Under the pieces are notes generated by a model. The model ran no database searches and had not been told where the DNA came from. It worked only from the letters and a program-made list of their open reading frames with translations. Below are positions 1 to 64,000 of a stretch of DNA of 64,000 nucleotides, one piece after another. The translations under genes were made by a program, and so were the position numbers. How positions within the stretch are numbered: the stretch's first letter is position 1; each line of letters starts with the position of its first letter. The stretch lies in assembly GCA_000004985.1 (NCBI GenBank), contig GG738915.1; one strand, written 5' to 3'. Source of the stretch: Naegleria gruberi (lineage: Eukaryota).

Positions 1-356
1 AGCCAAACCCAAACCCAAACCCAAACCCAAACCCAAACCCAAACCCAAACCCAAACCCAAACCCAAACCCAACCCAAACCCAAACCCAAACCCAAACCCA
101 AACCCAAACCCAAACCCAAACCCAAACCCAAACCCAAACCCAAACCCAAACCCAAACCCAAACCCAAACCCAAACCCAAACCCAAACCCAAACCCAAACC
201 CAAACCCAAACCCAAACCCAAACCCAAACCCAAACCCAAACCCAACCCAACCCCAACCCAAACCCAAACCCAAACCCAAACCCAAACTCAAACCCAAACC
301 CAAACCCAAACCCAAACCCAAACCCAAACCCAAACCCAAACCCAAACCCAAACCCA
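1..356. repeat. Telomere-type hexamer array (CCCAAA)n, about 59 units, C-rich strand reading 5'->3' from the window start (G-strand TTTGGG). Minor variants are CCCAA/CCCCAA at about 241-260 and AAACTC at about 286-294
   Basis: Direct reading shows a perfect 6-nt periodicity of cccaaa. The orientation is as expected for a left chromosome end. A degenerate telomere-like tail (ctaaaccc, accctagccc) continues to about 410. Confidence 0.9.
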
Positions 357-956
357 GTTCTAAAATAGAATTCTTCTAAACCCAACCTTCAAACCCTAGC
401 CCAAAATTATAAACTTATTCAAATATCATTAAATTTTATATCATTCGATAGGAAATGATGAGTAGAACAACGTGGTATATTTAGTTTTTCAATTTATAAA
501 ATATTAACTTTGTAAATAATGTCAGATTAAAATTTCTAAAATGAAACTATAGGAAGAATGATAATTTCAAAATCCTTTAATGAGATTATATAGTATATAT
601 CATCATTAACAACATTCATAATCACTTTCATATCAAATTTCTAAAATTCAAGTCTGTAGACATAAAAGTATGAAGTGAAAAGGGAAGTTGTGAGGTACAA
701 TAGGTCAATAATAACTTCTGAGTTTCTCATCAAAGCATATTATATCCTGATATGAAAATGTTCCATTTGATGAGTAAACATCGAATATCAAATTTATTTT
801 GACATTTATATTTAAAGATTTCTTCCCTCAACCATCATATGGTAAACTATGATGAAAGGATGAAATCTTGAAAAAGGACCTCTATTGAAACTTTACCAAT
901 ATGATTTAGATGACCTATAATAATGTAGAATTCAATTTCATATCATANNNNNNNNN
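357..956. repeat. Subtelomeric unit, copy A (unique AT-rich sequence immediately internal to the telomere array; truncated by the N gap)
   Basis: Bases 357 to about 790 are roughly 90% identical to 3881-4309 (copy B), with the same order of motifs: ttctaaaatagaattcttctaaaccc ... gaaatgatgagtagaacaacgtg ... gagtttctcatcaaagcatat. Confidence 0.75.
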
Positions 957-3510
957 NNNNNNNNNNNNNNNNNNNNNNNNNNNNNNNNNNNNNNNNNNNN
1001 NNNNNNNNNNNNNNNNNNNNNNNNNNNNNNNNNNNNNNNNNNNNNNNNNNNNNNNNNNNNNNNNNNNNNNNNNNNNNNNNNNNNNNNNNNNNNNNNNNNN
1101 NNNNNNNNNNNNNNNNNNNNNNNNNNNNNNNNNNNNNNNNNNNNNNNNNNNNNNNNNNNNNNNNNNNNNNNNNNNNNNNNNNNNNNNNNNNNNNNNNNNN
1201 NNNNNNNNNNNNNNNNNNNNNNNNNNNNNNNNNNNNNNNNNNNNNNNNNNNNNNNNNNNNNNNNNNNNNNNNNNNNNNNNNNNNNNNNNNNNNNNNNNNN
1301 NNNNNNNNNNNNNNNNNNNNNNNNNNNNNNNNNNNNNNNNNNNNNNNNNNNNNNNNNNNNNNNNNNNNNNNNNNNNNNNNNNNNNNNNNNNNNNNNNNNN
1401 NNNNNNNNNNNNNNNNNNNNNNNNNNNNNNNNNNNNNNNNNNNNNNNNNNNNNNNNNNNNNNNNNNNNNNNNNNNNNNNNNNNNNNNNNNNNNNNNNNNN
1501 NNNNNNNNNNNNNNNNNNNNNNNNNNNNNNNNNNNNNNNNNNNNNNNNNNNNNNNNNNNNNNNNNNNNNNNNNNNNNNNNNNNNNNNNNNNNNNNNNNNN
1601 NNNNNNNNNNNNNNNNNNNNNNNNNNNNNNNNNNNNNNNNNNNNNNNNNNNNNNNNNNNNNNNNNNNNNNNNNNNNNNNNNNNNNNNNNNNNNNNNNNNN
1701 NNNNNNNNNNNNNNNNNNNNNNNNNNNNNNNNNNNNNNNNNNNNNNNNNNNNNNNNNNNNNNNNNNNNNNNNNNNNNNNNNNNNNNNNNNNNNNNNNNNN
1801 NNNNNNNNNNNNNNNNNNNNNNNNNNNNNNNNNNNNNNNNNNNNNNNNNNNNNNNNNNNNNNNNNNNNNNNNNNNNNNNNNNNNNNNNNNNNNNNNNNNN
1901 NNNNNNNNNNNNNNNNNNNNNNNNNNNNNNNNNNNNNNNNNNNNNNNNNNNNNNNNNNNNNNNNNNNNNNNNNNNNNNNNNNNNNNNNNNNNNNNNNNNN
2001 NNNNNNNNNNNNNNNNNNNNNNNNNNNNNNNNNNNNNNNNNNNNNNNNNNNNNNNNNNNNNNNNNNNNNNNNNNNNNNNNNNNNNNNNNNNNNNNNNNNN
2101 NNNNNNNNNNNNNNNNNNNNNNNNNNNNNNNNNNNNNNNNNNNNNNNNNNNNNNNNNNNNNNNNNNNNNNNNNNNNNNNNNNNNNNNNNNNNNNNNNNNN
2201 NNNNNNNNNNNNNNNNNNNNNNNNNNNNNNNNNNNNNNNNNNNNNNNNNNNNNNNNNNNNNNNNNNNNNNNNNNNNNNNNNNNNNNNNNNNNNNNNNNNN
2301 NNNNNNNNNNNNNNNNNNNNNNNNNNNNNNNNNNNNNNNNNNNNNNNNNNNNNNNNNNNNNNNNNNNNNNNNNNNNNNNNNNNNNNNNNNNNNNNNNNNN
2401 NNNNNNNNNNNNNNNNNNNNNNNNNNNNNNNNNNNNNNNNNNNNNNNNNNNNNNNNNNNNNNNNNNNNNNNNNNNNNNNNNNNNNNNNNNNNNNNNNNNN
2501 NNNNNNNNNNNNNNNNNNNNNNNNNNNNNNNNNNNNNNNNNNNNNNNNNNNNNNNNNNNNNNNNNNNNNNNNNNNNNNNNNNNNNNNNNNNNNNNNNNNN
2601 NNNNNNNNNNNNNNNNNNNNNNNNNNNNNNNNNNNNNNNNNNNNNNNNNNNNNNNNNNNNNNNNNNNNNNNNNNNNNNNNNNNNNNNNNNNNNNNNNNNN
2701 NNNNNNNNNNNNNNNNNNNNNNNNNNNNNNNNNNNNNNNNNNNNNNNNNNNNNNNNNNNNNNNNNNNNNNNNNNNNNNNNNNNNNNNNNNNNNNNNNNNN
2801 NNNNNNNNNNNNNNNNNNNNNNNNNNNNNNNNNNNNNNNNNNNNNNNNNNNNNNNNNNNNNNNNNNNNNNNNNNNNNNNNNNNNNNNNNNNNNNNNNNNN
2901 NNNNNNNNNNNNNNNNNNNNNNNNNNNNNNNNNNNNNNNNNNNNNNNNNNNNNNNNNNNNNNNNNNNNNNNNNNNNNNNNNNNNNNNNNNNNNNNNNNNN
3001 NNNNNNNNNNNNNNNNNNNNNNNNNNNNNNNNNNNNNNNNNNNNNNNNNNNNNNNNNNNNNNNNNNNNNNNNNNNNNNNNNNNNNNNNNNNNNNNNNNNN
3101 NNNNNNNNNNNNNNNNNNNNNNNNNNNNNNNNNNNNNNNNNNNNNNNNNNNNNNNNNNNNNNNNNNNNNNNNNNNNNNNNNNNNNNNNNNNNNNNNNNNN
3201 NNNNNNNNNNNNNNNNNNNNNNNNNNNNNNNNNNNNNNNNNNNNNNNNNNNNNNNNNNNNNNNNNNNNNNNNNNNNNNNNNNNNNNNNNNNNNNNNNNNN
3301 NNNNNNNNNNNNNNNNNNNNNNNNNNNNNNNNNNNNNNNNNNNNNNNNNNNNNNNNNNNNNNNNNNNNNNNNNNNNNNNNNNNNNNNNNNNNNNNNNNNN
3401 NNNNNNNNNNNNNNNNNNNNNNNNNNNNNNNNNNNNNNNNNNNNNNNNNNNNNNNNNNNNNNNNNNNNNNNNNNNNNNNNNNNNNNNNNNNNNNNNNNNN
3501 NNNNNNNNNN
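957..3510. other. Assembly gap (2554 N)
   Basis: A run of n. All ORFs spanning it in the track are artefacts. Confidence 1.
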
Positions 3511-3880
3511 TAACCCAAACCCAAACCCAAACCCAAACCCAAACCCAAACCCAAACCCAAACCCAAACCCAAACCCAAACCCAAACCCAAACCCAAACCC
3601 AAACCCAAACCCAAACCCAAACCCAAACCCAAACCCAAACCCAACCCAAACCCAAACCCAAACCCAAACCCAAACCCAAACCCAAACCCAAACCCAAACC
3701 CAAACCCAAACCCAAACCCAAACCCAAACCCAAACCCAAACCCAAACCCAAACCCAAACCCAAACCCAAACCCAAACCCAAACCCAAACCCAAACCCAAA
3801 CCCAAACCCAAACCCAAACCCAAACCCAAACCCAAACCCAAACCCAAACCCAAACCCAAACCCAAACCCAAACCCAAACC
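3511..3880. repeat. Second (CCCAAA)n array, about 61 units, same orientation as the first
   Basis: Direct reading. It is followed by copy B of the subtelomeric unit, so this is either an interstitial telomere block or a tandem telomere-subtelomere unit. Confidence 0.9.
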
Positions 3881-4309
3881 CAATTCTAAAAATAGAATTC
3901 TTCTAAACCCAATGTTCAAACCCTAGCCCAAAATTATAAACTTATTCAAATATCATTAAATTTTATATCATTCGATAGCTAATGATGAGTAGAACAACGT
4001 GTTATATTTAGTTTTTCAATTTATAAAATATTAACTTTGTAAATAATGTCAGATTAAAATTTGTAAAATGAAACTATAGGAAGAATGTTAATTTCAAAAT
4101 CCTTTAATGAGATTATATAGTCTATATCATCATAAACAATATTCATAATCACTTTCATATCAAATTATAAAAGTTCATGTCTGTAGATATAAAAGTATAG
4201 AGTGAAAAGGGAAGATGTGAGGTAAAAGAGGTCAACAATAACTTTTGAGTTTCTCATCAAAACATATTGAATCCTGACATGAAAATGTTCCATTTGGTGA
4301 GTATACATC
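3881..4309. repeat. Subtelomeric unit, copy B (truncated by a 50-N gap at 4310-4359)
   Basis: About 90% identical to 357-790. Confidence 0.75.
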
Positions 4310-4359
4310 NNNNNNNNNNNNNNNNNNNNNNNNNNNNNNNNNNNNNNNNNNNNNNNNNN
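4310..4359. other. Assembly gap (50 N) inside the subtelomeric EGF-repeat gene
   Basis: n run. Confidence 1.
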
Positions 4360-6379
4360 AGTAAGATGTTTCATTCATAGAAATATTATTAAAAGTAATG
4401 TTACTAATAATTGTGCTATTTTGTGGTATAGTAACATTACAACTTAATCCAGTGAAACTCTCTTTGCACTCACATGTATCATTCATTGTACAATTACCAT
4501 TTCCTGAGCAGACAGAACTATTACTATTCAGAACACCAAAACACGAAACTAGTAAATAAATTTGTGAGGACTCAGCAGAGACGTTACTGTTAATAATGGT
4601 ATTGTTGATAGTGGGTTGAAGGAGGGGAGAATTTACATCCGTTTCATTAGTGTTGGAAGTTGAGTTATGAGAAGAGTTATTGTTCATTTTGGTTTCGTTG
4701 AAATAAGCAGTATCATTTAAAGAAATATAGTTCAAACTACTGTTGGTTATTGATTTGCTAGGGTTCATTTTGGTTTCATTAAAGTGCACTGTATCATTTA
4801 AGGAAGTGGTATTTACAGTATTATTACTCAAAGAAATATAATTTGAAGTGCCATTAGTTATTGATATGTTGCTCATTATAGTTTCGTTAAAGTAAGATGT
4901 TTCATTCATAGAAGTATTATTAAAAGTAGTGTTAGCAAAAGAAATATTGCTAATAATTGTACTATTTTGTAAAATTGTCACATTACAACTTAATCCAGTA
5001 AAATGAGATTTACACGAGCATGTATCATGCATTGTACAGTTACCATTTCCAGAACATACTGAACTATTGGTATTCAGAATACCAAAACAATTATAGAAGA
5101 AGCAATCATTTCCAAAATATCCACTTTCACAGGTACAATTGTTATAAAAGCTGCAATCTCCATGACCTGAACAAACCTTTGAATTATTAGAAGAAACGCC
5201 ATAACAGGAAGTAAAGTGACATTCATCACCAGTGTAACCATCATTACAGGTGCAATTATTTGGGGATGAACATACACCACTTGAGGAACAAACTTGAGAC
5301 GAACTACCGAGAATTCCATAACAATTATGGTGTTGACACTCATTTCCAAAAAACCCACTTTGACAAGAACAATTATTTGGAGATGAACACAATCCTCTGG
5401 AAGAGCAGACACTGGAATTGTCAAAAGAAATTCCAGAACAGTCGTAATTTTGGCAATTATTGCCTGTAAAATCAAATTCACAATGGCAATCGTCTACTTC
5501 AGCACATATACCTCTTCCTAAACAAACTTCACTTGAATTAGAATAAATATCATTACATGTTGTAATTGAGCAATTAGAGCCATAATAATTTAAATAACAT
5601 GAACATGAATTATAATCAGTGCATGAACCATGTCCTGAGCAAACATCAGAATTTGTTTTTGGTACAGAGTAGCAATCAAAATTTTCACAATCAGGTCCAT
5701 AATAATTTGAAACGCAAGAACATGAATTATAATCTACACATATTCCTTTTCCTGAGCAAACTTCACTTGAATTAGAATAAATATCATTACATGTTGTAAT
5801 TGAGCAATTAGAGCCATAATAATTAGATGAGCAGCTACAAGTGTTATATGATGCACAAGTACCATGATTAGAACAGCCAGTTGTAAGAGAATTTGAATAT
5901 CCATTACAAGTCCAAGAAGAACAATTAGCACCTGAGTAACCATATGAACACGAACAATTGTTAACATCTATACAATTTCCATTTGAATTACAAACAGTGG
6001 AGTCATCAGATCTAATCGAGTAACAATAGGGTAGATTACAATAACCTCCACCATAATTTGCATCACACACCATGTAAATTTTTCTGAGTTCATCACTTTC
6101 TGCAATTAACATCAAGTTGTTATCGCTGGAAAAAGTCAAACCTACAAGTGTGTTGAACTTGGTATAAGCCAGAGTTTCTCCATCATTATATGTTCCAGCA
6201 CTATTACCAGCATAGGACGTTATTGTACCAGTGTTAGCATTGGCAGTGGCAGGTGTGAAAAGTTTAAGAGCACCACTCTCAGTGTAGTATACATTACCGT
6301 TGTCGTTTACATAAAAATCTTTGATGGCTACAGAAGAGGTCTTATTAAGTTAGTTTAAATAGTTCAATCAAAACTTACA
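4360..6379 (-). CDS. Partial gene for a secreted/surface-type protein. An N-terminal region is followed by about 10 tenascin-type EGF repeats (C-x-C-x2-G-[YF]-x-G-x2-C). Then come two near-identical copies of a segment (SVCSGNGNCTM.DTC.CK.SFTGLSCNVTI) embedded in a very NxS/T-rich (N-glycosylation-sequon-rich) Ser/Asn/Thr region. The 3' end is lost in the 4310-4359 gap, and the 5' end is lost in the 6386-6435 gap.
   Basis: The ORF at 4232..6139 in the track begins with TTG, not ATG. The same frame stays open upstream to a canonical minus-strand intron (GTAAGT at about 6378-6373 ... TCTGTAG ending at about 6328), which joins a further upstream exon fragment at 6379-6385. An internal 200-nt DNA duplication lies at 4360-4560 versus 4880-5090. 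The part of the track ORF at 4232-4309 lies in the subtelomeric repeat and is probably not coding. Confidence 0.6.
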
Positions 6380-6385
6380 GTAAAA

Positions 6386-6435
6386 NNNNNNNNNNNNNNN
6401 NNNNNNNNNNNNNNNNNNNNNNNNNNNNNNNNNNN
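6386..6435. other. Assembly gap (50 N) at the 5' end of the subtelomeric EGF-repeat gene
   Basis: n run. Confidence 1.
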
Positions 6436-6439
6436 ATAT

Positions 6440-6930
6440 CATGGTATGTAGACACTCTAATTAGTATGTGGTATCAATTTCATGAATATTGGTTCAGTAG
6501 ATGTCGAGGTGTCAACTCTATCAATTTACTATAGATATTTGACATGATATCATAGATTATACTCCAAATCACTCATTTTACGTATAACAAGTCTAGAATT
6601 GATACCACATAGTCTATATATCAATTAAATACATCTACAATAGTTAAGAAACATTTCAAACTATTTTCATAAAATTAATCAGTAAATGTTCAATATCAAC
6701 ATTATATATATCCTAGTGAACACTCCATCTCAGTGAAAGTTATTCCAATCATTCTGTAACTTTACCCAATACGTTTAGTCACACTATTATACATCTGGTA
6801 TCAATTTCATAGTTTTAGAATTGAATTCAATATGATAATAATAACAATCTTTCAAAATATCACATTTCAAAAAAGAGATTACACTCCATCTCAGTCAGTT
6901 TACAAAATATCATACTAGTATCAAATATGA
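6440..6930. repeat. Degenerate short tandem/dispersed motif family: acactccatctcagt[cg]a (6717-6735, 6883-6901; third copy at about 9172-9190) and ggtatcaatttcat (6472-6485, 6797-6810), with roughly 160-325 bp spacing
   Basis: Exact 15-nt matches are seen in AT-rich non-coding DNA. No ORF support. Confidence 0.35.
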
Positions 6931-9900
6931 ATAGACTCCTCTTGATGAGGAGTACAATCTGAGAAAGTTTCAAATTGATGGCTCAGTATCTTCAAGTCAA
7001 CTAAGTCAACCTTAGAATAGACAAGTCAATTAAGTACATCAAGTCAATAATTGAAAATTGAAATATAGTATATTTATTAAATATTAATAGGACTCTTCTA
7101 AATAACTATATTGTTTAAATCAATATTTGTAAAGTTGTCAACACATCATGTCACAGATCATACTCTTTCTCAATAAATACTTGACTAAATCAATTGAAAT
7201 TGACATAGAGTTGTTTATATGTAGTACTGAATATGTTATATCAATATCTTTTAAAATTGTCAAGTATTAAGGAAGATCTAAAAAAAATAAGGTGGTTATA
7301 ATGAATAAGTTAGTAAAATCACCTTGAATCGATCACTCGTCCCTTAATTGACGATCCGGCATACAACCACTGAACCAACAGTGTTATAGCTGTAATTTCT
7401 AGAAATGCTTCATATGAAGAACCAAGTGGTTGTATGACCTGGAATTGTCGGCTTCTATTAAGAACAACAATTAACAAAATAACAACAAGAATTGTATCAT
7501 TATATGATAATAACAATAATTTATTAAACAATATGGAAGGGAGAAGTTGCTCCCTCACCAAATGATGGAGGGAAGATTCAACTTGATGAACAAGAGATGG
7601 TACCTCCACCATCTACTTAAATTCAGTATCATTGAAGATTATCCTGATGATCTTGATAAATAGATTCATACATCGGAAAAGTGTTGGAAGCAGAGTAATT
7701 TGGCGTTGTATTTTGATAATCGTAATATTTTAAAGGGTTAAAAATGGAGTTAATTAATGCGATTATCAAAATAATGGCTTTAAATCCATGGCTATTAGCA
7801 CTGCCAACAAGCAAATTGTGGAGTGAGAAACATTACCACTTCCACCTAATATTAATAAATATTATTTACTTGTTCCTTAATGATCTTAATGATATCGGAA
7901 TAAGTGCGCACCGCAATTAAAGATAGTTTCACACTTGTTCAACACAGCTATTAAGCAATAGAAAATTAACAAGTTTAACACCAATTCAAATACAAAATAC
8001 TCAACAATTACTGAATTAAATGCAAATATCCCAACGTCATTTTGTAGAGAATTAAGTTGAACCTATGCGATTTTTCACCTTTTGCCAAATGGTTGCGTAT
8101 CTAGCAAGCCCCCCCAAGAGAACAAAAAACACAGAAATATTGAGGTAAAACGAGTTGATTATCTACATTATTTGATAGCAACCAATATTAAAATTATATA
8201 TCAGCATGTAGCCGTGAACATTTCCTATCTAATGATATATATCGATGTATATGAAGTCTTATAAATAATGATGTTTTAAGAGCGCAGATTAATATCCAAA
8301 CCCTAGTAAAATGTTGAGTTTCACCAAAATAAAGATATTTCCAAGACATAGAAATCACCCATACTATTCTACTATATTAAATATATCTATGATGACGGTT
8401 GGTGAGTGTTCCGAGGATGGTTTACCAACTTGAAAAATTATAATCCAAAAATTGATTTACTATTTTATGATGAAAGTCCAATAATAAAAATTACTACTAT
8501 TACTACTATTTAGATGATGTTGAGATGATGATGTGAAAGTTTGGCAGCTTACGGATGTGAAACCACTCGAAGAATCATCAAAGTACATCACGTACTAGAT
8601 GTTGAAATATTTTTTCACATATTCGCAACTGAACAAACAAACCTTGCTTCAAAAAATCAACCAAACTCTAGTAATACCTTGCTTGGTTTTCGTTCCAACA
8701 ATTCAAGCCAAACAACACAAGAGAATCTATTTAATATAATTGGAAAATTCAATTTTATTAAATGTATCATTCAATTTATCGGTGTTACTAAGGTTGTGCA
8801 TTTTCCATTTTGGTTTACCGTCATCAGTATTAAGCGGATGCTCTTCTCCCGTCTGTAGTAAGAAACTGAGTGTTCTCCGTCTCATCCGTCCCCCGTTTCA
8901 CCGTCACTTAGTACCATCTCCTATTTAGATGATATAATGATGACTCTCCATTGTAACATGCATGTGAAATTGAATGTTGACACTTTTCATCTTGTTATAT
9001 TTATAGAGATGCTATCCAACAGAGTCAGTTCACAATATTAAATATTGAAACTCATTCTGTATGACATGTTTGATGTATAGAACGGTTTTTTATTGAATGT
9101 AATCAGTTTGAAATAATTTGATGAAACTGACACTGTCAGGTCACCATTTCATGACAAATAGACCATAGTTTACATTCCATCTCAGTCATTTCAACGAGTT
9201 ATTGATTAATTCCACCACCATTATGTTTCTCATACATTGTAGTACAGTTAATATTTCAAGAGTGATTTCTGTGTAGATTAGTATAATCGTAATACCTTGC
9301 CATACCAATAAAACTCAATAGAAGAGTTAATTCTTCTCATTTTCAAATAGATTATTCAATATAGAACACATATAGATAGTTTCCAGATCATAAAAGTCAA
9401 GATACTATATATGGTCTTTGATTAAATTTAAAAATAGACTGCCGTTAATTACTGGAATATTAATTCAAAGCTTGATGATAAAGCTATTGATTGAAATCAA
9501 ACCGATTATTGAATATTGATCATTGAATTGGTGAATAATCACTCTTGATAATGTTACTTATTCATATTGCATGCAAATCAACCTGATTCAATCTACAAAG
9601 GTTGGTAGTTGCACCACTTCGTGGCGAAACTACCCATCCACGATCAATCAACATTAGATTCACTTCCATTCAACTCAATTTGACCGTTATAATCAATAAA
9701 TCAATGAAATGTTACTTTATTAGCAATACCTATTCAATCTAATGAGTAGATTCACGTCCCAAACATTTGAATTCTCAAAGTCCATAGTTCAAAAGTTAGT
9801 ACTGACCTGACCTTTAAATATCTATCAATACAAGAAATTAAAACATCAAATTTACATCAATAATAGATGATAAGAAATATAATCAATGATATGAATCTTC

Positions 9901-10275
9901 ACTAAGTAATATCTTAAATAACCCAAATAAATCAACTCTGAATCCTAACCAAACCCTGAGCCAAATTAAAATAATTTCAAAGAGTAAACTTGCGTAATAC
10001 TATTTAAATTAACCTGTTCCAACAACATCCGAGATGTATTTATTGATTTGAAATTTTTCTAAAGTGATGATGATATTAAATTTCTTGACGATTAAAATTT
10101 CAAACAATAAAATTACTATTCGTGTATCCAAATATGATGTACATTGAATATCAATGTTTTCCATATTGAAATGATGAGATAATCAGCAATGATGAAGTGA
10201 TTATTTTTTTTTCAACTTTGAAAAATGTTAAGGAATCTTAATTAGTTCTTTATTCGATATTAATCGCCTAGACAT

Positions 10276-13200
10276 TTAAACCGATTTCAGTTCAACTCCT
10301 TGTTTTGATTCATTACTGGTTTCTGGTTTCATTTTCTTAACAACATACCAACCAACAATTCCCAATACAATAAAGGCAAAAATGATAAAGCAAATAATCA
10401 AGAAAGACCACAAAATCCAGAATAAATCAGAGATTCTCTTTGGAGTTTCAGGATTAACCGGTTTTTCAATTGGAATAGATGATAAAATACCAACTCTAAC
10501 ATTTTCTGAACATTCACAGTTTCCATAATTAGTATTGAAAGAGAATTTACATGAAGAAGCATCAATGACTTGACCGTTTGTAACTTGAATGCATGAATAA
10601 GTTGCCTTATCATTAAAGGTTTGTGTAAGTGGCAAGGAGTGAGTAATTGGTGAGGAATAGTTTGTAATAGATGTTGAGAATTTAATTTCAGACAAATCTG
10701 AAACAATAGTATTAGTTTTACCATCTTGAGGAGTAATAATTTGAGAAACATCCTTAATAATCATCCAAATGTAATTGACTGGCTTTCTGAGAGACACGCT
10801 TTGTAACCTTTGAGAAACAGTTGAAGGAAGGGTCAATGAAGTTTTACTTTCTGTCAATACTTGAGAATCAAAAGTATTCTTAAATTGCTTGTTGAATTGA
10901 TGAACTGCAAAATTAGTTTCAAACTTGGAAGAAGATTGACCAACAAGAACCTTTCTTGAAAGTAATGATGCCAACATGTGACAACTTTCCATCAATTCTG
11001 AATAATCATAAGAAGGTAAAGTCTTTAAGTACGAATGCATTGAGTTGAGTGATGAAATTAACAGCTTATCAGCACCGACTTCAACTTGGAATGATGGAGA
11101 ATTTTCAGCATCATCCAAGGTTGACCTGATAATATTCAAACTCTTATTATAGAGATTGGCAGAAACGTCACTCTTCAATAAAGATTCAACACCGAACATT
11201 ATGTTAGTAAAGAACTTTCCAGTTGTCTTTTCTCCATTTTCAGACTTGACTTGTTGAGAAGAGAAGAATGCAGTTGCCAAATCTTGATTAATTCCATTCA
11301 AAATTTCATAATCTTTCTTTGTCATTCTACAGTCAGATGTTGTGTAATCTTCCTCACATACACATTTTTCTTTAATCAAAAATCCATGACCAGAACAATC
11401 AGTCCTTACACTTCTTGATGTAGTTGTGAGGAAGGAATCTCTCATTCTCTGGAAAGTTCTTGAAATGGTTGCAGAGTTGAAAACAGATCTAGCATAATCA
11501 CCAGATGGTAATAATGAGGAGATGGCATTCCATTTTGTAATGTAATCCTTGACTTCCATGACATTTTCTACGGACGGAGCTGTAATTTGAACTGATTGTT
11601 TGGAAAGAGTTGTTGCAAGTGTTTCAGTATCAATAACCTTAACATAAAGTTCAAGATTATTGCCAGAATTTGGAGTTGGAAGTTTTTGATACAATTCTTC
11701 ATCCTTGGATAAGGAAATAAAAGAGCCTGAGAAATCATCAATGAAACCATATTCGAAAGCATAAGTCTTCTTATCGTTTTGACAATTTTCACAATTGAAA
11801 TTAAAGATTGTGGTCAAGGCAACACCAGAAGTTGGACTAATGGCACAACTACATGCCTTTGGAGGTCTGTTAACAGAGAAGGAATAAGAATATGATGTCT
11901 TTTGATTATTTCTATTATCCAAGACAGTTAATGAAATGGTATTAGAACTACCTTCATCCAAATATTGGGTATCCAAAATGAGAGAATTTGACAATGATGG
12001 ACTGCTGCTCATAGGTGATGTCAATACAGCATCAATGGCCTTATCATTCAATAACCATGTTCTAGTGATGAATTGATCAATATTTGAATCACCGTTAATA
12101 GTGACAACCAATTGAACGCTGACATAATCTCCCTTATTTACCTTTGAGGAAGATACTTGAACAACAGAGATCAAAGGTGGCATGATGACATTCTCTGCTT
12201 GTTGTGGTAAAATCAAATCAACTGATGATTGAACAGATCTACTTCCCTTTTGAATATTAAGGCTAATTCTAACATTTTCTGCTGAACCAACAATTGACTT
12301 TTCAATCTTGTATTGTTCAAGAACACCTTGAGATAAGTAATTTACAACAGCAGCTGGACAAGCAGTGTTTGTAACAGTATTCACACATGTCCAAGAATAA
12401 GTTGGTTGAACATTTTCAGACTCAGGATCAGTGAAATCTAATCCAATGGTACTGTATTGAGGAGTAGAATCTAAAACATACATGTTCATTGAGAGTGCTT
12501 GAGCTACAGTGTTGATATTGACCTCAGCCGTTGAAACTCTGTCAATATTAGAAGTATCGAAAGCAGAGACTTTGAAAACATATTGAATATTTCCAATGGT
12601 ATTGAATTTGGTAATCTTTAAATTCTTGAATGAATCAACTGCGAATTCTACTTGAGGACCACTTATTTGTTTCCATGTGTAGTCAATATTTGCAGCAGAG
12701 TCCATGTATGTTGGAATGGAAAGCTTCTTCTTGACTGAAATTGGAACATCACTAGTCTTGACAGTAATTGTACTTCTTTCATATAAACCATCAATGGAAA
12801 CAACTGGAACAGCATACGCAAGTTTTGTGAAACTGACTTGAATCTTATCAACCAATGAATAAACTTGACTGGTTACGGCCAATTCAAATTTATGGAAACC
12901 AGCATTCATACCAGAATAGCTAACATTCAATTTACTTGGAGAAACAAGAGATGTATCCAACAAGTTTTGAAGTGCTACCTTATTAGGTGCTAACAATACA
13001 GTCCATTTGAAATTTAATGCCTTTCTATCAGGTGAATAACTTTCAGAAGCATCAATTAAAACATCTTCACAACTTCCATAAGTTTCCTTAGCTCCAGAGA
13101 TTGTGGCAATTGGTCTTTTTGGTGATAAAGCAGCCTGGACGGTAAATGCCAAATATTGAACCGCGGTATTATTTGATTCAAAGTATAAATTATTCAAAGA

Positions 13201-16200
13201 GATACTATCACCTGCCTTCAATTTGTAATCAGAATCAAGTTCAATTGAGAATTCAAAGGTTTCCTTGTTAGTCCAGTAACATTTTGGTTTGGTTCCAAGA
13301 AGATCAACACTCTTCAACAACTTGTTACAATCAAGAATCATACTATTGGTATATGTAGAAGAATAAGATGCAGGTGCAACAACCTTAAATTTCAAACCAG
13401 TCAAATCATCCATAAAAAGAACTGGTCCAATAATCTTGGTTGAACACAATTCACCATAAACTCCATCAGCACATGAGGAACAAGATTCACCCTTCCAGAA
13501 ACCCTTCTTGTTATCAGCAAAACAAGTACATTGTTCAAGATCATTACAATAACCATTTCCACTGCAAGTTGTTGTGGCATTACATTTAACCAAACTACTA
13601 CACATAGAACCAATGTATGGAGAAACACATACTGAACAAACTGAACCAGTCCAAAAACCCTTGACAGCTGTACTATCACAAACACAAGTATTAAAGTCTG
13701 TACATTTACCATGTCCAGAACAAACAGATGAAGCATTAGAAGAAATGCCACCACAAGTGAATTGAGCACAATCACTTCCAGAATATCCAGGTTGACAAGA
13801 ACAATGATCGAAAGAATCACATCTACCTTTTCCAGAACAAGCTGATGCAGTTGAGGAAATTCCAAAACAATTAAATTGGCTACAATCATTACCAAAATAT
13901 CCAGCTGAACAGGAGCAATTATTTGGAGAATTACAAGTACCATTACCAGAACAAACAAAGGCATTGCTTGGGGCAATACCAAAACATTTGAAAGAACTGC
14001 AATCTGATCCACTGTATCCACTTGAGCAGGAACAGTTATTTGGGGAGATACAACTACCGTGATTTGTACATACTGATGCACTAGTTGAGGCAGTTCCATA
14101 ACAATCAAATTTTCGACAATCATTTCCGTAGTATCCACTTGAACAGGAGCAGTTATTTGGTGAGATGCAACTACCATGTCTAGAACAAACTGAACCACTT
14201 GTTGAGACAGTTCCATAACAATCATATTGAGTACACTCGTTCCCATAATATCCAACTAAACACGAACAGTTATTTGGTGAGAGACAACTACCATGTCTAG
14301 AACAAACTGAACCACTTGTTGAGGAAGTTCCATAACAATCATATTGAGTACACTCATTTCCATAATAGCCTGATAAGCATGAGCAATTATTTGGGGAGAT
14401 ACAACTTCCGTGATTAGAACATGATGATGTATTTGTGGAGGCAGTTCCATAACAATCAAATTGGCTACAATCACTTCCATAGTATCCAGAGACACATGAA
14501 CAATTATTTGGTGACAAGCAACTACCATGTCCTGAACATGCTGAACTTGTTGATACATTTCCATAACAATCAAATTGACTACAATCATTTCCGTAATAGC
14601 CTGATGAACATGAACAATTATTTGAGGCAACACAACTACCGTGTCCAGAACAAACTGAACCACTCGTGAATATAGTTCCATAACAATCAAATTGGCTACA
14701 ATCATTTCCATAATATCCAACTAAACATGAACAGTTATTTGGGGAGATACAACTCACCATATCTAGAACAAACTGAACCACTTGTTGAGGAAGTTCCATA
14801 ACAATCATATTGAGTACACTCATTTCCATAATAGCCTGATAAGCATGAGCAATTATTTGGGGAGATACAACTTCNNNNNNNNNNNNNNNNNNNNNNNNNN
14901 NNNNNNNNNNNNNNNNNNNNNNNNNNNNNNNNNNNNNNNNNNNNNNNNNNNNNNNNNNNNNNNNNNNNNNNNNNNNNNNTGCCATAACATTGGAAAGAGC
15001 TGCAATCTGATCCACTATATCCAGCTAAGCATGAGCAGTTATTTGGTGAGAGACAGGCACCGTGTCCAGAACATACTGAACCATTTGTTGAGGCAATTCC
15101 AAAACAATCAAATTGACTACAATCATTTCCATAGTGGTCATTAGAGCATGAGCAATTATTTGGTGAGATACAACTTCCTTGACCAGAACAAGCTGATGAA
15201 GAAGTAAATAAGGTACCAAAACATTCATATTGGCTACAGTCACCAAAGTAACCTGAAGCACATGAACAATTATTTGGGGCAATGCAACTACCACGACCAG
15301 AACAAACTGATGAACTTATACCTGGGGCAATTCCATAACATTTGAATAAACTACAATCTTCACCACTGTATCCAGATGAGCAGGAACAACTGTTTGGAGC
15401 AACACAACTTCCATGTCCTGAGCAAACTTTGCGGTCAGTATTCAAATAATCACCACATGTAAAAAGTTGACAGTTTGAACCAGAGTAAGTGGTAGATTCG
15501 CAGTCACAAGTATCAGTTTTTGTACATGTTCCGTGACCTGAGCATACAGTAGAGTTGTCACCTGAAATTCCATTACATGTTGGATATTGACAAGTATTAG
15601 GAGCAACACATGTGGCATATGTTGGACATGCTTCTGGATGTGTGGCCACGATACCATTACACTTTGGAGTTTTACATTCACTACCTCCCCACAAAACACC
15701 ATAATTTGTCAAATCATTTACAGAAGGAAAACCGGTAATTGACTCGGCATTTAACGTAAAGCAATGATCTTAGAAAATTGTTTGTGAACAAAGTTAAAGC
15801 TTAATTACTTACCAGTGGAGGAATAAACAACCAAATGGCCATCGACTTGAAGAACAAATTTAAAAGGTCCAGTATGGGTACCACAATCATTTTTTGGATC
15901 AAGAGTGGTAATCAAAGAAGCACCATCCATAATCTTTAGAGAACCATCATCTTGGCTGAGCACAAGCTTGTAGCCACCATTTTTTGCAGGACCCACTGAT
16001 CTTTGAAAGTTTTTCATGAAAACACCCTCATAAAATTGAGAAAGACTTCCATCATTGTTCAATGTAAGTGCAATTTTTCCATCAGCAGATGTTAATGTGT
16101 TCGTTGCGAGGAGAATTGGCGACTCAGCAGTAAGGGCTGTAGAAGGGGAAATATCAACACAAAGACAATTATCATTTCCGAAGCAAATATTACCGCCACA

Positions 16201-16302
16201 AGTAGAAGTGTTTGTTCCTGGAATGCCATAGCATGTTGAAGCTGAAACCTCACTCACAATGAAAAGCAAGAGGATTGCCAACACTGAAAAGAACAGTTTC
16301 AT
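10276..16302 (-). CDS. Giant type-I membrane adhesion-type protein. It has a signal peptide and a bulb-type (mannose-binding, B-lectin) domain. About 30 tenascin-type EGF repeats follow (each about 31 aa, e.g. CSGHGSC.SPNNCSC.SGYYGNDCSQFDCYG), then a beta-rich extracellular region of about 900 aa, a TM helix (LFWILWSFLIICFIIFAFIVLGIVGWYVV) and a short cytoplasmic tail. It is interrupted by a 105-N gap (14875-14979) and an apparent frameshift near 14750.
   Basis: Exon 1 (16302..15813) encodes MKLFFSVLAILLLFIVSEVSAS, then a B-lectin domain with QxDxxL-type motifs (LSQDDGSLKI, QVDGHLVVY). A GTAAGT donor begins right after ...SSTG, and a 44-nt intron (15812..15769, ...TTTTCTAAG) joins in phase 1 to exon 2. 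Exon 2 is in frame with track ORFs 14735..15712 and 10276..15015. The EGF cysteine spacing is read directly from the translation. 14290-14404 and 14760-14874 are near-identical at the nucleotide level. Confidence 0.7.
14875..14979. other. Assembly gap (105 N) inside the EGF-repeat array of the giant lectin-EGF gene
   Basis: n run. Confidence 1.
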
Positions 16303-17001
16303 GTTGTGAATTTTTAATCTTCGAATTTTCAAATTGAATGATTTAACTTTGGCTTATTGAAAAACAAGGACCAATTATGGAAGAATTAATAATGTGCTTA
16401 ATGTTACTAAATAATACTACAGCTAAGGATGCAGAAAAGACCCTATTGATTCAAGTTCATCACAGCATGTGCTAAGAATCAAGCTATAACCATTCCATAT
16501 TTTGCTAGGGCATTATTAAAATCCCCTAATTTGTAGGCAAAAGGTTTATTATAGTAACTCGAGTTCTGTCGCTGCAGTGTTTCTTTTAGTATAGAGCTAC
16601 AAAATAGTTTGGAATTCGATAATATACCTAAATTTAGACCTTGTTTTCGCCTTAATAATTTTTTAATAAATCCATGCTAACGGGAATGAATTGGCTTGTT
16701 GAGGAGTGATTGAGGATGGATAAAAAACAATCAATATTACCTTCTGAACATTGAAACGTTGCTAGTACTTGTAATATTGAAACTGCTCGAAAAACAAATT
16801 GTTATTGTCATGAAAGAGACGAGGCACCAAACACCTTGTGTTCACCACTTTTCATGTTGCTTTGTTGGTGCTCTATTTGGTGAGATACATTACTATATTA
16901 TAATTGCTGTAAATCTACTACAGTAGACTAATTGTGCTTGCAAAATAGCACTTGTGTTTTGAATTTTCAATAATGGTCTCGTTTTGGCATGCCAACACAA
17001 A

Positions 17002-17862
17002 TCAAGGCTTATCAAGGTCTATAAATAATGTATAGACCATCGCCTTATTAACACCAGCGGATGTGTTTGATGACACCTCAAACATTGTGCCACAACATGT
17101 TACATGGGGAATTATCAATCCAACTATTTTCCAAGTGTTTGGTTTCATCCCAAACACGCCACTCTTGAAAATCATCAACAACTCTTTCATAATTGTTGTT
17201 TGGTGTATTCTTGTTAAGATACCATAGGTTTCATCTGGAATAATTACAACACAGCCAACATCAGTCAAACAAAATGTTGAAGGAATATTTCACGAGTTTT
17301 CATTGTTTATTAGACACTAGATACGTCTTTCAAAAACTCTTTCAGCCATCAATCTTCCATGATAGATAGATCCTTGGAAAGAATTGTAATTTCTAGTTTC
17401 CTTCAATTCAAAACCATGTTGAAGCAACAATTCCCAAAGTCCATTCGAATTTTGAATCATTGGTCCAGCATTAATATTTGAATAATTATCATTAATCAAT
17501 TCCTTTCCCAATTTCAGCTCTACAACATCACCATCCAATTGAACTCTTACAATGACATCTCCAATTTGGTAATCATCAATGGATGGAAAATCCATTTCGA
17601 ATATTTCCTTGAAAATTGCTAAAGGAAGGGACAATCTTTGCATGACTTCAAAGGTTGGAGTCCAAGCAGCTACCTCCTTTACAGTGATATATTGCTTAGT
17701 TTTCTTCTTTCTAATAACTGTTGTAGTAGGTTTGCTTGGTTTCACAATAATTTCTGGTACTGTATCGACAGCTGTTTCAACAACAACTGGTTCTTGGACA
17801 GGAATTGGTTTCTCCTTCTTGACTGAGACAACTGCAGAAAGTGGTGGAGGTGGAGGTGGCAT
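17002..17862 (-). CDS. Hypothetical protein with a poly-Pro N-terminus (MPPPPPPLSAV...). It is either 181 aa ending at TAG 17317, or spliced (candidate 90-nt intron 17324..17235, GTATCT...TTCCAG, phase 1) to the 17002..17234 ORF.
   Basis: ATG at 17860-17862. The downstream ORF stays open in the phase required by the candidate splice and has no ATG of its own (TTG). Confidence 0.4.
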
Positions 17863-18184
17863 GATGATCTTTGTTTTTTTTAATGTTGTGTGTGTTAGAA
17901 TGTCACTTTGTTAGACGGACTTTTAAAGCACTAATCTTTTGGGGTAGAAGAACTGGAAGGAAGACTGTAAAGTTTATGGAACACATCAAAAATATAAAGA
18001 TACAAGCTAGCTGGTGCCTCTTCCTTTTTAAATTATTTGGAACAAGGTGAAACTTCGAATAGATCTAATGCATTACAATGAATGTTACAACAAAATCCAA
18101 TAACAGTTATTCTAAAGTAGCAAACGGGTTGGAGTGAATTATGTCAAAAAAGTCTAAAAAAAGGTTTTGAGTTTAAAAGGGAAT

Positions 18185-18256
18185 GGGGACCAGTGGGAAT
18201 CGAACCCACGGCCTCTCGCACCCAAAGCGAGAATCATACCACTAGACCATGGTCCC
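18185..18256 (-). tRNA. tRNA-Pro (anticodon TGG)
   Basis: Reverse complement GGGACCATGGTCTAGTGGTATGATTCTCGCTTTGGGTGCGAGAGGCCGTGGGTTCGATTCCCACTGGTCCCC. It forms a 7-bp acceptor stem, the anticodon loop TTTGGGT, and a T-arm GTGGGTTCGATTCCCAC. It is near-identical to canonical eukaryotic tRNA-Pro. Confidence 0.85.
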
Positions 18257-18323
18257 TTACACTTAGATATTGAGAAAAGTCATATCCCTTATATACCCTT
18301 AATAAAATTATGAAAGATTTATT

Positions 18324-20882
18324 CTAAAGCCAACTAAATTCTACACTTTCAGCATCATAAAATACAAAGGAAGGATAAACAGGAAGCCTAATATTGTCTA
18401 TACGTGTCAGTAAGACTCCACTCTTTGCGATTTGTAATGATTGTTGTTTACAATCCAATGTGAATACTAGAACGTCTCCTTTTTGATAGGTAGCTCCTTC
18501 AATCTTAGAATAATATGGATCAGCAAGTTGTCTATTCCATACATAACCATTTGCAGAGAGGAAGTAACTTCCGTGATCATCATATGGCGAAACACTCAAA
18601 TTGCTCTTAGCAGCCACTTCTCTTCTTGTAACGCCGAGACCAATCCATGAGAGTGAAAGAATTCTTACTTGCCATTTGAAAATGCTCGAGTCTTGATTCA
18701 ACTTGCCTAGAGGAGTATTGACAAAAACATTTGTATAGGAACCTGAATTTGTTTTAGTCACAACATGACCATTCACTGAAATGCATGATGGTAAATATTT
18801 GAAGGATGGAGGTTTGTGTATCAATGAAGAAGTATCAACAATGGTATTTTCCAAATATTCCAAAAATTCAACCTCTTCCTTACCATACAACATGAGGAAT
18901 GGATAAACTGGAAGTGAGACATTCTCAATAGTAGCCATCTTGTTGGTAATTATATTCTTGTAAAAGTTCAACTCTCTTGTAATACAATTCAATTCGATAA
19001 TAATGACATCTCCCTCAGTAAATTTAGCCGTTTCTACAAGCTTGTATTTTGGATCTTTCATATTATCATCCCAAACATATCCATTGGCAGAAATTATAAA
19101 GGCTCCATTATTGTCATATGGTGAATAGGACTGATAAGTGGACAAATTTACATTTTCCTTTTTAATCATACCAATACCTGCCCAATTTGCCAACTTGTTA
19201 ATTTTAACCTTGTATCTCTTGATAATATGTTCCAAACTCAACTCTCTATTCACATACACGTTGGAGTATCCAGTATCGGTCAACTTTTTAATTTTACATC
19301 CTACACTTTCAATATTTTCTGGATTATGTTTGAATTCAAGAACTCCTTCAAACTTGTAGGCATCTGGATTGGAATAGGAACCTTCTTGTTGAAAATCGAG
19401 TAATTCTACAGATTCCATTCCGTGCATCATGACAAAAGGATAGACGGGTAAGTGTACTTGTTTGAATGTGATTAAATTTTTACCCTCTTTTGTGAGTGTC
19501 AACTCCTTTGAGGCGCAATTAAGCTCCAATGTAATAATATCTCCAGCAGAGCAAGAAGCTCCACAGTTAGTATACTTGTTTGTACCCTCATAGAATGCAC
19601 TCCATCCATATCCATTGAGTGAGTAAATGTACCCTCCATGATTATCGTATGGAGAAAGATTATGGAATCGGCCTTGAGCAATTTCCTTAGCAACTACACC
19701 CAAACCAATCCAAGAGGTAGTCGAAAGAATTTTAATTCTCCATTTGAAGAGGCCATAATTACTTGCATCACCAAGTAAGTTCTTGAAGAATATAGTGTGA
19801 TAACTATCCTTTGTCTTTTTGGTTAGCTTTTTTCCCTCAACAGTCATGTGGTAGCTATGACATACAAAATCTACATTGACTGGTTGTACTGATGATTGAG
19901 TTTCTGTTAATCCCATAAATTCTACAGATTCCATTCCGTGCATCATAAAGGATGGATAAACTGGTAGGGGAATATCATTGATGGTAGCTACCTTTCCATT
20001 ATTTCTATATATTACCAATTCTCTCTTTCCACAATTCAGTTCAAGAGACATTAAATCACCTGCTACAAAGTTGGAATTTGCAACATATTCATACTTGTTA
20101 GTTGATGCAAGTTGTCTATTCCAAATATATCCATTTGCAGAGAGCATATAAGCCCCATGTTCATCATACGGAGAGAAAGCAAATTTATGATCATCTCCAA
20201 TGTGAGTATGAGCAACACCAATTGCTAACCATGATTTGATAGTGTTAATCTTGACATTCCACTTGTACACAGTAGTCTTATTTTGAGGAAGAGCTCCCAA
20301 TGGAGTATGGAAAAATACACTAGTGTAGGCACTTGATGTTGTCTTTTCAAGTATATTGGAAGAAGAGAGATCTCCAAAATGAGCCTTATCATAGATGAAT
20401 TGAGGTGGCTTTTCAATTGGGGGAGGTTGAGTTGTTTGTGAATAGGAAGTAATTGGATTCATCATACCAATATTTATCATCGTAGAGCCATAAATTGCAT
20501 TGGATTGTTGTTGATAATGTTGTTGTTCTGGAATATTAGACGATGCAAAGAGATTGTTATTGATCAAGCGAGCCGATAGTGACTTGTCCATATCAACCAA
20601 TTTGATATTAGCAAATTGCTTCATCAAGGCTTCCTCTCCTCCAGCTCTCTCCGTGCTATACACTAGAGTTTCAAGAGGAGGAGGTTCTATTAATGGGGAA
20701 GGCTTCATCATCATTTGACTTCCGTAATTATTATTAGAAATATTATTACTACTATTCATCACCATTGAAGGAACAGGCACCTGATGTTGATGAGGTGATT
20801 GTTGCTGCTGCTGCTGTTGTTGATTTGTACTACCACTGCTGCCGGTTGGATATTGCTGATGAGTGTTGGGCGGATAGTTCAT
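18324..20882 (-). CDS. Protein of 852 aa with a Q/N/P-rich low-complexity N-terminus, followed by four tandem SPRY-like (concanavalin-like) domains
   Basis: Four repeats of about 150 aa share the SPRY pattern (YKWNVKI..SWLAIGVA...SPYD.HG.Y.LSANGY.W.......Y......GD...LELNC..REL.....G..ATI....LPVYPS.M.HGMESVEF). ATG at 20880-20882. Confidence 0.65.
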   Translation of the reverse strand: MNYPPNTHQQYPTGSSGSTNQQQQQQQQSPHQHQVPVPSMVMNSSNNISNNNYGSQMMMKPSPLIEPPPLETLVYSTERAGGEEALMKQFANIKLVDMDKSLSARLINNNLFASSNIPEQQHYQQQSNAIYGSTMINIGMMNPITSYSQTTQPPPIEKPPQFIYDKAHFGDLSSSNILEKTTSSAYTSVFFHTPLGALPQNKTTVYKWNVKINTIKSWLAIGVAHTHIGDDHKFAFSPYDEHGAYMLSANGYIWNRQLASTNKYEYVANSNFVAGDLMSLELNCGKRELVIYRNNGKVATINDIPLPVYPSFMMHGMESVEFMGLTETQSSVQPVNVDFVCHSYHMTVEGKKLTKKTKDSYHTIFFKNLLGDASNYGLFKWRIKILSTTSWIGLGVVAKEIAQGRFHNLSPYDNHGGYIYSLNGYGWSAFYEGTNKYTNCGASCSAGDIITLELNCASKELTLTKEGKNLITFKQVHLPVYPFVMMHGMESVELLDFQQEGSYSNPDAYKFEGVLEFKHNPENIESVGCKIKKLTDTGYSNVYVNRELSLEHIIKRYKVKINKLANWAGIGMIKKENVNLSTYQSYSPYDNNGAFIISANGYVWDDNMKDPKYKLVETAKFTEGDVIIIELNCITRELNFYKNIITNKMATIENVSLPVYPFLMLYGKEEVEFLEYLENTIVDTSSLIHKPPSFKYLPSCISVNGHVVTKTNSGSYTNVFVNTPLGKLNQDSSIFKWQVRILSLSWIGLGVTRREVAAKSNLSVSPYDDHGSYFLSANGYVWNRQLADPYYSKIEGATYQKGDVLVFTLDCKQQSLQIAKSGVLLTRIDNIRLPVYPSFVFYDAESVEFSWL

Positions 20883-21181
20883 TTTTTAAAGATGATATTG
20901 ATGTTTTTAGATGCGAGTTCATGCAGGTGACGGGTAGGAAGATAGAAAATAGTACCACTACATTGTTGGCGAGTTTTTGTTGTGCTTTTTTAAAGTCTTT
21001 GGAAGAGACCAACGATACTGTGTGATGATTGTTGATGATGCTTCTGTCTAAAGAGAGAGGTAAAACTAGCCGTTGAAAAATTCAAAAATTTTATCAAAAA
21101 AAAATAAAACACAACACTTCTCTCGCCAAATCATCACGAATTTTTTATCAACATGTAGGAAGAGAATGGCAATATTGTTAT

Positions 21182-22654
21182 TTAATAATTAGTCTTTACA
21201 CCAAAACGTTGATTCAAAGCATCAATAGCAGACTTTACAGCACCTACTGACCATGTTCTCTCTAAATGGAAGGCTTCACCAACAAGTACAACATTTTCAT
21301 TCTGGATAGGATTCAAGGCCCACTTTTGTTTATCAGCCAAAGTAACTGCAGCACTAGGTTGTTCAAAATACCAAGCATCAGGCCATAATTTGAATACAGT
21401 TTCAAGAGGTTGTGGAATGGACACTCCAGGATAGATAGCCGTCAAGTATTGGAGGATGGTCTTCTCAATCAGAGACTTTCCACCACCTAGATATAGGTCA
21501 TTCCACTCTCTGGCACAATGTCCATCAGCATAGGAAACTCTGAAGGCATTACTTTCGATACCACTTGGAGTAATTGGAATTTCAATGAGTTGGATACAAT
21601 TGGAATCAGTCCAGATTCTTCTGGCTGGTGAAGCTTGTTCCCACCATCTTTGTTGGAATCTCATGGTGATGGTGGAGACTGGAAGTGGCTTGGATTGTTT
21701 GAATGCAGGTTCAGCATTCAATGTGGCAGCAATGCTTCCCTTGATATCTTTCAAGGCAAGTGGTGGAATGGCAATCACAACGTTCTTTGCTTCTATATTT
21801 CTCAAACATGTTTGGATGCGGTATTTCTTGTTGGTAGTACTGCTTGAGTGTGGATTGATGGTTTGAACAGTTTCAGATAAAAGGAATCTGACCTTTCCAC
21901 TTTGTTGAGCAATGAGTGACATTTTTCTAACAAATTCTCCCATACCACCAACCGGATAAAAGTTCAATGGGTCAATAGAATCAACATTGGCAAATTCAGC
22001 ATAGGTCTTTCTATCAACAGCTTGGAAATCACCTCTGAATCTGAAGGTAGATTGGAAATAGGACATTTCTTCAGCACTTCCCAATCCAGCTTGTGTGAAA
22101 GAGAAGGTATCTTGCAATGTGGAATTGATAAAGAATTCACTTGAAGTTCCAAGCAATACATCCCAGCCACTCACAGCACCAGTTGCCTTTGGATAAGCTT
22201 GACTTCTCAAAACGTTCTTATCATTGGTACTAACATCTCTAGAGACCATCAAGACATTACTTGGCAAATTCAAATCTTGAGCTTCACTCTTATCCAAGTA
22301 ATATCCACCAACGAGAGTAATATTCAATTCCTTAGCAAGATTCTTCATGACAGTATGTTGATTGTTAACTCTGATACCACCAATATCATACTTTTTAGAA
22401 TTACCCAATGTGAAAGTTTCCAATCGACCACCAAGTCTATCAGTAGATTCAACCACACAGATATTGTTCTTTCCATTCTTTGCAAGTTGGTAGGCAGTGA
22501 AAACACCTGAGATACCACCACCCAGGATGGCATAATCACAGGCCAATGTTGGGGTGGCAGTTGTGGTGGTAGAATCAGCTGAATGCACTTTCTCTGAGAG
22601 AACGAACGAAAGTTGGGATTCCACTAACAGCAAACAAGGTTGTTGTGGCAACAA
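21182..22654 (-). CDS. Flavin-containing amine oxidase family protein (FAD dinucleotide-binding motif AILGGGISGVFTAYQLA ... VVESTDRLGGR). Probably has one or two additional short 5' exons, up to about 22835, encoding a hydrophobic signal-anchor.
   Basis: GxGxxG Rossmann motif plus the conserved E-x(5)-GGR typical of amine oxidases and L-amino-acid oxidases. The track ORF starts with TTG. Upstream there is an ATG (about 22833-22835), a GTATGT...TTTTGCAG intron, and an exon encoding ILLYISILAITCVIVATTTLFA. Confidence 0.7.
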   Translation of the reverse strand: MLPQQPCLLLVESQLSFVLSEKVHSADSTTTTATPTLACDYAILGGGISGVFTAYQLAKNGKNNICVVESTDRLGGRLETFTLGNSKKYDIGGIRVNNQHTVMKNLAKELNITLVGGYYLDKSEAQDLNLPSNVLMVSRDVSTNDKNVLRSQAYPKATGAVSGWDVLLGTSSEFFINSTLQDTFSFTQAGLGSAEEMSYFQSTFRFRGDFQAVDRKTYAEFANVDSIDPLNFYPVGGMGEFVRKMSLIAQQSGKVRFLLSETVQTINPHSSSTTNKKYRIQTCLRNIEAKNVVIAIPPLALKDIKGSIAATLNAEPAFKQSKPLPVSTITMRFQQRWWEQASPARRIWTDSNCIQLIEIPITPSGIESNAFRVSYADGHCAREWNDLYLGGGKSLIEKTILQYLTAIYPGVSIPQPLETVFKLWPDAWYFEQPSAAVTLADKQKWALNPIQNENVVLVGEAFHLERTWSVGAVKSAIDALNQRFGVKTNY

Positions 22655-23151
22655 TTACACAAGTAATTGCCAATATGGAAATGTAGAGAAGAATTGTTCT
22701 TGTTGATGAAGAAACATTTTTGGTTTCTGCAAAAGGTTTCGAATAGGTATCACAGATGATTGGTAAGGTTAATTAGCATTTAAACATACCTTGATGAACC
22801 TCTATGTCTACAAGTTCAGGTTGAGTGTTGTTCATATTTTTTTTGTTGTTTGGATTTAGAATAAACGCCTACTGGAATCCATACGAAAATGGATTCTATG
22901 AGATTTCATTCAACGTACAGCCATTTCCGACACAAATGTCAAGCCCTCTCTCAGAATGTCTGCACCCTAAAACATTCGTTACTGTTATTGGTCATAAGGA
23001 TTCTTAAAATTGAATCGATTTATTGATAAACCATATAGATTATTTTAGTATTTATTTCGAATTGAGAAGTTAAGCGCAAATTCACGACGTGCACCTTCGG
23101 TAGTATGAATTAGAGTGAACACATATGATCTCATTTCTTCTCAACTACAGT

Positions 23152-24213
23152 TCATTCGAGTTGGGTAATAATATCCCTCCAACTCTTTACAAGAGAGTCA
23201 GGATCTTTCAATAATTGAGAAATGATTGGTTCTGTCAATATTCTAAACTCGAATTGAGATTTTGGATTTTCAAAGAGTGGCTCTGTATCCTTCTCCCAAT
23301 CAAACAAACCAACTCCAGTTGTCGTTAAATACGGATTAATTTCCAACAACTTGACACTGAATTGATTGGCTTCATTCTTCGTTAGAGAAAAGTCCACAAT
23401 ATAATTGGTCAACTCTGGAGCATGTTCTTGCAATACTGGTTTGATCGTGGTTGAAAAGAATTCCTTACAATGCTTTTCAATTTCTTCCTTATCCTTTTCA
23501 AGAGATTCCAAATAACATTGAGTGAAATATTGTGAAAGACATTTCAATTCTCCATTGTAAACAATTCCTCTAAATTCAGATTCAAGAGTCATGTTTGCAT
23601 CCCACGGTCTCACAACTAATCCCAATGAAAAATCACTTTCGAATGTTAAATCCAACAGCAAGTCATATTCAATTCTAGAACTTTGAGAAAGTAATGAAAT
23701 TGCTTCTTGTGCATTGTAAACTCTCAAGCATTGAAGTGAGGCAAAATACAATGCAGACCAATGAGCATTTCTTTTCAAATCAACATTCGTAAATTGATTG
23801 GGATTAAATCGAGGAGTTTCCAATAATTCACGATACTTCTTCATTGTCTTTTCATGATTTGGAGTGATATCCTTTGGAGAACGACTTGTCAACTTGACAA
23901 TAAATCCATCTCTATAATTATTCTCATTCAGCTCTTTCATAATTTTTTCAATATTATCCGAAACTTGTTTCAATTCCATTAAATCTTGTTCATTCTCCAT
24001 CACTGTTCCCTTCTTAAAGTGTCTACACAAGTGCAAGAGAGCTTTCCCTTGTTGGACAGTTAGCGGAATAGTTCGGGTTGGCATGGTTTCGTTTTTCTCA
24101 TCGAATGATGTGATGAACTTGTCCATATTTACTCCGAAATATGTTTCTTTTATCTTTCTGGCTTCTTCCTCTGATTCTTCAAATTCTAATCTATCCAATT
24201 CAACTTCAATCAT
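23152..24213 (-). CDS. Cdc123/D123-family-like protein (353 aa)
   Basis: Motifs FIVKLTSRSPKD (cf. the family KLNWSSPKDA box) and C-terminal LLEINPYLTTTGVGLFDWEKD (cf. LIDFNPF..T...LFSWEEL). ATG at 24211-24213. Assigned from memory of the family, not from a search. Confidence 0.5.
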   Translation of the reverse strand: MIEVELDRLEFEESEEEARKIKETYFGVNMDKFITSFDEKNETMPTRTIPLTVQQGKALLHLCRHFKKGTVMENEQDLMELKQVSDNIEKIMKELNENNYRDGFIVKLTSRSPKDITPNHEKTMKKYRELLETPRFNPNQFTNVDLKRNAHWSALYFASLQCLRVYNAQEAISLLSQSSRIEYDLLLDLTFESDFSLGLVVRPWDANMTLESEFRGIVYNGELKCLSQYFTQCYLESLEKDKEEIEKHCKEFFSTTIKPVLQEHAPELTNYIVDFSLTKNEANQFSVKLLEINPYLTTTGVGLFDWEKDTEPLFENPKSQFEFRILTEPIISQLLKDPDSLVKSWRDIITQLE

Positions 24214-24338
24214 TTTTTATTAGTTTGAATTGATGAAATGAACTAATTTTTGCTTTGTTTAGTTTTCAAAGTTCATTCAATAAACAGAACTTGGAACTGT
24301 TGGTAAAACTAATCATTTCAGACATAATTGCCATAAAA

Positions 24339-26216
24339 TTAATCAACTGTGTTGGTTTTTCTTTTAGAAGCTTGAATTAATCGTCTTGTCTTTTCAATCT
24401 TGTTTAAAGTTTCTAGTAGAATCTTATCTTGCTCGTCCAGTAACATGAACAGTGAAGATTGATCAATTTGATCATTTTCCTTTTGTAATTCTTGTTGAGA
24501 AGTAGGTATTTTCATTTCAGGTTCTCCTCCACTCACACTATTCGATTCTGCTAATTGTTCAGAGAGAGCTGCTTTTGCTCCAGCACTTTGAATACTTTCC
24601 AGAGTGAGCTCACTATCATCGAGTTGCTCATCCTCATCCTCCAGTGCACTATCGTCATCCTCATCGACAGTTCCTCCATTCAAATTCAATTCGAGTTTCT
24701 CCATTTCGTATTGATGCAAAACTTCAGAGTAGGTTCTTCCAATAATCATGGATGGCAAGGCAACGATTAATAATCCAGTAAGAATGGAGATTGTTCCAAT
24801 TAATTTACCAATAATAGTGACAGGAATCATGTCGCCGTAACCTGTTGTGGTTATAGATATTAAGCTATACCACATTCCCATAAGAATATTGGAAAATGGA
24901 GAAATTTCTTTAGTTTTTCCATCCAGAGGTGAAAATCTCACAAATGCTTTCAATTCATGATCAAATGTTCCTCTCTCTATATTATGAAATTACATATTAA
25001 ATATTAAACATTGTAATAAAATGTAATGAATTGACCTACCTGCATAATAAATCAAAGTTCCCAATATAAATACAGTAGCAATTACAAAATAAATGACAGC
25101 CAACAATAAATCTACAGATCTTCGAATGGCAATCAGCAATAATCTGACCTTTCCTGAATGTTTAGTCAATGTGAAAACTTTCAACAATCTCAAAACTCTG
25201 AAAACTCCAATAATTTGCAAATTCATAACCATTGAAGTAATGTAATGATCCTGTCCAAGTGAATATCTGAAAATATAATACAATACAACTTCCAAATAAT
25301 ATGGAATAAAGCTCATCAAGTCAATCAAGTTCATAATATTAAAGAAAAAGTACTTGGCATCCTTTTTCGAATAGATATTTCCAATCAATCTCAACATATA
25401 CTCAACTGTAAAGAAAAATGCTAAAATTCCTTCAATTATCCACCAAGTATTTTCAAATTGATAAAGTTCTGCAAAAGATTCCAAAATCAAGACAATGACA
25501 GATATCAAAACTATAAAATTAACAATTATTGCAATGAGAAATGCCCATTTGGAAGATTGTGGTTGATTCATTAATAGATAAAGTCTATGTCTCCAAGTTC
25601 TTTCTTCTCTTTTTTTGGGAATGACATTTTTCAATAATCTGATGGATTGTCTTGACATGACAATTTTAGGTTGCATGGCTAGCTCATCAATGGAGTATCT
25701 GTCACGTGCCATTTTAGAATTGCCATCTCTACTAGTGTAATATTCGGTAGGATTAGTTTGGTTTGTTTCGGTTTCTTCATCATCAATGATAACAACATGA
25801 TTTTCATCAATCATTTTCATGGTGTCAGTGGTTTCTATAAAATTATTAATCGAATTACCAATGGATGTAATTGGAGATGATGGATTTTCATTCGAATCTC
25901 TAAACGAAACTCCACGATTGACTGTCGGAGAAGAAATATTCTTGGAGAGTCTATTTTTCTGAGCTAAACTTCCAGCTTTCTTTAATATTGAAGGCCTTCT
26001 CACGTGTTCTCCTTTTTTACTATTGATCCCGAAATTCGAAATGAAACTATCTTCATCTTGATATACGAAAGATGGAGAATCATCGTAATAGTCATCATAA
26101 ACTGGTGATTTTTTGTGATGATGGTGATGACTAGCTGATTCTTCACTTTCGTTCAAAGTTTCGTCCTGAGGAGTGTTGTCTCCAGCAGATTTCGAATGTT
26201 TCTTTCCTCCAAGCAT
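24339..26216 (-). CDS. Voltage-gated K+ channel (Kv-like), two exons: 26216..25040 and 24976..24339, with a 63-nt intron GTAGGT...ATATAG
   Basis: S4 voltage sensor IGVFRVLRLLKVFTLTKHSGKVRLL (R/K at every third position). K+ selectivity filter TTTGYGD in exon 2. Several TM helices. The intron keeps the frame (phase 1: GCA G|AG). The track showed two separate ORFs. Confidence 0.8.
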
Positions 26217-26558
26217 TTTTTTTTAGTTATGAAAATTGATGGAAGGAAGAAAGAATTTTGGATGACGACTTTGTATTGGGAAGGAATGGATTTTGATAAA
26301 TGTTTTCCAATCCAAGAATTTCAAGGAACATTGTTACAGTATTCCAATTAATTTCATTATGTTTTCTTAATTCTATTTTGAAATGAAGCTTCTATTTTTG
26401 CAAAATAGAAGTAGTGCGAAAATGAAATTTTAGGGTTGGGAATTCTTAACTCTAAAAATGGCAGGTTACTAAATTCAATTCTTGATTATTCCACAATTTT
26501 CACTCAATAAATAGCGAACATTCTTCTTATTCAAGATTTTCAAAAAAAAAACTAACAA

Positions 26559-28658
26559 ATGCTTCCCAGCAACAAGCAATCTTCTTCAAACCAAGAGGTT
26601 TCTATGAGCAAACTCCATGCTCAGTCCAACAAGTACAGAGAAATCAATGATGAACTCTCTTCAATTCTTCAAAATTTTGAAGATCTTCGTCCACCAAACA
26701 TTGTTGTTGTTGGTGAGCAAAGTGCTGGTAAAAGTTCTGTTCTCGAATACTTGAGTGGTGTTAAATTCGTAACAGGTCAAGACATGGTCACTCGTTGTCC
26801 ACTCCAATTAAGAATGAATCATTCATACGGTGAAGAAGCTAAAGCTATTGTTAAGAGTGCTAAAATTGAAAGCCCAATTGAAATTCCCAATCCAGAGTCT
26901 GAAGATGGAGCCAAACTTTTGGATGATACTATCAGAAATATTACTCAACTTCACATTGGAAATGAAACAGTTGCCAATGAGCTGATTGAAGTTCAAGTCA
27001 TCTCTCCACACGTTCCAGATTTAACTCTTGTCGATTTACCAGGTTTGATAACTAAAAGCTCTAAAGATAATCCGTATCTTGCTGAGAACATTAGGGAACT
27101 TGTTAGAAAGAATATGACTGAGAAGGATTGTATTCTTATCGTTGGAGATGGTGGAAGAGACTTACAAACTATTGTCGGGTTCACAGAAGCTGAAGAAGTT
27201 GACAAGGATCAAAAAAGAACGCTCTGTGTTCTTACCAAAGTTGACAAATGCATCAATGATAAGGAAATCAGACAAAAATTAATCAAGTCTCTCAAGAATG
27301 AGGGATCTATTTCCCTATTGCATGGTTTTGTCGCCTTGAAGAATCGCACTAGTGACGAGAAGCACCTTTCCATTGAAGAATGTGAAAAAATTGAAAGCTC
27401 ATTGTTAGATTCTTTGGATGCACCTGATGGAAGTAAGGGAAGAGCTGCACTTATTGAAAAGTTGACTCAAATTCAGAATGAGCACTTACAAGAAAGTATT
27501 CCAAAGCAAAAAGAGTTGCTTCAACAAGAACTTATCAAAATTGAGTCCCAACTTGAAAACACCTCCAATAATATTCAACAATTTTATGCTTATGGAGATG
27601 AGGCGTTGATAAGAAGCTATGAAACTAGTATTTCTAGTTTAGTTTCTGCATTCAAAGACATTTCAGTTAATACAGAAATACTTGACATGTCCTCTTCTGA
27701 AGATTTGAAGAAGTCAGTAACTTCAAATCCATTAAGCTTGTCTGTTTTCTCCTCTGTTACCGAAGCATTATCCGAAGAGATATTAACCATATTGACCTCT
27801 TCTAAAACTCAAATCAATAATTATTTTGAAGCCATTACTAAGTTCATTGACAAAACAAGTGGTTTCCCTGGTCTCCCTGATCTCTACCAACCAACAATAC
27901 TGTTAAAACTTGCAAATTTAGAAATGGCAAATGTACGTAAGGTTGTTGATAAATATGTTTTGGAAGCATGGGAAAGAGTGAAACGTATGTTGTTAAAACA
28001 TCTTGTTCCAAAGCAGATAGGATCTTCCAAGCTTGAAAAAATGTTGAAAACTGAATTGAAGCAACATTATGATTCTGTATTCAAGACAACCAAGAAGATC
28101 ATTGATAAGGTATTTAGAAGAGAGATTCAAAGAACATTCACCATGGATAAATCGTATGCAGTTAGATCTCAGCTCATCAGACAATTATGCAAATTGAAAG
28201 GTAAGCAACAAGAAAGCTATGAAGCGGAAACCTTGAAAGAACAACTGTCACAGTTTGGCTATTCAGATGATATTACCTTTGTGTCTTATCTCCAAGATTT
28301 ACCTGCTAAGAGTTCCAAACAGAGTGCTGCTATTGAGGTATTGATCAAATTCAAGTCTTATTTGAATATTGCTGCTACAAGAATCGCTGATCAGGTTTCT
28401 CAAATATTGTATGATGAATTAATCATAAGCCCTTGTGAAGAAATGCCTCAATGTCTTTCAGTTAAGAGAGTGAACAATAAGAGGGTTTCCAATTTTCCAA
28501 TTGAACCAATAGAACTTCCAGGTGTTCCAATCCAGCGTATTATTGATGTTATGAAACCAAGCAAATCAGAATTGGATTCTTATCGCAAGCTCTTAGAAAA
28601 ACATCAAGCAGTCAAGAAGGCCATCGAAGTAATCGATAGATTGGACTGGGAATATTAA
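26559..28658 (+). CDS. Dynamin-family large GTPase (699 aa)
   Basis: G1 motif GEQSAGKSSVLE, DLPG (DLTLVDLPGLI) and TKVD (G4), followed by middle and GED-like helical regions. ATG at 26559, preceded by an A10 tract. Confidence 0.85.
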   Translation: MLPSNKQSSSNQEVSMSKLHAQSNKYREINDELSSILQNFEDLRPPNIVVVGEQSAGKSSVLEYLSGVKFVTGQDMVTRCPLQLRMNHSYGEEAKAIVKSAKIESPIEIPNPESEDGAKLLDDTIRNITQLHIGNETVANELIEVQVISPHVPDLTLVDLPGLITKSSKDNPYLAENIRELVRKNMTEKDCILIVGDGGRDLQTIVGFTEAEEVDKDQKRTLCVLTKVDKCINDKEIRQKLIKSLKNEGSISLLHGFVALKNRTSDEKHLSIEECEKIESSLLDSLDAPDGSKGRAALIEKLTQIQNEHLQESIPKQKELLQQELIKIESQLENTSNNIQQFYAYGDEALIRSYETSISSLVSAFKDISVNTEILDMSSSEDLKKSVTSNPLSLSVFSSVTEALSEEILTILTSSKTQINNYFEAITKFIDKTSGFPGLPDLYQPTILLKLANLEMANVRKVVDKYVLEAWERVKRMLLKHLVPKQIGSSKLEKMLKTELKQHYDSVFKTTKKIIDKVFRREIQRTFTMDKSYAVRSQLIRQLCKLKGKQQESYEAETLKEQLSQFGYSDDITFVSYLQDLPAKSSKQSAAIEVLIKFKSYLNIAATRIADQVSQILYDELIISPCEEMPQCLSVKRVNNKRVSNFPIEPIELPGVPIQRIIDVMKPSKSELDSYRKLLEKHQAVKKAIEVIDRLDWEY

Positions 28659-28977
28659 ATATTTCTCCTCATTATATATCAAATACATTAAATAATCAAT
28701 TTATATTACTGTTCTTTTCCCGATTGTTCCATAATATGTTCTTCAATACAATAGGACCTTTTACCATTTCCAAGTTACTTTTCAATATTGATGAGAATCA
28801 ATTCTCTCTCATAATCTAGATAGCAAAGCTAGTTTTTTTCAGTTTTTGAAAAAAAAAGTACCGTAATTAATTCTTTGGGCGGCAAAAAGTTCATCAGTGA
28901 AATATTAAACATCTCTTTTAAAAAGAGCGCGCAGAAACAACACAGTGAACCCATCTCAAAAGAAATATCAAAAAAAA

Positions 28978-30351
28978 ATGCAAGACATTGAATTAAGAGA
29001 TGGTATTAAGGCCTCTGGGTCGGTACATCAGGAAGGACCTATACAACTTCAACAACACACTTCACCTGTTCTTACTAAGGTGGAGATTCAACAAATATCA
29101 CCTCCTCGTAATAAGAGTATTCTGTCCAAAGTTTTATGTGGTTTGTGCATTACCTTTGTTGTTTGCTTGTTGATTTTGGTGTTTTTGGTAATTGCAGTCT
29201 TTTTAATTGCTTGGTTTGTAAGTAGGATTGAACAATTTTATTGATAAACTTACGGATCCATATTTCATTGGCATATTTTCTAGGGTGGAGGAGCCTTTTT
29301 ATGGGATTTTGCCTTCAAACCAGATAAAGAATCAGATTGTTTCAAGGCGATGAGAGACAGTAGGCCTTGGAATTATACCTTGGTTGATATTGTTGATTAT
29401 TGCGAACCTATTGCGGAGAATATCAACACAACAGAATATTTTGCACCTTACTTTATTCCATCTGTTTCGAATTTAATTGAAACAGTAACTTTTAAATCAC
29501 GTGATCCTGATTGGGTTGCCACAGGAAAGGGAAATATTGTTGGTACATTTATTCCTCAACCTTCTATCAATAGTAATAGCAAGTTTATTATTGTCATTCA
29601 CGGAATTAGAACATGTAGATTCACTTATGCTTCATTGGAACCAGCCTCAATGTTATATAGAAAGGGATATAATTTACTCTTAATTGATTTGAGAAATCAT
29701 GGAGATTCGGATGACTATGATAAAAACCCTTATGGCAGCTTTGGATATTACGAACATAGAGACGTTTTGGGTGCTTTGGATTATCTCACCAAACGTTTCA
29801 CATTCTTGGATACTCAAACACCAGATGTGTCATTATTTGGTAGCTCTATGGGAGGTGCTACAGCCATTGTTACTTTTGCAAAGGAGAAGAGATTTAAATT
29901 ACTCTTCACTGACTCTGCACCATGTGATGTGTACAAGACCTTATTCACCAATGCAGTCTCTGTAACTGGTTCTGAATCATTTGCCCAGACTGCAATTCTA
30001 AGTACAAAATCTGTTGCCTTAGTGAAAGGAAATATGGGATTCCCTCCATTCCCTCTTGATCCAGAAACACTGATGAAAGAAGTGGACTTGTCAGGAGATA
30101 GAAGAGTATTCTTCTTCCAAACTAGTGGAGATTGGATTGTTCCAGATTACAATATGCAAATTTGTGTCGATGCTGCTAGAGGTGCTGCTACCAAACAAAA
30201 CCTCAATCCAGATGAAAAGGTCAAGTCCTACATGCACACAGTCCAATACCCAACAGGAGTACCAACCTCTCGATTCTATTGTGCCAACCATTTAGTTTCC
30301 ATGTTTAACAATGCTACCATGTACAATCAATTGTTAAACTCATTCTTTTAA
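28978..30351 (+). CDS. Membrane-anchored alpha/beta-hydrolase, two exons: 28978..29217 and 29284..30351, with a 66-nt intron GTAAGT...TTTTCTAG
   Basis: Exon 1 encodes a TM anchor (LCGLCITFVVCLLILVFLVIAVFLIAWF). Exon 2 carries the nucleophile elbow GSSMGG and an HG..DSDD region. The splice is in frame (phase 0). The true ATG lies 33 nt inside the track ORF, after an A9 tract. Confidence 0.7.
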
Positions 30352-30495
30352 TAAAAACCATTCAACGTCATTCATCCAATATCTGTGCCAAACATTCATG
30401 TGTCTCTCCAACAGTTCTTGAAATTCCTTTTTAATTCAATTGAAAATCAAGTAAATTTCACAAGCCAAATATCTTGCGAGTTTAGCTTGGAAAAA

Positions 30496-33400
30496 ATGCT
30501 GAAATTCACCAATGCTTCTCGGCTATTGAATTTGCTGATGAATAATCAACAACAGCAGCAGATACATAATCATCAACAACAACAGAATCAGCTGCTGATC
30601 AGCAGTGCTGGAGGTGTTGATATGGGGACGGGTTCGGGTGGCAAGGAGGTGATGATCAGTTTGAGTGGTGTTTCTGGAGAAAGCAGTAGTATTATTATTG
30701 GGAACAGTGAATCATCTACAACACCAACAACAACAGCAGGTTTACCATCATCAACCTCTACAACATCAACAGTGGATCAGATGGATAAGGATCAACAACA
30801 AGAATTCCCACAAGAAGATGAAAGTTTGAAATCAACAAGCAATAATAATAATTTAATTAATTCTTCAACATCATCCAATACAACAATAGAAGGAAAATTG
30901 AATGGAATTTCTTCGGAGATTAATCAAAGCCTTTTATCTGATGATTTAATGAATAGTATAACATCAACGAGTACTAGTACTGATGAAATTGTAATTGATA
31001 AACCTTCTTCGGAACTAACAGAAAGTAATGCTACTACTAATACTCCCACTAATACAAGACCTAAATCGAGGAGGAAGCGAATTTCAACCTATGTCGTTGG
31101 ACAGGAAAGATCAAATTTGTTTCTTGTAGTTCGTGATGATCTAATTTTGGTAAGTGTCTTTATTCTGATCATTATCAACCTTCTTTCTCATCATGAATTA
31201 TATTATTATTATTATATTATTAAATAATGGATGTATTATTAATTGTGGATCAATTTTTGATAATGATGATAATAACAACAAATAGAACAAAACTTGTATT
31301 GAATTAGTGGAATTTCCGATTGTCAAGTCGAGTAAACAGGGAATGAATGAAATCACCAATGCTGATAGGAAAGTATTATACATTCATCACTCCAAAATGA
31401 AATGTTTATATGCATCAATTAATCCTCAACGAAACTTGCTGGCTTTTACTCACTTTTACAAGGCAAGCAACAACCAGCTGTACTATGAAATCTTTATTGT
31501 GGAAATTAATTCCTTATTCAATAAGGAGTGGAATGCTGAAAATGTTGTTAAATTTCAAGAACAACAAAATAGATTCATCTTCCGACCTCCACAAACATCT
31601 ATGCACGTTTTTCAATGTATTCAGTTCATTCATCCACCACAAGTTGATTTGAATTCTGACAATAGTATTACCGAGTCGAAAAATACCCTTCCAGTTGATA
31701 ATAAGAATTGCAGGTTCTTGTTTGTCACTGAGAAGGAATCCATCAAAATGTTTAACATTGTTTTTAGTGAGTCATCGAGCAGTATATTTAGTAGTTTATT
31801 TAAAAAGAATCAATCTTCCAAGATTGTGGAAAGCATTGGAGAATTGGTAATTTTTGCAAAGAATTTCATTTGGTGGCAATATGATCCAGTGAGGAGTTTA
31901 TTGTACTATATGACAATTTTGAAGGATTCTTCATCGACCAATGAAAATTCAGAACCTGAACTCTTAAAAACAATGTGTAATTTACGATGTGCCTCTATTT
32001 CAGAGAAGAAACCTAACCAAATTTTAGAATGTACAATACCAGTGACGTTTCAACGATCCATTTTAGAAAGATCAATATACACTCACGAAAAGATTAGATT
32101 ACCTTGGAGAACTGGTCCATCTAGTTTTGATTCTAATACAACTTTTCAAATAGTTCGATTGGAAAATGTTAGTATTTAATTTATTTAATATTTATTATAT
32201 ATTATTTTTTATTAATTATAGAACTGCCTATGTCTGTGTCAACAACAGGCGAAATATTCGAGTAATATTCCTGATAACTTTATTGATGTTGCCATTTTCA
32301 TTCTTCATCACAAGAAAAAGATGCACTTTTCAATTCCTCTACCAGCTGATGGGAAATCTTCAACGAGTCATCCAAGAGTATTCTTTGGTTCGTGCAGAGA
32401 TACTGTCATTGTGTACATTCCTGGGTGGTATTTGCAAATTGTGGACTGTTCCAAAGATCATGAACCTTGGCCTCTGATGAATTTCATAGGTTCAGATACT
32501 GTACCCTTCCTGGACAATGAATCAACAAGTGTCATTGATAGAAAATCTGAACAGGATGTTGTTTCACTCTTTTCTGGATCTAGCTCTGGTGGATATATTC
32601 TCGATTTGAATAGAGGACTACTTTTCAAGTATGATTTCAATTTTGATAACATGTTAAATTGGCTGGTTAACTTGAAAAAAGAACAGAGTTCAATGTACAA
32701 TCCTACCAATATGTATTCAGCTCCGAACATTAGGAAAACCACTATTCAATTTTTACATTTGGCCATCACTCATTTCAAGAATAATATATTTACAGAGAGA
32801 ACAATACGAGCCTTTTGTGAACCTTTTCCTGTTAATGGTTGTGACAGTCGTTGTAAACATACTACACTGGTCGACGACGAAGTACTCTTTATGGAATATT
32901 TAATTGGAGCAGGATATATGGAGTTGGCTTCAAATATTTCAGCTTCCACCTCATACACTGCCTCCATACTAACCAATTCATCTTCATCCAGTATTGCTGA
33001 TAAGGAATTTTTGAGATATATCCCAATTTCACTATTGGAATGTGGAGAAAATAGCCAATATCTTGATGATTACTCATACGATCAGTCATTTGTAACCACT
33101 AAAATTGGAAATACTATGGGAAACAATATTTTCACAAAAACAGTATGTAGCACTTCAAATATTTGAATTTAAATATTATTTAATATTATTTTGAAATATA
33201 CAGTTCGATTCCATTGTAAGAACCATTCCATATCCAAGAGAAAATACCGAATGCTCACTCGATTTAATCAAACAAGTCAAGTCACAACTAGCCAGTTCAC
33301 CAAAGTTTATTCCACTCGCTGTTTATTTGGCCCACCACAAGAATCACATTCTCACTCCACCAAGTCCCTCCGTAGAAAGACAAAGTAACAATATAAATGG

Positions 33401-34622
33401 AAAATATTTTGAGGAGAAGAATACCTACTTTCAAAAGAAGTGGTTCAACAGTATATTTAGCTCTCCAAAAAGTTCAGAAAAAGAGGATGACTCTTACTAT
33501 GAAGACACACCAGAAGACTCGGAATTAGATGCCGAAAAACTTAGAGTAAGACAAACGAAAAAGATTGATTTCTACTCTGAAAAATCCAAAACAGATTTTA
33601 TAGATGTTTTAAGTAACTTTCTACTTGTAAATAGTCAACTAATACCAATTGATTTGCAAGAATATACATCAGCAGGACCAACCAAAGCTACCAGAATGAA
33701 AACCATTTTAGATTACACTAGTTCCCTATTCCAACTTTCACAATATTTATTTACTACCCTCACTCAAATCCTCCATACCTTCCATCAAAAACAACGACAT
33801 TTCAATCAGGGAAAATGTACAGAAGTGTATCCAATGTGGTATTTCCATCTCTTGCAAAAATTACACGTTAGTTTGGAGGAAACAAACTTTCCTTCTCCAT
33901 CTGGATTTTTAGAACATTTTGCCACAGTTGGTGTCCATGTTCTTCCTCTCAATAATCTCATTCAATACATCAATAGGGAGATGTTCATTGTGACTGATAA
34001 TGTTATTCATGAAGTTATGAAAAAGTCACAACAACAAACAAGTGAAAAGGAAAAGAAAGCTTGGTGTTCACTAATGAGATCACTCATTCAAAAGCTCAAA
34101 GACAGAGAAAATAGAGACGTATTCCACTATGAAAGAATGCTCTCCTGCATGTTAAATCAACCAAGCTCTGAAAATACCGTACAAAATATTCTAATTAATT
34201 ATTATCACAGTTTATTAGTTGAACAAATTGACACTGTCAAGATACCCAATCCCAAGAATAGTAATGTCACTCCACTTGATTGTATTCAATTCTTAGAAGA
34301 ATTTAAATTACAGAGAGAAGAAAATCCATCAGAATCTCTATTCACATCCTTCCTTCCACTCTCCTATTATTTACTCTCCATAAAATCCCTCAATGGAACT
34401 CTCCTACCAAAACCAACTCTCCTCCGCATGTCACACATGAATAGTTTTGATTCCAGTGATAGTGATGATAACACAACCAATGAAATTTCATCTCCAAGAA
34501 TGAATACCAATTTTTACTCTCTTGTACAGGGAATAGAGTATTGCTTTGAAGGAGATCAAGATGCCTACATTTACTTTTTGAAGAAAAAGACAGAAAAGGT
34601 ATTGAATACCACCTTTTTTTAG
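30496..34622 (+). CDS. Large uncharacterised protein (about 1300 aa) encoded by four exons: 30496..31149, 31286..32167, 32222..33142, 33204..34622. The N-terminal third is poly-Q/S/T low-complexity.
   Basis: Three canonical introns, each joining a track ORF in phase 0: GTAAGT...AATAG, GTTAGT...TTATAG and GTATGT...ATACAG. No recognisable catalytic motif. Confidence 0.5.
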
Positions 34623-34783
34623 TAATTTATTTTGTAAAAATTATAAATATTCAATATTTGGCCTCTGCACTAAGGAAAGGTTTTCTTTACAAGTATTTAA
34701 TACTCCGCTTTCCTTGTGAAAATTTCCAATAGTTTAAATTTAGGATATTTGAATATACCTCCAATTTTCAATTTCATAAAAAC

Positions 34784-37069
34784 CTAATTAATGGTATTAC
34801 TTTGAATTGTGTAAGCAATTTTCCAATTTTTAAATTCTCTCGTTGAGGCAAGTCTTAGAAAAGTATCTGATAAATTAGCATAGATTGGGGGATGAATAAT
34901 CTCAACCAATTGTCGAACTTTGGTTTTCTTATTGGAATTATTCGAAATGTTGTCATTTAAGGATTTTTCACATTCGTTCAGTAATTCGTAGAAATTTCTC
35001 CTCACAGTTGATTGAATATTAACTTCGAAAATCGATTGACTTCTCATATATTTACATTCCAAATCTCTCAAATCGTCAATTTCTAAAGATTTATCAATTC
35101 CCTTTTTTGAAATTATTTTTTGTAAATCCATATTTAGCAAGTAGTTTTCAATAGACATTTCTTTAGAAGCATATTCTTTTAGAAGAATTTGAAATTCTGA
35201 ATTTTTCAAATAATTTTCCAATTGATCAAACTGACTAGAATTTGTTTGAATATTAGAATCATTTCCATATTTGGCATTTCTAATAAATTGAATAAACTCG
35301 GAAACTAAAACAGTTCCACCACAAATAAACATGAAACAGACAAACACCAAAAACCTAAAAAATCGACTCATTTCTATAAAAAATTCACTCGTTCCAGATC
35401 CATAAAATATAATTACTAAAATGGTATTCACAATTAAAAATACCAAAAGTAGCAAATCAATTCTAACAAGAAAAGGATCATCAAATAGGAGAAATCTTCT
35501 CAATCCCTTTTCCTTAATAATTTTCCTATTCACAATCATATCAAATACAATAGCTCCAAATCCCAACAAACAACCCAACACACAATACAAGACAATTGTT
35601 GCATTTCCCACAAGTAGATAGGTAAATTCAGCATCGTACAAATCAGTAAAGAAGAATGTCACTCCATGTATCGAAAATATCAAAGCAATCACAAGAGGAA
35701 TTGCCATTGTAAATAACAATCCATATTTCCATTCAGAGAATTTTCTCATTCTATGAATTACCTTATCACTATTCATTCCTTCAGCTTTTGTAATCAAAGT
35801 GTACAAATTTCTCAAATAGTAATAACGTACAACTGTCAAGCTATAGTTCATGACAATGAAACAGACCACAATCATTGAGAAATATCTCAGAAAATAGTAA
35901 CATGCATTATTCATAAAGGTGGAGAAACAAATTTCCAATGGAACGATGAATATTGGAAGGTAGGGAGTGAGTAATCTTCTGGTGAGTGATCGTTTTCTGA
36001 ATGCTTGACTGGCAAATAAGCAGAGAAAGTAACCTATTTCTATGATGGAACATGGAATGAGCCAATAATCTCCATTCGCGAAGGCAAAATCAACACATTG
36101 AGTCGTGACACATTTATGACATGTGGAAGGTAGAAAATTATTCAATAATTCCAGTAGAGTTTCGTTTGAGTTGTTACTATGTGTTGGTATTGAAATATTG
36201 TAAACTTTCAATGTATTCTTTACAATTTCGTCTAAAATCCAATATTGTGGTTTTTGTAAAGTAATTCCACTCACAAAATTAATGAAATTCAAATCAGAAT
36301 TTGACAAATTTCCAAACAGTTTCAATCTGGCCATCACGTTATTCATATCTTTATCTATATATGATGAACAATGTATTGTAAACTCATTGGAATTCGTGGA
36401 ATTGATAGTGGAATAATTATTGAGTGTGAAAAATCCATTCAATTGGTTCAAATTTTGCAAATCACTTAATTGGGTTAATTCTGATTGGGAAATGACGTTC
36501 AAAATTGATGGAACTAGAGGAAGAGGAATAAAATCAGATGGATTAATCAGAACGAAACTATCCGAATCTCTGTATAACCTCAAATAATCATAGAAATATT
36601 GTAATGTAGAAAATAAAACATCGTATTGCAAGAGAACGTTTTTAGGATTTCGACACGCATCTCCTGAAAATGTAAAATAATGAACTTTCAGATTTAAATT
36701 ATGAAACGAAACGAAACTCTGAAACTCTGAATAAAGTCTTTTTTCTACACCAATAGTAAGACGAGAGGATTCTTCCTTCAAAAATTCCACCATTGATTCG
36801 GTAGATTTCACCAGTGAATCGTCCAATTGATTAGTTTGGAATATTTTCCTCCAGACGAAAGCTGTCAAATAATCATTTACACTCACAATTGACTGCGACC
36901 GATCCACATAATAAATAGATTGTTGGGTTAGTGAAATATGTTTAGTAGTATCGAGAATAATTGTTTCCGATAACACGAATTTTGTTATTAAAATTAAAGT
37001 AAACGAAAGCAGAAGAAATAAATGATGAGAATTTCGTATACTTGATGTTGGTGAGTTCGTGACGTGCAT
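34784..37069 (-). CDS. 7TM receptor fused to a C-terminal RGS domain (761 aa): signal peptide, an extracellular domain of about 330 aa, seven predicted TM helices, then an RGS box
   Basis: The RGS box (FQILLKEYASKEMSIENYLLNMDLQKI ... ECKYMRSQSIFEVNIQSTVRRNFYELL ... IYANLSDTFLRLASTREFKNWK) aligns by eye with the RGS4 core (FKAFLKSEYSEENIDFW ... IYNEFIS..A..EVN.D ... IF.LM..DSY.RFLKS). Hydrophobic helices are clear between about residues 340 and 590. Confidence 0.7.
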   Translation of the reverse strand: MHVTNSPTSSIRNSHHLFLLLSFTLILITKFVLSETIILDTTKHISLTQQSIYYVDRSQSIVSVNDYLTAFVWRKIFQTNQLDDSLVKSTESMVEFLKEESSRLTIGVEKRLYSEFQSFVSFHNLNLKVHYFTFSGDACRNPKNVLLQYDVLFSTLQYFYDYLRLYRDSDSFVLINPSDFIPLPLVPSILNVISQSELTQLSDLQNLNQLNGFFTLNNYSTINSTNSNEFTIHCSSYIDKDMNNVMARLKLFGNLSNSDLNFINFVSGITLQKPQYWILDEIVKNTLKVYNISIPTHSNNSNETLLELLNNFLPSTCHKCVTTQCVDFAFANGDYWLIPCSIIEIGYFLCLFASQAFRKRSLTRRLLTPYLPIFIVPLEICFSTFMNNACYYFLRYFSMIVVCFIVMNYSLTVVRYYYLRNLYTLITKAEGMNSDKVIHRMRKFSEWKYGLLFTMAIPLVIALIFSIHGVTFFFTDLYDAEFTYLLVGNATIVLYCVLGCLLGFGAIVFDMIVNRKIIKEKGLRRFLLFDDPFLVRIDLLLLVFLIVNTILVIIFYGSGTSEFFIEMSRFFRFLVFVCFMFICGGTVLVSEFIQFIRNAKYGNDSNIQTNSSQFDQLENYLKNSEFQILLKEYASKEMSIENYLLNMDLQKIISKKGIDKSLEIDDLRDLECKYMRSQSIFEVNIQSTVRRNFYELLNECEKSLNDNISNNSNKKTKVRQLVEIIHPPIYANLSDTFLRLASTREFKNWKIAYTIQSNTIN

Positions 37070-37497
37070 TTTTTTCTGTTGTGAAGTTTGTTATCCAAAT
37101 GTCAGAAATTTAGACAGTTAAGGGCCTTAAAGATTTCCAAATTTTGACAATTACCATTTTTGAAGTTTGTTTTGAAAAAAGAAAAAAACAACAGCAAGAA
37201 AATATATTGAATGCACCAATGTGTGAATATTGAAATAATTTATCATTGGAAAGATGTGAACGGTTTCGAATAAACTTTACAATAATTTTTTTCTATTTTT
37301 TCATTAATTTCTTCAGAAAAATTCAATAGTGTGGTGTTGAAATATTGCAATTGTAAAGAGACCAATGCTATTAATAATAATTTACTTGAATTGTTTAAAA
37401 TCTATTTGAAAATTGTTAAGATTTCGGTAAATGACCAAATATAGAAAATCCATAAAAGAAATTTTCCAAAAATTACAAAAATTTGAATAAAAAAAAT

Positions 37498-40400
37498 ATG
37501 AAAAAATCAAACCAATCCATAGAATTGAGTTTATTCCATCCAAACTCTCTTTCTCATGAGAATCGAGTCCAAATTTCTCATGCACTTCGAAATATTTCTC
37601 CAAATATAGTAATTGGACAAAATGAAGGTGAATTTGATTGTTACACAGATGAAATTCTTCTCTCATCTGAATTACCAGATGTGTTTAGTGTAGATTCCAT
37701 GTTTCTTCCTCATCTAATCGATAGAGGACTCATTCAGCCAATTCAAAAAGATTATTTGAATTCTCTTTGTAATCCTGACGAAATGTTTGAGTTTACAAAA
37801 CAATCCTGTCAATTTAATGGCGACTGGTATGGAATACCAATGTTTGTCCATGGATACATTGTCATGCAACGTGAATTTGATAAGGAAATCAAGTCACTTC
37901 AAGCACTTGCTGAAAAACATGGTTATGACTCAATTGTTTTTCCAGATATGGCAGCTTCTAGCTCCATGTTAATAGTCAGATCGTTTGCTTTGGATCAACA
38001 GGGTGCTACTAATTCCAATAGAATTCAAATCACTAGAGAAAACTTTCCACTTTCAAAGATGGACGAAATTTCACCTTCCTATTTGAAGAATTTCAGAACT
38101 GTGCAAAATGCGACCAAGATTGTGAGTGCACAAGAGTTGGTGGATACATGTAGGTTGGGAGAATGCATTCCACATGCTGCCTACGTTGGAAGATTGGAAA
38201 ATGTTTGTGGACTCAAGTCAAAATTCGAGCAGGGAAATTGGACTTTGACAGTTCTTCCTTTTTTGGAAGGTAAGGCAATGACTACGACTGTTAGTGTGTT
38301 GGTATTCAATGCTAATTTGAAAGGAGAGAGATTGAAACAAGCAATGGAATATCTGAAAGGTTTTTTCACTTTGGAAAAAGTGGACGAAATGTTGGAACAT
38401 GGTTTAATGATACCTTGCGATAAATCCAGATTGAGAAGATGGTCTGAAAAGAGTACCATCTATAGAGATGTTCTCTACTCTCTAGAAAATGTAGAAAAAA
38501 AGATTATTAACATTTCATTACATCCAGATTTGGACAATCGAGAAATTGTCAAAATGTCAAATATTCTCAAACCTCATTTACAACACATTGCTGTAGGTAC
38601 ACTTCGTTGCTTAACTGCAGACATGGTAGAGAAAGCCAAAAGTGGACATCCTGGCATGCCAATCGGAATGTCAACCATCGCTTTCGTATTATGGAAATAT
38701 TTCTACAGAGCTTCAGGTAAAGATCCAACATGGATCAATCGAGATCGATTCATACTCAGTAATGGACATGGTTGTGCACTTCAATATGCATTACTTCATT
38801 TAACAGGATATGAATCCATGCCCATGGAACAGTTACAGAAATTAAGAACTTTGGATTCGAATACTCCTGGTCATCCCGAATGGTTCCATACAGATGGAGT
38901 GGATGCTACGACAGGTCCACTTGGACAGGGTATGTGCAATTCTATTGGAATGGCAGTCGCTGAATGTCACTTGTCCAAGAGATTTAACAGAAATGAGTTG
39001 AAATTATTTGATCATTACACGTATGTCTTTTGTGGAGATGGTGATTTGATGGAAGGCATGTCCACAGAGGGTATGTCATTTGCAGGACATCAACAACTCA
39101 ACAAAGTCATTGTTTTTTATGATGACAATAGAATTACCATAGATGGAAGTACGGATCTAACATTCACTCAGGACACAGCCATGGTTGCAAGAGGATTGGG
39201 TTGGCATGTCATTGAAGTTCATGATGCCGACTCTAACTTGCTAAGAATCAAGGAAGCAATCGAAACAGCTCGTCTTGTAACCAACAAACCATCCATGATT
39301 ATATGCAAGACAACCATTGGTTATGGAACTAAACAGGAAGGAACTGCCAAAGCTCATGGAACAGCATTGGGTGAGGATTCTGTTAGAATGTTGAAGAAAT
39401 TCTGTGGATTTAATCCAGACGATCATTTTATTATTCCTTCCATTGTGAGGGAAGAATTTGAAAAGATTTCTGATAGAAATGCCAAATATTTGCAAGAATG
39501 GAATGATATGACACAAAAATATGCAAATTCACACAAATCTGAATGGGAAATGTTGATGAGAATGAGAAGGGGTGAAATAGAGGACTCTCTCGAGAAGTTT
39601 CTTCCAAAATTTGAAGATGAAAAGTCAATGGCCACTAGAATGTGTTCACACGAAGTGTTAAATGGAATATTCAAGATTATTCCAGCAATGGTTGGAGGAT
39701 CAGCTGATTTAACACCATCCAATTTGACAGATATTGAAGGACAGAAGGATTTTCAACCTCATTCCAGAGAGGGAAGATATTTCAGGTTTGGAGTTAGAGA
39801 ACATGGAATGTGCTCCATTTCGAATGGAATTCTCTATCATGGACTGTTGAGAACCTATGTAGGGACTTTCCTTAATTTTGCTTCGTATGGATTGGGAGCT
39901 ATTCGTTTGAGTGCACTAGCTCAATTGCCAAATATTTTTGTGTTGACACATGACAGTATTGGCTTGGGAGAAGATGGACCAACTCATCAACCTATTGAAG
40001 TATTAACAGCTCTGAGAGCTATTCCTAACATGAATGTGATTAGACCAGCAGATGGTAGAGAAACAAGTGGTGCCTATCTATCAGCCATCAAAACTCTCAA
40101 AACTCCAACATGTCTAGCTCTGTCAAGACAAAACGTTCCACCAATCAAGAATTCCAGTATCGAAAAGACACTCAAAGGAGCCTATATCTTGGAGCAAGAT
40201 GAAAACCCTGATGTTATTTTAGTGGCCACAGGCTCAGAAGTTCAACTCATTGTTGAAGCCAAGAAACAATTGAACGAAAGACAAATTAATGTAAGAACTA
40301 TCAGTATGCCAAGTTGGGAACTCTTTGATGCACAGCCACTGGAATATAGACAGGAAATATTCACAGCTGGCATTCCATGTCTGTCAGTTGAAGCTGCTTC

Positions 40401-40602
40401 TATCATTGGATGGAGTAAATACAGTCATCACCAAATTGGAATGCTTAATTTTGGAGCTAGTGGAAAGTATACAGATGTCTATGAAAAGAATCAGATTACA
40501 ACAAGAAATGTTGTTGAATCTTCTATCAAGTTAATCGATAGATATAAGAAATCAGCTCCAAGTTTAATTCTTGCTCCATTGAAGGAAGAAAAAGCGTTAT
40601 AA
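37498..40602 (+). CDS. Transketolase (residues from about 365 onward) with a contiguous in-frame N-terminal extension of about 350 aa. The extension weakly resembles bacterial periplasmic solute-binding proteins (LPDVFSVDSMFLPHLIDRGLIQPI ... NGDWYGIPMFVHGYIVMQRE).
   Basis: Transketolase motifs: SGHPGMPIGMSTIAFVLW, RDRFILSNGHGCALQYALLHLTGY, TPGHPE, TTGPLGQG, the thiamine-pyrophosphate-binding GDGDLMEG, and the C-terminal domain. The whole 1039-codon ORF is uninterrupted. The ATG is preceded by an A9 tract. Confidence 0.85.
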   Translation: MKKSNQSIELSLFHPNSLSHENRVQISHALRNISPNIVIGQNEGEFDCYTDEILLSSELPDVFSVDSMFLPHLIDRGLIQPIQKDYLNSLCNPDEMFEFTKQSCQFNGDWYGIPMFVHGYIVMQREFDKEIKSLQALAEKHGYDSIVFPDMAASSSMLIVRSFALDQQGATNSNRIQITRENFPLSKMDEISPSYLKNFRTVQNATKIVSAQELVDTCRLGECIPHAAYVGRLENVCGLKSKFEQGNWTLTVLPFLEGKAMTTTVSVLVFNANLKGERLKQAMEYLKGFFTLEKVDEMLEHGLMIPCDKSRLRRWSEKSTIYRDVLYSLENVEKKIINISLHPDLDNREIVKMSNILKPHLQHIAVGTLRCLTADMVEKAKSGHPGMPIGMSTIAFVLWKYFYRASGKDPTWINRDRFILSNGHGCALQYALLHLTGYESMPMEQLQKLRTLDSNTPGHPEWFHTDGVDATTGPLGQGMCNSIGMAVAECHLSKRFNRNELKLFDHYTYVFCGDGDLMEGMSTEGMSFAGHQQLNKVIVFYDDNRITIDGSTDLTFTQDTAMVARGLGWHVIEVHDADSNLLRIKEAIETARLVTNKPSMIICKTTIGYGTKQEGTAKAHGTALGEDSVRMLKKFCGFNPDDHFIIPSIVREEFEKISDRNAKYLQEWNDMTQKYANSHKSEWEMLMRMRRGEIEDSLEKFLPKFEDEKSMATRMCSHEVLNGIFKIIPAMVGGSADLTPSNLTDIEGQKDFQPHSREGRYFRFGVREHGMCSISNGILYHGLLRTYVGTFLNFASYGLGAIRLSALAQLPNIFVLTHDSIGLGEDGPTHQPIEVLTALRAIPNMNVIRPADGRETSGAYLSAIKTLKTPTCLALSRQNVPPIKNSSIEKTLKGAYILEQDENPDVILVATGSEVQLIVEAKKQLNERQINVRTISMPSWELFDAQPLEYRQEIFTAGIPCLSVEAASIIGWSKYSHHQIGMLNFGASGKYTDVYEKNQITTRNVVESSIKLIDRYKKSAPSLILAPLKEEKAL

Positions 40603-40972
40603 GAATTCAACAAATAAATTGTGTGAGAATCACTGGTAATTAATATCTAATTTTTTTGAATTGTTGGTGAATGAACTCGTATCTCTATCGTTTATTTAAT
40701 GGACATGGTTTTACCTCTTCTGACACAATTCTTAATGAACTCCATTGTAATAAAAATCTATTCAATACAACCAAGCCAGTATTGATTCAGGTACTGTATC
40801 ACAACCGATAATTGGCAGTAATATCGTCTGAAATGGATTCACATTTTACAAAAATAAAACGCTCCAAATTAAATCCTCACAGACATAGTAAAATGAACCA
40901 TTCAACCTTAATCATCCTGTGAGACACAATACACTGTAAATTTTTAAACTGTAATTTGCAATCTTAATTAAG

Positions 40973-42400
40973 CTATCTCCTAGTTGAGGCTCTCGATGAT
41001 GACAAGCTCCTCGATGAAATTGGTGCTTGCACACCAAAATGGTCTGCATGAATCCCAGCTTGTGACTTTCGCAATAAAAAGGGATTTTCCATCATTAGAT
41101 TTTCCTTCTCCACTCTTACACTAGCTAAGGAAGCTGCCTTATAAGCATTGGGATAAAATGAATTCTTATTAAATGTGGATGAAGTGGATCCTCTAGGTGT
41201 TGATCCAGTGTGTCGATCGATTCTTTCTTCACCCTCCTTAAATTCATTGTACAATCTTGCCTTTTCAACTAATTTGTCCTCCTTAACAAACAAGGATTCA
41301 ATCACTTGATTTAGGAAGAGGGGACTAACATTGTCTTTAACACTCTTATGTGAAGGGTCAATATCGTCTGGTAGGAAGAGAGGTACAGATTTGATGGCTT
41401 CAAGTTGAGATTTAAGTGACGGGTTGAGAGCAAAGGATTTCTTTCTTGGTAATCTTCCTGGAGCCATTCGTGGTGTTGGCAATGAAGTTGTTGAAGTGTT
41501 TGGCTTCCATCCAGTCGATCCTGTAGAAGATGATGGTGTGGCTATGGCTGTTGATGTAGTTGAAGATGATGAAGGTGGTCGAATTTGTTTGAATGAAACA
41601 GTTGGAGTGCTTGGCCTTCTGCTGTTCTTTGGATCTGCAGATTGCACTCTCCTTGAAATACCTCGAGCACTATTGATTCGAGGAGACTCTGGAGGAGGTT
41701 GATGTTTCAAATAATCGATGGATTGAGTGGACATGTTGTTATTCTTCTTCTGAAGAACAACACTTCCACTCACACTGTTTCTCCTCTTTTTAGGATCCAC
41801 ATCCTGGGATGAAGATGTTGAAAATAATTGAACATGTTCTTTTGGTTTGATGTCGAGTGGCTTTCTAGCACTCTTCTTTGGTGTGAATCTTCTTCCACCA
41901 ATAGATGATGTTGCACTCTGTGCTCTACTTGGAGTGGTTGAGGCCATTAGAAATTCATCACTAAACGATGAGTCGCCATCTTCACTGGTGGGTGAAGTGA
42001 GAGGAACAATGGGAGTGGTAGGAATGGAGACACATCGTTTCGTATTGCTGTGAAAGGTTCCTGAATTGTTGTTGAATTCAATTGGACTCGGTACTGGTTC
42101 AAAGACAAAACTATTATTCACAGAGCTAATAGTTGTAGTATTATTATTCGTAACAATGTATGAAGAATTATGAGAATAAACAGGTGAAGTTCTTCGAGGA
42201 GTTAATTGAGTGAAGAATTGACCTTCCTCTGGTAACTGACCTGTAAATATTCTCGGTGATATTCCAGCAGTTTCGAATGATGCATTCAAATTAACAATTG
42301 CTAAAGTCCTAGATCCTCTCGAGCTATTCAAATCATATTCGAAAATATCTGCAGTATTGTTGTTTCCCTTTTTTAATCCTTTCAATGATAGACTCTTCAT
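40973..42400 (-). CDS. Hypothetical S/T/P/N-rich protein (475 aa)
   Basis: Long ORF, ATG at 42398-42400, no recognised domain. Confidence 0.45.
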   Translation of the reverse strand: MKSLSLKGLKKGNNNTADIFEYDLNSSRGSRTLAIVNLNASFETAGISPRIFTGQLPEEGQFFTQLTPRRTSPVYSHNSSYIVTNNNTTTISSVNNSFVFEPVPSPIEFNNNSGTFHSNTKRCVSIPTTPIVPLTSPTSEDGDSSFSDEFLMASTTPSRAQSATSSIGGRRFTPKKSARKPLDIKPKEHVQLFSTSSSQDVDPKKRRNSVSGSVVLQKKNNNMSTQSIDYLKHQPPPESPRINSARGISRRVQSADPKNSRRPSTPTVSFKQIRPPSSSSTTSTAIATPSSSTGSTGWKPNTSTTSLPTPRMAPGRLPRKKSFALNPSLKSQLEAIKSVPLFLPDDIDPSHKSVKDNVSPLFLNQVIESLFVKEDKLVEKARLYNEFKEGEERIDRHTGSTPRGSTSSTFNKNSFYPNAYKAASLASVRVEKENLMMENPFLLRKSQAGIHADHFGVQAPISSRSLSSSRASTRR

Positions 42401-44744
42401 AATTCTATCAAGAATATTACAGTAAATAGTTGTTCAACTCAAGATGACAGAGAGAGAATATATTGATGGTCGCTTGATTGATTTCGAAAATTGATGATCC
42501 CAACCTAAACTCATATAAGGATGAATTCAATGAGGGCAATCCGATTAAAAAACCTATGCTTACTCTTTCAAGAAGTGATTCCCAAAATCAATATAATGCT
42601 TGTCCTTTGTCCTTGATGGAAATCTATGAACGGCTTTTAAAAAACTGAAAATGATGATCCTATTGATGCCGATATCCTGTCTTTTTTCGATATAATTTAT
42701 CCTCTTCTCCTTTGAGGGAGTGATGATGCAAACAATTGTTGAATGAAAATTTACAATTCTTCTACTACGGTTTTTAAATTGTTTTTCAATTTCCTCAATT
42801 CTTCTTCTTCTTTGCACAGATTATTATTCAGCAAATCAATTTTTAAATTAAAATCCGTATTGCTCTCTCAATATATATATTAAAATTAATTATCAGTTAT
42901 CGGAGCAATGAGGAAACACGATGATGAGGAAAAGTCCTGCAAACTCTCAAACTCTAATCGGATGATGATGAAATTTTTTAGAATGATGAAAAAAACTAAG
43001 GCAAGAACTCTCTTGCCGATATGAAGAGGTTGTGATGTTTATTATCTCTCGAGAGTTTTCATAGAGAATGTACAATCATTGATTTGAATCAGAGCAAGTC
43101 AAATTATTTGATGTTTTATATTCAACGGTGTTTGACAGGTGGCTAGCAAGAGAGATTTAAGGAGAAACCTTTGAAAACTGAATAATGGAGCAAAAGGAGG
43201 AAGAGCGGAATATAGAAATCTTGTCTATTAAGGCACAATTTGTGCTCCTTATCCAAATCAAAAAGGTCAAATAAATTAATTTTACTGTACTTCCAAAAGG
43301 GAGTCAGTATTCTCCCAACCACAAAAAGGTTCCATAGAATGGCATTGAAGCTTTTTCTATCAATACTATATTTCTTAGCAGTAGGAACAGGAGTAAAAGA
43401 TCTTAGCATGCATCCAACGATGCATCCTCCTCATCATACGAAATCTGCCTTGGCAACTAGCTTCCAAATAATATATCGCAGAAGGACCAATTCTATCGAA
43501 CTGACATCCACAATTGAAAATGACAAATATCCATTTGGAACAACATACTGTGGCGGTGTTAGCTTGTGATGCTGTAAAATAATCCACAATTATAAGCATC
43601 GAACAGGTTCATGATGGTGCATACTTGGTGTTGCTGCAGTCTTCTTTTATTTTGTGAATTGTGAGTTTTACATGCATTGTTGAATATTTGATATTAGATA
43701 TTTGAAAGATATAATTGACGTGATTTGATAAGAATAGTTATGCTCTGATATTGTGATATCATTGTTGATTGAATTTAATAACTAACACTTTTTCCTTGCC
43801 TTCATACATCAAACATTCCTTATTAGTAAATGGTGTTATTTGTCATCTTTGTGGTGCAATACAGGAATTTTCAAATTGTGTAACGAGATTTCGTGGCGCC
43901 ACAAAAACCCTCCACAAATCTCTTATTGGGCTTACCTTTCACAATAAAACAATTTAAAAAAAAAACACCAATAACACTAGAGCCAAATTATTTTCTCATC
44001 GTGGAGAGAGAAATTTCGAGAGGCCCATTATCAACACTATTACTCATCATCTTCCGTGCTTGTCTATCACCACGAGCTACCAACTATTGTTGAATATATA
44101 GAGAATATATATCAACAATTACATCTTTATTGTTGATCATCATCAACATTGTCATCAATTGTGTCGAGTGAACCAAATCACCTTCATATTTGAGATCACA
44201 CATTCTTTTGGCAAGATATTGATCTTTGTACTCTATTCATTGGTTCATCAAATCCATTTATAGATTTTTCATTTTCAAATCTCTATTGCTTTACCTATTC
44301 AATAGTGTATTTTGTAATCACTCTCATAATTTTGTCCCTTCACAACACCCACCACACTATTATTCTGCTGTGTATTGCACATTGTGTTTGCTTGACTGAA
44401 AAAAAATTGCAATACACCTTAATTTAACAAATACCCACACAAAGAAGAAGAACACCAAAGAGTACTCTCTTGTTGTGTGTGTATTGACAATCAATTGCTG
44501 AAGCTATCAGACCAACAATTACACTCTAACCCATTACACTCTTTTCCTATACTTTCGAGAGAAGTAATATTCCTGCTAACTATTTGGTTCATTCTCCCAC
44601 ACATACATACTCATCAATTACTCTCCACAAAGAACACCTTTCTACTTCCGGAAGTTTGTCTCTCTGCTATTACATTGAATATCACCACTACCACCACTAC
44701 CAAATTCACAACCCAATATTTCTCTCCATTCATACATACTCAAG

Positions 44745-46665
44745 ATGAATAATAATAATAGAAGGCCAACTACATTCAATCCTTGTGTTGCCAATACAAA
44801 TATCAGACGTGCCAATGATGAAAATACTCTCCTGCAACAACAACAATACAACTCGTACAATTCAAAGTATGAACCATTCCAATCGAGAGAAATCCTCAGA
44901 GATGTTACCAATTCAGCCTCTTCGAATCAGAGAAATGTCATGATGCAACAAGGTGTCTGTTCTCAACAACAGCAACCACTCAAACCAAACACTATTGGTC
45001 AAAACAATTACTATAATTCTCAAAACAATATACCTAAAAAACCATCGAGTGCTAATCTTCCACAACAAACTCAACCATACAAGAATGTTGTGCAACAAAC
45101 AAATAGCAATACTACAACAATATATAACTATGGACAACGACCATTGAATGCTCCAAACACTTATCAATACTCCCAACAACAACAGCAACCAATTACTCTC
45201 CAACAACACCATCCCCAATATAATAATTCCTCCTCAAATAGTCGAGGATTTTTACCACAACATTCTTCCNNNNNNNNNNNNNNNNNNNNNNNNNNNNNNN
45301 NNNNNNNNNNNNNNNNNNNGAGATGAGGATGAAGAAATGGCTTACTTTGAAGATGAAGAAGAATTGACAGAAAATAACACAATTCCAATCGTGCCTTCGA
45401 TTGGTGTTGGTTATTCAGTTACTTCAGCTGCTGTTGCTTCTGGTTACATGTCCGCAACATCTGTATTTGCTAATCCAAGCAGTACCAGCTCTGTTTCTCA
45501 AAGCTCTTCCTATTTTTCACAACAACAACAACATTCTTCCAGTAATAATAATTTTGTTGCAGAAGATCCAGCCAATACATCCTATGAAAGTGATGAAGAA
45601 CCACAAAAAGAACCAACCAATTTACTTCCATCCATGCAACCATTGTACTACTTTAGAGAACATCACACCGGCTCTGGTACAATTAATGCATCAACTTGCA
45701 ATATTTTAGTGCCTCCACCAACTAATCCTGAAGATGCTCGTTGTATGAGATCTGTCATCTTTGCTACTGATGTTGAAGCTGAAGTTTTGGAAAGCATGCG
45801 CTTAACTCAAATGAAAAACAAACCAAATCCAAGATATATGGAAACTGTACAAACTGATATTACCAGTAACATGAGATGTATCCTCGTTGATTGGATGAAT
45901 GAGGTTGCTTCCATGTACACTCTTTCACCAGAAACATTATATTTGGCTGTTAATATTCTGGATAGATCCCTCTCCAAGATGTCTGTCAGAAGAAACAAGT
46001 TGCAAGCATTTGGTGTCGCTTCTCTCTTCATCTCTTCAAAGTTTAACGAGATTACTCCTCCAGAGTTAAATGAATTCATCTATATTGCAGATGACACTTA
46101 TGGAAAGGAAGAAGTTCTCATTATTGAGAGAATAATTTTGAACAACCTCGAGTTTGAACTTGTTACTGTTCAACCTTATGATTTTATTGAAAAGTTTTTG
46201 CAAATTTGTGGTGTTGTCGACAATCCTATTGTCAAATACTTGACTTATTACATTTGTGAAATGCAATTACAGAATATTGAAGTTCTTAACTTTCCACCTT
46301 CTGTTATTGCAGCTTCTGCATTGATGATTTCCTTGTATTTGATTGACTTTAATTATTGGAACTCTGAGTTGGCTTGTTGTTTTGGTTTTTCCAATCAAGC
46401 TTGTCAAGGTAACTCATCACTCACTCCAGAAGACGAACAATTGGTTGGTATTGTCAATGAATGTCTTTCCTCCATGTTTAGATTCTATGTTGGTATGGCC
46501 ACAGGCAGGATTAATTTCTCTGCCGTGAGATCCAAGTACTGTCACATGGTTTTCCAAGGAGTTGGTGAATGCACAAGAAAGGTTGATAAGGAACCACCAT
46601 TCATTCCTTCAGTCAGCAAGGGTAGCAATCCAAGTACCTCAACCACACCAAATTACCATCCTTAA
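44745..46665 (+). CDS. Cyclin A/B-type (paralogue 1). The Q/N-rich N-terminus is interrupted by a 50-N gap (45270-45319).
   Basis: Cyclin box MRCILVDWMNEVASMYTLSPETLYLAVNILDRSL...KLQAFGVASLFISSKFNEI plus a C-terminal cyclin fold. An acidic stretch DEDEEMAYFEDEEE precedes it. Confidence 0.8.
45270..45319. other. Assembly gap (50 N) inside the cyclin paralogue 1 N-terminal region
   Basis: n run. Confidence 1.
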
Positions 46666-46810
46666 TAAACAATTCAAAAAGAAACAATTCTATGGAAATG
46701 CAATCAGTCCGTCTTGTAAAATAGTCCGCCAAATGCAAGTCGCTCAATTCTTTCAAAAACATTTCAACAACTGGATCCACAAAAGAACTATTCAAATATA
46801 TGAAAAAAAA

Positions 46811-48625
46811 ATGTTTAGAAATCAAAGATCAAACTTCAAGCGCCTGATGCACCAACCATCATCAATTTACTTGTACTTCATTCTATTACTATGCAGTTGT
46901 GTTGCTTGTATTTGTGCATCTTCTGAAATCTCGGAAGATGATCATCAAACACCTCTCACTCTTCTCATTTCCATAGTTTCACCTCCCCTGATTGGACCCT
47001 TTGGTAATATCATTCGATCACATGCTATTGCAGTGGAGGCAAGGAGAAGAGGCATTCGAGTGGCTTGGATGATGGGCAGGAATTATCAAAAGGCAGTTCA
47101 CAAGGTTCTGGAAACAATGGCCACAAAAAAGACACTTTCAGATAACGAAAGACAATTTCATGATCATTCTCGAGATTTGTTCTATTATTTGGAGACTATT
47201 CCAGTGCTTGGATCGATTTTGCCTGAATGGTTGAGTCATCAATTGACTTTGAATGGAACGAGAAAGATGGACACTGAAATTCCAAGTTTCATTCCACAAT
47301 TGATGGGTGAAAGAACATTTGGCAATTTCTATTTAGTTTTAATGATGGCAGGTTTTGCAAATGGTTCCATTTTAAGAAAATTACTCAAGGAACAATTGGA
47401 AATTATTCAATTGACTAAACCTTTTGCAATTGTTAAGGAACTTGAAGTTTCAAGCTCAGTTTCAAGTTATTTAACTGGAATTCCAATTGTAGAGACAATT
47501 TCCACCCCAATTCTCAATGGAAGACATGCAAATTATTTTTCCTCTTTTGTAAATGGTGCAACATTTGGAGTGTTGAATGAATTTTTGGAGGGAAATGAGA
47601 AATTGTTTCCAACAGTAGCAAGCTATGATGATTTGGCATTCAGAGCTAGGAATTTAAAGGTTGCTTATACTATCCCTGAATTGGAAACTCCATTGGTGAA
47701 TGAGAGACCAAATGTTTCGTATATTGGAATGGCAAATGTTCCATTGTTTTTACAATCGTTTACAACAATTGAGGAGAAATTGGAGGCCATTGAGAGAAGA
47801 AAGCAGGAATTACTCAAATCTTATCCAAATCAAAGAGTTTTATTCTTTTATTTTGGAAAGGGATCCATTCCATTCGAAACTGTTGAAAAGGAAATTCCAC
47901 AATTTTGTAAACTTTTGAATGAAAATGTGAAATCTGTGGATAGTAAGGAATATCACTGCTATATAGTTGCAGATAAAGCTAAAGAACCATACACCATTGA
48001 AAAGTATTCACATTTCAAGTCATGGTTTGATGGTGATGACATGACATTAATTAGTGAGCTGACATTTAATCATGGTGGAGCTAATAGTGTCATGCAGAGT
48101 ATTTATTATGGAGTCCCACAAGTAGTGAGTGCAGGATACATGTTTGAAAGAGTATTCAATGGTTTATCAACAGAAATTGGGAAGTGTGGAATCTTGTTGA
48201 ATCCAGACGAATTTCGTCATGAGATAATCTTTGAGAAACTCTTCTCAGACGACTCTTTTACTTTCAAAAAGCTGAAAGAAGATTCTAAAATCATTCAGAG
48301 AAAACTAATGGAACGTGGAGGTGCCAATCAATTATTCTCAGATATTGAAATTTGGTTGAATAGAAGTTTGACACCTTCTGCCAAGTGGCAGGAAGAATCC
48401 AGACAACGTGATCAATTAATTTCGAAAGTTTTACTTCCAAACATCAATTATATCCTTGAAAGAGATGCTCATTTGGAAAAATCAATTGTTGGTAAATTGA
48501 GTTTGATTTACAGAGATGTTGGCTTGGTGATTCCTTCTATAATTTTCACATTAATTGTCTTTCCAATGATAGTTTCCATTCACATGATCAAAATTATTTC
48601 ATTCCTTTGCTGTTGCAAAAAGTAA
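46811..48625 (+). CDS. UDP-glycosyltransferase (GT1/UGT-like) with an N-terminal signal peptide and a C-terminal TM anchor
   Basis: UGT signature region FNHGGANSVMQSIYYGVPQVV. Signal-like LYFILLLCSCVACICASS. C-terminal helix VIPSIIFTLIVFPMIVSIHMIKII plus the basic tail CCCKK. ATG at 46811 after an A8 tract; the track ORF extends upstream without an ATG context. Confidence 0.7.
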   Translation: MFRNQRSNFKRLMHQPSSIYLYFILLLCSCVACICASSEISEDDHQTPLTLLISIVSPPLIGPFGNIIRSHAIAVEARRRGIRVAWMMGRNYQKAVHKVLETMATKKTLSDNERQFHDHSRDLFYYLETIPVLGSILPEWLSHQLTLNGTRKMDTEIPSFIPQLMGERTFGNFYLVLMMAGFANGSILRKLLKEQLEIIQLTKPFAIVKELEVSSSVSSYLTGIPIVETISTPILNGRHANYFSSFVNGATFGVLNEFLEGNEKLFPTVASYDDLAFRARNLKVAYTIPELETPLVNERPNVSYIGMANVPLFLQSFTTIEEKLEAIERRKQELLKSYPNQRVLFFYFGKGSIPFETVEKEIPQFCKLLNENVKSVDSKEYHCYIVADKAKEPYTIEKYSHFKSWFDGDDMTLISELTFNHGGANSVMQSIYYGVPQVVSAGYMFERVFNGLSTEIGKCGILLNPDEFRHEIIFEKLFSDDSFTFKKLKEDSKIIQRKLMERGGANQLFSDIEIWLNRSLTPSAKWQEESRQRDQLISKVLLPNINYILERDAHLEKSIVGKLSLIYRDVGLVIPSIIFTLIVFPMIVSIHMIKIISFLCCCKK

Positions 48626-48720
48626 TACATTTCACATTCATTGTAAACATTATTAAATATTTTTAAATATTATTAAACTTGTGGCAAATTCACAATTTCA
48701 ATAAAAAAAATTATAAAAAA

Positions 48721-50148
48721 ATGCCAGAACTCGTTAGAGCCCACTCCTATCATCATCCCTCTCCAATTTTTCCTTCCCAAGATGAAAATTCATCACTCTA
48801 CATGTCGTTGGAATTATTTGAATATCATTTGGACTTGAGAAGTGCCTTCGGAACAAGTCATTCTTCAACCACAAGAAGAAAGAATGCTCTCATTAGAATT
48901 TCCATTCATTCTCGTGATGAAAAAATTATATTTGATGGATTTGGTGAATGTGGTTTGCCTCCTAAAAAGGCAAATTGTTATTTGGCTGATTTTAATGATA
49001 TCCAATTTTATTTTGAGCAATTTTGTGAGAATTTAAAGGTGGAATTGCAAAAAAACGAATTTAATTGGAAGGAAATGATCGGAAATGCTTTTAAAAATGT
49101 TGACGAAAAATATTTCACACTCGTAAGAAAATTGGCTGATGAAAATGCAAGTTTGAATGGAAAATTGCAAAGTATTCCATTGATATTGTTAAATGGATTG
49201 GATCAGTATGAATATCTTGATCAGATTGGAGAGAAACATCCAGAATTTGAACATTGTGCTCAGTGTGGAATTGAAATGGCTATTTTCGACTTGTGGGGAA
49301 AGATTCTCGATAAGCCATTGTATAATTTAATTGGGATTGAACCTCCTGTTCAGAAATTTGCATTCTACACAGCTGCTCTCAATGAAGATATTGGAGAAAT
49401 TGTAAAAACAGCTCGATTTGGATTGGAAAAGACCAGACATTTGAAAATGAAACTTGATTCTGACATTGAAAAGGGAATTTTAATATTGAAAAACTTGATT
49501 GAGACCTACGAGAAGGATTATATTCATGAAAATTCCAAACCTCATTGGTCAATCGATGCCAATTCAGCTTGGACTCCAGAAACTTCACTCGAATTTCTCC
49601 AACAATTGAAAGAAAAACTTCCAAACTTTCTTCCATACTTTTACATGTTGGAACAACCATTCCCAATCCTAGTCGAAAGCTCAGAATCATCCAAATGGGA
49701 ACAAGTCAAACAAGCTTACGAAAATGAGGGAATTTTAATTTTTGCCGATGAAAGTGTCAATACTTTTGAAAACATTGCCAACATTCAATCTTTCATTCAT
49801 GGAATTAATATTAAATTGGAGAAATCTGGAGGAATTAGAGGAGCTCTGACAGTTTCAGAGCTAGCCAAGAAACATTACAATTTAAAGTTGTGGTTTGGTT
49901 GCATGGTTTCAAGTCGATTGAGTTGTACTTGTTCTTCACATTTAATGAGTTTGGCAGAAATTGGAGGAGATTTGGATGGTTCATTGCTTGTTGCTGAGCA
50001 TTCTCAAGGATTTGAAGGAGGTTTTGATTGGAGAAACGACCAAGTTTCGAATAGTGAAAGTAGAATCGGAAGGAATCATGGAGAAATTGTCTTGTTGGAA
50101 AAACCAGGTATTGGAGTGGATATCAAGAAGGATACTATCAGAAAGTAA
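48721..50148 (+). CDS. Enolase-superfamily enzyme of the mandelate racemase / muconate lactonising enzyme type (dipeptide-epimerase / o-succinylbenzoate-synthase-like)
   Basis: Metal- and acid-base ligand regions KMKLDSD, IDANSAWT ... YMLEQPFP, ADES, IKLEKSGGI, and MVSSRLS..S.HLMSLAEIGGDLDG. The ATG at 48721 follows aaaaaaaattataaaaaa; the track start at 48679 is TTG. Confidence 0.7.
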   Translation: MPELVRAHSYHHPSPIFPSQDENSSLYMSLELFEYHLDLRSAFGTSHSSTTRRKNALIRISIHSRDEKIIFDGFGECGLPPKKANCYLADFNDIQFYFEQFCENLKVELQKNEFNWKEMIGNAFKNVDEKYFTLVRKLADENASLNGKLQSIPLILLNGLDQYEYLDQIGEKHPEFEHCAQCGIEMAIFDLWGKILDKPLYNLIGIEPPVQKFAFYTAALNEDIGEIVKTARFGLEKTRHLKMKLDSDIEKGILILKNLIETYEKDYIHENSKPHWSIDANSAWTPETSLEFLQQLKEKLPNFLPYFYMLEQPFPILVESSESSKWEQVKQAYENEGILIFADESVNTFENIANIQSFIHGINIKLEKSGGIRGALTVSELAKKHYNLKLWFGCMVSSRLSCTCSSHLMSLAEIGGDLDGSLLVAEHSQGFEGGFDWRNDQVSNSESRIGRNHGEIVLLEKPGIGVDIKKDTIRK

Positions 50149-50804
50149 TCTTTGCTTTTGTTTAATATTTTTTAAAAGCAAAATAAACATTGTTCACACT
50201 ACAGTTTCCATTACAATTCATTCGAAACTACAGAAACTTTTTATACAATCAACACAGCAGGTTAAAATCATGGAAGGAACCCGTAGTGGAAAATTCTGCA
50301 AGAGGCAACCATTTAATTGAAATAAAGTCATCGAATGTCCAAAGACGGAAATGGGACTGTCAATTGTCATCTTTGCTTAGTGAACTATTTGATAGAAAGT
50401 GAATGACTTTTCCAGACATTTAACACCCTGAAACATGACATTATTTAATGTTTGGCTAATTTTCACATTTGGTCAAACATTAAATCAAGAAACATCCAAT
50501 TTTAAACTCGTCAAAATTTTATTGTTGCTAAAATGAGAACAAGAGCTAATTTGTGAAAAACATATCGAAATGGATTTTGATAAATTGACTTGGATTGAAA
50601 TCTCATCCTTCCATAGAATGAGAAAGTAATAATTCGAAAGGTTTCTCATTCGAAATAGCTCTCTTGAGAGGTTCTCGGCTCTTGTGTGAGATTTTGTTAG
50701 TGTTACATTGGTAAAATATAGATAGGAGTGAAAATAAGTGGTAGTTTCTATGCCTCCAAGGAAAAGAAAGCCACTTTTAGTTTGGGAAATGATTCGTCCA
50801 GTTT

Positions 50805-52481
50805 CTAATTGGTCCATTGTAGCAAATCTTGAATGGAAAGTTCAATTAATTGCTCTGGTTGAGAAATGAATGGTGCAATTGCTGGATAGTACTTGGTAAT
50901 GGTTCTAAAATGTTCTCTATTTCTATTATGATTTTTCAAGCTTAATTGTTCGAAACTTTGCATGGAAACTAAACATCTCTTCATGCAATTGTTGAATTCT
51001 TCAATTTCAATGACCAATGAAGATTGTCCTTGTGTTTCATGATCTTCAACATTGTTTCTCTCAATTCTGGACATTTCTTCAAAGTAAATCTTGAGGAATT
51101 TTCTGATAATCGAAACTGATTTGAAATTCGAATGTGGAGCAAGCATTTGGAAAGCCAATACGAAACAGGATAGAGCAACAAGTGAAGGTCTAAACCACAA
51201 CATGTCATAATTGTGTAATTGAATTTCACATAGATAATTAGAAACCTTTTCCATAAAGTTTACAAAATTATCAGCTTCAACCAAAGATGGAAAAGCTTGT
51301 GTGAAATTTTGATCATTCTTCATGGCATGAATGAACAAGGCAACGTAATCAATCAATAGAATGGATCTCAACTCAAAATCCAAGGTATTCAACACCCAAC
51401 TTTCCATTCTCAGCACTTGTTTCTTCAAATCTTCAATAGACGAATCAGACGAAACTGGTGGTAAAATATCACTCAAGTTGACCGATCTACCATAATACTT
51501 GGTTGATATAAAAAAGCATGCACATCCCAATGCCTGCAAATTATCAACATCTATCAAATAATACTGTTCAATATTAAATCTGTCAAGTGAACGATCAAAA
51601 ATCATTGTTGCATGATAGAGAATTTCCTTTGGAATGTCAAGTTCTGTTTGGAGAATATTAAACCAATCGATAACTGTTCTTCTATATTGTGGTTTGACAT
51701 GTGGATGAGTGGAAAGATAATTAGCTTTTGCACAGTTGATAGTTTCACGTGAAATGTTATCTGAAAGTAATTGAAAACTATCTGAAACTTCAACAGCTTC
51801 TTCTTCGTCAGCTTCTTCTTCGTCATCTTCTTGCATGGAATCAACATCTTGATTAGCACATTCTTCTTGATTACTATTCGAATCATGGTCTTGACTCAAA
51901 ATAATTTCTTCAACACTATCTTCCATAGTTTCGTATTGTTGACTTTCTTTTTCTGGATGAATGGAAAATGAGGTAGCGCTCCAACTGCAGGTAATTTCAT
52001 CTTGGGCAAGTGTCGAAATTGGTTCGGCAGTTTCGGTTTCGTTTAAGGAAGGAGATATATACGAATGACCATTGACAAGCTCTTGCTTTACTTCTCGAGA
52101 TTGAAAAGGTGTTGGTTGGATTGTGTTGAGGGCGGTGGTGGAAACGTCTTCTTCACATTCCCAAGTAATTTCTTCTTGTTTTTCATTCACTTTATGGGCG
52201 AGAGCATGTATACGAATTGAATCGAAAGTGGACGAAACTCGAGTCTTCTTTGTAATCTTGCTCTGAAGAGTTTCTACTGAATCAGATTGTGATGAATAGC
52301 TTGTTGTTAGAGAATTTGTCTTTCTCTTTAAATTATTCGAAACTTTTTGGCGCCAACCTTTCATCACGACTTTCTTACCACCAGAACACATTCTCATAAA
52401 TGTACAAGGTGAAAGTCCACCTAATTGTTGTTGATTTCTTCTCGAATTCATTGTATTTAAAATAAAATTACAATTTTCCAT
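50805..52481 (-). CDS. Cyclin-like protein (paralogue 2, divergent), 558 aa, with an acidic DDEEEADEEEAVE stretch before the cyclin box
   Basis: RRTVIDWFNILQTELDIPKEILYHATMIFDRSLDRF...LQALGCACFFISTKYYG plus a second helical repeat. ATG at 52479-52481. Confidence 0.6.
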   Translation of the reverse strand: MENCNFILNTMNSRRNQQQLGGLSPCTFMRMCSGGKKVVMKGWRQKVSNNLKRKTNSLTTSYSSQSDSVETLQSKITKKTRVSSTFDSIRIHALAHKVNEKQEEITWECEEDVSTTALNTIQPTPFQSREVKQELVNGHSYISPSLNETETAEPISTLAQDEITCSWSATSFSIHPEKESQQYETMEDSVEEIILSQDHDSNSNQEECANQDVDSMQEDDEEEADEEEAVEVSDSFQLLSDNISRETINCAKANYLSTHPHVKPQYRRTVIDWFNILQTELDIPKEILYHATMIFDRSLDRFNIEQYYLIDVDNLQALGCACFFISTKYYGRSVNLSDILPPVSSDSSIEDLKKQVLRMESWVLNTLDFELRSILLIDYVALFIHAMKNDQNFTQAFPSLVEADNFVNFMEKVSNYLCEIQLHNYDMLWFRPSLVALSCFVLAFQMLAPHSNFKSVSIIRKFLKIYFEEMSRIERNNVEDHETQGQSSLVIEIEEFNNCMKRCLVSMQSFEQLSLKNHNRNREHFRTITKYYPAIAPFISQPEQLIELSIQDLLQWTN

Positions 52482-53741
52482 GTATGGTATATAATAGTTG
52501 AATATTTAAAACAAAACTACTTGATAAAATTAACAACAAGTATGAACCTACTCAAAATTCAATATATCAATATTTGAAAAATTAATGTTCTCTCGGGATC
52601 AACAACACTGATGCCAAATGCCAGCTGTCAAAGTAGTTTTTTTTTCTTCGTCATCTTGATTACTAGCACTCTGCACTCGCCAACTTCAATATTTTGGCCC
52701 TTCGTCTAAAAGCCTATTGGTTTGTTATTGCGTTGACACTTGAAAATTTCACACTCTAGTGGGTTGTCAATAACCCTAATTCGGAAGGCAACTTTTTGGG
52801 AAGATTTGAAATTCCACATCTTAAGGCTATTGCGAATATTAACAATGGACATGGAATTAAACTCCAATACATTATTATTATTGAATGATTACAATTTGTA
52901 ACACATCCTTTGAAAACTTTCCAATAGTTTGAAAATATTGGAAAGTTTTCGAATTGACTTTTCGATGTGTTGATATCAAATAAAGAATGTACATTGAAAC
53001 AAATGAAAAAAAGAGGATGGATGGTCAATGAATGTGTAATCCTTTCTACTGAGATTGAAAACGTGCTCTTCATGGTCGATTTTCGAATAACCTTGATTGT
53101 AATGTTATCCTAAATGGCAAATGGATGAACCATCACATCAAAGATCTGAAGATTTTAAAGCAAGTTGGTGTCTTCGTCAAAATGGGTATTTTACTATTAT
53201 CTTTTTAAAGAATCAACATGTCATGTTTGAAAATGTTGTCATGTGACATTTTGGTGAAGAAAACAATTATTGTACAGTAAATTCTCAAACACCGTTCACA
53301 GTAGGAAAACCACGTCATCTTCTTTAATACTGTAAATTATTATCTTTTCACACTTTACAATAATGCTGCACCAGCCCTACAATCCTTTCGTATAATATTT
53401 GACACACAATCAACAGACCCTATCCAAATCAACTCAGAGCACAAGCCAACTTGGATTTACACTCATTTTATTAGGATCATGCACCGTACTACTTTCGAAT
53501 AGTTTTCTCCTATCAATGAACTTGTTGAGCACATGACTATTACGGATAATTTACTAGTTTCTGTAGAGCACTTATTGTAAAACAGTCATTTTACTGTAGT
53601 GTGGTAATGGTTAGAAAATGACCAAGAAAAGATAATTGGTAGAGTTGAGCACGTTTCGGTGGTGAAATTTTGCATTTTACCTTTTTGGGATGGTGTTCAC
53701 TTCCGAGGTGAAAATTTTTGATGTTCGTAGATTTTCAAATA

Positions 53742-53812
53742 CAAATGTGCTCGTCTCGTGGTGTAATGGTAGCATAGTGGACTTTGAATCCATTGACGGA
53801 GGTTCGATTCCT
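53742..53812 (+). tRNA. tRNA-Gln (anticodon TTG), copy 1
   Basis: CGTCTCGTGGTGTAATGGTAGCATAGTGGACTTTGAATCCATTGACGGAGGTTCGATTCCTCCCGAGACGG. The GGTGTAATGGT.AGCA D-arm and the CTTTGAA anticodon loop are typical of eukaryotic tRNA-Gln. 7-bp acceptor stem. Confidence 0.85.
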
Positions 53813-53928
53813 CCCGAGACGGTAAACGTGGCGAGCCATAAGAATTTTGCATCGATACTTTTATTTGCTGCTATCAAGGTTTTATGATTACAATTTATTA
53901 TTTGCTCGATTTCCTGTTGCTTATTTAC

Positions 53929-54786
53929 TTATAAACACAATTGATTAGAAAGATGTCTCTTCAATTCACTATTATATCCAAATTGTGTCTTTCTTCTAAT
54001 ACCATACTCTTCAATTCGTTTCTTGAAAGATTCCAATAGACTTGGTACATATTTCTTACCCAACCATTCCTTCATATTGGAACAAACACCTGCCTTAACA
54101 TGAATTCCACTCTGTTGTTGACATAGTGAACTGCCAGCAAGAGATGGATATTCCATATTGACAAAATAAGTTGCCTGAATGTTTCCATTCTTTAAATCTT
54201 TGAGTATCCATTGACCACCATGTTTCTTGAAGGAGGATTCACAATTGATGAGACAGTTGGATGAGGATGAGTTGAATTGGATGTGTTCTGGACTAATGAC
54301 TTTGACTTGGAGTGTATATTCAACGGTGGAAAACATGAATGAACTCTTAAAAGTTACTGTATAGTCTTGTTTCGTCTCCTTTCTATGGACATTGGCTACA
54401 AAGTAACCATCCAAGAATTCAGGATATCTTTCAAAATCTGTGATAATGTCCAAACAATCTTTTAATGTCACATTTTCAAAAATGATGGATTGAGAAGTGG
54501 CATTGACAAGATCACATTCAATGAAATGACGCCATTCTTCACTGAATGAAGGAGCTGTACTGCATGAAGGCACAACAGCTTGAGGTTTCTCTGTTGTTGT
54601 CACTGGAATCAATTTACTGTCAATTGTCGATTCAACAATATCAATGAGTTGAGCTTGATTGCTGGCAGTTGACTGAAACAATGCTGGTGAAGAAGTAGTT
54701 TTACAACGATGAAAATGTTGCATTGCCTTTGGAGAATCAGCTTCAAACAAGTGGGGATGATGTGAGTGATTGATCAATGAAGACAT
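53929..54786 (-). CDS. Hypothetical protein, possibly with an SRPBCC/START-like lipid-binding fold (285 aa)
   Basis: Single ORF with ATG. The region LDIITDFERYPEFLDGYF...TVEYTLQV resembles the polyketide-cyclase/COQ10 family pattern. Weak. Confidence 0.35.
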   Translation of the reverse strand: MSSLINHSHHPHLFEADSPKAMQHFHRCKTTSSPALFQSTASNQAQLIDIVESTIDSKLIPVTTTEKPQAVVPSCSTAPSFSEEWRHFIECDLVNATSQSIIFENVTLKDCLDIITDFERYPEFLDGYFVANVHRKETKQDYTVTFKSSFMFSTVEYTLQVKVISPEHIQFNSSSSNCLINCESSFKKHGGQWILKDLKNGNIQATYFVNMEYPSLAGSSLCQQQSGIHVKAGVCSNMKEWLGKKYVPSLLESFKKRIEEYGIRRKTQFGYNSELKRHLSNQLCL

Positions 54787-55704
54787 TTTGTTTCGTTTAG
54801 TTTCTTGTATTGACGATAATGTGGATGCTCAATTTATAGTAATTGGAAAGCTCACTGTGATGTTGTAGTGCAATCCAAATAAGAGTTTTTTAATATGAGT
54901 TGTGTGTTTACAATGTAGATGATATGAAATCCAATCTTCTACTTTTCCAAATATATTAAATTATCTAATTTTATATAAAAGTATAACTGGATTATATTTT
55001 CTCTCACTTTTATAAACAATGTAACAGTTCTCTATCTAATTGAATCTATTAATTACTCTAGTCCAATTGAACAGAAAGTTTTCGTTTTGTTGATTTTTTC
55101 TGAAAAAGTTGCACAAGATCTAGAAGCACTGCAAACAAAGCAATGAAATTGTTGTATTAACTGTTTGGAAGAAGTATGAGTGCTGTGGTGATGGCGTTGA
55201 TGATCTTTTTTGATGAAATTCCAAAAGAGGACAAGATAAAAAGTTTGGTTGGATATCAAGTTGGAGCAATTTGCAATTTTGTTCTTCAGGAAGGTGTGAG
55301 AATAAGGAACATTTATGGTTTTCAGAGAATGGTAAGGTTTGGAGAATTGTGTAAATTTGCAAGAGTTTGAAAAAACTGTAAATTGGAGAAATTGTAGTGG
55401 AGGAGTTTTTGTAAAAGAAGAGAATATCGATATTGGTAACTAGTACAACTATTAGAAGAACAATACTTAGATTGGAGAGATGACAATGAATGCGATCAAT
55501 TTCATGATCATCTCAGTTTTGGTAGGTCCTATTGATTAAATGAGACGATAGGTTTGATAATGGTAAGTAAATTAAAGTGGAATACGCACTAATGTGTTGC
55601 AAAAAATCGACATTGGTTGACAAATTGACGGTTATAATAAGCGAGGGTGAAAAGGTATCTTTGTTTGTGATGATTGTTCGTGGGTGTAAAAATTCCTGCT
55701 TACT

Positions 55705-55775
55705 TGCGTCGACCGGGAATTGAACCCGGGTCACGGCGATGGCAACGCCGTATTCTACCACTAAACCATCGACGC
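55705..55775 (-). tRNA. tRNA-Gly (anticodon GCC)
   Basis: Reverse complement GCGTCGATGGTTTAGTGGTAGAATACGGCGTTGCCATCGCCGTGACCCGGGTTCAATTCCCGGTCGACGCA. Close to canonical eukaryotic tRNA-Gly-GCC. Confidence 0.85.
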
Positions 55776-55887
55776 TTCTCATGTCCTTCTATAATAATAC
55801 ATAACTGAATATAAATGGTATTTGAGCTAGGTCAAATTTAATTTCTTGAAGAAATCCACAAACAAAAAATTTAAAAATTGTTATGGC

Positions 55888-55958
55888 TCGCCACGTTTAC
55901 CGTCTCGGGAGGAATCGAACCTCCGTCAATGGATTCAAAGTCCACTATGCTACCATTA
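55888..55958 (-). tRNA. tRNA-Gln (anticodon TTG), copy 2, in inverted orientation relative to copy 1
   Basis: The 71 nt are identical to copy 1, as is 8 nt of the 5' flank and about 19 nt of the 3' flank. Confidence 0.85.
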
Positions 55959-56339
55959 CACCACGAGACGAGCACATTAACTGTTCAAAATCTTCGAATA
56001 TCATTGATTTTCAATGATAATCTTAGAAAACCTCCAATGTGCAAAATTTCTTATTAACCACATTTCCAATCAAACTCAAATTATACAACCAATATCGTTT
56101 TGTCCAAATATGCCCCTTCTCTTTTTTTTTACATCTTTCTAAGAAAGCTGCCTTAATAACCTAGAACTGCTTATTTGACCTCCAAATTTGAGCCACTGTA
56201 CATCTTTTACTGTATCGTAAGATAGTTTCCTTATTCGATAAGCTTCACAGGCCGAAATCAATAGACAATAAGCGTTCTTTCTTATTAAAAACAATACAAT
56301 TACTTTTTTTCAAACTGTAGATGAAGGCATTACAACAAT

Positions 56340-56642
56340 TTATGGAGAATTTTGAATGAATTTATTCACAGCTGTAGTAGAATCTATCAGTAGGCATGTG
56401 GTTGTATTCGCATCCAATTTGGGACTCTTGCAGTTTTCAATATTGAACAAGATCCAATTTAAATTATTAAATGGTCGTGAGTCATCATACAAAGCACTCA
56501 TCCATGCAGTGTGAACATGAATTTTCACATCTTCAATATATTTGTTTCCAATATAAATATTTAATAGGAGATAGAATGTAGAGCGAATTAAACCAGTTGA
56601 GGCAGTGAATTGCATATGATAAATATCTGAATAATGATCCAA
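56340..56642 (-). CDS. Small ORF (100 aa), possibly an exon of a spliced gene. Very weak resemblance to sedlin/TRAPPC2L-type longin-like proteins.
   Basis: ORF only. No start context checked. Confidence 0.15.
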   Translation of the reverse strand: MDHYSDIYHMQFTASTGLIRSTFYLLLNIYIGNKYIEDVKIHVHTAWMSALYDDSRPFNNLNWILFNIENCKSPKLDANTTTCLLIDSTTAVNKFIQNSP

Positions 56643-57594
56643 TATTGGATTGATTAAATACTTTCTGAGGTTTGTTTATTTCCTCATTCGAATAAGTGAC
56701 TTGATTCGACGATAATGATCTGAATCATCGATTCTTTACAAAATATTAAATAATCCAAAACTAATAAATGAGTATTTAATCGCTACTACACTATTTCTCG
56801 AAACATTGATAGAGTTCCTTATAGGCCTTGTTGAAATATTTAGGCTTTCATATCCACAATATTGGTAATCGAATAACCTTCTCAAAATATTGAACAAACT
56901 TCATGGACACAATAAAAGTCATAATGACCTGTCAAGAAACTGCCAACTACAACATGTCAACCCAGCTTTCAAATTATGATAATGGTCGCCTCGTGTTCGC
57001 GCCATTAATTTTAATCATTTTCTGATAACATGCTCCAATTATTACAATACGGAAATTCCTCAATCATCATCATTCAGATTCAAATGACAAGAAGCGCACC
57101 AGCCATTTTCTTCCTCTCATCCATCATGCTCTTAAATTGGATGTTATTCTCTTTCCGTTTAATCGACAAACAAAAGAGAGAAAATCGCAAGAAGCGTTTT
57201 GTTTGTGCTAAGCAACGCGTTGTTGTGTAGGTGTGCACAAAGGTGGTAAGGCAAAAAACCTTTAAATTGGACGCTTCCCATTGCACCTGAGTCAATAGTC
57301 CACACAAAAAGAAAATTCCAATTCAATCACAAGCAAAAAGTGTAAAAAGAAAGAAGCACAGTCACCCTCTCTGATTCTATTCTTTTCCACACAACAAACA
57401 CCAATATATAATTTATATAGCCGAGCGAGTAATTCACAAATTTATTGATGATTGCATAATACATATTACCATTTCAACATCAATATTGAATTTCTACATA
57501 CATTTAGTCGAGTCCTATTATCTATTAACCTTTCGGAATCTTTGATCTCCAATTACTTACCTATTATTACTATTATTACTATCTTTGAGACAAT

Positions 57595-59265
57595 ATGTTC
57601 AACAATAATTCGAGTGTTTCCACAATGATGACCACAACCACAAGTAGTACTACCTCTACTACTACTACAAGAAAGCCTCCTGTTGGTAAACCAATTCTCT
57701 CCAATACTTCCCTTGCCTATACAAATGTTGAAGAATCTATTGATACGAGGACACCACCTTCTCTTGTATGTAACTCACCTTCTTCAGTGTTTCATCATCA
57801 TGGAGGAGCAAAGAGACAACCACACAGAGAAGCCTTGGCCAATATTACCAATTCTCATGAGGTTCAACATACCTCCTCTACAAATGATTTGAATAAGAGA
57901 GTAGCACAAGCCAATAATTATTCAAATCTGAAAGTGAATACTCATTCTAGTTCTACTTTCACTACATTATCCACTGCTAGTACTAATACTCAATGTTCTA
58001 AGAGTTTTTTGAATCCATACTCCTCTGCCAATGGTAAGACAAACGCAGCAGCAGTAGCAGTATCAGTACACTCAATGATTCATTCGAATAGTGCTAGCAA
58101 TAACACTCAACAATTTAACACTTCGAGCCAACACCATACCCAACAATATACAGAGGATCAACAAACATTCGAGCAACAAGTTGAATCCTCATCATCACCA
58201 CTCAGTTCTGAACAAGATCCAAATGCCTTTAATGAGTTCTCAATGGAGGCCTCTGATGAAAACTACTCTTCTGACGAAGAGATGGATGAATCAGAAGATG
58301 ATGGTGAACAACAAGCACCACCAATCGATCCAGATATCTTCAACTCTGTCGATAAGAACAGGCTTCAAGCTATTATGGATTTGAATATCAGAAATCCAGC
58401 TAACCTCCTTCCAAAAAGTTCTTTGAGAACTTTAACACAAACTCATCTTCCAATCGATGTGGAAGATGATATTCTTTCCTATTTATTCAACAATCAAAGT
58501 TACAAGCAAGTTTCTCCTCACGTTTGGCGAACAACTCAAAAGAATGTCAATGCCAAGATGCGTACCATGCTCGTCGAATGGATTGCAGGTGTTGCTGTAA
58601 GTTTCAAACTCTTACCTGAAACACTCTACCTTTCCATTGACATTTTAGATAGATTCTTGTGTAAAGTTTGTGTTAGCAACGTTAAACTTTTACAAGGATA
58701 TGGTTTGGCTTGTCTTTTCATTGCTGCCAAGTATTGTGAAACTGCTCCACCTCCACTCAGACAATTCTTATTTGCTGCTGATAATACTTATACAAGAGGA
58801 TTGATTTTGAGTTTGGAGAGTGAGATTTGCAATGCTTTAGACTTTGAGTTGTGTTCCATTCAATCCTTTGACTTTGTTGAAAAGTTTTTGGAACTCATTG
58901 GACATGTTAACAATGCCAGAATCAAATGTTTGGCCTATTATATCTGCGAATTGCAACTCCAAAACTTTGATGCCCTACAATACAACAAGAGTGGTATTGC
59001 CCTCTCTTCAGTAATTATTGCCTTGTATGTGACTGGTACTGCCTGTACATTGGAGGGCCTCGTTGCATGCTTGGGTGGTAATACTGATCTTGCCAATATC
59101 ACTTATATCAATAATTGTGTCATGGCTGTATACTGTTATTACGTTCAAATGTCAATGGGTGAAATCCAACACAATTTCATTAAGGACAAGTATGCCAGAC
59201 AATCATTTGGTGGTGTGTCCACCATTGGCTTTACCAGTCGAATTTCTCCAAGTATCAGCTTTTAA
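57595..59265 (+). CDS. Cyclin B/A-type (paralogue 3) with an N-terminal destruction box
   Basis: D-box REALANITN (RxxLxx[IV]xN) at nt 57826-57852. Acidic stretch SDEEMDESEDDGEQQ. Cyclin box MRTMLVEWIAGVAVSFKLLPETLYLSIDILDRFL...LQGYGLACLFIAAKYCE, clearly paralogous to 44745..46665. ATG at 57595. Confidence 0.8.
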   Translation: MFNNNSSVSTMMTTTTSSTTSTTTTRKPPVGKPILSNTSLAYTNVEESIDTRTPPSLVCNSPSSVFHHHGGAKRQPHREALANITNSHEVQHTSSTNDLNKRVAQANNYSNLKVNTHSSSTFTTLSTASTNTQCSKSFLNPYSSANGKTNAAAVAVSVHSMIHSNSASNNTQQFNTSSQHHTQQYTEDQQTFEQQVESSSSPLSSEQDPNAFNEFSMEASDENYSSDEEMDESEDDGEQQAPPIDPDIFNSVDKNRLQAIMDLNIRNPANLLPKSSLRTLTQTHLPIDVEDDILSYLFNNQSYKQVSPHVWRTTQKNVNAKMRTMLVEWIAGVAVSFKLLPETLYLSIDILDRFLCKVCVSNVKLLQGYGLACLFIAAKYCETAPPPLRQFLFAADNTYTRGLILSLESEICNALDFELCSIQSFDFVEKFLELIGHVNNARIKCLAYYICELQLQNFDALQYNKSGIALSSVIIALYVTGTACTLEGLVACLGGNTDLANITYINNCVMAVYCYYVQMSMGEIQHNFIKDKYARQSFGGVSTIGFTSRISPSISF

Positions 59266-59968
59266 AATAAAGAGCACTCACTGCAACAAAACAATTTTGA
59301 AAAACAAGTCAATTCTTTTATTCAAGTTGTATAATTGAAAATCTTTTCTGGACCTTCAACCACACAGTCGGTGGCAATCTCCAGTTATCTTAATACTGTT
59401 CACCAATTTGATTTCGATTAAAATGTCTCTCGAATAAAGGTGCAGAAATTGACTGAACAATTGAAGAGCCCGATAAGATTCCTTGTAATTAACAGAGATC
59501 ACCTGATCAATTCCCTCTAAGATTCTCAATACTTCTACCGTACGACCTTATAATGAGCTTAATGGGAGAAACAAGCCGACCGCCCGAGTTCGATTCAAAG
59601 ATTCATTTTATAATATAAATCAAACAGGATTGGTCGACCAAGTGAAATGTACTGCTCAATATAATTGAATCATATTAAGCCTCTAACCTCGAAGGCGAGA
59701 CATAGAGAGAGATAAGCTCGTCTAAGGGTTTTAAAATTTCCTTCAATGCAAACATTCATCAAGATACCGTCAGCCAAAATTCAAAACAAGTCATTGGGCA
59801 ATAAAATATCCGAAGATGAATCATCAACTTAGATTCTGGTTGCGTTTGGTAAAAAAGAACACACCATCCTAATAAGGCCGTTATACAACCCTCCTCATAT
59901 TAAAAGAAGGGATCCACATTTACCAACTGCCAAACTTGCATAGTCGAGTTTTTGCTCAGTTAAAAAAA

Positions 59969-61885
59969 ATGGGCAATTCTCGTAGTATTCTACCGCCCAC
60001 TTCCTCAAACAATTTACTTCCCAATATTAAGATTGGCAATAGCAATGCAGATTCATCCATTTCGAACTCAACAATAACCCATGATGAGGATAAGACGGAG
60101 GCTGGGTATCGACAGTCTATTTCCTCACTTCCCTTCTCATCAAAAAGGCCTTCAATACGGCCCACCCATTTGAAATCACCAAAGGGTTCAATTAGCTTTA
60201 CTCAAGGATTAACAAATAATACTCACAATAATACCAATCATCATCATAATTCAAAAAACATGCTTCCTCCCTTAGTAACAAACAAACCAAATAGCCTTTC
60301 CACTCCTCCTTCCCTTGATACTTTGTCAATAGACCAATCATCTTCCAACAACATATTGGGAATTAGACAAGTAATTAGCAATGATTCCTTTCAAACCATT
60401 TCCTCATCAACTTATTCATCCTCTCTCAGTAACAAAACACTCGAAAATAGCTCTATGAATAACACCTTACGAGTCAATGAAACATCATCGACACTTAATA
60501 CAAGAGCAACCTCTCCTATTCAGTTTGGTAGAAGAACATCTTCTACCCAGGCCTTAAACTCTCTCGCTAAATCACGAGGCAAAGGCTCTGCTGTATCACC
60601 TAAGAATATCAATACTCAACAACTTTCCTCATTGAGTAATAATAATAACACCACTAGTATCAAGAATAGAAGTAATGATTCTCCTGAAATTCCTTCATCC
60701 CCAACCAACAATAACAAAACCTCTTCCTTAACAGCTGGTGCTGCATCTTCCTGCCCTTCAAACTCACCAAACGCCAACAATAACAATATTATAGCCTCGA
60801 TTTCGAACTCTGAAAATTACGGGCCAAATTCATCTGCCCTATTCCTGGAACCTCTTCCAAATTTGAACAAATCAAATACCGATGCTTATGAATCAGAAGA
60901 TGAACCATCAACATTCATCATGCCAAATAAGCTAATTTCCACAGATAGTTTTAGTCTTATCAGTTCCCATAAACGAGTAGGAGCCAAGTTAATGTTTGAC
61001 AGAGATGCTGTGAATAATAGTAATGTAAGCAAGCTGGATGATTGTGATACAGGAAGTGAAATATCAAGGCAGGAGGATGAACAACCTCTCATTCTCACTT
61101 CGACCTTAGATGTAGATATGATGATGAACCAAAAGAAGTTGGCTTCCATTTCAACACCTCCTAGGGCTCAAACTTTGACGGCAACAATGGAATCACCAGA
61201 CATTTTCTTTGATACACCACCTCAGAGGGAGACTTCAATGAAGAATATTGCTAGTGCACCAAATTTGCTCTATGACTCTCTTTCTCGTAAAATGGATGAA
61301 AAGGAGAGATCACTGATTGATAGTCTGACCTTAGACAAATCTTCTACTATCAGTCCAAGTTCTAGTATTGATGTAAAGAAAACAAACAAAATGCGACGAA
61401 GTGTTGGTGATAGTGATGATATACTGGATGATATTTTGAGCGAAAAGCCAACATTAAAATCATTGAAAAAGTTAAAGAGTGAAAATTCGGTGAGAAGGAG
61501 AGCAACTAGTCTCAATAATTCAAAAGCAGGAAAAAAAAGCGCCGAGAAGAATTCAACCTACCTTAGAGAAAATGATGGAATTAGTACTAATATTATGGAT
61601 ATTCTGAAGGGATGCGAGGATTTGTTGGGAGATTTAGAACTTGAGCCAAAGTGTCCTTGTACTATTGAGATTACACAACCAGATGCAAATCCAGAGACGT
61701 CTCACTTGCTTCCTCTTCAAAATTCCAGACGATTCAATTTACTAACAGTTCCAGACCTCAAACAAGTGATGAGAGAAAGTAGGTCAGAACAAAAACAACA
61801 CGAAAGAAAACAAAAGAATGTGAAAAAGGAAGTAGCCAATATCATCAAAGATATCAGGTCTTCGTTTTCAGAATTTGATTTTTAA
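59969..61885 (+). CDS. Hypothetical S/N/T-rich low-complexity protein with an N-terminal MGNSRS (candidate N-myristoylation motif, G2 with S6)
   Basis: ATG at 59969 after an A8 tract. The track ORF start at 59936 is TTG. Confidence 0.5.
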   Translation: MGNSRSILPPTSSNNLLPNIKIGNSNADSSISNSTITHDEDKTEAGYRQSISSLPFSSKRPSIRPTHLKSPKGSISFTQGLTNNTHNNTNHHHNSKNMLPPLVTNKPNSLSTPPSLDTLSIDQSSSNNILGIRQVISNDSFQTISSSTYSSSLSNKTLENSSMNNTLRVNETSSTLNTRATSPIQFGRRTSSTQALNSLAKSRGKGSAVSPKNINTQQLSSLSNNNNTTSIKNRSNDSPEIPSSPTNNNKTSSLTAGAASSCPSNSPNANNNNIIASISNSENYGPNSSALFLEPLPNLNKSNTDAYESEDEPSTFIMPNKLISTDSFSLISSHKRVGAKLMFDRDAVNNSNVSKLDDCDTGSEISRQEDEQPLILTSTLDVDMMMNQKKLASISTPPRAQTLTATMESPDIFFDTPPQRETSMKNIASAPNLLYDSLSRKMDEKERSLIDSLTLDKSSTISPSSSIDVKKTNKMRRSVGDSDDILDDILSEKPTLKSLKKLKSENSVRRRATSLNNSKAGKKSAEKNSTYLRENDGISTNIMDILKGCEDLLGDLELEPKCPCTIEITQPDANPETSHLLPLQNSRRFNLLTVPDLKQVMRESRSEQKQHERKQKNVKKEVANIIKDIRSSFSEFDF

Positions 61886-62041
61886 AATGTTTTATTAAAA
61901 TTAATTTATTATTGATTGCTAGATTTGTAATATGTACACAAAGAAATATTTCCATTGTTAACTAAGCTTGTTAATTAAGGGGAAAATGGGAATATCGAAA
62001 TAAAAATGCCACTCTATTCAATTTTACCAGAAAATAATTTA

Positions 62042-63301
62042 TTAGAAAAAGCAGAGCTCAGATTCGTCAGCAGAGAATGCATTTTGGTTGAACAAGTCAA
62101 TTTCAAAGTCATGAGGTGGATTGTTACAGTCAGTAGATTTGGAAGGAGCAAAATTGCCACAACAGTCAGAAAGTTTAAAATCTTCTTCTGACAAAAATTC
62201 TTCATTACCAAAAAGGGTATCGAATTGATCATTATTATTGGTATTATGATGGGCACAATTTGGACAGTTGTCATCTGTGAGCCAATACATGCAATCACAA
62301 GCCTCCTCCACGAATGGATCACTGAATACAGATGAGGCAGGTTCTGTTTGATTTGCAATATCTTGTGGAATGTCTAAGAGTGAAACGACAGTCTTATTGT
62401 ATGCTTCTAATTGCTCTTCAGGAGAAAGGGCCTTGAATATATGGAGGAGATTTTGCAATTCCTTTTCATAGGTTTGGAGTAAATCTTCTTGATCATTGGA
62501 AGTATTGTCGAGTTTAACTTTCTTTAAACTCATAATTGGTTGTTCACATTCTTGATTGGATGTGGACAAGAGGTGTTGTTTCATTTCCATATATTGTCGT
62601 TTTTTTCTGACTTCTTCGTCTCTTTGTTCTGTAGTCCTTCTTCCATATATCTGAAAAGCAGCACTTACCATACACAAGAGAGGAGTCTTACCTGAATATC
62701 CTTCTAGACTGTATAAACTGACTTTGAAATTAACAAATTCCTTTTGATGATGGTAGGCAACTTCACTGAATTGAAACTTGGAAGTACAACTCAATGTTCT
62801 ACTCTTACCTGTACAGATTTCAGAATCGGAAAGATCTTTTTCATCTTTACGATTCAATCTCTTCTTTGCTATTATTGGCTTTCTCTTCTTCTCTTCAAGG
62901 GATAGGTGAGTTACTCCTTTAAGGAGTTCCTTTTTCTTACCTGATTGTTCACCATTCTTAGATCCCAATAATGAGCTGCCTTGAGAATCAATAATATCAA
63001 TGTCTGCCAATAAGATTTGGCTTTCTGAAAAGGAGGAATTGCCACAAGTTTCTACGTCAATTTTGAACTTGTACTTCAAACTACTGTATAGTTTTTCAGG
63101 CACAAAGTCAATATCAGGGTCAGTTCGACTGGAAATAAGAAACGTTACCTTTGCAATGTTTAATAACATGTCATTCTTGATAGCTTGCTCATCCATATGG
63201 ATCATTTGCCACTCGCGATCCATAGACTCGTTAGCCAACATCATCGAAGAACATGTTACAGAGGAGCTTGTTGATGAACAAGAGGATAATGGGGATTCCA
63301 T
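62042..63301 (-). CDS. Hypothetical protein (about 420 aa from MESPLSS), Ser-rich N-terminus and an acidic Cys/His-containing C-terminus
   Basis: The track ORF at 62042..63580 starts with TTG. The first ATG is codon 94. No recognised domain. Confidence 0.45.
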   Translation of the reverse strand: MESPLSSCSSTSSSVTCSSMMLANESMDREWQMIHMDEQAIKNDMLLNIAKVTFLISSRTDPDIDFVPEKLYSSLKYKFKIDVETCGNSSFSESQILLADIDIIDSQGSSLLGSKNGEQSGKKKELLKGVTHLSLEEKKRKPIIAKKRLNRKDEKDLSDSEICTGKSRTLSCTSKFQFSEVAYHHQKEFVNFKVSLYSLEGYSGKTPLLCMVSAAFQIYGRRTTEQRDEEVRKKRQYMEMKQHLLSTSNQECEQPIMSLKKVKLDNTSNDQEDLLQTYEKELQNLLHIFKALSPEEQLEAYNKTVVSLLDIPQDIANQTEPASSVFSDPFVEEACDCMYWLTDDNCPNCAHHNTNNNDQFDTLFGNEEFLSEEDFKLSDCCGNFAPSKSTDCNNPPHDFEIDLFNQNAFSADESELCFF

Positions 63302-63758
63302 TTTGTAAGCTTGACTGAATACGCAGATGTGGAAGTTTAACGGTTTGTATTCGTTAGGGTGCGAGAGGTTGTATCTAGGTCTCGCGTTATTTTTTTGATT
63401 TATTTTTAATCGCAAAGTGTTTTTGAATCTTGCTTTTAGCAAGCGAAAACAAGGTGAAGCAAAAAATTGGGTTTTGGTTGAATCTTTTTTTGGCGCCAAA
63501 AATAAAGTGTTACAATGAAAACATGGGAAATCTTGAGTATTGAAAAGGAAAATAGTCCTTTTTGTTGGAAAGGACAACAATATCTAATCTCAATAACTGC
63601 AAGAAACATTTTCTTATGATCTTATTTGGTCAATTTCTTTTTATTAATTGTAAAATCCATTGAAACTCTTCTTAGTTTGATTTGACGTGTTTATTGTAAA
63701 CCAAGTTCACAATCTCCATCACCAAATGACAATCTTTTAATAGACTTCATCAAAAAAA

Positions 63759-64000
63759 ATGCCAATCATTAAATTCTCCACAGGCTCTCTTCCAATCAAT
63801 TCCAATCTTCAAAGGGTGATTGAAAAGAGTCTCTCCGAAGTGAATGTTAATAATTTATTTAATTATGGAACTCCAAAAGGAGAAGAATTTATTAGACATT
63901 CCATTGCAAATTTGTACAATAATTCAAGGAGTGAAAGTGATGATCAAAAAATTGTGATGAAGAGCGATGATGTTTTCATCACTACATCGGCTCAACAGGG
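63759..64000 (+). CDS. 5' part of an aminotransferase-like (class I/II PLP-dependent) gene, running off the window
   Basis: MPIIKFSTGSLP...GTPKGEEFIRHSIANLYN...DDVFITTSAQQ resembles the N-terminal region of aromatic/kynurenine-type aminotransferases. Weak and partial. Confidence 0.35.
   Translation, partial: MPIIKFSTGSLPINSNLQRVIEKSLSEVNVNNLFNYGTPKGEEFIRHSIANLYNNSRSESDDQKIVMKSDDVFITTSAQQ

What the first reader, a model, noticed from the sequence alone, without database searches (positions are those of the whole stretch)
1..4310. Telomere array, subtelomeric unit, then a second telomere array and a second copy of the unit
A (CCCAAA)n block of about 360 bp is followed by a unique element of about 430+ bp. 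After a 2.5-kb gap, the same structure recurs (3511-3880 and 3881-4309) in the same orientation, with about 90% identity between the unique parts. So this is either a genuine interstitial telomere block embedded in tandem subtelomeric repeats (a substrate for end recombination or healing) or an assembly join of two chromosome ends. The roughly 10% divergence between the units argues against a trivial duplicate read. The hexamer itself (G-strand TTTGGG, with occasional CCCAA/CCCCAA units) is an uncommon telomere type; taxon assignment would need a search.
Basis: seen in the sequence. Interest (0 to 1): 0.55.

Follow-up and report, generated by a model that had tools for sequence, protein, structure and literature searches.

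The report
Two Naegleria chromosome-end contigs scaffolded in tandem
The two telomere-plus-flank blocks are real sequence from the amoeba Naegleria gruberi, but each is a short contig bounded by runs of N in a draft scaffold, so the "internal telomere" is most likely two versions of a chromosome end placed one after the other by the assembler, which is ordinary.

Summary
There are (CCCAAA)n arrays at 3-356 and 3512-3883. Each is followed by the same AT-rich non-coding unit (357-782 and 3884-4309), 93% identical, with the telomere/unit junction in the same register.

The "2.5-kb gap" is a run of 2563 N (948-3510). The second array starts at the first base after it, and the second unit ends at a 50-N run (4310-4359). 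No non-telomeric base is joined to the outer side of either array, so the sequence never shows the second array to be internal.

The organism is Naegleria gruberi: an ORF at 26.5 kb is 100% identical to an NCBI N. gruberi protein. TTTGGG was already reported as its candidate telomere (Fulneckova 2013). Naegleria is described as a heterozygous diploid.

The supposedly internal array is purer than the outer one (1 variant unit against 5 variant sites), although the flanks differ by 7%.

Best reading: two diverged chromosome-end contigs, either haplotypes or paralogous ends, lined up by the scaffolder. This is a known class of false duplication. A real yeast-Y'-like internal tract is not excluded (about 0.13).

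I could not reach other N. gruberi scaffold ends or the reads. Interest is low.

The parts
3..356 (+). Telomere array 1. The C-rich strand (CCCAAA)n reads inward, so the G-strand TTTGGG runs 5'->3' toward the sequence end. It has 59.5 units and five variant sites (CCCAA at 68, 241 and 246; CCCCAA at 251; CTCAAA at 287). Bases 1-2 (AG) are non-telomeric.
   Evidence: TRF; unit census; sequence
357..947 (.). Telomere-adjacent unit, copy 1 (591 bp, 25% GC, non-coding). Bases 357-782 are homologous to copy 2. Bases 783-947 are a tail with no counterpart because copy 2 is truncated. The first ~50 bp hold degenerate telomere-like motifs (AACCC/CCCAA/CCCTA at 379-404).
   Evidence: alignment; no ORF longer than 47 aa in either copy; no Rfam hit; composition and motifs
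948..3510 (.). Run of 2563 N: a sized scaffold gap between contig A (1-947) and contig B (3511-4309). No sequence is known here.
3512..3883 (+). Telomere array 2, same orientation as array 1, 62.2 units, with one variant unit (CCCAA at 3640). It begins one base after the N run (3511 = T).
   Evidence: TRF
3884..4309 (.). Telomere-adjacent unit, copy 2 (426 bp, 25% GC), 93% identical to 357-782. The junction with the array is in the same register (…CCCAAACCCA|A/G|TTCT). It is cut off by the next N run.
4310..4359 (.). Run of 50 N. The same length occurs at two other gaps in the window, so it is probably a placeholder or minimum gap value rather than a measurement.
4360..6385 (-). Contig C, the first coding sequence inward of the end. 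It is a long minus-strand ORF of EGF-like repeats whose 3' end is lost in the 50-N gap. It is not present as an identical NCBI gene model, and the best N. gruberi paralogue is 41% identical.
   Evidence: ORF list; Pfam EGF_2 8e-35 and EGF_Teneurin; homologue search

Best explanation
The window is the start of a draft scaffold of Naegleria gruberi. It contains two short contigs. Each consists of a terminal telomerase-type array (G-strand TTTGGG, about 360 bp) followed by the same kind of AT-rich, non-coding telomere-adjacent sequence. The two contigs are diverged versions of a chromosome end. Most likely they are the two haplotypes of this end in a heterozygous diploid strain; less likely, one is a paralogous end from another chromosome. 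At 7% divergence the assembler could not merge them. Both carried paired-end links into the same neighbourhood, so the scaffolder laid them one after the other, separated by N. That made the inner telomere array look interstitial and the flank look tandemly duplicated.

Shown here: the arrays, the 93% unit pair, the N runs on the outer side of array 2 and after unit 2, the species, and the purity of array 2.

Inferred: that both arrays are true termini, that the juxtaposition comes from scaffolding, and that the pair is allelic rather than paralogous.
For: (1) Array 2 begins at the first base after a 2563-N run, and array 1 begins at base 3 of the window. No read-derived base joins non-telomeric DNA to the outer side of either array.
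(2) Contig B is only 799 bp with N on both sides, and contig A is 947 bp. [quoted passage not shown] (3) The organism is N. gruberi: ORF 26556-28655 is 100% identical to NCBI 'Mx protein [Naegleria gruberi]' on a 260,018-bp record. Naegleria is described as 'mainly a heterozygous diploid', with heterozygosity reported for N. gruberi (PMC9928731).
(4) Array 2 has 1 variant unit in 62, fewer than the outer array's five variant sites. If it had sat internally, unrepaired by telomerase, for the time in which the flanks accumulated 30 differences per 426 bp, about 13 changes would be expected in 372 bp, giving P(<=1) = 3e-5.
(5) A 372-bp internal array is shorter than a Sanger read. At 6-10x coverage, 2-4 spanning reads would be expected, with P(none) 0.02-0.16 (coverage and read length are assumed). 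No contig carrying a left flank was placed in the gap.
(6) Both arrays have the orientation of a left chromosome end, and their variant-repeat patterns differ, so they are two independent real arrays.
(7) TTTGGG in terminal positions was already identified as the N. gruberi candidate telomere (PMC3622300).
(8) For allelic rather than paralogous: both contigs were tied to the same scaffold, and the adjacent EGF-repeat ORF has no close paralogue among N. gruberi proteins (best 41% identity).
Against: No reads, mate pairs or read depths are available here, so the placement cannot be re-evaluated. The A-B gap is sized (2563), not the 50-N placeholder. Taken at face value, that puts contig A about 3.4 kb further out than contig B, which is what a true tandem arrangement or a structural difference between haplotypes would give. 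7% divergence is high for alleles and is below the >95% identity used to call haplotype duplicates in PMC2864568. The purity argument fails if an internal tract formed recently by capture of a diverged unit from another end. I could not check whether the unit occurs at other N. gruberi scaffold ends, so allelic versus paralogous stays open. If the N runs were masking rather than gaps, the argument from contig edges would fall.
Confidence: 0.78

Rival explanations
1. A genuine interstitial telomere tract. The chromosome end would carry two tandem copies of a roughly 3.5-kb subtelomeric element, each headed by a telomere tract, as with tandem Y' elements separated by internal TG1-3 tracts in budding yeast. 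The inner tract would be a substrate for end recombination or healing.
For: Both blocks have the same orientation, and the junction is in the same register. The gap between them is sized at 2563 N rather than the 50-N placeholder, which is consistent with a repeat period of about 3.5 kb. Divergence between the units rises with distance from the telomere (7 against 22 differences in the two halves, Fisher p=0.006), a pattern expected where ends exchange sequence by recombination.
Against: Nothing but N lies on the outer side of array 2. The inner array is purer than the outer one despite 7% flank divergence (P about 3e-5 under equal decay), so it could only be very recent. A 372-bp tract should have been bridged by Sanger reads (assumed coverage). 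No homologue of contig C or of the 783-947 tail can be shown in the gap. None of the 120 metagenomic loci carrying (CCCAAA)8 has two well-separated arrays with duplicated flanks.
Confidence: 0.13
2. The scaffolding artefact is the same, but contig A is a paralogous end of a different chromosome, drawn into this scaffold through the shared telomere-adjacent unit or through repeats in the EGF-repeat genes. The unit would then be a subtelomeric family present at several or all chromosome ends. This is a sub-case of the best explanation, and its probability is counted inside that 0.78.
For: 7% divergence is more typical of paralogous subtelomeres than of alleles. The gradient of divergence away from the telomere fits homogenisation between ends. 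Copy 1's tail (783-947) has no similarity to contig C. The region inward is rich in internal repeats (117-bp arrays) that can mislead mate-pair links.
Against: Only two copies exist in this 64-kb window. A contig from another chromosome would normally link to that chromosome's own interior. The neighbouring ORF has no close paralogue among N. gruberi proteins. This could not be tested against other scaffold ends.
Confidence: 0.28
3. One locus assembled twice because of sequencing errors or low-quality reads (a trivial duplicate).
For: Both contigs are short and lie at a scaffold end, where coverage is low.
Against: There are 29 substitutions and 1 indel in 426 bp, spread over the unit and including 13 transitions and 16 transversions. 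The variant-repeat patterns of the arrays differ. This is far above the Sanger consensus error rate.
Confidence: 0.02

Closest known systems
Naegleria gruberi telomere repeat TTTGGG (candidate telomere reported by Fulneckova et al. 2013, Genome Biol Evol, PMC3622300)
   Same: The same species and the same hexamer. The arrays lie at sequence or contig ends with the G-strand pointing outward. That paper found the motif in this same published genome assembly.
   Different: Nothing differs for the motif. The paper does not describe the telomere-adjacent unit in its main text, and its supplementary table was not available.
False segmental duplication from split haplotypes in paired-end draft assemblies (Kelley and Salzberg 2010, PMC2864568)
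   Same: A short contig strongly similar to a neighbouring contig, separated from it by gaps in one scaffold, in an organism described as a heterozygous diploid.
   Different: Identity is 93% in the unique part (95% over the whole 784-bp alignment including the arrays), against their thresholds of >95-96%. The defining mate-pair test could not be run. Here the duplicate happens to include a telomere, which is what makes the artefact conspicuous.
Budding-yeast subtelomeres: tandem Y' elements separated by internal TG1-3 tracts (established knowledge, recalled from memory, not tested here)
   Same: On paper the layout matches: telomere tract, element, telomere tract, element, all in one orientation.
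   Different: In yeast the internal tracts are joined to sequence on both sides, are short (tens to about 130 bp), and the elements encode a helicase. Here the inner tract is as long and as pure as a terminal one, has no known outer flank, and the unit is non-coding.
Paramecium macronuclear telomeres (mixed TTGGGG/TTTGGG; recalled from memory)
   Same: The TTTGGG hexamer, with an occasional CCCCAA unit.
   Different: Considered first and rejected. The window has long ORFs under the standard genetic code, a protein 100% identical to one from N. gruberi, and only one CCCCAA in about 120 units.

Membership tests
Terminal telomere array of N. gruberi | Tandem array of the species' telomeric hexamer (TTTGGG/CCCAAA) | tested here: met
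   TRF: 59.5 and 62.2 copies at 98-99% matches. The motif matches PMC3622300. Species assigned by a 100% protein match.
Terminal telomere array of N. gruberi | G-rich strand runs 5'->3' toward the end, and the array lies at the extreme end of the assembled sequence | tested here: met
   Both arrays read CCCAAA on the + strand and start at base 3 of the window and at the first base after an N run. For array 2, 'end' means the end of its contig.
Terminal telomere array of N. gruberi | Physically terminal on the chromosome (Bal31 sensitivity, or reads that end in the array) | not testable with these tools
   No reads or wet-lab data were available.
Interstitial telomeric sequence between tandem subtelomeric elements (yeast Y'-type) | Non-telomeric sequence contiguous with the array on both sides | tested here: not met
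   The outer side of array 2 is 2563 N. No determined base lies there.
Interstitial telomeric sequence between tandem subtelomeric elements (yeast Y'-type) | The element is repeated in full on both sides of the tract | tested here: inconclusive
   Only 426 bp are shared. Copy 2 is truncated by a gap, and everything after base 947 of copy 1 is unknown.
Interstitial telomeric sequence between tandem subtelomeric elements (yeast Y'-type) | The internal tract decays in step with its flanks (no telomerase renewal) | tested here: not met
   One variant unit in 62, against about 13 changes expected from the flank divergence; P(<=1) = 3e-5. Escape clause: a very recent capture event.
Haplotype-split false duplication in a scaffold | A short contig highly similar to a nearby contig in the same scaffold, separated only by gaps | tested here: met
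   Contigs 1-947 and 3511-4309 align at 95% over 784 bp including the arrays and at 93% in the unique part. N runs.
Haplotype-split false duplication in a scaffold | The sequenced organism is heterozygous | not tested
   Literature only: PMC9928731, citing Fritz-Laylin 2010. Not measured here.
Haplotype-split false duplication in a scaffold | Mate-pair distances fit better when the two contigs are superimposed, and each contig has about half the read depth | not testable with these tools
N. gruberi is not in the gene-position index.

The most novel reading that the evidence does not exclude
The inner array is truly interstitial. N. gruberi chromosome ends would then carry tandem subtelomeric elements of about 3.5 kb, each headed by a long, pure TTTGGG tract recently acquired by recombination between ends. 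That would be a Y'-like, recombination-based end-maintenance architecture, the first subtelomere structure described in Heterolobosea.
Probability: 0.12. Interest if true: 0.4.

Novelty: already known. Interest (0 to 1): 0.14.

Why it matters
It matters little as biology and somewhat as quality control. The TTTGGG telomere of N. gruberi was already reported, and tandem placement of diverged haplotype contigs is a documented assembly error. The practical value is a warning: the draft N. gruberi scaffold should not be cited as evidence for an interstitial telomere or a tandem subtelomeric duplication. The pair does show that two N. gruberi chromosome-end sequences share a conserved non-coding telomere-adjacent unit of at least 430 bp, better conserved near the telomere. 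That unit could serve as a probe or PCR anchor for telomere-length and chromosome-end studies in this organism. Only if long reads proved the inner tract real would it become a modestly interesting first look at subtelomere architecture in Heterolobosea.

Tried and rejected
(1) Paramecium or another ciliate as the source. Rejected: long ORFs under the standard code and a 100% protein match to N. gruberi. A dictyostelid guess was also rejected.

(2) Fetching other N. gruberi scaffold ends through the look-up of encoding contigs. N. gruberi proteins P0001 and P0122 are not on record. N. lovaniensis is indexed, but the homologue found lies mid-contig (690 kb of 1.08 Mb) and tells nothing about chromosome ends.

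(3) A metagenome scan for a conserved 21-mer of the unit gave 0 hits.

None shows similarity to the unit, and none has two separated arrays with duplicated flanks. Many are low-GC contigs with terminal arrays added to unrelated sequences, and others are GC-rich internal microsatellites.

(5) A coding or RNA function for the unit. There is no ORF longer than 47 aa, no tblastn similarity to the neighbouring EGF-repeat proteins, and no Rfam or tRNA hit in 1-4309.

(6) Literature on Naegleria telomeres and subtelomeres. Only PMC3622300 names the repeat. The N. fowleri Nanopore paper and the pangenome paper do not mention telomeres. The Cell 2010 genome paper, the 2011 review and the mSphere 2021 paper are not held. 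The supplement of PMC3622300 is not held.

(7) Short sequence overlaps across the N runs, which would reveal negative gaps. Nothing meaningful was found.
Full report
**What is in the sequence**

Reading 1-5000 and running Tandem Repeats Finder confirms two hexamer arrays.
- Array 1: 3-356, 59.5 copies, 98% matches.
- Array 2: 3512-3883, 62.2 copies, 99% matches.

Both are written CCCAAA on the + strand, so the G-rich strand TTTGGG points toward the start of the window. No other such run exists in the 64 kb.

Array 1 has 53 canonical units and five variant sites: CCCAA at 68, 241 and 246; CCCCAA at 251; CTCAAA at 287. Array 2 has 60 canonical units and a single CCCAA at 3640.

Each array is followed by the same AT-rich sequence (25% GC). 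Bases 357-782 align to 3884-4309 with 29 mismatches and one indel in 426 columns, which is 93% identity. The array/unit junction is in the same register in both copies (…CCCAAACCCA[G/A]TTCT). The first ~50 bp of the unit hold degenerate telomere-like motifs. A self-comparison of the window finds no third copy.

The "2.5-kb gap" is not sequence. It is 2563 N (948-3510). The second unit ends at a 50-N run (4310-4359). Further N runs of 50, 105 and 50 bases lie at 6386, 14875 and 45270. The region therefore consists of:
- contig A: 1-947 (947 bp)
- a sized gap
- contig B: 3511-4309 (799 bp)
- a 50-N gap that looks like a placeholder
- contig C: 4360-6385

Each telomere array lies at the outer edge of its own contig. 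Not one determined base joins non-telomeric DNA to the outer side of array 2.

**Whose genome it is**

My first guess from the hexamer was Paramecium. That failed, because the window has many long ORFs under the standard code, up to 1582 codons. ORF 26556-28655 is 100% identical over its full length to NCBI "Mx protein [Naegleria gruberi]", carried on a 260,018-bp record. The telomere-proximal ORFs are EGF-repeat and REJ-domain proteins. Their best relatives are in Naegleria and Acrasis at about 40% identity.

Fulneckova et al. 2013 searched this published genome and named TTTGGG as the candidate telomere repeat of N. gruberi (PMC3622300). The "uncommon telomere type" is therefore real but already on record. 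I found no paper in the library that describes Naegleria subtelomeres.

**Is the inner array interstitial?**

Four lines of evidence say probably not.

1. Contig edges, as described above.
2. Purity. An internal tract is not renewed by telomerase and should decay with its flanks. The flanks differ at 30 of 426 positions. With half of that on one lineage, about 13 changes are expected in 372 bp, yet array 2 has one (P(<=1) = 3e-5). It is also cleaner than the outer array.
3. Read length. A 372-bp tract is shorter than a Sanger read. For assumed 6-10x coverage and 650-750-base reads, 2-4 spanning reads are expected (P(none) 0.02-0.16). No contig carrying a left flank was placed in the gap.
4. 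Known artefact. This configuration is the textbook one for haplotype-split false duplications in paired-end assemblies. Diverged copies are assembled separately, both link to the same neighbourhood, and they are placed at adjacent locations (PMC2864568). Naegleria is described as mainly a heterozygous diploid, with heterozygosity reported for N. gruberi (PMC9928731).

**What keeps the real-ITS reading alive**

- The A-B gap is sized (2563), unlike the three 50-N gaps. At face value, contig A lies about 3.4 kb further out than B. This could be noise from a few long-insert links or a structural difference between haplotypes. It is also what a tandem repeat of about 3.5 kb would give.
- The purity argument fails if the outer copy was captured recently from another end, as in yeast Y' acquisition.
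- 7% is high for allelic divergence.

I put this reading at about 0.13.

**Alleles or paralogous ends?**

This is open.

For alleles:
- Both contigs were tied to one scaffold.
- The neighbouring EGF-repeat ORF has no close paralogue among N. gruberi proteins (best 41% identity). That ORF itself is not annotated, so the evidence is weak.

For paralogues:
- The divergence level is high.
- There is a significant gradient: 7 differences in the telomere-proximal half of the unit against 22 in the distal half (Fisher p=0.006). This fits repeated homogenisation from the telomere inward between ends.
- The 165-bp tail of copy 1 has no similarity to contig C.

**What the unit is**

It is non-coding. 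No ORF exceeds 47 aa, there is no similarity to the neighbouring proteins, and there is no Rfam or tRNA match. It is best described as telomere-adjacent subtelomeric DNA beginning with degenerate telomere repeats. Whether it is present at all chromosome ends could not be tested:
- N. gruberi is not in the gene-position index.
- A metagenome scan for a conserved 21-mer of the unit found nothing.
- 120 metagenomic loci with (CCCAAA)8 show no similarity to it.

**Verdict**

The sequence features are real. The telomere motif and the species are known. The striking layout is most likely a scaffolding juxtaposition of two chromosome-end contigs (confidence about 0.78). Interest is low. The decisive test is simple: long reads, or the original traces and mate pairs, across 1-6.4 kb.

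Noticed in passing
window 53709-53848 and 55874-56013: A 140-bp inverted repeat at 91% identity. It is explained by two tRNA-Gln(TTG) genes in opposite orientation (53751-53823 +, 55899-55971 -). tRNA-Gly(GCC) lies at 55705-55775 (-), and a separate tRNA-Pro(TGG) at 18185-18256 (-).
   Followed up: yes
window 13850-14872 (and 5499-5824): A 117-bp (39-codon) tandem repeat, 8.8 copies at 77% identity, lies inside a large minus-strand EGF-repeat/REJ-domain ORF (10279-15769). The 105-N gap at 14875-14979 sits at the edge of this array, so the repeat probably caused the assembly break. The telomere-proximal ORF in contig C has a related 117-bp repeat.
   Followed up: partly
window 37456-40599 (+): A single 1048-codon ORF combines an N-terminal thiaminase-I-like domain (residues 144-264) with a complete transketolase (N, pyrimidine-binding and C-terminal domains). 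This is an unusual fusion of a thiamine-related domain to a thiamine-diphosphate enzyme.
   Followed up: no
window 4360-6385 (-): The first ORF inward of the telomere (EGF-like repeats) has no identical protein in the database, although other window ORFs do. It appears to be unannotated in the public N. gruberi gene set, probably because gaps truncate it at both ends.
   Followed up: partly
loci L003, L013, L019, L038, L039, L042, L050, L057, L059, L064, L069, L080 (contigs JAESGV01…): One metagenome assembly has many low-GC contigs (0.24-0.39) ending in correctly oriented (CCCAAA)n arrays that abut mostly unrelated sequences; a few ends share partial similarity. This suggests an uncultured eukaryote with TTTGGG telomeres, either a heterolobosean or a ciliate macronucleus. 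None resembles the N. gruberi unit.
   Followed up: partly
window 357-782 vs 3884-4309: Divergence between the two unit copies is not uniform: about 3% in the 213 columns nearest the telomere and about 10% in the next 214 (Fisher p=0.006). This suggests either constraint on, or recombinational homogenisation of, the telomere-adjacent part.
   Followed up: partly

What the first reader, a model, noticed from the sequence alone, without database searches (positions are those of the whole stretch)
4232..16302. Two subtelomeric genes for EGF-array surface proteins with highly homogenised internal repeats
The first two genes after the telomere both encode tenascin-type EGF arrays. One has an extremely NxS/T-dense tail; the other runs to about 1900 aa. 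Within each gene the repeat units are near-identical at the DNA level, for example 4360-4560 vs 4880-5090 and 14290-14404 vs 14760-14874. All three intragenic assembly gaps and one apparent frameshift (about 14750, ca inserted relative to the sister repeat) fall inside these arrays. Near-identical coding repeats next to a telomere are the hallmark of rapidly evolving adhesin or variant-surface loci, in which repeat number changes by slippage or gene conversion.
Basis: partly seen in the sequence, partly recalled or inferred. Interest (0 to 1): 0.6.

Follow-up and report, generated by a model that had tools for sequence, protein, structure and literature searches.

The report
Naegleria chromosome-end EGF-repeat receptor genes
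The first 16 kb after a Naegleria gruberi telomere hold one already-annotated gene for a large lectin/EGF-repeat/REJ/GAIN surface receptor and a broken fragment of a second EGF-repeat gene; only the middle of the receptor's repeat array is young and unstable, so this is an ordinary repeat-rich surface-protein locus, not a demonstrated variant-surface system.

Summary
The window is the left end of a 260-kb scaffold of the published Naegleria gruberi NEG-M genome. It uses the standard code and TTTGGG telomeres.

Gene 2 (10276-16302, minus strand) is NAEGRDRAFT_74515. It is a type I membrane protein of about 2,000 aa. Its parts, in order, are a signal peptide, a bulb-lectin-like head, at least 17 teneurin/tenascin-type EGF modules, PKD/REJ, a GAIN domain with a degenerate cleavage site, one TM helix and a 20-aa tail.

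Gene 1 (4360-6349) is only a fragment bounded by two assembly gaps: one NHL blade, an EGF array and an NxS/T-rich stalk. Its "stop" at 4232 lies in non-coding subtelomeric repeat.

"Highly homogenised" is overstated. EGF units in gene 2 have a median DNA identity of 70%. Only the central units reach 87-93%. One 113-nt stretch is identical to a sister unit; it abuts the gap and ends beside the 1-nt frameshift (extra C at 14755), which suggests an assembly problem.

An 85%-identical paralogue on another scaffold differs by about four central EGF units, and its lectin head is only 52% identical. Repeat turnover is therefore real. Antigenic-variation-like behaviour is untested.

Interest is low to moderate.

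The parts
1..356 (+). Terminal telomere tract (CCCAAA)n, the complement of TTTGGG
   Evidence: Read directly. TTTGGG is reported as the candidate N. gruberi telomere repeat in PMC3622300.
357..947 (.). Telomere-adjacent AT-rich element, copy 1 (non-coding), ending at a 2,563-N gap
   Evidence: Positions 3-782 are 95% identical to 3527-4309. The element has no long ORF and carries stops in all frames.
3511..3882 (+). Second (CCCAAA)n tract in the same orientation, internal to the scaffold
3883..4309 (.). Telomere-adjacent element, copy 2. It contains the apparent 'stop codon' of gene 1 at 4232-4234.
   Evidence: The 26 codons 4232-4309 are part of the repeat element. In copy 1 the same frame has upstream stops.
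4310..4359 (.). Assembly gap (50 N) between the subtelomeric element and the gene 1 contig
4360..6349 (-). Gene 1 fragment: a 663-codon open frame with no start, signal peptide, TM helix or true stop. 6349-6068 is one NHL-like blade. 6067-4988 is about 10 EGF units. 4987-4556 is the NxS/T-rich stalk. 4555-4360 is a second copy of the last EGF unit plus the start of the stalk.
   Evidence: Translation and Pfam EGF families. The best relatives are NHL-propeller + EGF + stalk + TM proteins of Naegleria, Acrasis and Willaertia at no more than about 45% identity. No further NHL coding sequence lies upstream. Sequon count.
6386..6435 (.). Assembly gap (50 N) upstream of the gene 1 fragment
6436..10275 (.). 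3.8-kb ORF-poor spacer (longest ORF 105 aa) with no similarity to any fetched protein
10276..16302 (-). Gene 2 = NAEGRDRAFT_74515 (XP_002670457.1, D2VZK0). ATG at 16300-16302, TAA stop at 10276-10278.
15769..15812 (-). 44-nt GT..AG intron of gene 2
   Evidence: The deposited model P0257 uses the same junction.
15689..16161 (-). Bulb-type-lectin-like head (aa 48-190, spanning the intron). It has three DG-L--Y subsites; site III reads QVDGHLVVY.
   Evidence: A profile of this domain plus two homologues hits solved bulb-type lectins (1dlp 7e-15, pyocin L, garlic and snowdrop agglutinins). Gene 2 alone gives 7e-4. It aligns to the N. lovaniensis bulb-type lectin protein at 2e-14. Pfam B_lectin is not reached.
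13438..15664 (-). EGF array: 14 canonical 35-aa six-Cys units found by pattern, one unit split by the gap, and longer modules at each end. The period is 117 nt.
14875..14979 (.). Assembly gap (105 N) inside the EGF array. At least 13 codons of one unit are missing.
14762..14874 (-). Contig end that is 113/113 identical to 14296-14408. Identity falls to about 88% immediately downstream.
14755..14755 (+). Extra C (G on the coding strand) that shifts the frame. It lies 119 nt from the contig end, where the perfect identity stops.
   Evidence: The deposited protein reads 27 aa out of frame here.
11575..13437 (-). PKD-like repeats and REJ module
   Evidence: Pfam REJ PF02010 at 6e-27, 94.7 bits (cut-off 25); K319L-like PKD at 6e-8.
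10426..11574 (-). Membrane-proximal helices, one EGF module and a GAIN domain (helical subdomain followed by a beta-sandwich). The GPS-like motif CECSENVRVGIL starts at 10518.
   Evidence: AlphaFold2 model with pLDDT 79.5 and pTM 0.70. The top six Foldseek PDB hits are all GAIN domains, E 5e-12 to 1e-7. Motif alignment.
10279..10425 (-). Single TM helix (LFWILWSF...GWYVV) and a 20-aa cytoplasmic tail (KKMKPETSNESKQGVELKSV)
   Evidence: Translation. The model shows helix 381-414.

Best explanation
The region is the end of a Naegleria gruberi NEG-M chromosome scaffold.

GENE 2
It carries one intact, already annotated gene (NAEGRDRAFT_74515) for a large type I surface glycoprotein. From the N-terminus the protein has:
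- a signal peptide;
- a bulb-type-lectin-like head;
- a long stalk of teneurin/tenascin-type EGF modules;
- a PKD/REJ module;
- a GAIN domain whose cleavage triad is lost;
- one TM helix and a 20-aa tail.

By inference it works as a carbohydrate-binding adhesion or sensing receptor of the amoeba surface. The lectin head would contact a ligand such as prey, substrate or another cell. The EGF array would act as a spacer of variable length. The REJ-GAIN unit would be the membrane-proximal mechanical or signalling element, as in sea-urchin REJ1 and polycystin-1.

The array is an old tandem repeat with stable edges. Its centre has been expanded and partly homogenised by unequal exchange or conversion among 117-nt units since the gene duplicated.

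GENE 1
The second coding region is only a fragment of an NHL-propeller/EGF/stalk family gene. It is either a truncated pseudogene next to the telomere or a small contig whose ends are missing from the assembly.

ASSEMBLY
The gap, the 113-nt perfect repeat and the 1-nt frameshift in gene 2 are most likely one Sanger-assembly problem at a recent duplication, not a biological frameshift.

SHOWN VERSUS INFERRED
Shown: organism, gene identity, domain anatomy, repeat identities and the comparison with the paralogue.
Inferred: ligand binding, function, lack of GAIN cleavage and the artefactual nature of the frameshift.
For: ORGANISM
- Two window ORFs are identical to XP_002670460.1 and XP_002670416.1 on a 260,018-bp scaffold.
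- The in-frame TAA codons near the gene 2 3' end (the first is its true stop) and just upstream of the gene 1 open frame are stops, not Gln codons, so the code is standard.
- The telomere repeat matches PMC3622300.

GENE IDENTITY
- P0257 = NAEGRDRAFT_74515, 1,913 aa.

DOMAINS
- EGF and REJ/PKD by Pfam.
- GAIN by a confident model and Foldseek: 4dlo 5e-12, 8oek, 8vy2, 4dlq, 6v55.
- The helix-bundle-then-beta-sandwich order matches the GAIN definition in PMC3321182.
- The four-Cys GPS pattern is conserved across 15 family members, with the HL|T triad replaced.
- The lectin head is supported by a profile search of the PDB.

REPEAT DYNAMICS
- Unit identity matrix.
- Units 1-5 are positionally orthologous, while units 6-12 are most similar within the same gene.
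- The paralogue has about four fewer central units and carries its own pair of identical units.
- Between the paralogues the lectin head is 52% identical, against 81-87% for the flanking EGF units, the REJ and GAIN regions and the TM/tail.

GENE 1 FRAGMENT
-.

ARTEFACT READING
- Perfect identity starts at the contig end and stops within 6 nt of the inserted base.
- Apart from this single base the frame is open over 426 + 1,531 codons.
Against: - No expression, localisation or binding data exist here.
- Pfam B_lectin is below threshold for gene 2, and two of the three sugar-binding motifs are degenerate.
- The frameshift could be real; no reads or quality values are available.
- The 50-N gaps are placeholders, so the missing ends of gene 1 may simply be unassembled.
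- The 20-aa tail has no recognisable signalling motif.
Confidence: 0.65

Rival explanations
1. This is a subtelomeric contingency or variant-surface locus. EGF-repeat receptor genes would sit at many chromosome ends. They would exchange sequence ectopically and change repeat number at high frequency, giving cell-to-cell or strain-to-strain surface variation.
For: - The genes lie 0.5-12 kb from a telomere tract.
- The same telomere-adjacent element occurs in two 95%-identical copies, so chromosome ends share sequence.
- The central array was duplicated or converted recently.
- An 85% paralogue differs in unit number and has a strongly diverged lectin head.
- That paralogue lies in a cluster of three REJ-family genes with consecutive accessions D2VYF1-3.
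Against: - Only one close paralogue was found; the next is 35-37% identical.
- REJ-family genes lie on scaffolds of many different sizes, and their positions relative to chromosome ends are unknown.
- Most repeat units are 60-80% identical, too diverged for frequent slippage.
- Gene 1 has no relative above about 45% identity.
- The organism is free-living, and no data on variation between isolates were available.
Confidence: 0.12
2. The whole terminal 16 kb is decaying subtelomeric DNA. Gene 2 would be a recently inactivated pseudogene with a genuine frameshift. Gene 1 would be a truncated remnant, and the 3.8-kb spacer the debris of former genes.
For: - The frameshift is present in the reference, and the deposited model needs 27 out-of-frame residues to pass it.
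- Gene 1 lacks both ends.
- The 3.8-kb stretch is ORF-free in a gene-dense genome.
- A contig from another sample (L001) carries only the last 520 nt of the coding sequence, joined to unrelated DNA.
Against: - Only one disabling change occurs in about 5.9 kb of coding sequence, and it lies 119 nt from a contig end.
- All Cys patterns are intact.
- The C-terminus is 97-98% conserved at the protein level in the other sample.
- The gene 1 frame is open for 663 codons at 30% GC.
Confidence: 0.13
3. The apparent arrangement is largely a scaffolding artefact. The 4360-6385 contig, the first telomere contig, or both, would belong to other loci and would have been linked here through repeated subtelomeric or EGF sequence.
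For: - Four gaps fall in the first 15 kb, and there are two telomere tracts in one scaffold.
- The gene 1 contig is bounded by gaps on both sides.
- No coding continuity exists across either gap.
Against: - Scaffolders place contigs by mate pairs, and the 2,563-N gap is a sized estimate.
- No annotated N. gruberi protein is close enough to be the true home of the gene 1 fragment.
- Gene 2 and all downstream genes are on contigs continuous with the rest of the scaffold.
Confidence: 0.1

Closest known systems
Sea-urchin receptor for egg jelly 1 (SpREJ1) and the wider PKD1/REJ family (PMC1934368)
   Same: Both are large glycosylated surface proteins that combine carbohydrate-recognition domain(s), EGF, a REJ module and a GPS/GAIN region just before the membrane. 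SpREJ1 and SpREJ2 have only one or two TM helices. Lectin domains are the fast-evolving part in both (for SpREJ; here).
   Different: The lectin here is bulb-type (beta-prism II-like), not C-type. There are at least 17 EGF modules instead of one. The HL|T cleavage triad is absent. There is no PLAT domain, no 11-TM or channel region and no coiled coil.
Adhesion-GPCR GAIN domains (BAI3 4DLO, BAI2 8OEK, CELSR1, latrophilin 4DLQ; PMC3321182)
   Same: The fold is the same: a helical subdomain followed by a roughly 13-strand beta-sandwich ending in a four-Cys GPS motif directly before the membrane. GAIN domains are already known in protists such as Dictyostelium and Tetrahymena.
   Different: It is followed by one TM helix, not seven. 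Sequence identity is 11-13%. The catalytic His and Thr/Ser are replaced (EN|V), so autoproteolysis is unlikely.
Teneurin/tenascin-type EGF arrays and the heterolobosean NHL-EGF protein family (N. fowleri FDP41_011322, N. lovaniensis C9374_003885, N. gruberi paralogues)
   Same: They share the six-Cys 35-aa units, the Pfam families EGF_2/EGF_TEN/EGF_Teneurin, and NHL blades N-terminal to the array in gene 1.
   Different: Gene 1 has only one blade and lacks a signal peptide and TM helix. No orthologue is known (best hits 40-45% over part of the sequence).
Subtelomeric repeat-containing adhesin genes of yeasts (FLO, EPA) and parasite variant-surface families (var, VSG); recalled from general knowledge, not tested here
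   Same: They are telomere-proximal, encode a lectin-like head on a repetitive stalk, and change stalk repeat number by recombination.
   Different: Those families have many members at many chromosome ends, near-identical repeats and documented silencing or switching. Here there is one close paralogue, repeats are mostly diverged, and no such data exist.

Membership tests
Tenascin/teneurin-type EGF array | Six-cysteine EGF units scoring above the Pfam gathering threshold, arranged in tandem | tested here: met
   EGF_2 scores 165 and 120 bits (cut-off 22.1), EGF_TEN 118 and 117 (cut-off 65), EGF_Teneurin 96 and 116 (cut-off 24.3). Gene 2 has 14 regex-defined units and gene 1 has 10.
PKD1/REJ family | REJ module | tested here: met
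   PF02010 scores 94.7 bits against a cut-off of 25, E 6e-27. 13 of 18 family members also match.
PKD1/REJ family | GPS/GAIN domain immediately before the first TM helix | tested here: met
   Shown at the fold level only. The model has pLDDT 79.5, and the top six PDB hits are GAIN domains with E down to 5e-12. Pfam GPS is not detected.
PKD1/REJ family | Conserved HL|T(S) autoproteolysis triad | tested here: not met
   The aligned positions read E-N|V in gene 2 and its paralogue, and are variable in the family.
PKD1/REJ family | PLAT/LH2 domain after the first TM helix, and 11 TM helices or a channel region | tested here: not met
   There is one TM helix and a 20-aa tail. SpREJ1 and SpREJ2 also lack these features.
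Adhesion GPCR | GAIN domain fused to a 7-TM domain | tested here: not met
   Only one TM helix follows the GAIN domain.
Bulb-type (GNA-like) mannose-binding lectin | Beta-prism II domain with three QxDxNxVxY subsites, recognised by family profiles | tested here: inconclusive
   A three-sequence profile hits about 35 solved bulb-type lectins, with the best at 7e-15. Gene 2 alone reaches 7e-4. Pfam B_lectin gives no hit for gene 2 and 18.7 bits (cut-off 32.4) for the N. lovaniensis homologue. Site III is QxDxHxVxY in gene 2 and canonical in the paralogue; sites I and II are degenerate. No structure model was made for this domain.
NHL-propeller/EGF (teneurin-like) surface proteins of Heterolobosea (gene 1) | Signal peptide, complete NHL propeller, EGF array, stalk and TM helix | tested here: not met
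   Only one NHL-like blade, the EGF array and the stalk are present. No further NHL coding sequence, start codon or TM helix is in the window.
Subtelomeric variant-surface or adhesin gene family | Location within a few kb to tens of kb of a telomere | tested here: met
   The telomere tract ends at 3882. Gene 1 runs from 4360 and gene 2 from 10276. This depends on scaffolding across gaps.
Subtelomeric variant-surface or adhesin gene family | Many paralogues at other chromosome ends | not testable with these tools
   One 85% paralogue lies in a three-gene REJ cluster on another scaffold. N. gruberi DNA outside the window could not be fetched.
Subtelomeric variant-surface or adhesin gene family | Near-identical intragenic repeats prone to slippage | tested here: not met
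   Median unit identity is 70%. Only units 6, 10 and 11 (87-93%) and one 113-nt stretch are near-identical.
Subtelomeric variant-surface or adhesin gene family | Repeat-number differences between alleles or isolates, and silencing or switching | not testable with these tools
   Only a comparison between paralogues was possible.

The most novel reading that the evidence does not exclude
Naegleria chromosome ends may be nurseries for lectin-headed EGF/REJ/GAIN receptors. Ectopic exchange between ends that share the same telomere-adjacent element would diversify the lectin head and stalk length, giving a free-living amoeba a variable repertoire for recognising prey, kin or mates. This would be a non-parasite counterpart of subtelomeric adhesin families.
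Probability: 0.1. Interest if true: 0.6.

Novelty: new member of a known kind. Interest (0 to 1): 0.3.

Why it matters
- It corrects a deposited gene model. NAEGRDRAFT_74515 contains 27 out-of-frame residues and lacks at least one EGF unit.
- It gives that "predicted protein" a full domain anatomy: lectin head, EGF stalk, REJ, uncleavable GAIN domain and one TM helix.
- It places a REJ-GAIN module of the polycystin/sea-urchin REJ type in a heterolobosean.
- It offers a small, clean example of a tandem array with stable edges and a centre that turns over.
- It flags the N. gruberi chromosome end (shared element, two telomere tracts) as worth re-assembly.
- None of this overturns current understanding.

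Tried and rejected
1. CILIATE CODE. The C3A3 telomere and the longer ORFs under table 6 first suggested Paramecium-like DNA. I rejected this once the best hits were N. gruberi and the only in-frame TAA codons turned out to be true stops or ORF boundaries.

2. "GENE 2 IS UNANNOTATED." I inferred this from the missing self-hit. It was wrong. The gene was hidden behind a 162-aa cluster representative. The missing self-hits for the neighbouring genes are uninformative for the same reason, so the test for a larger segmental duplication is weak.

3. FETCHING OTHER N. GRUBERI LOCI. The paralogue locus and the window's own scaffold could not be fetched; the genome is not in the gene-position index.

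4. GUESSING THE PARALOGUE'S POSITION. GenBank and UniProt accession arithmetic was too uncertain, so I dropped it.

5. FIRST GAIN MODEL. A model built from 4 sequences had pLDDT 45.7 and was unusable. It was redone with 18 sequences.

6. PFAM GPS AND B_LECTIN. There were no hits for gene 2, even at E = 10.

7. SEQUENCE SEARCH OF THE PDB. The REJ-TM part gave nothing.

8. SEARCH FOR THE MISSING GENE 1 5' END. tblastn for a decayed NHL propeller or REJ remnants in 6386-10300 found nothing.

9. 37-NT INTRON. A GT..AG intron at the frameshift would also restore the frame. I rejected it because it would delete four cysteines of an EGF unit, and the sister unit has the same sequence minus one base.

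10. LITERATURE. Searches found no description of Naegleria subtelomeres or of this receptor family.

11. RNA GENES. Rfam and tRNA scans found nothing in 1-17 kb.


Full report
WHAT THE WINDOW IS

The window starts with (CCCAAA)n. Two ORFs further in (23155-24213 minus strand, 26559-28655 plus strand) are identical to N. gruberi proteins XP_002670460.1 and XP_002670416.1, both on a 260,018-bp scaffold. TTTGGG is the candidate telomere repeat reported for N. gruberi (PMC3622300). The window is therefore the left end of a scaffold of the published NEG-M draft genome.

My first idea was a ciliate with TAA/TAG coding for Gln. That was wrong. The only in-frame TAA codons are real stops or ORF boundaries.

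LAYOUT

| Coordinates | Feature |
|---|---|
| 1-356 | telomere tract |
| 357-947 | AT-rich telomere-adjacent element, copy 1 |
| 948-3510 | gap of 2,563 N |
| 3511-3882 | second telomere tract, same orientation |
| 3883-4309 | the same element, copy 2 (3-782 vs 3527-4309, 95% identical) |
| 4310-4359 | gap of 50 N |
| 4360-6385 | 2-kb contig carrying gene 1 |
| 6386-6435 | gap of 50 N |
| 6436-10275 | ORF-poor spacer (longest ORF 105 aa) |
| 10276-16302 | gene 2, with a 105-N gap at 14875-14979 |

From 17 kb onward the genes are ordinary: a SPRY-repeat protein, an amine oxidase, a D123-like protein, a K+ channel and an Mx dynamin. No other EGF or REJ coding sequence occurs in the 64 kb.

GENE 2

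The ATG is at 16302. A 44-nt GT..AG intron lies at 15769-15812, and the TAA stop at 10276-10278. The gene is annotated as NAEGRDRAFT_74515 / D2VZK0, 1,913 aa.

My first homology search missed it because its 90% cluster is represented by a 162-aa fragment. I therefore withdrew an earlier inference that the gene was unannotated.

The deposited model jumps the gap with an intron. It then reads 27 residues (AIMEMSVLNMIVMELPQQVVQFVLDMV) in the wrong frame to get past the frameshift. With one base removed, the frame is open for 426 codons before the gap and 1,531 after it.

Domain anatomy of gene 2:
- Signal peptide: MKLFFSVLAILLLFIVSEVSAS.
- A short EGF-like module.
- A roughly 140-aa head domain. 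It aligns with an N. lovaniensis "bulb-type lectin domain-containing protein" (E 2e-14). A three-sequence profile hits about 35 solved bulb-type lectins (Scilla lectin 1dlp 7e-15, pyocin L1/L2, garlic and snowdrop agglutinins). Gene 2 alone reaches only 7e-4, and Pfam B_lectin is not reached. I call the head "bulb-lectin-like". Of the three QxDxNxVxY subsites, the third is QVDGHLVVY here and canonical (QVDGNMVLY) in the paralogue.
- An array of 35-aa six-Cys EGF units with 117-nt period. Pfam gives EGF_2 4e-49, EGF_TEN and EGF_Teneurin.
- PKD-like repeats and a REJ module (PF02010, 94.7 bits against a cut-off of 25).
- One more EGF module.
- A roughly 290-aa membrane-proximal domain. With an 18-sequence alignment, AlphaFold2 gives pLDDT 79.5 and pTM 0.70. 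The model shows five helices, then about 13 strands, then the TM helix. The top six Foldseek hits in the PDB are all GAIN domains (BAI3 4dlo 5e-12, BAI2, CELSR1, latrophilin-1, GPR126). This matches the published definition of the fold (PMC3321182).
- The four-Cys GPS pattern is conserved across the family. The catalytic HL|T positions read EN|V (CECSENVRVGIL), so autoproteolysis is unlikely (inference).
- One TM helix and a 20-aa tail.

The architecture is closest to sea-urchin REJ1, which combines lectin CRDs, EGF, REJ, GPS and one TM helix (PMC1934368). It differs in having a different lectin type and many EGF modules.

GENE 1

The open frame 4360-6349 (663 codons) encodes one NHL-like blade, about 10 EGF units and a 144-aa stalk. 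The stalk carries 23 NxS/T sequons, against 10.2 +/- 2.3 in shuffles. A second copy of "last EGF unit plus start of stalk" follows; 4360-4543 versus 4891-5089 is about 79-81% identical with a 15-nt indel.

Relatives in N. fowleri, N. lovaniensis, N. gruberi, Acrasis and Willaertia have a signal peptide, a full NHL propeller, an EGF array, a stalk and a TM helix. None exceeds about 45% identity.

The window has no start codon, no further NHL coding sequence upstream and no TM helix. The "stop" at 4232 and the 26 codons before it belong to the telomere-adjacent element. In copy 1 the same frame is closed by stops just upstream.

Gene 1 is a fragment. It is either a truncated pseudogene next to the telomere or a contig whose ends were not assembled.

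HOW HOMOGENISED ARE THE REPEATS?

At the DNA level, the 14 canonical gene 2 units have median pairwise identity of 70% (range 50-93%). Only units 6, 10 and 11 reach 87-93%. TRF reports 8.8 copies at 77% matches for gene 2, and 2.8 copies at 64% for gene 1.

At the protein level, gene 2 units (median 63%) rank second among 86 EGF-array proteins collected here, whose median is 43%. Gene 1 (43%) is average.

The one truly identical stretch is 14762-14874, which equals 14296-14408 (113/113). It begins at the contig end next to the gap. Identity stops within a few bases of the inserted C at 14755, after which it is about 88%. Such a coincidence is what a misjoined or single-read Sanger contig end at a recent duplication looks like. 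I rate the frameshift as probably artefactual, but this cannot be proven without reads.

PARALOGUE AND REPEAT TURNOVER

NAEGRDRAFT_74099 (P0001, 1,835 aa, on a 243,952-bp scaffold) is collinear with gene 2 over its whole length.

| Region | Identity between paralogues |
|---|---|
| Lectin-like head | 52%, with indels |
| Flank EGF units | 81-83% |
| Central EGF units | 71%, with 120 gap columns (about four units) |
| REJ | 87% |
| GAIN region | 83% |

Units 1-5 of each gene match the same position in the other gene best (74-86%). Units 6-12 of gene 2 match other units of gene 2 best (80-91%, against 69-80% to the paralogue). The paralogue has its own pair of 100%-identical units.

The array edges have therefore been stable since the duplication. 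The centre has been expanded or homogenised independently in each copy, which is the usual signature of unequal exchange in tandem arrays.

The paralogue's UniProt accession (D2VYF2) lies between those of two further REJ-family genes on the same scaffold (D2VYF1, 4,502 aa; D2VYF3, 1,514 aa). This suggests a three-gene cluster. Its distance from a chromosome end could not be determined.

An exhaustive search found 194 cluster representatives related to the REJ-TM part (27 at E <= 1e-30). The ten looked up by name, among them the best full-length hits, are all N. gruberi proteins on several different scaffolds.

VERDICT

The description is largely right. The strength of "highly homogenised" and the variant-surface interpretation are not supported by what can be tested here.

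The locus is an ordinary member of known kinds: EGF-array surface proteins and REJ/GAIN receptors. It has a locally unstable repeat centre, and it sits at a poorly assembled chromosome end.

Noticed in passing
window 1-947 and 3511-4309: Two (CCCAAA)n tracts lie in the same orientation. Each is followed by the same AT-rich element (95% identical over 784 nt), and they are separated by a sized 2,563-N gap. This is either a tandem telomere-element arrangement, like yeast Y' elements separated by internal telomere repeats, or another chromosome end mis-scaffolded here.
   Followed up: partly
window 14755-14874 and protein XP_002670457.1: The deposited model of NAEGRDRAFT_74515 splices over the gap and contains 27 residues translated out of frame (AIMEMSVLNMIVMELPQQVVQFVLDMV). 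This avoids the 1-nt frameshift.
   Followed up: yes
window 6436-10275: This 3.8-kb stretch has no ORF above 105 aa and no similarity to any fetched protein, which is unusual for a gene-dense genome. It may be a regulatory or heterochromatic subtelomeric spacer, or fully decayed genes.
   Followed up: partly
L001 1-1144 (Logan contig from run ERR1078381) versus window 10099-10794: A contig from another sample is 96.5% identical to only the last ~520 nt of the gene 2 coding sequence plus the 3' flank. Its upstream 442 nt are unrelated AT-rich sequence. It could be a truncated copy in another strain or an assembly chimera.
   Followed up: partly
other N. gruberi scaffold (243,952 bp); proteins P0108, P0001, P0115: The 85% paralogue of gene 2 has a UniProt accession lying between those of two further REJ-family genes (4,502 and 1,514 aa). 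This implies a cluster of three such receptor genes.
   Followed up: partly
alignment A4, 18 REJ-family proteins: Four family members combine an NHL propeller with EGF arrays and a REJ module in one protein. The two architectures seen separately in gene 1 and gene 2 are thus joined elsewhere in the family.
   Followed up: no
window 53709-53848 and 55874-56013: A 140-nt inverted repeat (91% identical) carries two tRNA-Gln(TTG) genes in opposite orientation, with a tRNA-Gly(GCC) at 55705-55775. A tRNA-Pro(TGG) lies at 18185-18256, just downstream of the SPRY-repeat gene.
   Followed up: no
window 17317-22654: The SPRY-repeat and amine-oxidase ORFs gave no self-hit in the protein search. The closest relatives listed were about 42% identical. 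This is probably a cluster-representative effect of the database and not missing annotation.
   Followed up: no

What the first reader, a model, noticed from the sequence alone, without database searches (positions are those of the whole stretch)
10276..16302. A 44-nt intron fuses a bulb-type lectin exon to a roughly 30-repeat EGF array and a TM anchor
The ORF track shows the lectin domain (15805..16332) and the EGF protein as separate ORFs. The lectin ORF stop codon is created by a canonical GTAAGT donor (ACTG|GTAAGTAA). A 44-nt intron ending TTTTCTAAG then restores, in phase 1, exactly the frame of the downstream 1900-codon ORF. The predicted product is: signal peptide, B-lectin, EGF x about 30, a beta-rich region of about 900 aa, a TM helix and a 20-aa tail. 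This is a carbohydrate-binding adhesion-receptor architecture that I do not recognise as a described family.
Basis: partly seen in the sequence, partly recalled or inferred. Interest (0 to 1): 0.6.

Follow-up and report, generated by a model that had tools for sequence, protein, structure and literature searches.

The report
Naegleria lectin-EGF-REJ-GAIN surface receptor gene
The predicted 44-base intron is real, but it is already part of the public Naegleria gruberi gene model, which encodes a single-pass surface receptor that resembles the sea-urchin egg-jelly receptor and polycystin-1 and carries an unusually variable lectin-like tip.

Summary
The window is Naegleria gruberi NEG-M DNA. A related Naegleria contig (L001) supports it: a 47-nt intron at the same site leaves 1330 codons open.

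It is not new. GenBank EFC37713.1 / XP_002670457.1 (NAEGRDRAFT_74515, "predicted protein", 1913 aa) uses this splice.

Three details are wrong:
- The downstream "1900-codon ORF" is two ORFs in different frames. They are separated by a 105-N assembly gap and a one-base insertion at 14755. The public model hides both inside an artefactual 241-nt intron.
- There are about 20 EGF modules, not 30.
- The "beta-rich 900 aa" region is PKD-like plus REJ (Pfam E 1.6e-25), one EGF, and a GAIN domain. The AF2 model has pLDDT 84, and its top seven PDB matches are all GAIN domains. The GPS site lacks its nucleophile.

The bulb-lectin assignment is probable, not proven. Pfam misses it, but solved bulb lectins match at E 3.7e-6.

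The closest described analogue is sea-urchin REJ1.

One observation is new. The lectin head is about 50% identical between the two strains (dS about 0.9), while the rest of the gene is 93-98% identical at the protein level (dS 0.02-0.1).

The parts
10276..16302 (-). Whole coding region of NAEGRDRAFT_74515 (EFC37713.1). My corrected model is 1993 aa, including about 35 unknown residues across the assembly gap.
16240..16302 (-). Signal peptide MKLFFSVLAILLLFIVSEVSA (residues 1-21)
   Evidence: Hydrophobicity scan, translation. It is nearly identical in the L001 allele.
16153..16239 (-). N-terminal two-thirds of an EGF-like module (Cys 24, 35, 40, 46, 48). The sixth Cys is probably C195 in exon 2, which would place the lectin-like domain inside the C5-C6 loop (inference).
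   Evidence: The first 28 profile positions weakly match every EGF repeat of the array. The flanks CLCVDIS and YGVLWGGS.C.TPKC are conserved between the alleles.
15731..16152 (-). Bulb-type-lectin-like (beta-prism II-like) domain, residues about 51-176, interrupted by the intron. It has one near-canonical mannose-site motif, QVDGHLVVY (QVDGNMVIY in the L001 allele).
   Evidence: PDB phmmer: pyocin L2 at 2.6e-4, plus neoculin and garlic lectins. Profile against PDB: 1bwu at 3.7e-6. hhalign against snowdrop lectin is collinear over 95 columns, P 3.5e-4. Pfam B_lectin gave no hit.
15769..15812 (-). 44-nt spliceosomal intron, phase 1, GTAAGT...TTTTCTAAG
   Evidence: A 47-nt intron sits at the same site in L001. 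The same splice is used in EFC37713.1.
15620..16258 (-). Hyper-divergent island between this strain and the metagenome strain. It covers the end of the signal peptide, the lectin head, the intron, the linker and the first degenerate EGF.
   Evidence: Lectin core: dS 0.91, dN 0.53. EGF array: dS 0.08-0.11. REJ region: dS 0.023. Upstream 350 nt are 94% identical. Baseline for another locus is 96.5%. BLAST finds no nucleotide match across 16078..15868.
13438..15661 (-). Array of tenascin/teneurin-type EGF modules (residues about 200-940): 17 complete and 1 degenerate, plus whatever lies in the gap
   Evidence: Pfam EGF_2 1.1e-57, EGF_TEN and EGF_Teneurin. Regex and cysteine count.
14875..14979 (.). 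105-N assembly gap inside the EGF array
14755..14755 (-). Single extra G (GGT-G-AGT) that shifts the frame. It is absent from every paralogous repeat in the window and from L001, so it is a probable sequencing or assembly error, or a very recent mutation.
14836..15076 (-). Second 'intron' of the public model (241 nt, GTATGT...CAG). It is an artefact that skips the gap. The 27 residues that follow (AIMEMSVLNMIVMELPQQVVQFVLDMV) are an EGF repeat read in the wrong frame.
   Evidence: L001 is continuously open through the equivalent region.
11422..13437 (-). Ig-like/PKD-like domains and REJ module (residues 941-1612). The Pfam REJ hit covers residues 1277-1590, which is 12429..11488.
   Evidence: Pfam REJ PF02010, E 1.6e-25, 90.1 bits against a cut-off of 25. 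K319L-like PKD is a weak hit.
11329..11397 (-). Single EGF module between REJ and GAIN (residues 1621-1643)
   Evidence: Pfam EGF_Teneurin, AF2 model. The same position is occupied in homologues P0050 and P0035.
10468..11319 (-). GAIN domain (residues about 1647-1930): a five-helix subdomain A and a beta-sandwich subdomain B
   Evidence: AF2 pLDDT 84.3, pTM 0.72. The top 7 Foldseek PDB hits are all GAIN domains, led by BAI3 4dlo at E 1.6e-12, TM 0.54-0.59.
10483..10593 (-). Degenerate GPS motif CIQV...C...CECSE-N-V-RVGIL. The four cysteines are conserved, but the canonical H-L|T is replaced by E-N-V, so there is no nucleophile.
   Evidence: Alignment A3: C275, C289, C300 and C302 are invariant across 18 homologues, several with canonical CxCNHLTxF. 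Pfam GPS hits at the aligned site in P0050 and P0035.
10357..10425 (-). Transmembrane helix (residues 1945-1967)
10276..10356 (-). Cytoplasmic tail of 26 residues ending ...GVELKSV, plus the stop codon
   Evidence: A C-terminal (V/I)EL(K/R)xV motif is shared with Naegleria paralogues.

Best explanation
The locus is one two-exon Naegleria gruberi gene, already deposited as NAEGRDRAFT_74515 / EFC37713.1. It encodes a type-I surface glycoprotein.

Shown:
- A 44-nt phase-1 intron joins exon 1 to one long exon.
- Exon 1 encodes the signal peptide, the first five cysteines of an EGF module and most of a bulb-lectin-like domain.
- The long exon encodes the end of that domain, about 19 tenascin/teneurin-type EGF modules, PKD-like and REJ modules, one more EGF, a GAIN domain, one TM helix and a 26-residue tail.

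Inferred:
- The protein works like sea-urchin REJ1 or the polycystin-1 ectodomain. A distal sugar-recognition head sits on a long, rigid, disulphide-rich EGF/REJ stalk, which is anchored through a GAIN domain directly above the membrane.
- The GPS site reads E-N-V instead of H-L-T, so the GAIN domain is predicted not to self-cleave and to act as a structural or ligand-docking module.
- The short tail has a C-terminal ELKSV-type motif shared with paralogues. This suggests that signalling or sorting goes through a partner protein rather than through the protein itself.
- The head is the specificity determinant. Paralogues keep the EGF-REJ-EGF-GAIN-TM chassis but carry other heads, such as NHL propellers.
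- Between two closely related strains, only the head has diverged deeply. This fits recognition of variable ligands (prey or bacterial glycans, or other Naegleria cells).

The break in the reading frame at 14755 and the N gap are most likely defects of the draft assembly in a repetitive array.
For: Organism and public model:
- Five window ORFs match N. gruberi proteins exactly.
- EFC37713.1 maps as 16302..15813 + 15768..15077 + 14835..10279.

Intron:
- Sequence.
- L001 has a 47-nt intron at the same site, with 1330 codons open after splicing.
- There is no in-frame ATG in exon 2 before residue 885.
- HC(F/L)TL and YGVLWGGS.C.TPKC are conserved across the junction.

Domains:
- Pfam EGF families and REJ at 1.6e-25.
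- GAIN by AF2, pLDDT 84.3, and Foldseek, where the top seven hits are GAIN domains and the best E is 1.6e-12.
- GPS cysteines are invariant, and homologues carry Pfam GPS at the aligned site.
- Lectin-like head: the PDB hits are mostly bulb-type lectins, with E 2.6e-4 for the single sequence and 3.7e-6 for the profile. hhalign against snowdrop lectin is collinear.

Family:
- 192 representatives at E<=1e-3. The top hits are N. gruberi paralogues and one N. lovaniensis protein.
- Paralogues have NHL heads.
- No other member has this head.

Divergence:
- dS is 0.91 in the lectin core against 0.02-0.11 elsewhere.
- The flanks are at baseline divergence.

Analogy:
- The GAIN cleavage mechanism, in which H836 is the general base and T838 the nucleophile (PMC3321182).
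Against: - No transcript data were available, so splicing rests on comparative and annotation evidence.
- Pfam B_lectin is not detected.
- The AF2 model of the head is unreliable (pLDDT 52) and gives no fold match.
- In this strain the one good sugar-site motif has Asn replaced by His, and the other two motifs are degenerate, so carbohydrate binding is unproven.
- If the frameshift at 14755 is real, the gene is broken in NEG-M.
- dN/dS in the head is 0.58, not above 1, so positive selection is not shown.
- Only two alleles are known. Two further scans for more found none.
Confidence: 0.8

Rival explanations
1. There are two separate genes: a small secreted lectin of 165-175 aa that ends at the TAA at 15805, and an independent EGF-REJ membrane protein downstream.
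For: The raw ORF list shows them as separate ORFs. The prokaryotic gene caller used on the metagenome also called the lectin ORF alone, as P0001.
Against: - The stop codon is part of a canonical GTAAGTAA donor in both strains.
- The downstream frame has no ATG for 720 codons and no signal peptide of its own.
- Conserved residues after the last lectin motif, and the probable sixth cysteine of EGF1, lie in exon 2.
- The intron lengths, 44 and 47 nt, both shift the frame by exactly the amount needed.
- The public eukaryotic model splices them.
Confidence: 0.03
2. The gene is a recently inactivated pseudogene in strain NEG-M. The extra G at 14755 is real, so translation stops at 14735 after the lectin head and about 12 EGF modules. 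This would give at most a truncated secreted protein.
For: As assembled, the sequence carries the frameshift. The public model can only avoid it with a 241-nt intron and 27 wrong-frame residues.
Against: - The insertion lies 120 nt from an assembly gap, inside near-identical 96-117-nt repeats, where draft Sanger assemblies often err.
- Every paralogous repeat and the L001 homologue lack the extra base.
- The 1579 codons downstream are still open.
- They show dN/dS of 0.33-0.40 against the other strain.
Confidence: 0.12
3. A second short intron (37 nt, 14757..14721, GTGAGT...TTTAG) restores the frame, rather than a sequencing error being responsible.
For: Removing these 37 nt does give an open frame of 1982 codons. 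GTGAGT is a good donor.
Against: It would delete GSCISPNNCSCL, which includes three cysteines of an otherwise perfect EGF module. The equivalent sequence in L001 and in sister repeats is plain coding sequence without the extra G.
Confidence: 0.03
4. The divergent head does not reflect selection for diversity. It would be a cassette copied in from a diverged paralogue by gene conversion in one strain, or an artefact of metagenome assembly.
For: dS as well as dN is high (0.91 and 0.53) and dN/dS is below 1. This fits an old, separately evolved sequence being swapped in. The boundaries are sharp. A Logan contig from the same run (L003) has an unexplained junction elsewhere in the gene.
Against: - Both flanks of the island in L001 match this locus at baseline identity of 94-97%, so L001 is collinear rather than a chimera with a distant gene.
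- No other protein with this head was found among the 5.8 billion searched or in the 150 family representatives.
Confidence: 0.3
5. The head has a beta-prism-like or other beta fold that has lost sugar binding, and it binds protein or serves only as a structural cap.
For: Pfam B_lectin is not detected. Two of the three QxDxNxVxY motifs are degenerate, and the third has Asn replaced by His in this strain. The structure model is poor.
Against: The L001 allele keeps a perfect QVDGNMVIY motif. Most of the PDB matches are bulb-type lectins and lectin-like bacteriocins.
Confidence: 0.3

Closest known systems
Sea-urchin receptor for egg jelly 1 (SpREJ1/suREJ1), PKD1/REJ family (PMC1934368)
   Same: It is a sperm plasma-membrane glycoprotein with N-terminal lectin domains, an EGF module, a REJ module and a GPS/GAIN element. 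It lacks the 11-TM channel-like block and has only one or two TM segments. Its lectin domains evolve unusually fast, as the lectin head does here.
   Different: SpREJ1 uses C-type lectin domains, whereas this protein has a bulb-type-like domain that appears to be nested in an EGF module. SpREJ1 has one EGF, and this protein has about 20. This protein comes from a heterolobosean amoeba. Its GPS lacks the cleavage triad. No function has been tested.
Polycystin-1 (PKD1) ectodomain
   Same: Lectin domain + PKD repeats + REJ + GAIN/GPS immediately before the first TM helix. The REJ Pfam hit is significant.
   Different: This protein has no PLAT/LH2 domain, no 11-TM region, no LRR/WSC/LDL-A modules, and no H-L-T autoproteolysis site. 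It has a single TM helix and a 26-residue tail.
Adhesion GPCR GAIN domains (BAI3 4DLO, latrophilin 4DLQ, CELSR1, GPR126; PMC3321182)
   Same: The fold is the same: a helical subdomain A and a beta-sandwich subdomain B carrying the four GPS cysteines, directly before the membrane.
   Different: This protein has no 7TM domain and no HormR domain. The general base and nucleophile are replaced (E-N-V), so self-cleavage and tethered-agonist signalling are not expected.
Bulb-type (monocot mannose-binding) lectins and lectin-like bacteriocins (garlic lectin 1BWU, snowdrop lectin, pyocin L1/L2), and Dictyostelium comitin
   Same: There is collinear similarity over about 100 residues and a QxDxNxVxY-type motif.
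   Different: The match is below the Pfam threshold. Only one of the three motifs is preserved. The domain is secreted and fused to a membrane receptor, not free like plant lectins or cytosolic like comitin.
Naegleria paralogues EFC45733, EFC38199, EFC47167, EFC46165, EFC38200 and N. lovaniensis KAG2381865
   Same: They share the collinear EGF array - PKD/REJ - EGF - GAIN - TM - short tail chassis, at 27-37% identity.
   Different: Their heads are NHL beta-propellers or other domains. None carries the lectin-like head.

Membership tests
Bulb-type lectin (Pfam B_lectin PF01453) | Match to the Pfam model above its gathering score | tested here: not met
   No B_lectin hit at E<=0.1 on the N-terminal 426 aa, or at E<=10 on either allele's head.
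Bulb-type lectin (Pfam B_lectin PF01453) | Significant sequence similarity to solved bulb-type lectins | tested here: met
   phmmer against PDB: pyocin L2 at 2.6e-4, and most of the 18 listed hits are bulb-type lectins or lectin-like bacteriocins. The two-allele profile gives garlic lectin 1bwu at 3.7e-6. hhalign against snowdrop lectin gives P 3.5e-4 over 95 collinear columns, but only 37% probability.
Bulb-type lectin (Pfam B_lectin PF01453) | Three-fold internal repeat, each with a QxDxNxVxY mannose-site motif | tested here: inconclusive
   The third motif is QVDGHLVVY here and QVDGNMVIY in L001. The first (NNDGSLSQF) and second (SQDDGSLKIM) are degenerate.
Bulb-type lectin (Pfam B_lectin PF01453) | Beta-prism II fold | tested here: inconclusive
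   AF2 with a two-sequence alignment gave pLDDT 52.5. Foldseek then gave no match with E<=0.001.
Bulb-type lectin (Pfam B_lectin PF01453) | Binds mannose or other sugars | not testable with these tools
   This needs recombinant protein and glycan arrays.
PKD1/REJ family | REJ domain | tested here: met
   Pfam PF02010, E 1.6e-25, 90.1 bits against a cut-off of 25, model residues 1277-1590. PMC1934368 states that possession of a REJ domain defines the family.
PKD1/REJ family | GPS motif within a GAIN domain next to the membrane | tested here: met
   The fold is met: AF2 pLDDT 84.3 and the top 7 Foldseek hits are GAIN domains. The four GPS cysteines are conserved, and homologues carry Pfam GPS at the aligned site. 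Pfam GPS itself does not hit this protein.
PKD1/REJ family | H-L-(T/S) autoproteolysis site | tested here: not met
   The aligned residues are E-N-V. The mechanism requires a Thr/Ser nucleophile (PMC3321182).
PKD1/REJ family | PLAT/LH2 domain and multi-pass (11-TM) region | tested here: not met
   There is no PLAT hit, one hydrophobic segment apart from the signal peptide, and a tail of 26 residues. The paper describes SpREJ1 and SpREJ2 as lacking the large TM domain and having either one or two TM segments.
Adhesion GPCR | GAIN domain followed by a 7TM domain | tested here: not met
   GAIN is present but only one TM helix follows.
Naegleria EGF-REJ-GAIN-TM paralogue family (uncharacterised) | Collinear homology across PKD/REJ, EGF, GAIN, TM and tail | tested here: met
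   phmmer gives E 2e-132 to 1e-60 against N. gruberi paralogues over query positions 1-1044. Identities are and the alignment is A3.
Comitin-type free lectin | Stand-alone lectin protein without a signal peptide or membrane anchor | tested here: not met
   A signal peptide is present, and the domain is spliced to a membrane protein.

The most novel reading that the evidence does not exclude
The lectin-like head may be a hypervariable recognition cassette kept as ancient allelic lineages within the N. gruberi species complex, on an otherwise conserved REJ/GAIN receptor chassis. This would make the gene a candidate self/non-self, mating or prey-glycan recognition locus in a heterolobosean amoeba. 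It would parallel the fast-evolving lectin domains of sea-urchin sperm REJ proteins and the polymorphic tgr recognition genes of Dictyostelium (the tgr comparison rests on my own knowledge). A side implication is that REJ-EGF-GAIN single-pass receptors with exchangeable heads would exist in Discoba (Naegleria's supergroup; taxonomy from my own knowledge). The library search found no paper mentioning Naegleria together with the REJ or GAIN domain.
Probability: 0.2. Interest if true: 0.7.

Novelty: new variant of a known kind. Interest (0 to 1): 0.35.

Why it matters
For the scan, the main result is a correction. The finding is a correct reading of a eukaryotic gene structure that has been public since the 2010 Naegleria genome, and the "unknown" 900-residue region is a recognisable REJ + GAIN module.

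Four points have value beyond that:
- The reference model EFC37713.1 contains an artefactual intron and 27 wrong-frame residues, caused by an assembly gap and a one-base error. This can be fixed.
- Naegleria has an expanded family of single-pass EGF-REJ-EGF-GAIN receptors with interchangeable heads. No paper in the searched library mentions Naegleria together with the REJ or GAIN domain, although GAIN domains are already known in Dictyostelium and Tetrahymena.
- This member has a unique bulb-lectin-like head whose divergence between two near-identical strains is roughly 10-40 times that of the rest of the gene. This makes it a concrete candidate for a polymorphic recognition receptor.
- Its GAIN domain lacks the catalytic residues, so it is a natural example of a non-cleaving GAIN domain outside animals.

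Tried and rejected
- **Word-index protein searches missed the gene's own annotation.** This affected the spliced N-terminus, the C-terminal 941 aa and the two-allele lectin profile. The gene's 90% cluster is represented by a 162-aa fragment, P0015. The annotation only surfaced through the exhaustive representative search plus the cluster listing.
- **AF2 of the lectin head failed.** The result was pLDDT 52.5, and Foldseek matches were meaningless.
- **No second copy of the head in the window.** tblastn of both head alleles against the window found none.
- **No other family member carries the head.** I searched the 150 family representatives with the lectin profile. The only other hit, P0133, is a bacterial PKD protein, so it is spurious. 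A snowdrop-lectin probe (sequence from memory) found nothing.
- **The 37-nt intron was considered and rejected.** It would explain the frame break at 14757 but would destroy an EGF module.
- **Literature searches found nothing.** Naegleria plus REJ domain, GAIN domain or bulb-type lectin gave no papers, and PRJEB11402 gave none. Naegleria plus polycystin gave 14 papers, none of which had Naegleria in the title or abstract.
- **The afdb50 fold library was unavailable**.

Full report
**Source of the window.** Five intron-less ORFs in the window are identical to Naegleria gruberi proteins on a 260,018-bp scaffold: EFC37716, the Mx protein EFC37672, EFC37718, EFC37719 and cyclin A EFC37678. The window is 34.6% G+C and contains five runs of N, so it is a draft assembly. 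Published statistics for N. gruberi NEG-M are 33% GC, 1.7 exons per gene and a mean intron length of 203 bp. For N. fowleri RNA-seq mapping, the authors set a minimum intron length of 30 bp, based on an assessment of predicted genes (PMC8296547).

**The observation.** The features on the minus strand are as follows:
- The ATG is at 16302, followed by 490 nt of coding sequence.
- The donor is ACTG|GTAAGTAA. Its GGT-AAG-TAA produces the stop of the 15805..16332 ORF.
- The intron is exactly 44 nt (15812..15769) and ends TTTTCTAAG.
- Splicing in phase 1 gives ...VVYSST-D-HCFTLNAESITGFPSVNDLTNYGVLWGGSECKTPKC..., which runs into the EGF frame.

I scanned all ORF pairs in the 64-kb window for GT[AG]AGT...AG joins that restore a frame. 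This found three other places: a 66-nt intron at 29218, a candidate at 31150, and the frameshift site discussed below. The configuration is therefore rare in this window.

**What is not as described.** The intron restores the frame of the ORF that ends at 14735, not of a 1900-codon ORF. That ORF contains a 105-N gap (14875..14979). It is then closed by a single extra G at 14755: TCT AGA TAT GGT **G** AGT TGT, where sister repeats read ...CAT GGT AGT TGT. The 1579-codon ORF (10276..15015) is in the +1 frame. Deleting that one base gives a 1993-residue model with no internal stop. A 37-nt GTGAGT...TTTAG "intron" would also restore the frame, but it would remove three cysteines of a perfect EGF module, so I reject it.

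**Comparative evidence for the intron.**
- The only close relative of the lectin ORF in 5.8 billion proteins is P0001. It lies on a 4.4-kb metagenome contig, L001, from sample ERZ929261.
- L001 is the same locus in a closely related Naegleria. Its upstream 350 nt are 94% identical to the window and its EGF/REJ part 97%. A cyclin A contig from the same sample is 96.5% identical over 3.7 kb.
- In L001 the lectin ORF also ends in G|GTAAGTAA. The intron there is 47 nt, with a CTAAC branch-site-like element and an AAAG acceptor.
- Removing it leaves 1330 codons open to the end of the contig, with no frameshift in the EGF array.
- The two intron lengths differ by three bases. Both give the same frame shift and both carry an in-frame stop.
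- The residues immediately after the junction, HC(F/L)TL, and YGVLWGGS.C.TPKC are conserved.
- Exon 2 has no in-frame ATG until residue 885, so it cannot encode a separate secreted or membrane protein.

**The gene is already annotated.** The exhaustive representative search returned a 162-aa fragment, P0015, that is 98% identical to the C-terminus. Its 90% cluster also holds EFC37713.1 / XP_002670457.1 / D2VZK0_NAEGR, NAEGRDRAFT_74515, "predicted protein", 1913 aa.

It maps to the window as 16302..15813 + 15768..15077 + 14835..10279. The public model therefore bridges the gap and the frameshift with a 241-nt GTATGT...CAG "intron". This intron contains all 105 Ns. After it, 27 residues (AIMEMSVLNMIVMELPQQVVQFVLDMV) are an EGF repeat read out of frame. 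L001 shows that no such intron is needed.

**Architecture** (residue numbers refer to my 1993-residue model):
- **Residues 1-21:** signal peptide.
- **Residues 22-50:** STCYGIPGTNTSTCGGNICFGNDNCLCVD has the cysteine spacing of the first five cysteines of the array's EGF repeats, and it weakly matches each of them.
- **Residues 51-176:** the lectin-like domain.
- **Residues up to 195:** the segment NYGVLWGGSEC resembles the ...KGFWKGESC end of the later EGF modules. I therefore infer that the lectin-like domain is nested in the C5-C6 loop of the first EGF. This is inference only.
- **EGF array:** 17 complete CxC-type modules and one degenerate one, plus whatever lies in the gap. Pfam gives EGF_2 at 1.1e-57 and the teneurin/tenascin EGF families. 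The window has about three more repeats than L001.
- **Residues 941-1612:** Ig-like/PKD-like domains and a REJ domain. Pfam PF02010 gives E 1.6e-25, 90 bits against a cut-off of 25.
- **Residues 1621-1643:** a single EGF.
- **Residues 1647-1930:** GAIN domain (details below).
- **Residues 1945-1967:** the TM helix, followed by the 26-residue tail ...KQGVELKSV.

**The juxtamembrane domain is a GAIN domain.**
- I aligned the last 379 residues with 17 homologues from the representative search (A3).
- AlphaFold2 gave pLDDT 84.3 and pTM 0.72. The model shows an EGF hairpin, five long helices, a beta-sandwich and the TM helix.
- The first seven Foldseek hits against the PDB are all GAIN domains: BAI3 4dlo (E 1.6e-12, TM 0.54-0.59, 280 columns), CELSR1, BAI2, latrophilin-1 and -3, and GPR126.
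- This matches the published description of the fold: a helical subdomain A and a beta-sandwich subdomain B containing the GPS (PMC3321182).
- In A3 the four GPS cysteines are invariant. Distant homologues carry textbook motifs, for example P0035 with C..W......W...GC...CSCNHLTSFAGF, and Pfam calls GPS at exactly that site in P0035 and P0050.
- In the window protein the aligned residues are CECSE-N-V-RVGIL. The general base His, the Leu and the Thr/Ser nucleophile are replaced by Glu, Asn and Val. From the published mechanism I predict no autoproteolysis. This is inference.

**The head.**
- Pfam does not call B_lectin.
- Against all PDB sequences, the best matches of the single sequence are pyocin L2 (2.6e-4), pyocin L1, neoculin and the garlic and other bulb lectins.
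- A profile of the two alleles gives garlic lectin 1bwu at 3.7e-6. Most of the 28 hits at E<=1 are bulb-type lectins or lectin-like bacteriocins.
- Much of the score comes from one motif, FKFVLQVDG(H/N)LVVYSS, which matches each of the three subdomains of those lectins.
- hhalign against snowdrop lectin (sequence from my memory) is collinear over 95 columns, but with only 37% probability.
- The L001 allele has a perfect QxDxNxVxY motif (QVDGNMVIY). The window allele has His in place of Asn. The other two motifs are degenerate.
- AF2 on exon 1 alone, with two sequences, gave pLDDT 52 and no meaningful fold match.

I rate "bulb-lectin-like beta-prism fold" at about 0.75, and actual sugar binding lower.

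**Family context.**
- The C-terminal 1054 residues find 192 cluster representatives at E<=1e-3 and 27 at E<=1e-30.
- The best hits are N. gruberi paralogues (EFC45733, EFC38199 at 4502 aa, EFC47167, EFC46165, EFC40952, EFC43847, EFC38200, EFC41344) and one N. lovaniensis protein.
- They share the EGF - PKD/REJ - EGF - GAIN - TM - short tail chassis.
- They have other heads. NHL propellers occur in EFC46165, EFC38200 and EFC38199.
- None of the 150 listed representatives has the lectin-like head.
- More distant relatives combine REJ-EGF-GPS with other heads. P0050 has RCC1 repeats, and its sequence continues for about 500 residues past the GPS with several hydrophobic stretches, which I read as a multi-pass region.
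- No paper in the searched library mentions Naegleria together with the REJ domain, the GAIN domain or bulb-type lectin.

**A hyper-divergent head.** I built a codon alignment of the window model and L001:

| Region | aa identity | dS | dN |
|---|---|---|---|
| Lectin core (residues 51-163) | 50% | 0.91 | 0.53 |
| Start of exon 2 (residues 164-209) | 56% | 0.62 | 0.36 |
| EGF array | 93-95% | 0.08-0.11 | 0.025-0.036 |
| Post-EGF/REJ region | 98% | 0.023 | 0.009 |

- The 350 nt upstream are 94% identical, and the first 45 nt of the CDS differ at one position.
- The island is therefore about 640 nt (16258..15620), with baseline divergence on both sides.
- Synonymous sites are also diverged and dN/dS is 0.58. 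This is not evidence of positive selection. It points to a much older coalescence of the head, either through long-lived allelic lineages or through a cassette brought in by gene conversion.
- No donor paralogue was found, and no further alleles.
- The parallel with sea-urchin REJ proteins is notable. [quoted passage not shown] It has C-type lectin domains, one EGF, REJ and GPS, and only one or two TM segments. The lectin domains of SpREJ1-3 are reported to be under positive selection (PMC1934368).

**Verdict.** The architecture is not an unknown family. It is a single-pass REJ/GAIN receptor of the polycystin-1/REJ kind, and one member of a family expanded in Naegleria. Three points go beyond the database entry:
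- the corrected model across 15076..14755;
- the recognition of the REJ + GAIN chassis, with a GPS that lacks its catalytic residues;
- the unique lectin-like head, which is strongly divergent between strains.

Function is inferred, not shown. My proposal is a sugar- or ligand-recognition head on a rigid stalk, signalling or sorting through partner proteins.

Noticed in passing
window 14836..15076 and 14755 (minus strand): The public model EFC37713.1 contains an artefactual 241-nt intron that swallows the 105-N gap. The 27 residues after it are read in the wrong frame, up to a one-base insertion.
   Followed up: yes
window 15620..14874 compared with L001 1039..1482: The window's EGF array is about 300 nt (three repeats, including the gap) longer than in the related strain. 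This is either copy-number variation or misassembly of near-identical repeats.
   Followed up: partly
window 4232..6139 (minus), with gaps at 948..3510, 4310..4359 and 6386..6435: There is a second teneurin-type EGF-array ORF with an N/S/T-rich spacer, on the same strand just downstream and broken by assembly gaps. It is probably another member of the same receptor family, in tandem.
   Followed up: partly
window 6140..10275: About 4 kb between the two EGF genes has no ORF longer than 105 codons on either strand. Its nature (long UTR, intergenic DNA, or a degenerate element) was not examined.
   Followed up: no
alignment A3, C-termini (window 10279..10299): The cytoplasmic tails of this protein and several Naegleria paralogues end in a shared (V/I)EL(K/R)xV-COOH motif. 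This could be a sorting or partner-binding signal.
   Followed up: no
L003 1..442 compared with window 10794: A Logan contig from the same sequencing run as L001 matches the gene's 3' end at 97.4%. Its first 442 nt are unrelated AT-rich non-coding DNA that ends ...CTCTCTCAG. This could be an assembly chimera, or an intron or rearrangement in that strain.
   Followed up: partly
window 29218..29283 (plus): A candidate 66-nt intron (GTAAGT...TTTTCTAG, phase 0) joins ORF 28909..29241 to the alpha/beta-hydrolase ORF 29284..30348.
   Followed up: no
window 37483..40602 (plus): One ORF combines a thiaminase-I-like N-terminal domain with a complete transketolase. This is an unusual fusion of two thiamine-related functions.
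   Followed up: no
window 30385..34622 (plus): Three consecutive ORFs of about 280 codons with no Pfam hit are followed by an ORF with a GSAP-16 (gamma-secretase-activating protein C-terminal) domain. They may be exons of one gene.
   Followed up: no
paralogues P0012, P0014, P0019 (EFC38199, EFC46165, EFC38200): These Naegleria family members combine teneurin-like NHL propellers and teneurin-type EGFs with REJ and GAIN. This mixes domain types found in teneurins (NHL, EGF) with REJ and GAIN in one protein.
   Followed up: partly

What the first reader, a model, noticed from the sequence alone, without database searches (positions are those of the whole stretch)
34784..37069. 7TM receptor with a C-terminal RGS box (GPCR-GAP fusion)
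One ORF encodes a signal peptide, a Cys-containing ectodomain of about 330 aa, seven hydrophobic helices and a recognisable RGS core. 7TM-RGS fusions (the plant AtRGS1 type) are a known but phylogenetically patchy, non-canonical mode of G-protein regulation. Its presence and ectodomain here are worth characterising.
Basis: partly seen in the sequence, partly recalled or inferred. Interest (0 to 1): 0.5.

Follow-up and report, generated by a model that had tools for sequence, protein, structure and literature searches.

The report
Naegleria seven-helix receptor with RGS domain
This Naegleria gruberi gene encodes a surface receptor with a small-molecule-binding-type outer domain, seven membrane helices and a built-in G-protein "off switch" (RGS domain); it is an unannotated member of a receptor-GAP family already described and partly tested in the related amoeba Naegleria fowleri.

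Summary
Window 34784..37069 (-) is one uninterrupted 761-aa ORF, identical to an NCBI "predicted protein" of Naegleria gruberi. It has an N-terminal signal-like segment, an ectodomain of about 300 aa with six conserved cysteines, seven hydrophobic helices with a clear positive-inside pattern, and a C-terminal RGS domain.

The RGS call is not detectable by Pfam on this protein alone. It is secure through the family and the model:
- 40 of 60 aligned relatives hit PF00615.
- The RGS4 G-alpha contact residues (E83, S85, E87, N88, N128, D163, S164, R167) are matched, with S164 replaced by Thr, and are 90% or more conserved in the family.

The interpretation (7TM-RGS receptor-GAP, AtRGS1-like in principle) is supported. 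It is not new as a kind: N. fowleri has 28 such proteins, and RGS domains from three of them have measured GAP activity (Bosch et al. 2022).

The parts
34784..37069 (-). Complete single-exon CDS (761 codons plus stop) of the 7TM-RGS protein
   Evidence: ORF list. 100% identical over 761 aa to the NCBI N. gruberi predicted protein P0001. Coordinates checked by translation.
36968..37069 (-). Residues 1-34: signal-peptide-like N-terminus (h-region LFLLLSFTLILIT, possible cleavage after VLS)
   Evidence: Hydropathy peak at 16-34 and model helix 13-33. 38 of 57 relatives that start with Met have a similar N-terminal hydrophobic stretch. Cleavage is inferred; no signal-peptide predictor was available.
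36122..36967 (-). Residues 35-316: ectodomain with a type II periplasmic-binding-protein-like (bilobed alpha/beta) fold. It carries the conserved motif N176-P-S-D179-F180...P187 and Cys139/Cys234
36077..36121 (-). Residues 317-331: Cys-rich stalk C-x2-C-x4-C just before TM1
   Evidence: C317, C320 and C325 are each conserved in 39-41 of 60 relatives, as is C390 at the outer end of TM3. The disulfide pairing is inferred.
35270..36076 (-). Residues 332-600: seven-transmembrane domain with a GPCR fold
35456..35542 (-). Residues 510-538: third cytoplasmic loop, the most conserved stretch of the family (D-x3-NRK-x-I-x2-KG-x3-FLFFDDPF-x2-R-x-D)
   Evidence: Mean majority-residue frequency is 0.58, against 0.12-0.22 for the outer loops and the ectodomain. 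G522, D531, P532 and R536 are at least 90% conserved. Its function is inferred.
34787..35242 (-). Residues 610-761: RGS domain, joined to TM7 by only about 9 residues
35144..35155 (-). S639-I-E641-N642, equivalent to RGS4 S85-E-E87-N88 (G-alpha switch contact loop)
   Evidence: Alignment to the 1AGR_E sequence. E641 is invariant; S639 and N642 are at least 90% conserved in 60 relatives.
35018..35026 (-). E682-V-N684, equivalent to RGS4 E126-V-N128 (the key Asn)
   Evidence: The same register is found by hmmsearch against RGS10 and by hhalign against RGS4.
34853..34867 (-). D735-T736-F-L-R739, equivalent to RGS4 D163-S164-Y-R-R167
   Evidence: D735, T736 and R739 are at least 90% conserved.

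Best explanation
The gene encodes a cell-surface receptor-GAP of the Naegleria 7TM-RGS family.

Shown here by sequence and model: an N-out/C-in seven-helix GPCR-fold membrane domain. On the outside it carries a PBP-type-II-like ectodomain and a Cys-rich stalk. On the cytoplasmic side, tethered directly to TM7, it carries an RGS domain with an intact G-alpha-binding surface.

Inferred from established RGS biochemistry and from the N. fowleri and Arabidopsis AtRGS1 precedents: the RGS domain binds the transition state of one or more of the many Naegleria G-alpha subunits and accelerates their GTP hydrolysis. Some of those subunits exchange nucleotide spontaneously ('self-activating'). The effect is to hold the pathway off at the membrane.

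Inferred from the fold only: a small soluble ligand binds between the two ectodomain lobes, and the signal passes through the stalk and helix bundle to the highly conserved cytoplasmic loops. This would change the GAP's access to G-alpha, or the receptor's location, so that G-alpha-GTP accumulates or falls.

The variable ectodomain combined with a conserved cytoplasmic face across at least a dozen N. gruberi paralogues fits a family of chemosensors with different ligands and a common output.
For: - ORF and identity.
- Seven helices and topology.
- Interface residues matched to RGS4 and at least 90% conserved.
- Family size: 474 representatives at E<=1e-3, 230 at <=1e-10.
- Named members come from N. 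gruberi, N. fowleri, N. lovaniensis and Willaertia magna. Several are labelled 'RGS domain-containing protein' by UniProt.
- Ectodomain fold.
- Conserved extracellular Cys.
- Conservation gradient, cytoplasmic loops > RGS > TM helices > ectodomain and outer loops.
- Precedent: N. fowleri has 28 7TM-RGS proteins. The isolated RGS domains of three are GAPs for Nf G-alpha2/3/5/7. Binding is selective for the AlF4- state and is abolished by the switch-1 G-to-S mutation (PMC9283941).
Against: - There is no experiment on this protein or on any member with this ectodomain. The N. fowleri proteins tested are much longer (1215-2459 aa) and have EGF/lectin/GPS ectodomains.
- This protein alone does not reach any Pfam threshold for RGS.
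- The ligand, the G-alpha partner and the direction of regulation are unknown.
- Signal-peptide cleavage and surface location are inferred.
Confidence: 0.75

Rival explanations
1. Dual-function receptor. The 7TM domain is itself a working GPCR, acting as a nucleotide-exchange factor for a slow-exchanging G-alpha. The fused RGS domain then gives rapid built-in shut-off, so the protein is both GEF and GAP rather than a GAP only.
For: The most conserved part of the whole family is the cytoplasmic face of the helix bundle: ICL3 0.58, ICL1/ICL2 0.43, and the R-Y-Y-Y-L-R-N-L-Y motif at the inner end of TM3. That is where GPCRs engage G proteins. The bundle has a true GPCR fold. Naegleria has both slow-exchanging and self-activating G-alpha subunits, and both kinds interact with 7TM-RGS proteins (PMC9283941).
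Against: No 7TM-RGS protein has been shown to have GEF activity. The conserved loops could equally dock the protein's own RGS domain, a kinase or an arrestin. There is no sequence similarity to any GPCR family.
Confidence: 0.15
2. The RGS domain is a scaffold or G-alpha-effector module rather than a catalytic GAP. It would bind active G-alpha to receive a signal, as in RGS-RhoGEF-type effectors, or bind something other than G-alpha.
For: Some RGS domains have lost GAP function and act as scaffolds (stated in PMC3971589). This protein's RGS is divergent, with no Pfam hit on its own. It has a 16-residue Asn-rich insertion and an extra C-terminal helix.
Against: Every RGS4 residue that contacts the G-alpha switch regions is kept, with S164 as Thr, and is at least 90% conserved across 60 relatives. 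This is the pattern expected for a canonical interface. In N. fowleri even the RGS-RhoGEF effector uses the canonical interface and has GAP activity.
Confidence: 0.1
3. The ectodomain is not a ligand-binding PBP-like module. It would be a lineage-specific structural or adhesive domain, and the protein senses contact or is regulated only from inside the cell.
For: The fold match is moderate and partial. No sequence family is matched. The domain-only model has long low-confidence stretches at 177-216 and 261-299 in domain numbering. Other family members carry quite different ectodomains, including alpha/beta hydrolase and EGF/lectin/GPS.
Confidence: 0.3

Closest known systems
Naegleria fowleri 7TM RGS proteins (28 genes; Nf 7TM RGS1-4 studied; Bosch, Jeck and Siderovski, J Biol Chem 2022, PMC9283941)
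   Same: Same genus and the same architecture: extracellular N-terminus, seven helices, C-terminal RGS. The nearest N. fowleri relative (P0005, FDP41_008785, labelled 'RGS domain-containing protein') matches the family profile at E 1e-122 and is 35% identical. Much longer proteins (1300-2600 aa) share the same 7TM+RGS module. The canonical RGS/G-alpha interface residues are present.
   Different: The four proteins tested there are 1215-2459 aa with EGF, lectin and GPS ectodomains. This one is 761 aa with a PBP2-like ectodomain and a short Cys-rich stalk, and no GPS motif was seen. I did not establish whether P0005 is one of their 28. There is no biochemistry on this subfamily.
Arabidopsis AtRGS1 (plant 7TM-RGS)
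   Same: N-terminal 7TM plus a C-terminal cytoplasmic RGS box. The proposed logic is also the same: a receptor-like GAP that restrains self-activating G-alpha (as described in PMC9283941 and PMC8584482).
   Different: From my own knowledge, AtRGS1 is about 459 aa and has no large ectodomain. Homology of the two 7TM domains was not tested here because no AtRGS1 sequence was available to the tools. Plants have one such gene; Naegleria has dozens.
Class C GPCRs (mGluR, TAS1R, GABA-B, CaSR) and GPR158/RGS7
Canonical R4-type RGS domains (RGS4, RGS10, RGS16, RGS3)
   Different: About 15-17% identity. There is a 16-residue insertion between the helices equivalent to alpha6 and alpha7, and an extra conserved C-terminal helix (T743-x-E745-F...W749). 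S164 is Thr and R166 is Leu.

Membership tests
7TM-RGS receptor-GAPs (architecture class: AtRGS1, Trichomonas, Naegleria) | Seven transmembrane helices N-terminal to the RGS box, N-out/C-in | tested here: met
7TM-RGS receptor-GAPs (architecture class: AtRGS1, Trichomonas, Naegleria) | C-terminal cytoplasmic RGS domain (PF00615 fold) | tested here: met
7TM-RGS receptor-GAPs (architecture class: AtRGS1, Trichomonas, Naegleria) | Conserved G-alpha contact residues (RGS4 E87, N88, N128, D163, R167) | tested here: met
   E641, N642, N684, D735 and R739. They are invariant or at least 90% conserved in 60 relatives.
7TM-RGS receptor-GAPs (architecture class: AtRGS1, Trichomonas, Naegleria) | GAP activity on a cognate G-alpha, with binding selective for the GDP-AlF4- state | not testable with these tools
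   This needs protein biochemistry. It has been shown for three N. fowleri family members only (PMC9283941).
Naegleria 7TM RGS family of Bosch et al. 2022 | Sequence homology of the 7TM+RGS module to N. fowleri family members | tested here: inconclusive
   There is clear homology to an N. fowleri RGS-domain protein (P0005, E 1e-122) and to long proteins with the same 7TM+RGS module. The paper gives AmoebaDB accessions from another assembly, so a direct match to one of its 28 genes was not made.
AtRGS1 orthologue group | 7TM domain homologous to the plant RGS1 7TM, with a short N-terminus | not tested
   No AtRGS1 sequence or model was available (the afdb50 library was not installed). The 300-aa ectodomain is in any case a difference.
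Class C GPCR | 7tm_3 transmembrane family and an ANF_receptor (type I PBP) Venus flytrap domain | tested here: not met
   No Pfam hit in this protein or in 60 relatives. No PDB sequence hit for the 7TM profile. The ectodomain resembles type II, not type I, PBPs. The structural similarity of the bundle does not distinguish class C from class A.
Type II periplasmic-binding-protein fold (ectodomain) | Two alpha/beta lobes joined by two crossover strands, with a ligand cleft between them | tested here: inconclusive

The most novel reading that the evidence does not exclude
A subfamily so far found only in Heterolobosea and in unnamed metagenome sequences pairs a type II PBP (Venus-flytrap-like) small-molecule sensor and a Cys-rich stalk with a GPCR-fold bundle and a cis-fused GAP. 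There are at least a dozen paralogues in N. gruberi, with others in N. fowleri, N. lovaniensis and Willaertia. This would be a 'class-C-like' chemoreceptor whose output is G-protein deactivation rather than activation. It arose either by convergence with, or from an ancient relationship to, animal class C receptors. Most N. gruberi members are labelled only 'predicted protein'. This one falls below the Pfam RGS threshold and so was probably missed in the published count of 229 RGS proteins.
Probability: 0.4. Interest if true: 0.55.

Novelty: new member of a known kind. Interest (0 to 1): 0.35.

Why it matters
7TM-RGS proteins are the proposed receptors of the "self-activating G-alpha plus receptor-GAP" mode of G-protein signalling. 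That mode is thought to be widespread outside animals and fungi, yet no ligand is firmly established for any protist member.

A compact 761-aa member may be a more tractable entry point for ligand discovery than the 1200-2400-aa adhesion-like proteins studied so far. Its ectodomain looks like a solute-binding protein, so ligands could be screened by thermal shift or co-crystallisation of the isolated ectodomain.

Naegleria fowleri, a relative, is a lethal pathogen, and its G-protein pathway has been proposed as a drug target. The finding also shows that Pfam-threshold censuses undercount RGS proteins in Naegleria. Otherwise this gene is an ordinary member of an already described family.

Tried and rejected
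- Pfam on the protein alone, E<=1: nothing. On the isolated C-terminal 149 aa, E<=10: only noise.
- phmmer against the PDB: a single marginal RGS10 hit, E 0.97.
- hhalign of the three-sequence C-terminal alignment against RGS4: correct register but weak (E 0.023, probability 2%), because both profiles are very shallow.
- The search for homologous proteins with the 60-sequence profile returned only 2 proteins. The 8000-candidate word filter was swamped, so it gave no taxonomic census.
No comparison with the AtRGS1 model was therefore possible.
- Sequence-profile searches of the ectodomain (A4) and of the 7TM region (A5) against the PDB, and of ectodomain members against Pfam, gave only noise.
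- Anantharaman et al. 2011 (Gene 475:63, PMC3396428) surveyed RGS and 7TM architectures including Naegleria and may already mention such ectodomains. It is not held.
None was found.
- Neighbouring genes are unrelated (GSAP-like, transketolase fusion, dynamin, hydrolase, cyclins). As expected for a eukaryote, genomic context says nothing about function.
- I considered that the first hydrophobic segment might be an eighth TM helix rather than a signal peptide. Either way the ectodomain faces out. This was not resolved.

Full report
**1. What is there**

Window 34784..37069 on the minus strand is one ATG-initiated ORF of 761 codons. Its product is 100% identical over its full length to a 761-aa "predicted protein" of Naegleria gruberi held by NCBI and UniRef. 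The window is therefore N. gruberi nuclear DNA, and the public gene model is the same single exon. The window's composition, about 30-38% G+C outside an assembly gap, fits.

**2. Topology**

A Kyte-Doolittle scan gives an N-terminal hydrophobic segment (16-34) and seven further segments. They lie at about 335-355, 366-384, 389-414, 449-467, 484-509, 537-555 and 571-589.

An AlphaFold2 model built on a 60-sequence family alignment is confident (mean pLDDT 86.6, pTM 0.83) and places helices at the same positions. TM7 runs on as a helix to residue 600.

The loops obey the positive-inside rule sharply. K+R is 5, 7 and 6 in the three loops predicted cytoplasmic, and 0, 0 and 0 in the three predicted outside. 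All six N-x-S/T sequons of the N-terminal domain are on the outside.

Six Cys positions on the outside (139, 234, 317, 320, 325 and 390) are conserved in the family, and 22 of 38 close relatives keep all six. No cytoplasmic or intramembrane Cys is comparably conserved (C500 and C583 are kept in only 20 and 18 of 60). This fits three extracellular disulfides; the pairing is inferred.

The ectodomain proper is about 297 aa.

**3. Is the C-terminus an RGS domain?**

On this protein alone the sequence signal is marginal. There is no Pfam family at E<=1 and a single PDB hit, RGS10, at E 0.97. The wider evidence is consistent and strong:

- (a) The two closest relatives found by the word-indexed search (one metagenomic, one N. 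gruberi paralogue) hit Pfam RGS PF00615 at E 1e-4 and 2e-4, with 23.1 and 22.2 bits against a cut-off of 23.9.
- (b) A profile of the three C-termini finds only RGS domains in the PDB: RGS10, RGS17 and the Entamoeba RGS-RhoGEF, at E 0.007-0.03.
- (c) An exhaustive profile search of 1.84 billion representatives finds 474 relatives at E<=1e-3, and 230 at <=1e-10.
- (d) Of 60 of these aligned with the query, 40 hit PF00615 at E<=1e-3. The best reaches 44.6 bits over the whole Pfam model.

**4. The G-alpha interface**

I took the rat RGS4 sequence from PDB 1AGR chain E and aligned it with the family C-termini. From my own knowledge of the RGS4/Gi-alpha1 complex, the residues below contact the G-alpha switch regions. 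They map as follows:

| RGS4 | This protein |
|---|---|
| E83 | E637 |
| S85 | S639 |
| E87 | E641 |
| N88 | N642 |
| E126 | E682 |
| N128 | N684 |
| D163 | D735 |
| S164 | T736 |
| R167 | R739 |

The same register is found independently by hmmsearch against RGS10 and by hhalign against RGS4.

In the 60-member alignment E641 is invariant. E637, S639, N642, N684, D735, T736 and R739 are at least 90% conserved.

Differences from R4-type RGS boxes are a 16-residue Asn-rich insertion and an extra conserved C-terminal helix.

**5. The membrane domain**

No Pfam 7TM family is matched by this protein or its relatives, and a profile of the 7TM region finds nothing in the PDB by sequence.

Within the family the cytoplasmic face is the most conserved part:

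- ICL3 (D-x3-NRK-x-I-x2-KG-x3-FLFFDDPF-x2-R-x-D) has mean majority-residue frequency 0.58.
- ICL1, and ICL2 with its R-Y-Y-Y-L-R-N-L-Y motif at the inner end of TM3, are at 0.43.
- The TM helices are at about 0.3.
- The outer loops are at 0.12-0.19, and the ectodomain is at 0.22.

A variable outside with a constant inside is what a family of receptors with different ligands and one output looks like.

**6. The ectodomain**

It has no sequence relatives outside the family.

A domain-only model is of medium quality (pLDDT 70.8), but the same region has pLDDT around 90 in the full-length model.

- ABC-transporter solute-binding proteins for phosphonate, betaine/choline, amino acids, molybdate and tricarboxylates
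- LysR effector-binding domains
- ionotropic glutamate-receptor ligand-binding domains

Foldseek on the full model also picked up an arginine-binding protein and ATP-phosphoribosyltransferase, which from my own knowledge share this fold.

The secondary structure shows two long strands (59-73 and 180-194) flanking a middle alpha/beta lobe, as in PBP2 crossovers. The rest of the other lobe is mostly helical and partly disordered.

I therefore rate "PBP2-like ligand-binding module" as likely but not proven, at about 0.6-0.7. A conserved N-P-S-D-F...P motif (D179 in 47/60 relatives, P187 in 49/60) sits at the start of the second crossover strand.

A C-x2-C-x4-C stalk links the domain to TM1. Relatives can carry other ectodomains, such as alpha/beta hydrolase.

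**7. Who else has it**

Named relatives are all Heterolobosea:

- about a dozen N. gruberi paralogues, mostly labelled only "predicted protein"
- N. fowleri and N. lovaniensis proteins that UniProt labels "RGS domain-containing protein"
- Willaertia magna

The remainder are unnamed metagenome or run-assembly proteins. The nearest N. fowleri protein is only 35% identical. Proteins of 1300-2600 aa share the same 7TM+RGS module behind much larger N-termini.

**8. What is already known**

De Mendoza et al. 2014 counted 229 RGS proteins in N. gruberi by Pfam and noted 7TM-RGS architectures in many lineages (PMC3971589).

Bosch, Jeck and Siderovski 2022 (PMC9283941) reported the following:

- N. fowleri has 28 7TM-RGS proteins.
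- The RGS domains of three of them accelerate GTP hydrolysis by Nf G-alpha2, 3, 5 and 7. [quoted passage not shown]
- Binding is selective for the AlF4- state and is lost with the switch-1 G-to-S mutation.
- The extracellular parts are EGF, lectin and GPS modules on proteins of 1215-2459 aa.

A full-text search for 7TM-RGS together with "periplasmic binding" found nothing. Anantharaman et al. 2011, which might cover this, is not held.

The kind is therefore known and partly characterised in the same genus. This gene is an unannotated member that falls just under the Pfam threshold, and its subfamily's ectodomain appears undescribed in what I could read.

**9. Mechanism**

Shown: the architecture, the topology, the GPCR and RGS folds, and an intact and conserved G-alpha interface.

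Inferred from RGS biochemistry and from the N. fowleri and AtRGS1 precedents: the RGS domain is held at the membrane on a 9-residue tether after TM7. There it acts as a GAP on one or more Naegleria G-alpha subunits and restrains spontaneous signalling.

Inferred from fold only: a small solute closes the bilobed ectodomain. This is relayed through the stalk and bundle to the conserved cytoplasmic loops, altering the GAP's access to G-alpha or the receptor's trafficking.

Rivals are a dual GEF+GAP receptor, a non-catalytic RGS scaffold or effector, and a non-ligand-binding ectodomain. They are listed with their tests in the rival explanations.

**10. Context and verdict**

The window holds no G-alpha gene and no second family member, and the neighbours are unrelated.

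It is a new member of a known kind, with one modestly new feature. Interest 0.35.

Noticed in passing
window 3-356 and 3512-3883: Two arrays of about 60 copies each of the hexamer CCCAAA (TTTGGG on the other strand), both in the same orientation, at the very start of the window. TTTGGG is the candidate telomere repeat proposed for N. gruberi by Fulneckova et al. 2013 (PMC3622300). The window probably starts at a chromosome end. The second, internal array on the other side of an assembly gap is unexplained; it could be a mis-join or a subtelomeric duplication.
   Followed up: partly
window about 949-3500: A long run of N (assembly gap). It explains the apparent 11-17% G+C and the extreme skew in the first 4 kb of the composition profile, and also the spurious 867-993-aa 'ORFs' listed there. 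I read only its start; the right-hand end is inferred from the repeat array that begins at 3512.
   Followed up: partly
window 37483-40602 (+): The neighbouring 1039-aa ORF is a complete transketolase (Transketolase_N, Transket_pyr and C-terminal domains). It is preceded by about 370 aa that include a Thiaminase_I-like N-terminal domain (PF22156, E 3e-12). From my own knowledge, thiaminase I has a thiamin-binding PBP-like fold. Fusing such a module to a thiamin-diphosphate enzyme is an unusual combination. I did not check whether the upstream part belongs to the same gene; the ORF as listed starts at TTG.
   Followed up: no
window 10276-15015 (-) and 4232-6139 (-): These are large ORFs rich in EGF/teneurin-type EGF repeats. 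The longer one also has a REJ domain and a PKD-like domain. These are the kinds of extracellular modules reported on the large N. fowleri 7TM-RGS proteins. However, no 7TM-RGS module of this family lies downstream of them in the window.
   Followed up: partly
window 45148-46665 (+), 50805-52481 (-), 57595-59265 (+): Three separate cyclin genes (Cyclin_N plus Cyclin_C) lie within 14 kb.
   Followed up: no
window 33327-34622 (+): The ORF immediately downstream of the 7TM-RGS gene, convergent with it, carries a gamma-secretase-activating-protein C-terminal domain (GSAP-16, E 3e-27). I did not expect this family in a heterolobosean.
   Followed up: no
relatives P0100, P0101, P0139 (metagenome/JGI): Some members of the same 7TM+RGS family carry an alpha/beta-hydrolase (Abhydrolase_1 / TAP-like) domain in place of the PBP-like ectodomain, and one member matches NMT1/THI5-like. 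An extracellular hydrolase-fold sensor on a receptor-GAP would be worth a look.
   Followed up: partly

What the first reader, a model, noticed from the sequence alone, without database searches (positions are those of the whole stretch)
37498..40602. Transketolase with an in-frame N-terminal extension of about 350 aa that resembles a periplasmic solute-binding fold
Canonical transketolases begin about 30 aa before the SGHPG motif. Here 365 codons precede it with no stop, in one ORF, and the ATG follows a typical A-tract. The extension carries two short patterns that recur in bacterial ABC-transporter substrate-binding proteins: D-V-F-x-x-D-x-x-[FW]-x-x-x-L-x-x-x-G-L-[IL]-x-P, and N-G-x-x-Y-G-[IV]-P. 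A ligand-binding domain fused to a thiamine-dependent enzyme would be an unusual architecture, and could represent substrate or cofactor sensing, or a horizontally acquired module.
Basis: inference. Interest (0 to 1): 0.65.

Follow-up and report, generated by a model that had tools for sequence, protein, structure and literature searches.

The report
Transketolase fused to dead thiaminase domain
This Naegleria gruberi gene really does encode a transketolase with an extra 364-residue N-terminal domain, but that domain is a copy of the amoeba's known vitamin-B1-cleaving enzyme (thiaminase I) that has lost its catalytic cysteine. The fusion type already exists in public data, and this copy is truncated in the public annotation.

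Summary
One 1034-codon ORF (37498-40602, +) encodes a 364-aa N-terminal domain joined almost without a linker to a complete transketolase whose catalytic motifs are all intact. The window is Naegleria gruberi. The public model of this gene (XP_002670418, 682 aa) starts at internal Met353 and omits the N-domain.

Full-length orthologues exist in N. fowleri and N. lovaniensis. All fused transketolases form one clade, which points to a single fusion followed by duplication.

What is new is the state of the active site in this paralogue. The thiaminase nucleophile Cys is His118 here and Gln in the orthologues. The conserved Tyr-x-Asp is also lost. The equivalents of Tyr50, Asp64 and Glu241 are kept. 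The domain is under purifying selection (dN/dS 0.11).

Most likely it is a non-cleaving, possibly thiamin/pyrimidine-binding, pseudo-thiaminase module on an active transketolase. Ligand binding is inferred, not shown. Interest is moderate.

The parts
37498..40602 (+). Complete single-exon CDS, 1034 aa plus TAA. It encodes a thiaminase-I-like domain fused to transketolase. This is N. gruberi gene NAEGRDRAFT_60965, and the ORF is 352 codons longer at the 5' end than the public 682-aa model.
37070..37497 (.). A 428-bp AT-rich intergenic region shared with the divergent upstream ORF (34784-37069, minus strand). It holds the in-frame TAA at 37453-37455, which bounds the ORF upstream, and the A-tract before the ATG.
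37498..38589 (+). N-terminal domain, aa 1-364: a thiaminase I homologue with a periplasmic-binding-protein type II-like fold. The first beta-strand starts at aa 8, which leaves no room for a targeting peptide.
37678..37740 (+). It contains Asp66, the equivalent of B. thiaminolyticus Asp64, which is invariant in all 8 fusion proteins.
37816..37839 (+). This is the conserved Y-G-x-P strand that leads into the catalytic-cysteine position.
37849..37851 (+). His118. It occupies the column of the thiaminase I nucleophile (Cys113 of 2THI; the Cys in 'YLCSNF' of 4HCW; Ser143 of the C143S 4KYS structure). The cysteine is absent.
38197..38199 (+). Glu234, in 'GRLEN'. It is the equivalent of the thiaminase I general-base glutamate (Glu241 of 2THI, 'GYSES') and is retained. 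The neighbouring Tyr239 equivalent is Arg232.
38293..38295 (+). Ser266, in 'TVSV'. It replaces the conserved Tyr-x-Asp ('YSD' Tyr270/Asp272 in 2THI; 'YTD' in 4HCW). Gly276 (38323-38325) replaces Asp272 of the 4HCW protein numbering.
38554..38556 (+). Met353, the start codon of the public 682-aa gene model. It lies inside the last helix (aa 347-361) of the thiaminase-like domain and is not conserved in orthologues or paralogues.
38590..40599 (+). Transketolase, aa 365-1034: the ThDP-binding (PP), pyrimidine-binding (Pyr) and C-terminal domains. It carries SGHPG (382-386), GDGDLMEG (513-520), YDDNRITIDG (541-550) and THDSIGLGEDGPTHQP (817-832). All catalytic and cofactor residues checked are present.

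Best explanation
This is one N. gruberi gene that encodes a bifunctional-looking polypeptide.

**The two halves.** The C-terminal 670 aa are a catalytically competent, ThDP-dependent transketolase. The N-terminal 364 aa are a paralogue of the Naegleria thiaminase I domain. That domain keeps the two-lobed binding-protein fold and several cleft residues (the equivalents of Tyr50, Asp64 and Glu241). It has lost the nucleophilic cysteine and the conserved Tyr-x-Asp.

**History.** A thiaminase I module was fused once to a transketolase in an ancestor of these heterolobosean amoebae. The fusion then duplicated before N. gruberi and N. fowleri diverged. Copy A is the crystallised enzyme (D2V4Z5) and kept the thiaminase active site. 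Copy B is this gene and became a pseudo-thiaminase.

**What is shown and what is inferred.**
- Shown: the ORF, the homology, the fold, the missing residues, purifying selection on the domain, and the monophyly of the fusions.
- Inferred: the domain no longer cleaves thiamin. Instead it acts as a non-catalytic module, most plausibly one that still binds a thiamin or pyrimidine-type ligand, as the engineered C143S bacterial thiaminase does. It may also or instead serve a structural or regulatory role for the attached ThDP enzyme.
For: **Single ORF.**
- It is one open frame that chance does not explain.
- The orthologues are single uninterrupted ORFs, collinear from aa 5 to the C-terminus, in N. 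fowleri (1067 aa) and N. lovaniensis (1039 aa).

**N-domain identity.**
- The AF2 model has pLDDT 83 and pTM 0.85.

**The architecture is already public.**
- 4HCW is identical to aa 1-356 of the 1025-aa 'transketolase' P0006/D2V4Z5.

**Loss of catalytic residues.**
- The catalytic Cys column holds His here, Gln in both orthologues and Cys in all clade-A copies. Three independent phmmer alignments and a MAFFT alignment agree.
- The conserved 'YTD' is 'TVS' here.
- Cys and Glu are required for thiaminase I activity: a C148A/E269A mutant is dead (PMC10499793).
- A C143S enzyme was crystallised with intact thiamin bound (titles seen).

**Retained residues and selection.**
- Tyr49 and Asp66 are invariant in all 8 fusion proteins.
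- dN/dS between N. fowleri and N. lovaniensis is 0.107 for the N-domain and 0.070 for the transketolase part.

**Transketolase part.**
- It matches solved transketolases at E=1e-199, and all motifs and catalytic His/Arg/Asp/Glu residues are present and invariant.

**Phylogeny.**
- In an NJ tree of the transketolase domain, the fused proteins are monophyletic (100%), and clades A+B exclude clade C (100%).
Against: - No transcript or protein data were available. The public gene model starts at Met353, which could in principle reflect a shorter product.
- Ligand binding by the Cys-less domain is untested. Several aromatic cleft residues of bacterial thiaminase (equivalents of Tyr18, Tyr222, Tyr239 and Tyr270) are also replaced, so the pocket may no longer fit thiamin at all.
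- Retention of the Glu241 equivalent, plus four clade-B-specific conserved cysteines (Cys219, Cys223, Cys237, Cys307), leaves a small chance of a relocated nucleophile.
- Residue roles for the bacterial enzyme, and the identity of 'Asp272' in the Naegleria enzyme, rest partly on my memory of papers that were not held in the library.
Confidence: 0.6

Rival explanations
1. The N-domain is still an active thiaminase I (or a related transferase). It would use a different nucleophile, such as His118 or one of the clade-B-specific cysteines. The protein would then be a true bifunctional thiaminase/transketolase like its paralogue.
For: The equivalent of the general-base Glu is retained in all three clade-B proteins. 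Cysteines at 219, 223, 237 and 307 are conserved within clade B. The domain is under strong purifying selection.
Against: His118 is not conserved; it is Gln in both orthologues. The clade-B cysteines replace small or hydrophobic residues (Val, Pro, Ala) of the other clades, which is what buried conservative substitutions look like. The conserved Tyr-x-Asp is lost as well. Scores against the thiaminase models drop from 260 to 49 bits (PF22156) and from 80 to 29 bits (TIGR04541) relative to the genuine enzyme. Mutating the Cys/Glu pair abolishes activity in a characterised thiaminase I (PMC10499793).
Confidence: 0.12
2. The N-domain has lost all thiamin-related function. It persists as a structural, oligomerisation or localisation module, or it binds an unrelated ligand.
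For: Many cleft residues are replaced (the Cys, three or four Tyr, one Asp). Clade B evolves faster than clade A in both domains: N-domain identity between N. gruberi and N. fowleri is 46% against 56%, and transketolase identity is 68% against 81%. Purifying selection fits any function.
Against: The equivalents of Tyr50, Asp64 and Glu241 stay conserved across clade B. That is hard to explain if the cleft were irrelevant. The fusion partner is itself a thiamin-cofactor enzyme, in three independent lineages of the fusion.
Confidence: 0.2
3. The public annotation is right. The transketolase is made from Met353, and the upstream 352 codons are a separate product or an untranslated relic merged into one ORF by chance.
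For: The public model XP_002670418 begins at Met353 and has a canonical transketolase length of 682 aa.
Against: - The chance of the open frame is about 7e-13.
- Met353 lies inside the last helix of the thiaminase fold and is Ile or Val in the orthologues.
- There is no linker or intergenic space. The domain ends at aa 361 and the transketolase match starts at aa 365.
- The orthologues and paralogues are annotated full-length.
- dN/dS of 0.107 shows the upstream part is a constrained coding sequence.
- The two halves have the same codon usage.
Confidence: 0.05
4. The extension is a bacterial ABC-transporter substrate-binding protein acquired as a transport or sensing module.
Confidence: 0.03

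Closest known systems
Naegleria gruberi thiaminase I (PDB 4HCW/4HCY), the N-terminal 356 aa of the 1025-aa protein D2V4Z5 / XP_002680761 annotated 'transketolase'
   Different: The known protein keeps the nucleophilic Cys ('YLCSNF'), 'GYSES' and 'YTD'. The window protein has His118, 'GRLEN' and 'TVS'. The window gene belongs to a separate paralogous clade that has its own orthologues in N. fowleri and N. lovaniensis. It is truncated in the public annotation.
Bacterial thiaminase I / thiamine pyridinylase BcmE (B. thiaminolyticus 2THI; C. botulinum 4KYS; TIGR04541)
   Different: The bacterial enzymes are secreted, stand-alone proteins of about 380 aa with the catalytic Cys. The window domain is intracellular-type (no signal peptide), fused to transketolase, lacks the Cys, and scores only 29 bits against the equivalog cut-off of 175.
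Engineered C143S C. botulinum thiaminase I with bound thiamin (PDB 4KYS)
   Same: It is a thiaminase I fold without the nucleophilic Cys that still holds thiamin in the cleft. His118 of the window protein aligns with Ser143 (titles).
   Different: It is a laboratory point mutant with an otherwise intact pocket. The window domain carries several further natural substitutions in the cleft, so binding cannot be assumed.
Periplasmic thiamin-binding protein TbpA/ThiB (reported to be structurally related to thiaminase I; recalled from the literature, not tested here)
   Same: It is a natural precedent for a non-catalytic thiamin/ThDP-binding protein built on the thiaminase I / binding-protein fold.
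Canonical transketolase (yeast TKL1 1TRK; Scheffersomyces stipitis 5HJE)
   Same: aa 365-1034 align end to end (E=1e-199 to 2e-192). The ThDP motif and all catalytic residues are conserved.
   Different: Canonical enzymes start about 10 residues before the aligned region and have no N-terminal domain.

Membership tests
Thiaminase I (EC 2.5.1.2; PF22156 / TIGR04541) | Significant sequence homology to a biochemically characterised thiaminase I across the whole domain | tested here: met
   phmmer against 4HCW gives E=1.1e-40, aa 13-361 against 16-357. PF22156 scores 47-49 bits against a cut-off of 27.
Thiaminase I (EC 2.5.1.2; PF22156 / TIGR04541) | Two-lobed alpha/beta fold of the periplasmic-binding-protein type II class, with a cleft | tested here: met
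Thiaminase I (EC 2.5.1.2; PF22156 / TIGR04541) | Nucleophilic active-site cysteine (Cys113 in 2THI; Cys143 in C. botulinum) | tested here: not met
   The column holds His118 in the window protein and Gln in the N. fowleri and N. lovaniensis orthologues. It holds Cys in clade A and in the bacterial homologue P0124.
Thiaminase I (EC 2.5.1.2; PF22156 / TIGR04541) | Glutamate that activates the cysteine (Glu241 in 2THI) | tested here: met
   Glu234 in 'GRLEN' aligns with the E of 'GYSES'.
Thiaminase I (EC 2.5.1.2; PF22156 / TIGR04541) | Conserved Tyr-x-Asp of the cleft (Tyr270/Asp272 in 2THI; 'YTD' in 4HCW) | tested here: not met
   It reads 'TVS' (Ser266) in the window protein and in both orthologues.
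Thiaminase I (EC 2.5.1.2; PF22156 / TIGR04541) | NCBIfam equivalog score of at least 175 bits | tested here: not met
   The window domain scores 29 bits. The genuine N. gruberi enzyme also fails, at 80 bits, so this cut-off is only informative for bacteria.
Thiaminase I (EC 2.5.1.2; PF22156 / TIGR04541) | Thiamin cleavage with a nucleophilic co-substrate | not testable with these tools
   Needs an enzyme assay.
Transketolase (EC 2.2.1.1) | Three-domain architecture (PP, Pyr, C-terminal) | tested here: met
   PF00456 at 427 bits, PF02779 at 170 bits and PF22613 at 114 bits. End-to-end match to solved transketolases at E=1e-199.
Transketolase (EC 2.2.1.1) | ThDP/metal motif GDG-X(25-30)-N, plus the catalytic and substrate residues (yeast His30, His69, His103, Asp157, Asn187, His263, Arg359, Ser386, Glu418, His469, Asp477, His481, Arg528; numbering from the literature) | tested here: met
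   The window protein has H384, H424, H459, D514, N544, H620, R714, S741, E768, H818, D826, H830 and R877. All are present and invariant in the 8 fusion proteins. The offsets (349-357) agree with the 1TRK alignment.
Naegleria-type thiaminase I-transketolase fusion (D2V4Z5 type) | Thiaminase I-family domain and transketolase in one uninterrupted ORF with an essentially linker-less junction | tested here: met
   The same junction, '...LKPxLQHIAV(A/G)TLRC...', appears in all members.
Naegleria-type thiaminase I-transketolase fusion (D2V4Z5 type) | Common descent with the characterised fusion | tested here: met
   In an NJ tree of the transketolase domain, all fused proteins are monophyletic with 100% bootstrap.
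Bacterial ABC-transporter substrate-binding protein | Pfam SBP family score above threshold | tested here: not met
   SBP_bac_8 scores 17.2 against 27. SBP_bac_6 scores 12.6-14.9 against 24.6.
Bacterial ABC-transporter substrate-binding protein | Signal peptide or lipobox, and neighbouring permease/ATPase genes | tested here: not met
   The N-terminus runs straight into strand 1 (aa 8-11). The neighbours are ordinary eukaryotic genes such as dynamin, cyclins and GSAP.

The most novel reading that the evidence does not exclude
The Cys-less thiaminase-derived domain would be a built-in vitamin-B1 (thiamin, ThDP or HMP-pyrimidine) receptor on a ThDP-dependent enzyme. It would capture, retain, proof-read or sense the cofactor or its analogues for the attached transketolase. 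That would be a natural case of a vitamin-degrading enzyme converted into a vitamin-binding regulatory domain. It would have evolved side by side with a still-active thiaminase-transketolase paralogue, and independently in a second lineage (clade C, where Cys is replaced by Ala or Ser).
Probability: 0.3. Interest if true: 0.65.

Novelty: new variant of a known kind. Interest (0 to 1): 0.42.

Why it matters
Thiaminase I is an enigmatic enzyme, and its physiological role is still debated.

In Naegleria, both transketolase hits found here carry a thiaminase I-type domain. One keeps the active-site residues and one does not. This gives a natural active/inactive pair for asking why a thiamin-destroying fold is welded to a thiamin-dependent enzyme.

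On the practical side, the N. gruberi reference protein for this gene (D2VZK8 / XP_002670418) lacks one third of the polypeptide and should be corrected. N. fowleri, the pathogenic relative, carries both fusion paralogues. These architectures are absent from the other transketolases retrieved in these searches.

Tried and rejected
**Searches that gave little or nothing**
- A word-indexed protein search with the N-domain alone found nothing.
- A profile of 8 N-domains returned only one 269-aa fragment.
- The exhaustive phmmer search found only 5 hits at E<=1e-3. This shows how rare and divergent the domain is, but it added few sequences.
A scan with the single protein found no relative.

**Synteny**
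- Synteny with N. fowleri was tested, and only the gene itself is conserved; the flanking ORFs gave no tblastn or tblastx match.
- The public 682-aa protein could not be located by exact look-up.

**Structure**
- The full-length AF2 model was poor (pLDDT 56, pTM 0.46, 8-sequence alignment). It says nothing about inter-domain packing.
- The afdb50 fold library was unavailable.
- Model coordinates are not exposed, so I could not check whether the clade-B cysteines face the cleft.

**Literature**
- The key papers (Kreinbring 2014, PMC3890816; Sikowitz 2013, PMC3883099) are not held.
- No paper in the searchable library mentions a thiaminase-transketolase fusion or this locus tag.

**Ideas considered and dropped**
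- No TPP riboswitch or other Rfam family lies near the gene.
- A peroxisomal or other targeting signal was considered and rejected. The N-terminus starts directly with the fold, and the C-terminus (-KAL) is not a canonical PTS1. This comes from reading the sequence only.
Full report
**1. What is in the sequence**

The window is nuclear DNA of Naegleria gruberi. The C-terminal 682 aa of the ORF are 100% identical to 'predicted protein [Naegleria gruberi]' (XP_002670418 / EFC37674 / UniProt D2VZK8, NAEGRDRAFT_60965). The window starts with a (CCCAAA)n telomere array.

The ORF runs from the ATG at 37498 to the TAA at 40600-40602, which is 1034 aa. The ATG follows 'aataaaaaaaat', and an in-frame TAA lies at 37453.

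SGHPG is at aa 382-386, so 381 codons precede it rather than 365. Residue 365 is where the Pfam Transketolase_N match begins.

The N-terminal 364 codons are open with a chance probability of about 7e-13. The other five frames have 17-29 stops. GC3 (0.297 against 0.301) and codon usage match the transketolase half.

**2. What the extension is**

- Pfam places aa 130-250 in PF22156 'Thiaminase_I-like_N' (47-49 bits, cut-off 27). NCBIfam gives a weak hit to thiamine pyridinylase BcmE.
- Against PDB sequences, aa 13-361 match the whole 357-residue chain of 4HCW, 'thiaminase-I' of N. gruberi, at E=1.1e-40. Bacterial thiaminases I (4KYS, 2THI) follow at 1e-5 to 1e-6.

The family, however, is thiaminase I.

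**3. The architecture is not new**

The 4HCW chain is identical to residues 1-356 of P0006, a 1025-aa N. gruberi protein annotated 'transketolase' (D2V4Z5 / XP_002680761). The two sit in the same 90% cluster. The only characterised eukaryotic thiaminase I is therefore itself the N-terminal domain of a thiaminase-transketolase fusion. The crystallised construct was cut exactly at the junction.

Full-length relatives of the window protein are:
- N. fowleri, 1067 aa, and N. lovaniensis, 1039 aa. Both are 59% identical with 99-100% coverage and carry PF22156 plus the transketolase domains.
- A second set that groups with D2V4Z5 (P0004 from N. fowleri, P0005).
- A third set from unidentified eukaryotic contigs (P0007, P0123).

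The exact 1034-aa product of this window is absent from the 15-billion-protein collection. Only the 682-aa model, starting at Met353, is public.

**4. One gene, not two**

- The N. fowleri and N. lovaniensis genes are single uninterrupted ORFs. They are collinear with window 37510-40590.
- The thiaminase fold ends at aa 361 (helix 347-361). The transketolase match begins at aa 365.
- Met353 lies inside that last helix. It is Ile or Val in the orthologues and Cys, Ser, Lys or Thr in the paralogues. No internal start is conserved.
- The N-termini of the orthologues align from residue about 5, and strand 1 begins at aa 8. The ATG at 37498 is therefore the conserved start, with no room for a targeting peptide.
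- Transcript evidence could not be obtained with these tools.

**5. Active-site state**

In 2THI numbering, the alignments place Cys113 in 'QILCTN', Tyr239/Glu241 in 'GYSES', and Tyr270/Asp272 in 'FYSDV'. The cysteine, activated by the glutamate, is essential: a C148A/E269A mutant is inactive (PMC10499793).

| Position (2THI numbering) | Window protein | Notes |
|---|---|---|
| Cys113 (nucleophile) | His118 | Gln in both orthologues. Cys in all clade-A proteins and in the bacterial homologue P0124. His118 aligns with Ser143 of the C143S structure 4KYS. |
| Tyr239 | Arg232 | |
| Glu241 | Glu234 | Retained |
| Tyr270-x-Asp272 | Thr-Val-Ser266 | |
| Asp272 of the 4HCW protein numbering ('LCDEK') | Gly276 | |
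| Tyr50 and Asp64 | Tyr49 and Asp66 | Invariant in all eight fusion proteins |

I recall from the abstract of Kreinbring et al. that 'Asp272' is the proposed base in the Naegleria enzyme. I could not verify which aspartate this is because the paper is not held. Both candidate aspartates are lost here, so the conclusion does not depend on it.

Compared with the genuine enzyme, scores fall from 260 to 49 bits on PF22156 and from 80 to 29 bits on TIGR04541.

**6. Is the degenerate domain still functional?**

dN/dS between the N. fowleri and N. lovaniensis orthologues is 0.107 for the N-domain (dS 0.79) and 0.070 for the transketolase part. The domain is under strong purifying selection and is not a decaying relic.

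Clade B evolves faster than clade A in both halves. Between N. gruberi and N. fowleri, N-domain identity is 46% (B) against 56% (A), and transketolase identity is 68% against 81%. The N-domain is not disproportionately relaxed.

**7. The transketolase half**

It aligns end to end with solved transketolases (E=1e-199 to S. stipitis, 2e-192 to yeast TKL1). It has GDGDLMEG...YDDNRITIDG. It also has the residues corresponding to yeast His30, His69, His103, Asp157, Asn187, His263, Arg359, Ser386, Glu418, His469, Asp477, His481 and Arg528 (yeast numbering from the literature). All are invariant among the fusions. It is predicted to be active.

**8. History**

An NJ tree of the transketolase domains (638 ungapped columns, 100 bootstraps) makes all fused proteins monophyletic (100%). 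Clade C branches outside (A+B) (100%). Both A and B contain N. gruberi and N. fowleri members.

This implies one fusion event, followed by a duplication before the Naegleria species diverged. By parsimony, the cysteine was then lost independently in clade B (His/Gln) and in clade C (Ala/Ser).

Outside these amoebae, the only relatives of the N-domain at E<=1e-3 among 1.84 billion representatives are three bacterial-type proteins. That fits a bacterial origin of the module but does not prove it.

**9. Mechanism proposed**

The protein is an active transketolase carrying a thiaminase-I-derived pseudo-enzyme domain.

A thiaminase I that lacks only the cysteine (C143S) was crystallised with intact thiamin in the cleft (entry and paper titles). 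Tyr49, Asp66 and Glu234 are also conserved. The most economical reading is therefore a non-cleaving domain that still binds a thiamin or pyrimidine-type ligand and serves the attached ThDP enzyme, through capture, retention, discrimination of analogues, or regulation.

This last step is inference. Several aromatic cleft residues are also replaced, so a purely structural role or a new ligand is a serious rival. A residual activity with a relocated nucleophile is less likely.

**10. Context**

The neighbours are unrelated eukaryotic genes: GSAP, an alpha/beta hydrolase, dynamin, cyclins and an enolase-superfamily protein. There are no thiamin genes, no transporter components and no TPP riboswitch.

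**11. Verdict**

Two things are new: the correction of the N. gruberi gene model, and the recognition that this paralogue carries a conserved, catalytically degenerate thiaminase domain. I rate it a new variant of a known kind, of moderate interest.

Noticed in passing
window 3-356 and 3512-3883 (run of N from about 948 to about 3500 between them): There are two arrays of the hexamer CCCAAA (TTTGGG on the other strand), about 59 and 62 copies at 98-99% match. One sits at the very start of the window and the other just after an assembly gap. This is a chromosome or scaffold end with a telomere repeat. The second, interior array may be a scaffolding artefact or an interstitial telomere block.
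   Followed up: partly
window 13850-14872 and 5499-5824: 117-bp (39-aa) tandem repeats lie inside two large minus-strand ORFs (10276-15015, 1579 aa; 4232-6139, 635 aa). These ORFs encode EGF-like / teneurin-type EGF repeats, and the larger one also has a REJ domain. They look like subtelomeric repeat-rich surface-protein genes.
   Followed up: partly
window 45148-46665 (+), 50805-52481 (-), 57595-59265 (+): Three separate cyclin genes (Cyclin_N plus Cyclin_C) lie within 14 kb.
   Followed up: no
window 53751-53823 (+), 55705-55775 (-), 55899-55971 (-), 18185-18256 (-): Two tRNA-Gln(TTG) genes with identical Rfam scores lie in opposite orientation about 2 kb apart, with a tRNA-Gly(GCC) next to one of them. 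There is also a lone tRNA-Pro(TGG).
   Followed up: no
L004 4382-7576 (P0007, Logan SRR25336392) and P0123/P0125 (JGI metagenome): A third clade of thiaminase-like/transketolase fusions comes from unidentified eukaryotic contigs. The catalytic Cys is Ala or Ser and the Glu is Gln, but the Tyr/Phe-x-Asp is kept. This looks like an independent degeneration of the thiaminase site. Pfam's precomputed hits do not even flag the N-domain in P0007.
   Followed up: partly
window 34784-37069 (-) and 40973-42400 (-): The two immediate neighbours (761 aa, hydrophobic and multi-pass-looking; 475 aa, Ser/Thr/Pro-rich) have no Pfam family at E<=1e-3. They have no detectable counterpart next to the N. fowleri orthologue, so local synteny is not conserved.
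   Followed up: partly
P0128 (ENA, 1044 aa): An alternative assembly or annotation of the paralogue D2V4Z5 carries 19 extra N-terminal residues (MKKHQCIKNIITIEKNIAT-) ahead of the Met used in the crystallised construct. Start-codon calls for these Naegleria fusion genes vary between sources.
   Followed up: no
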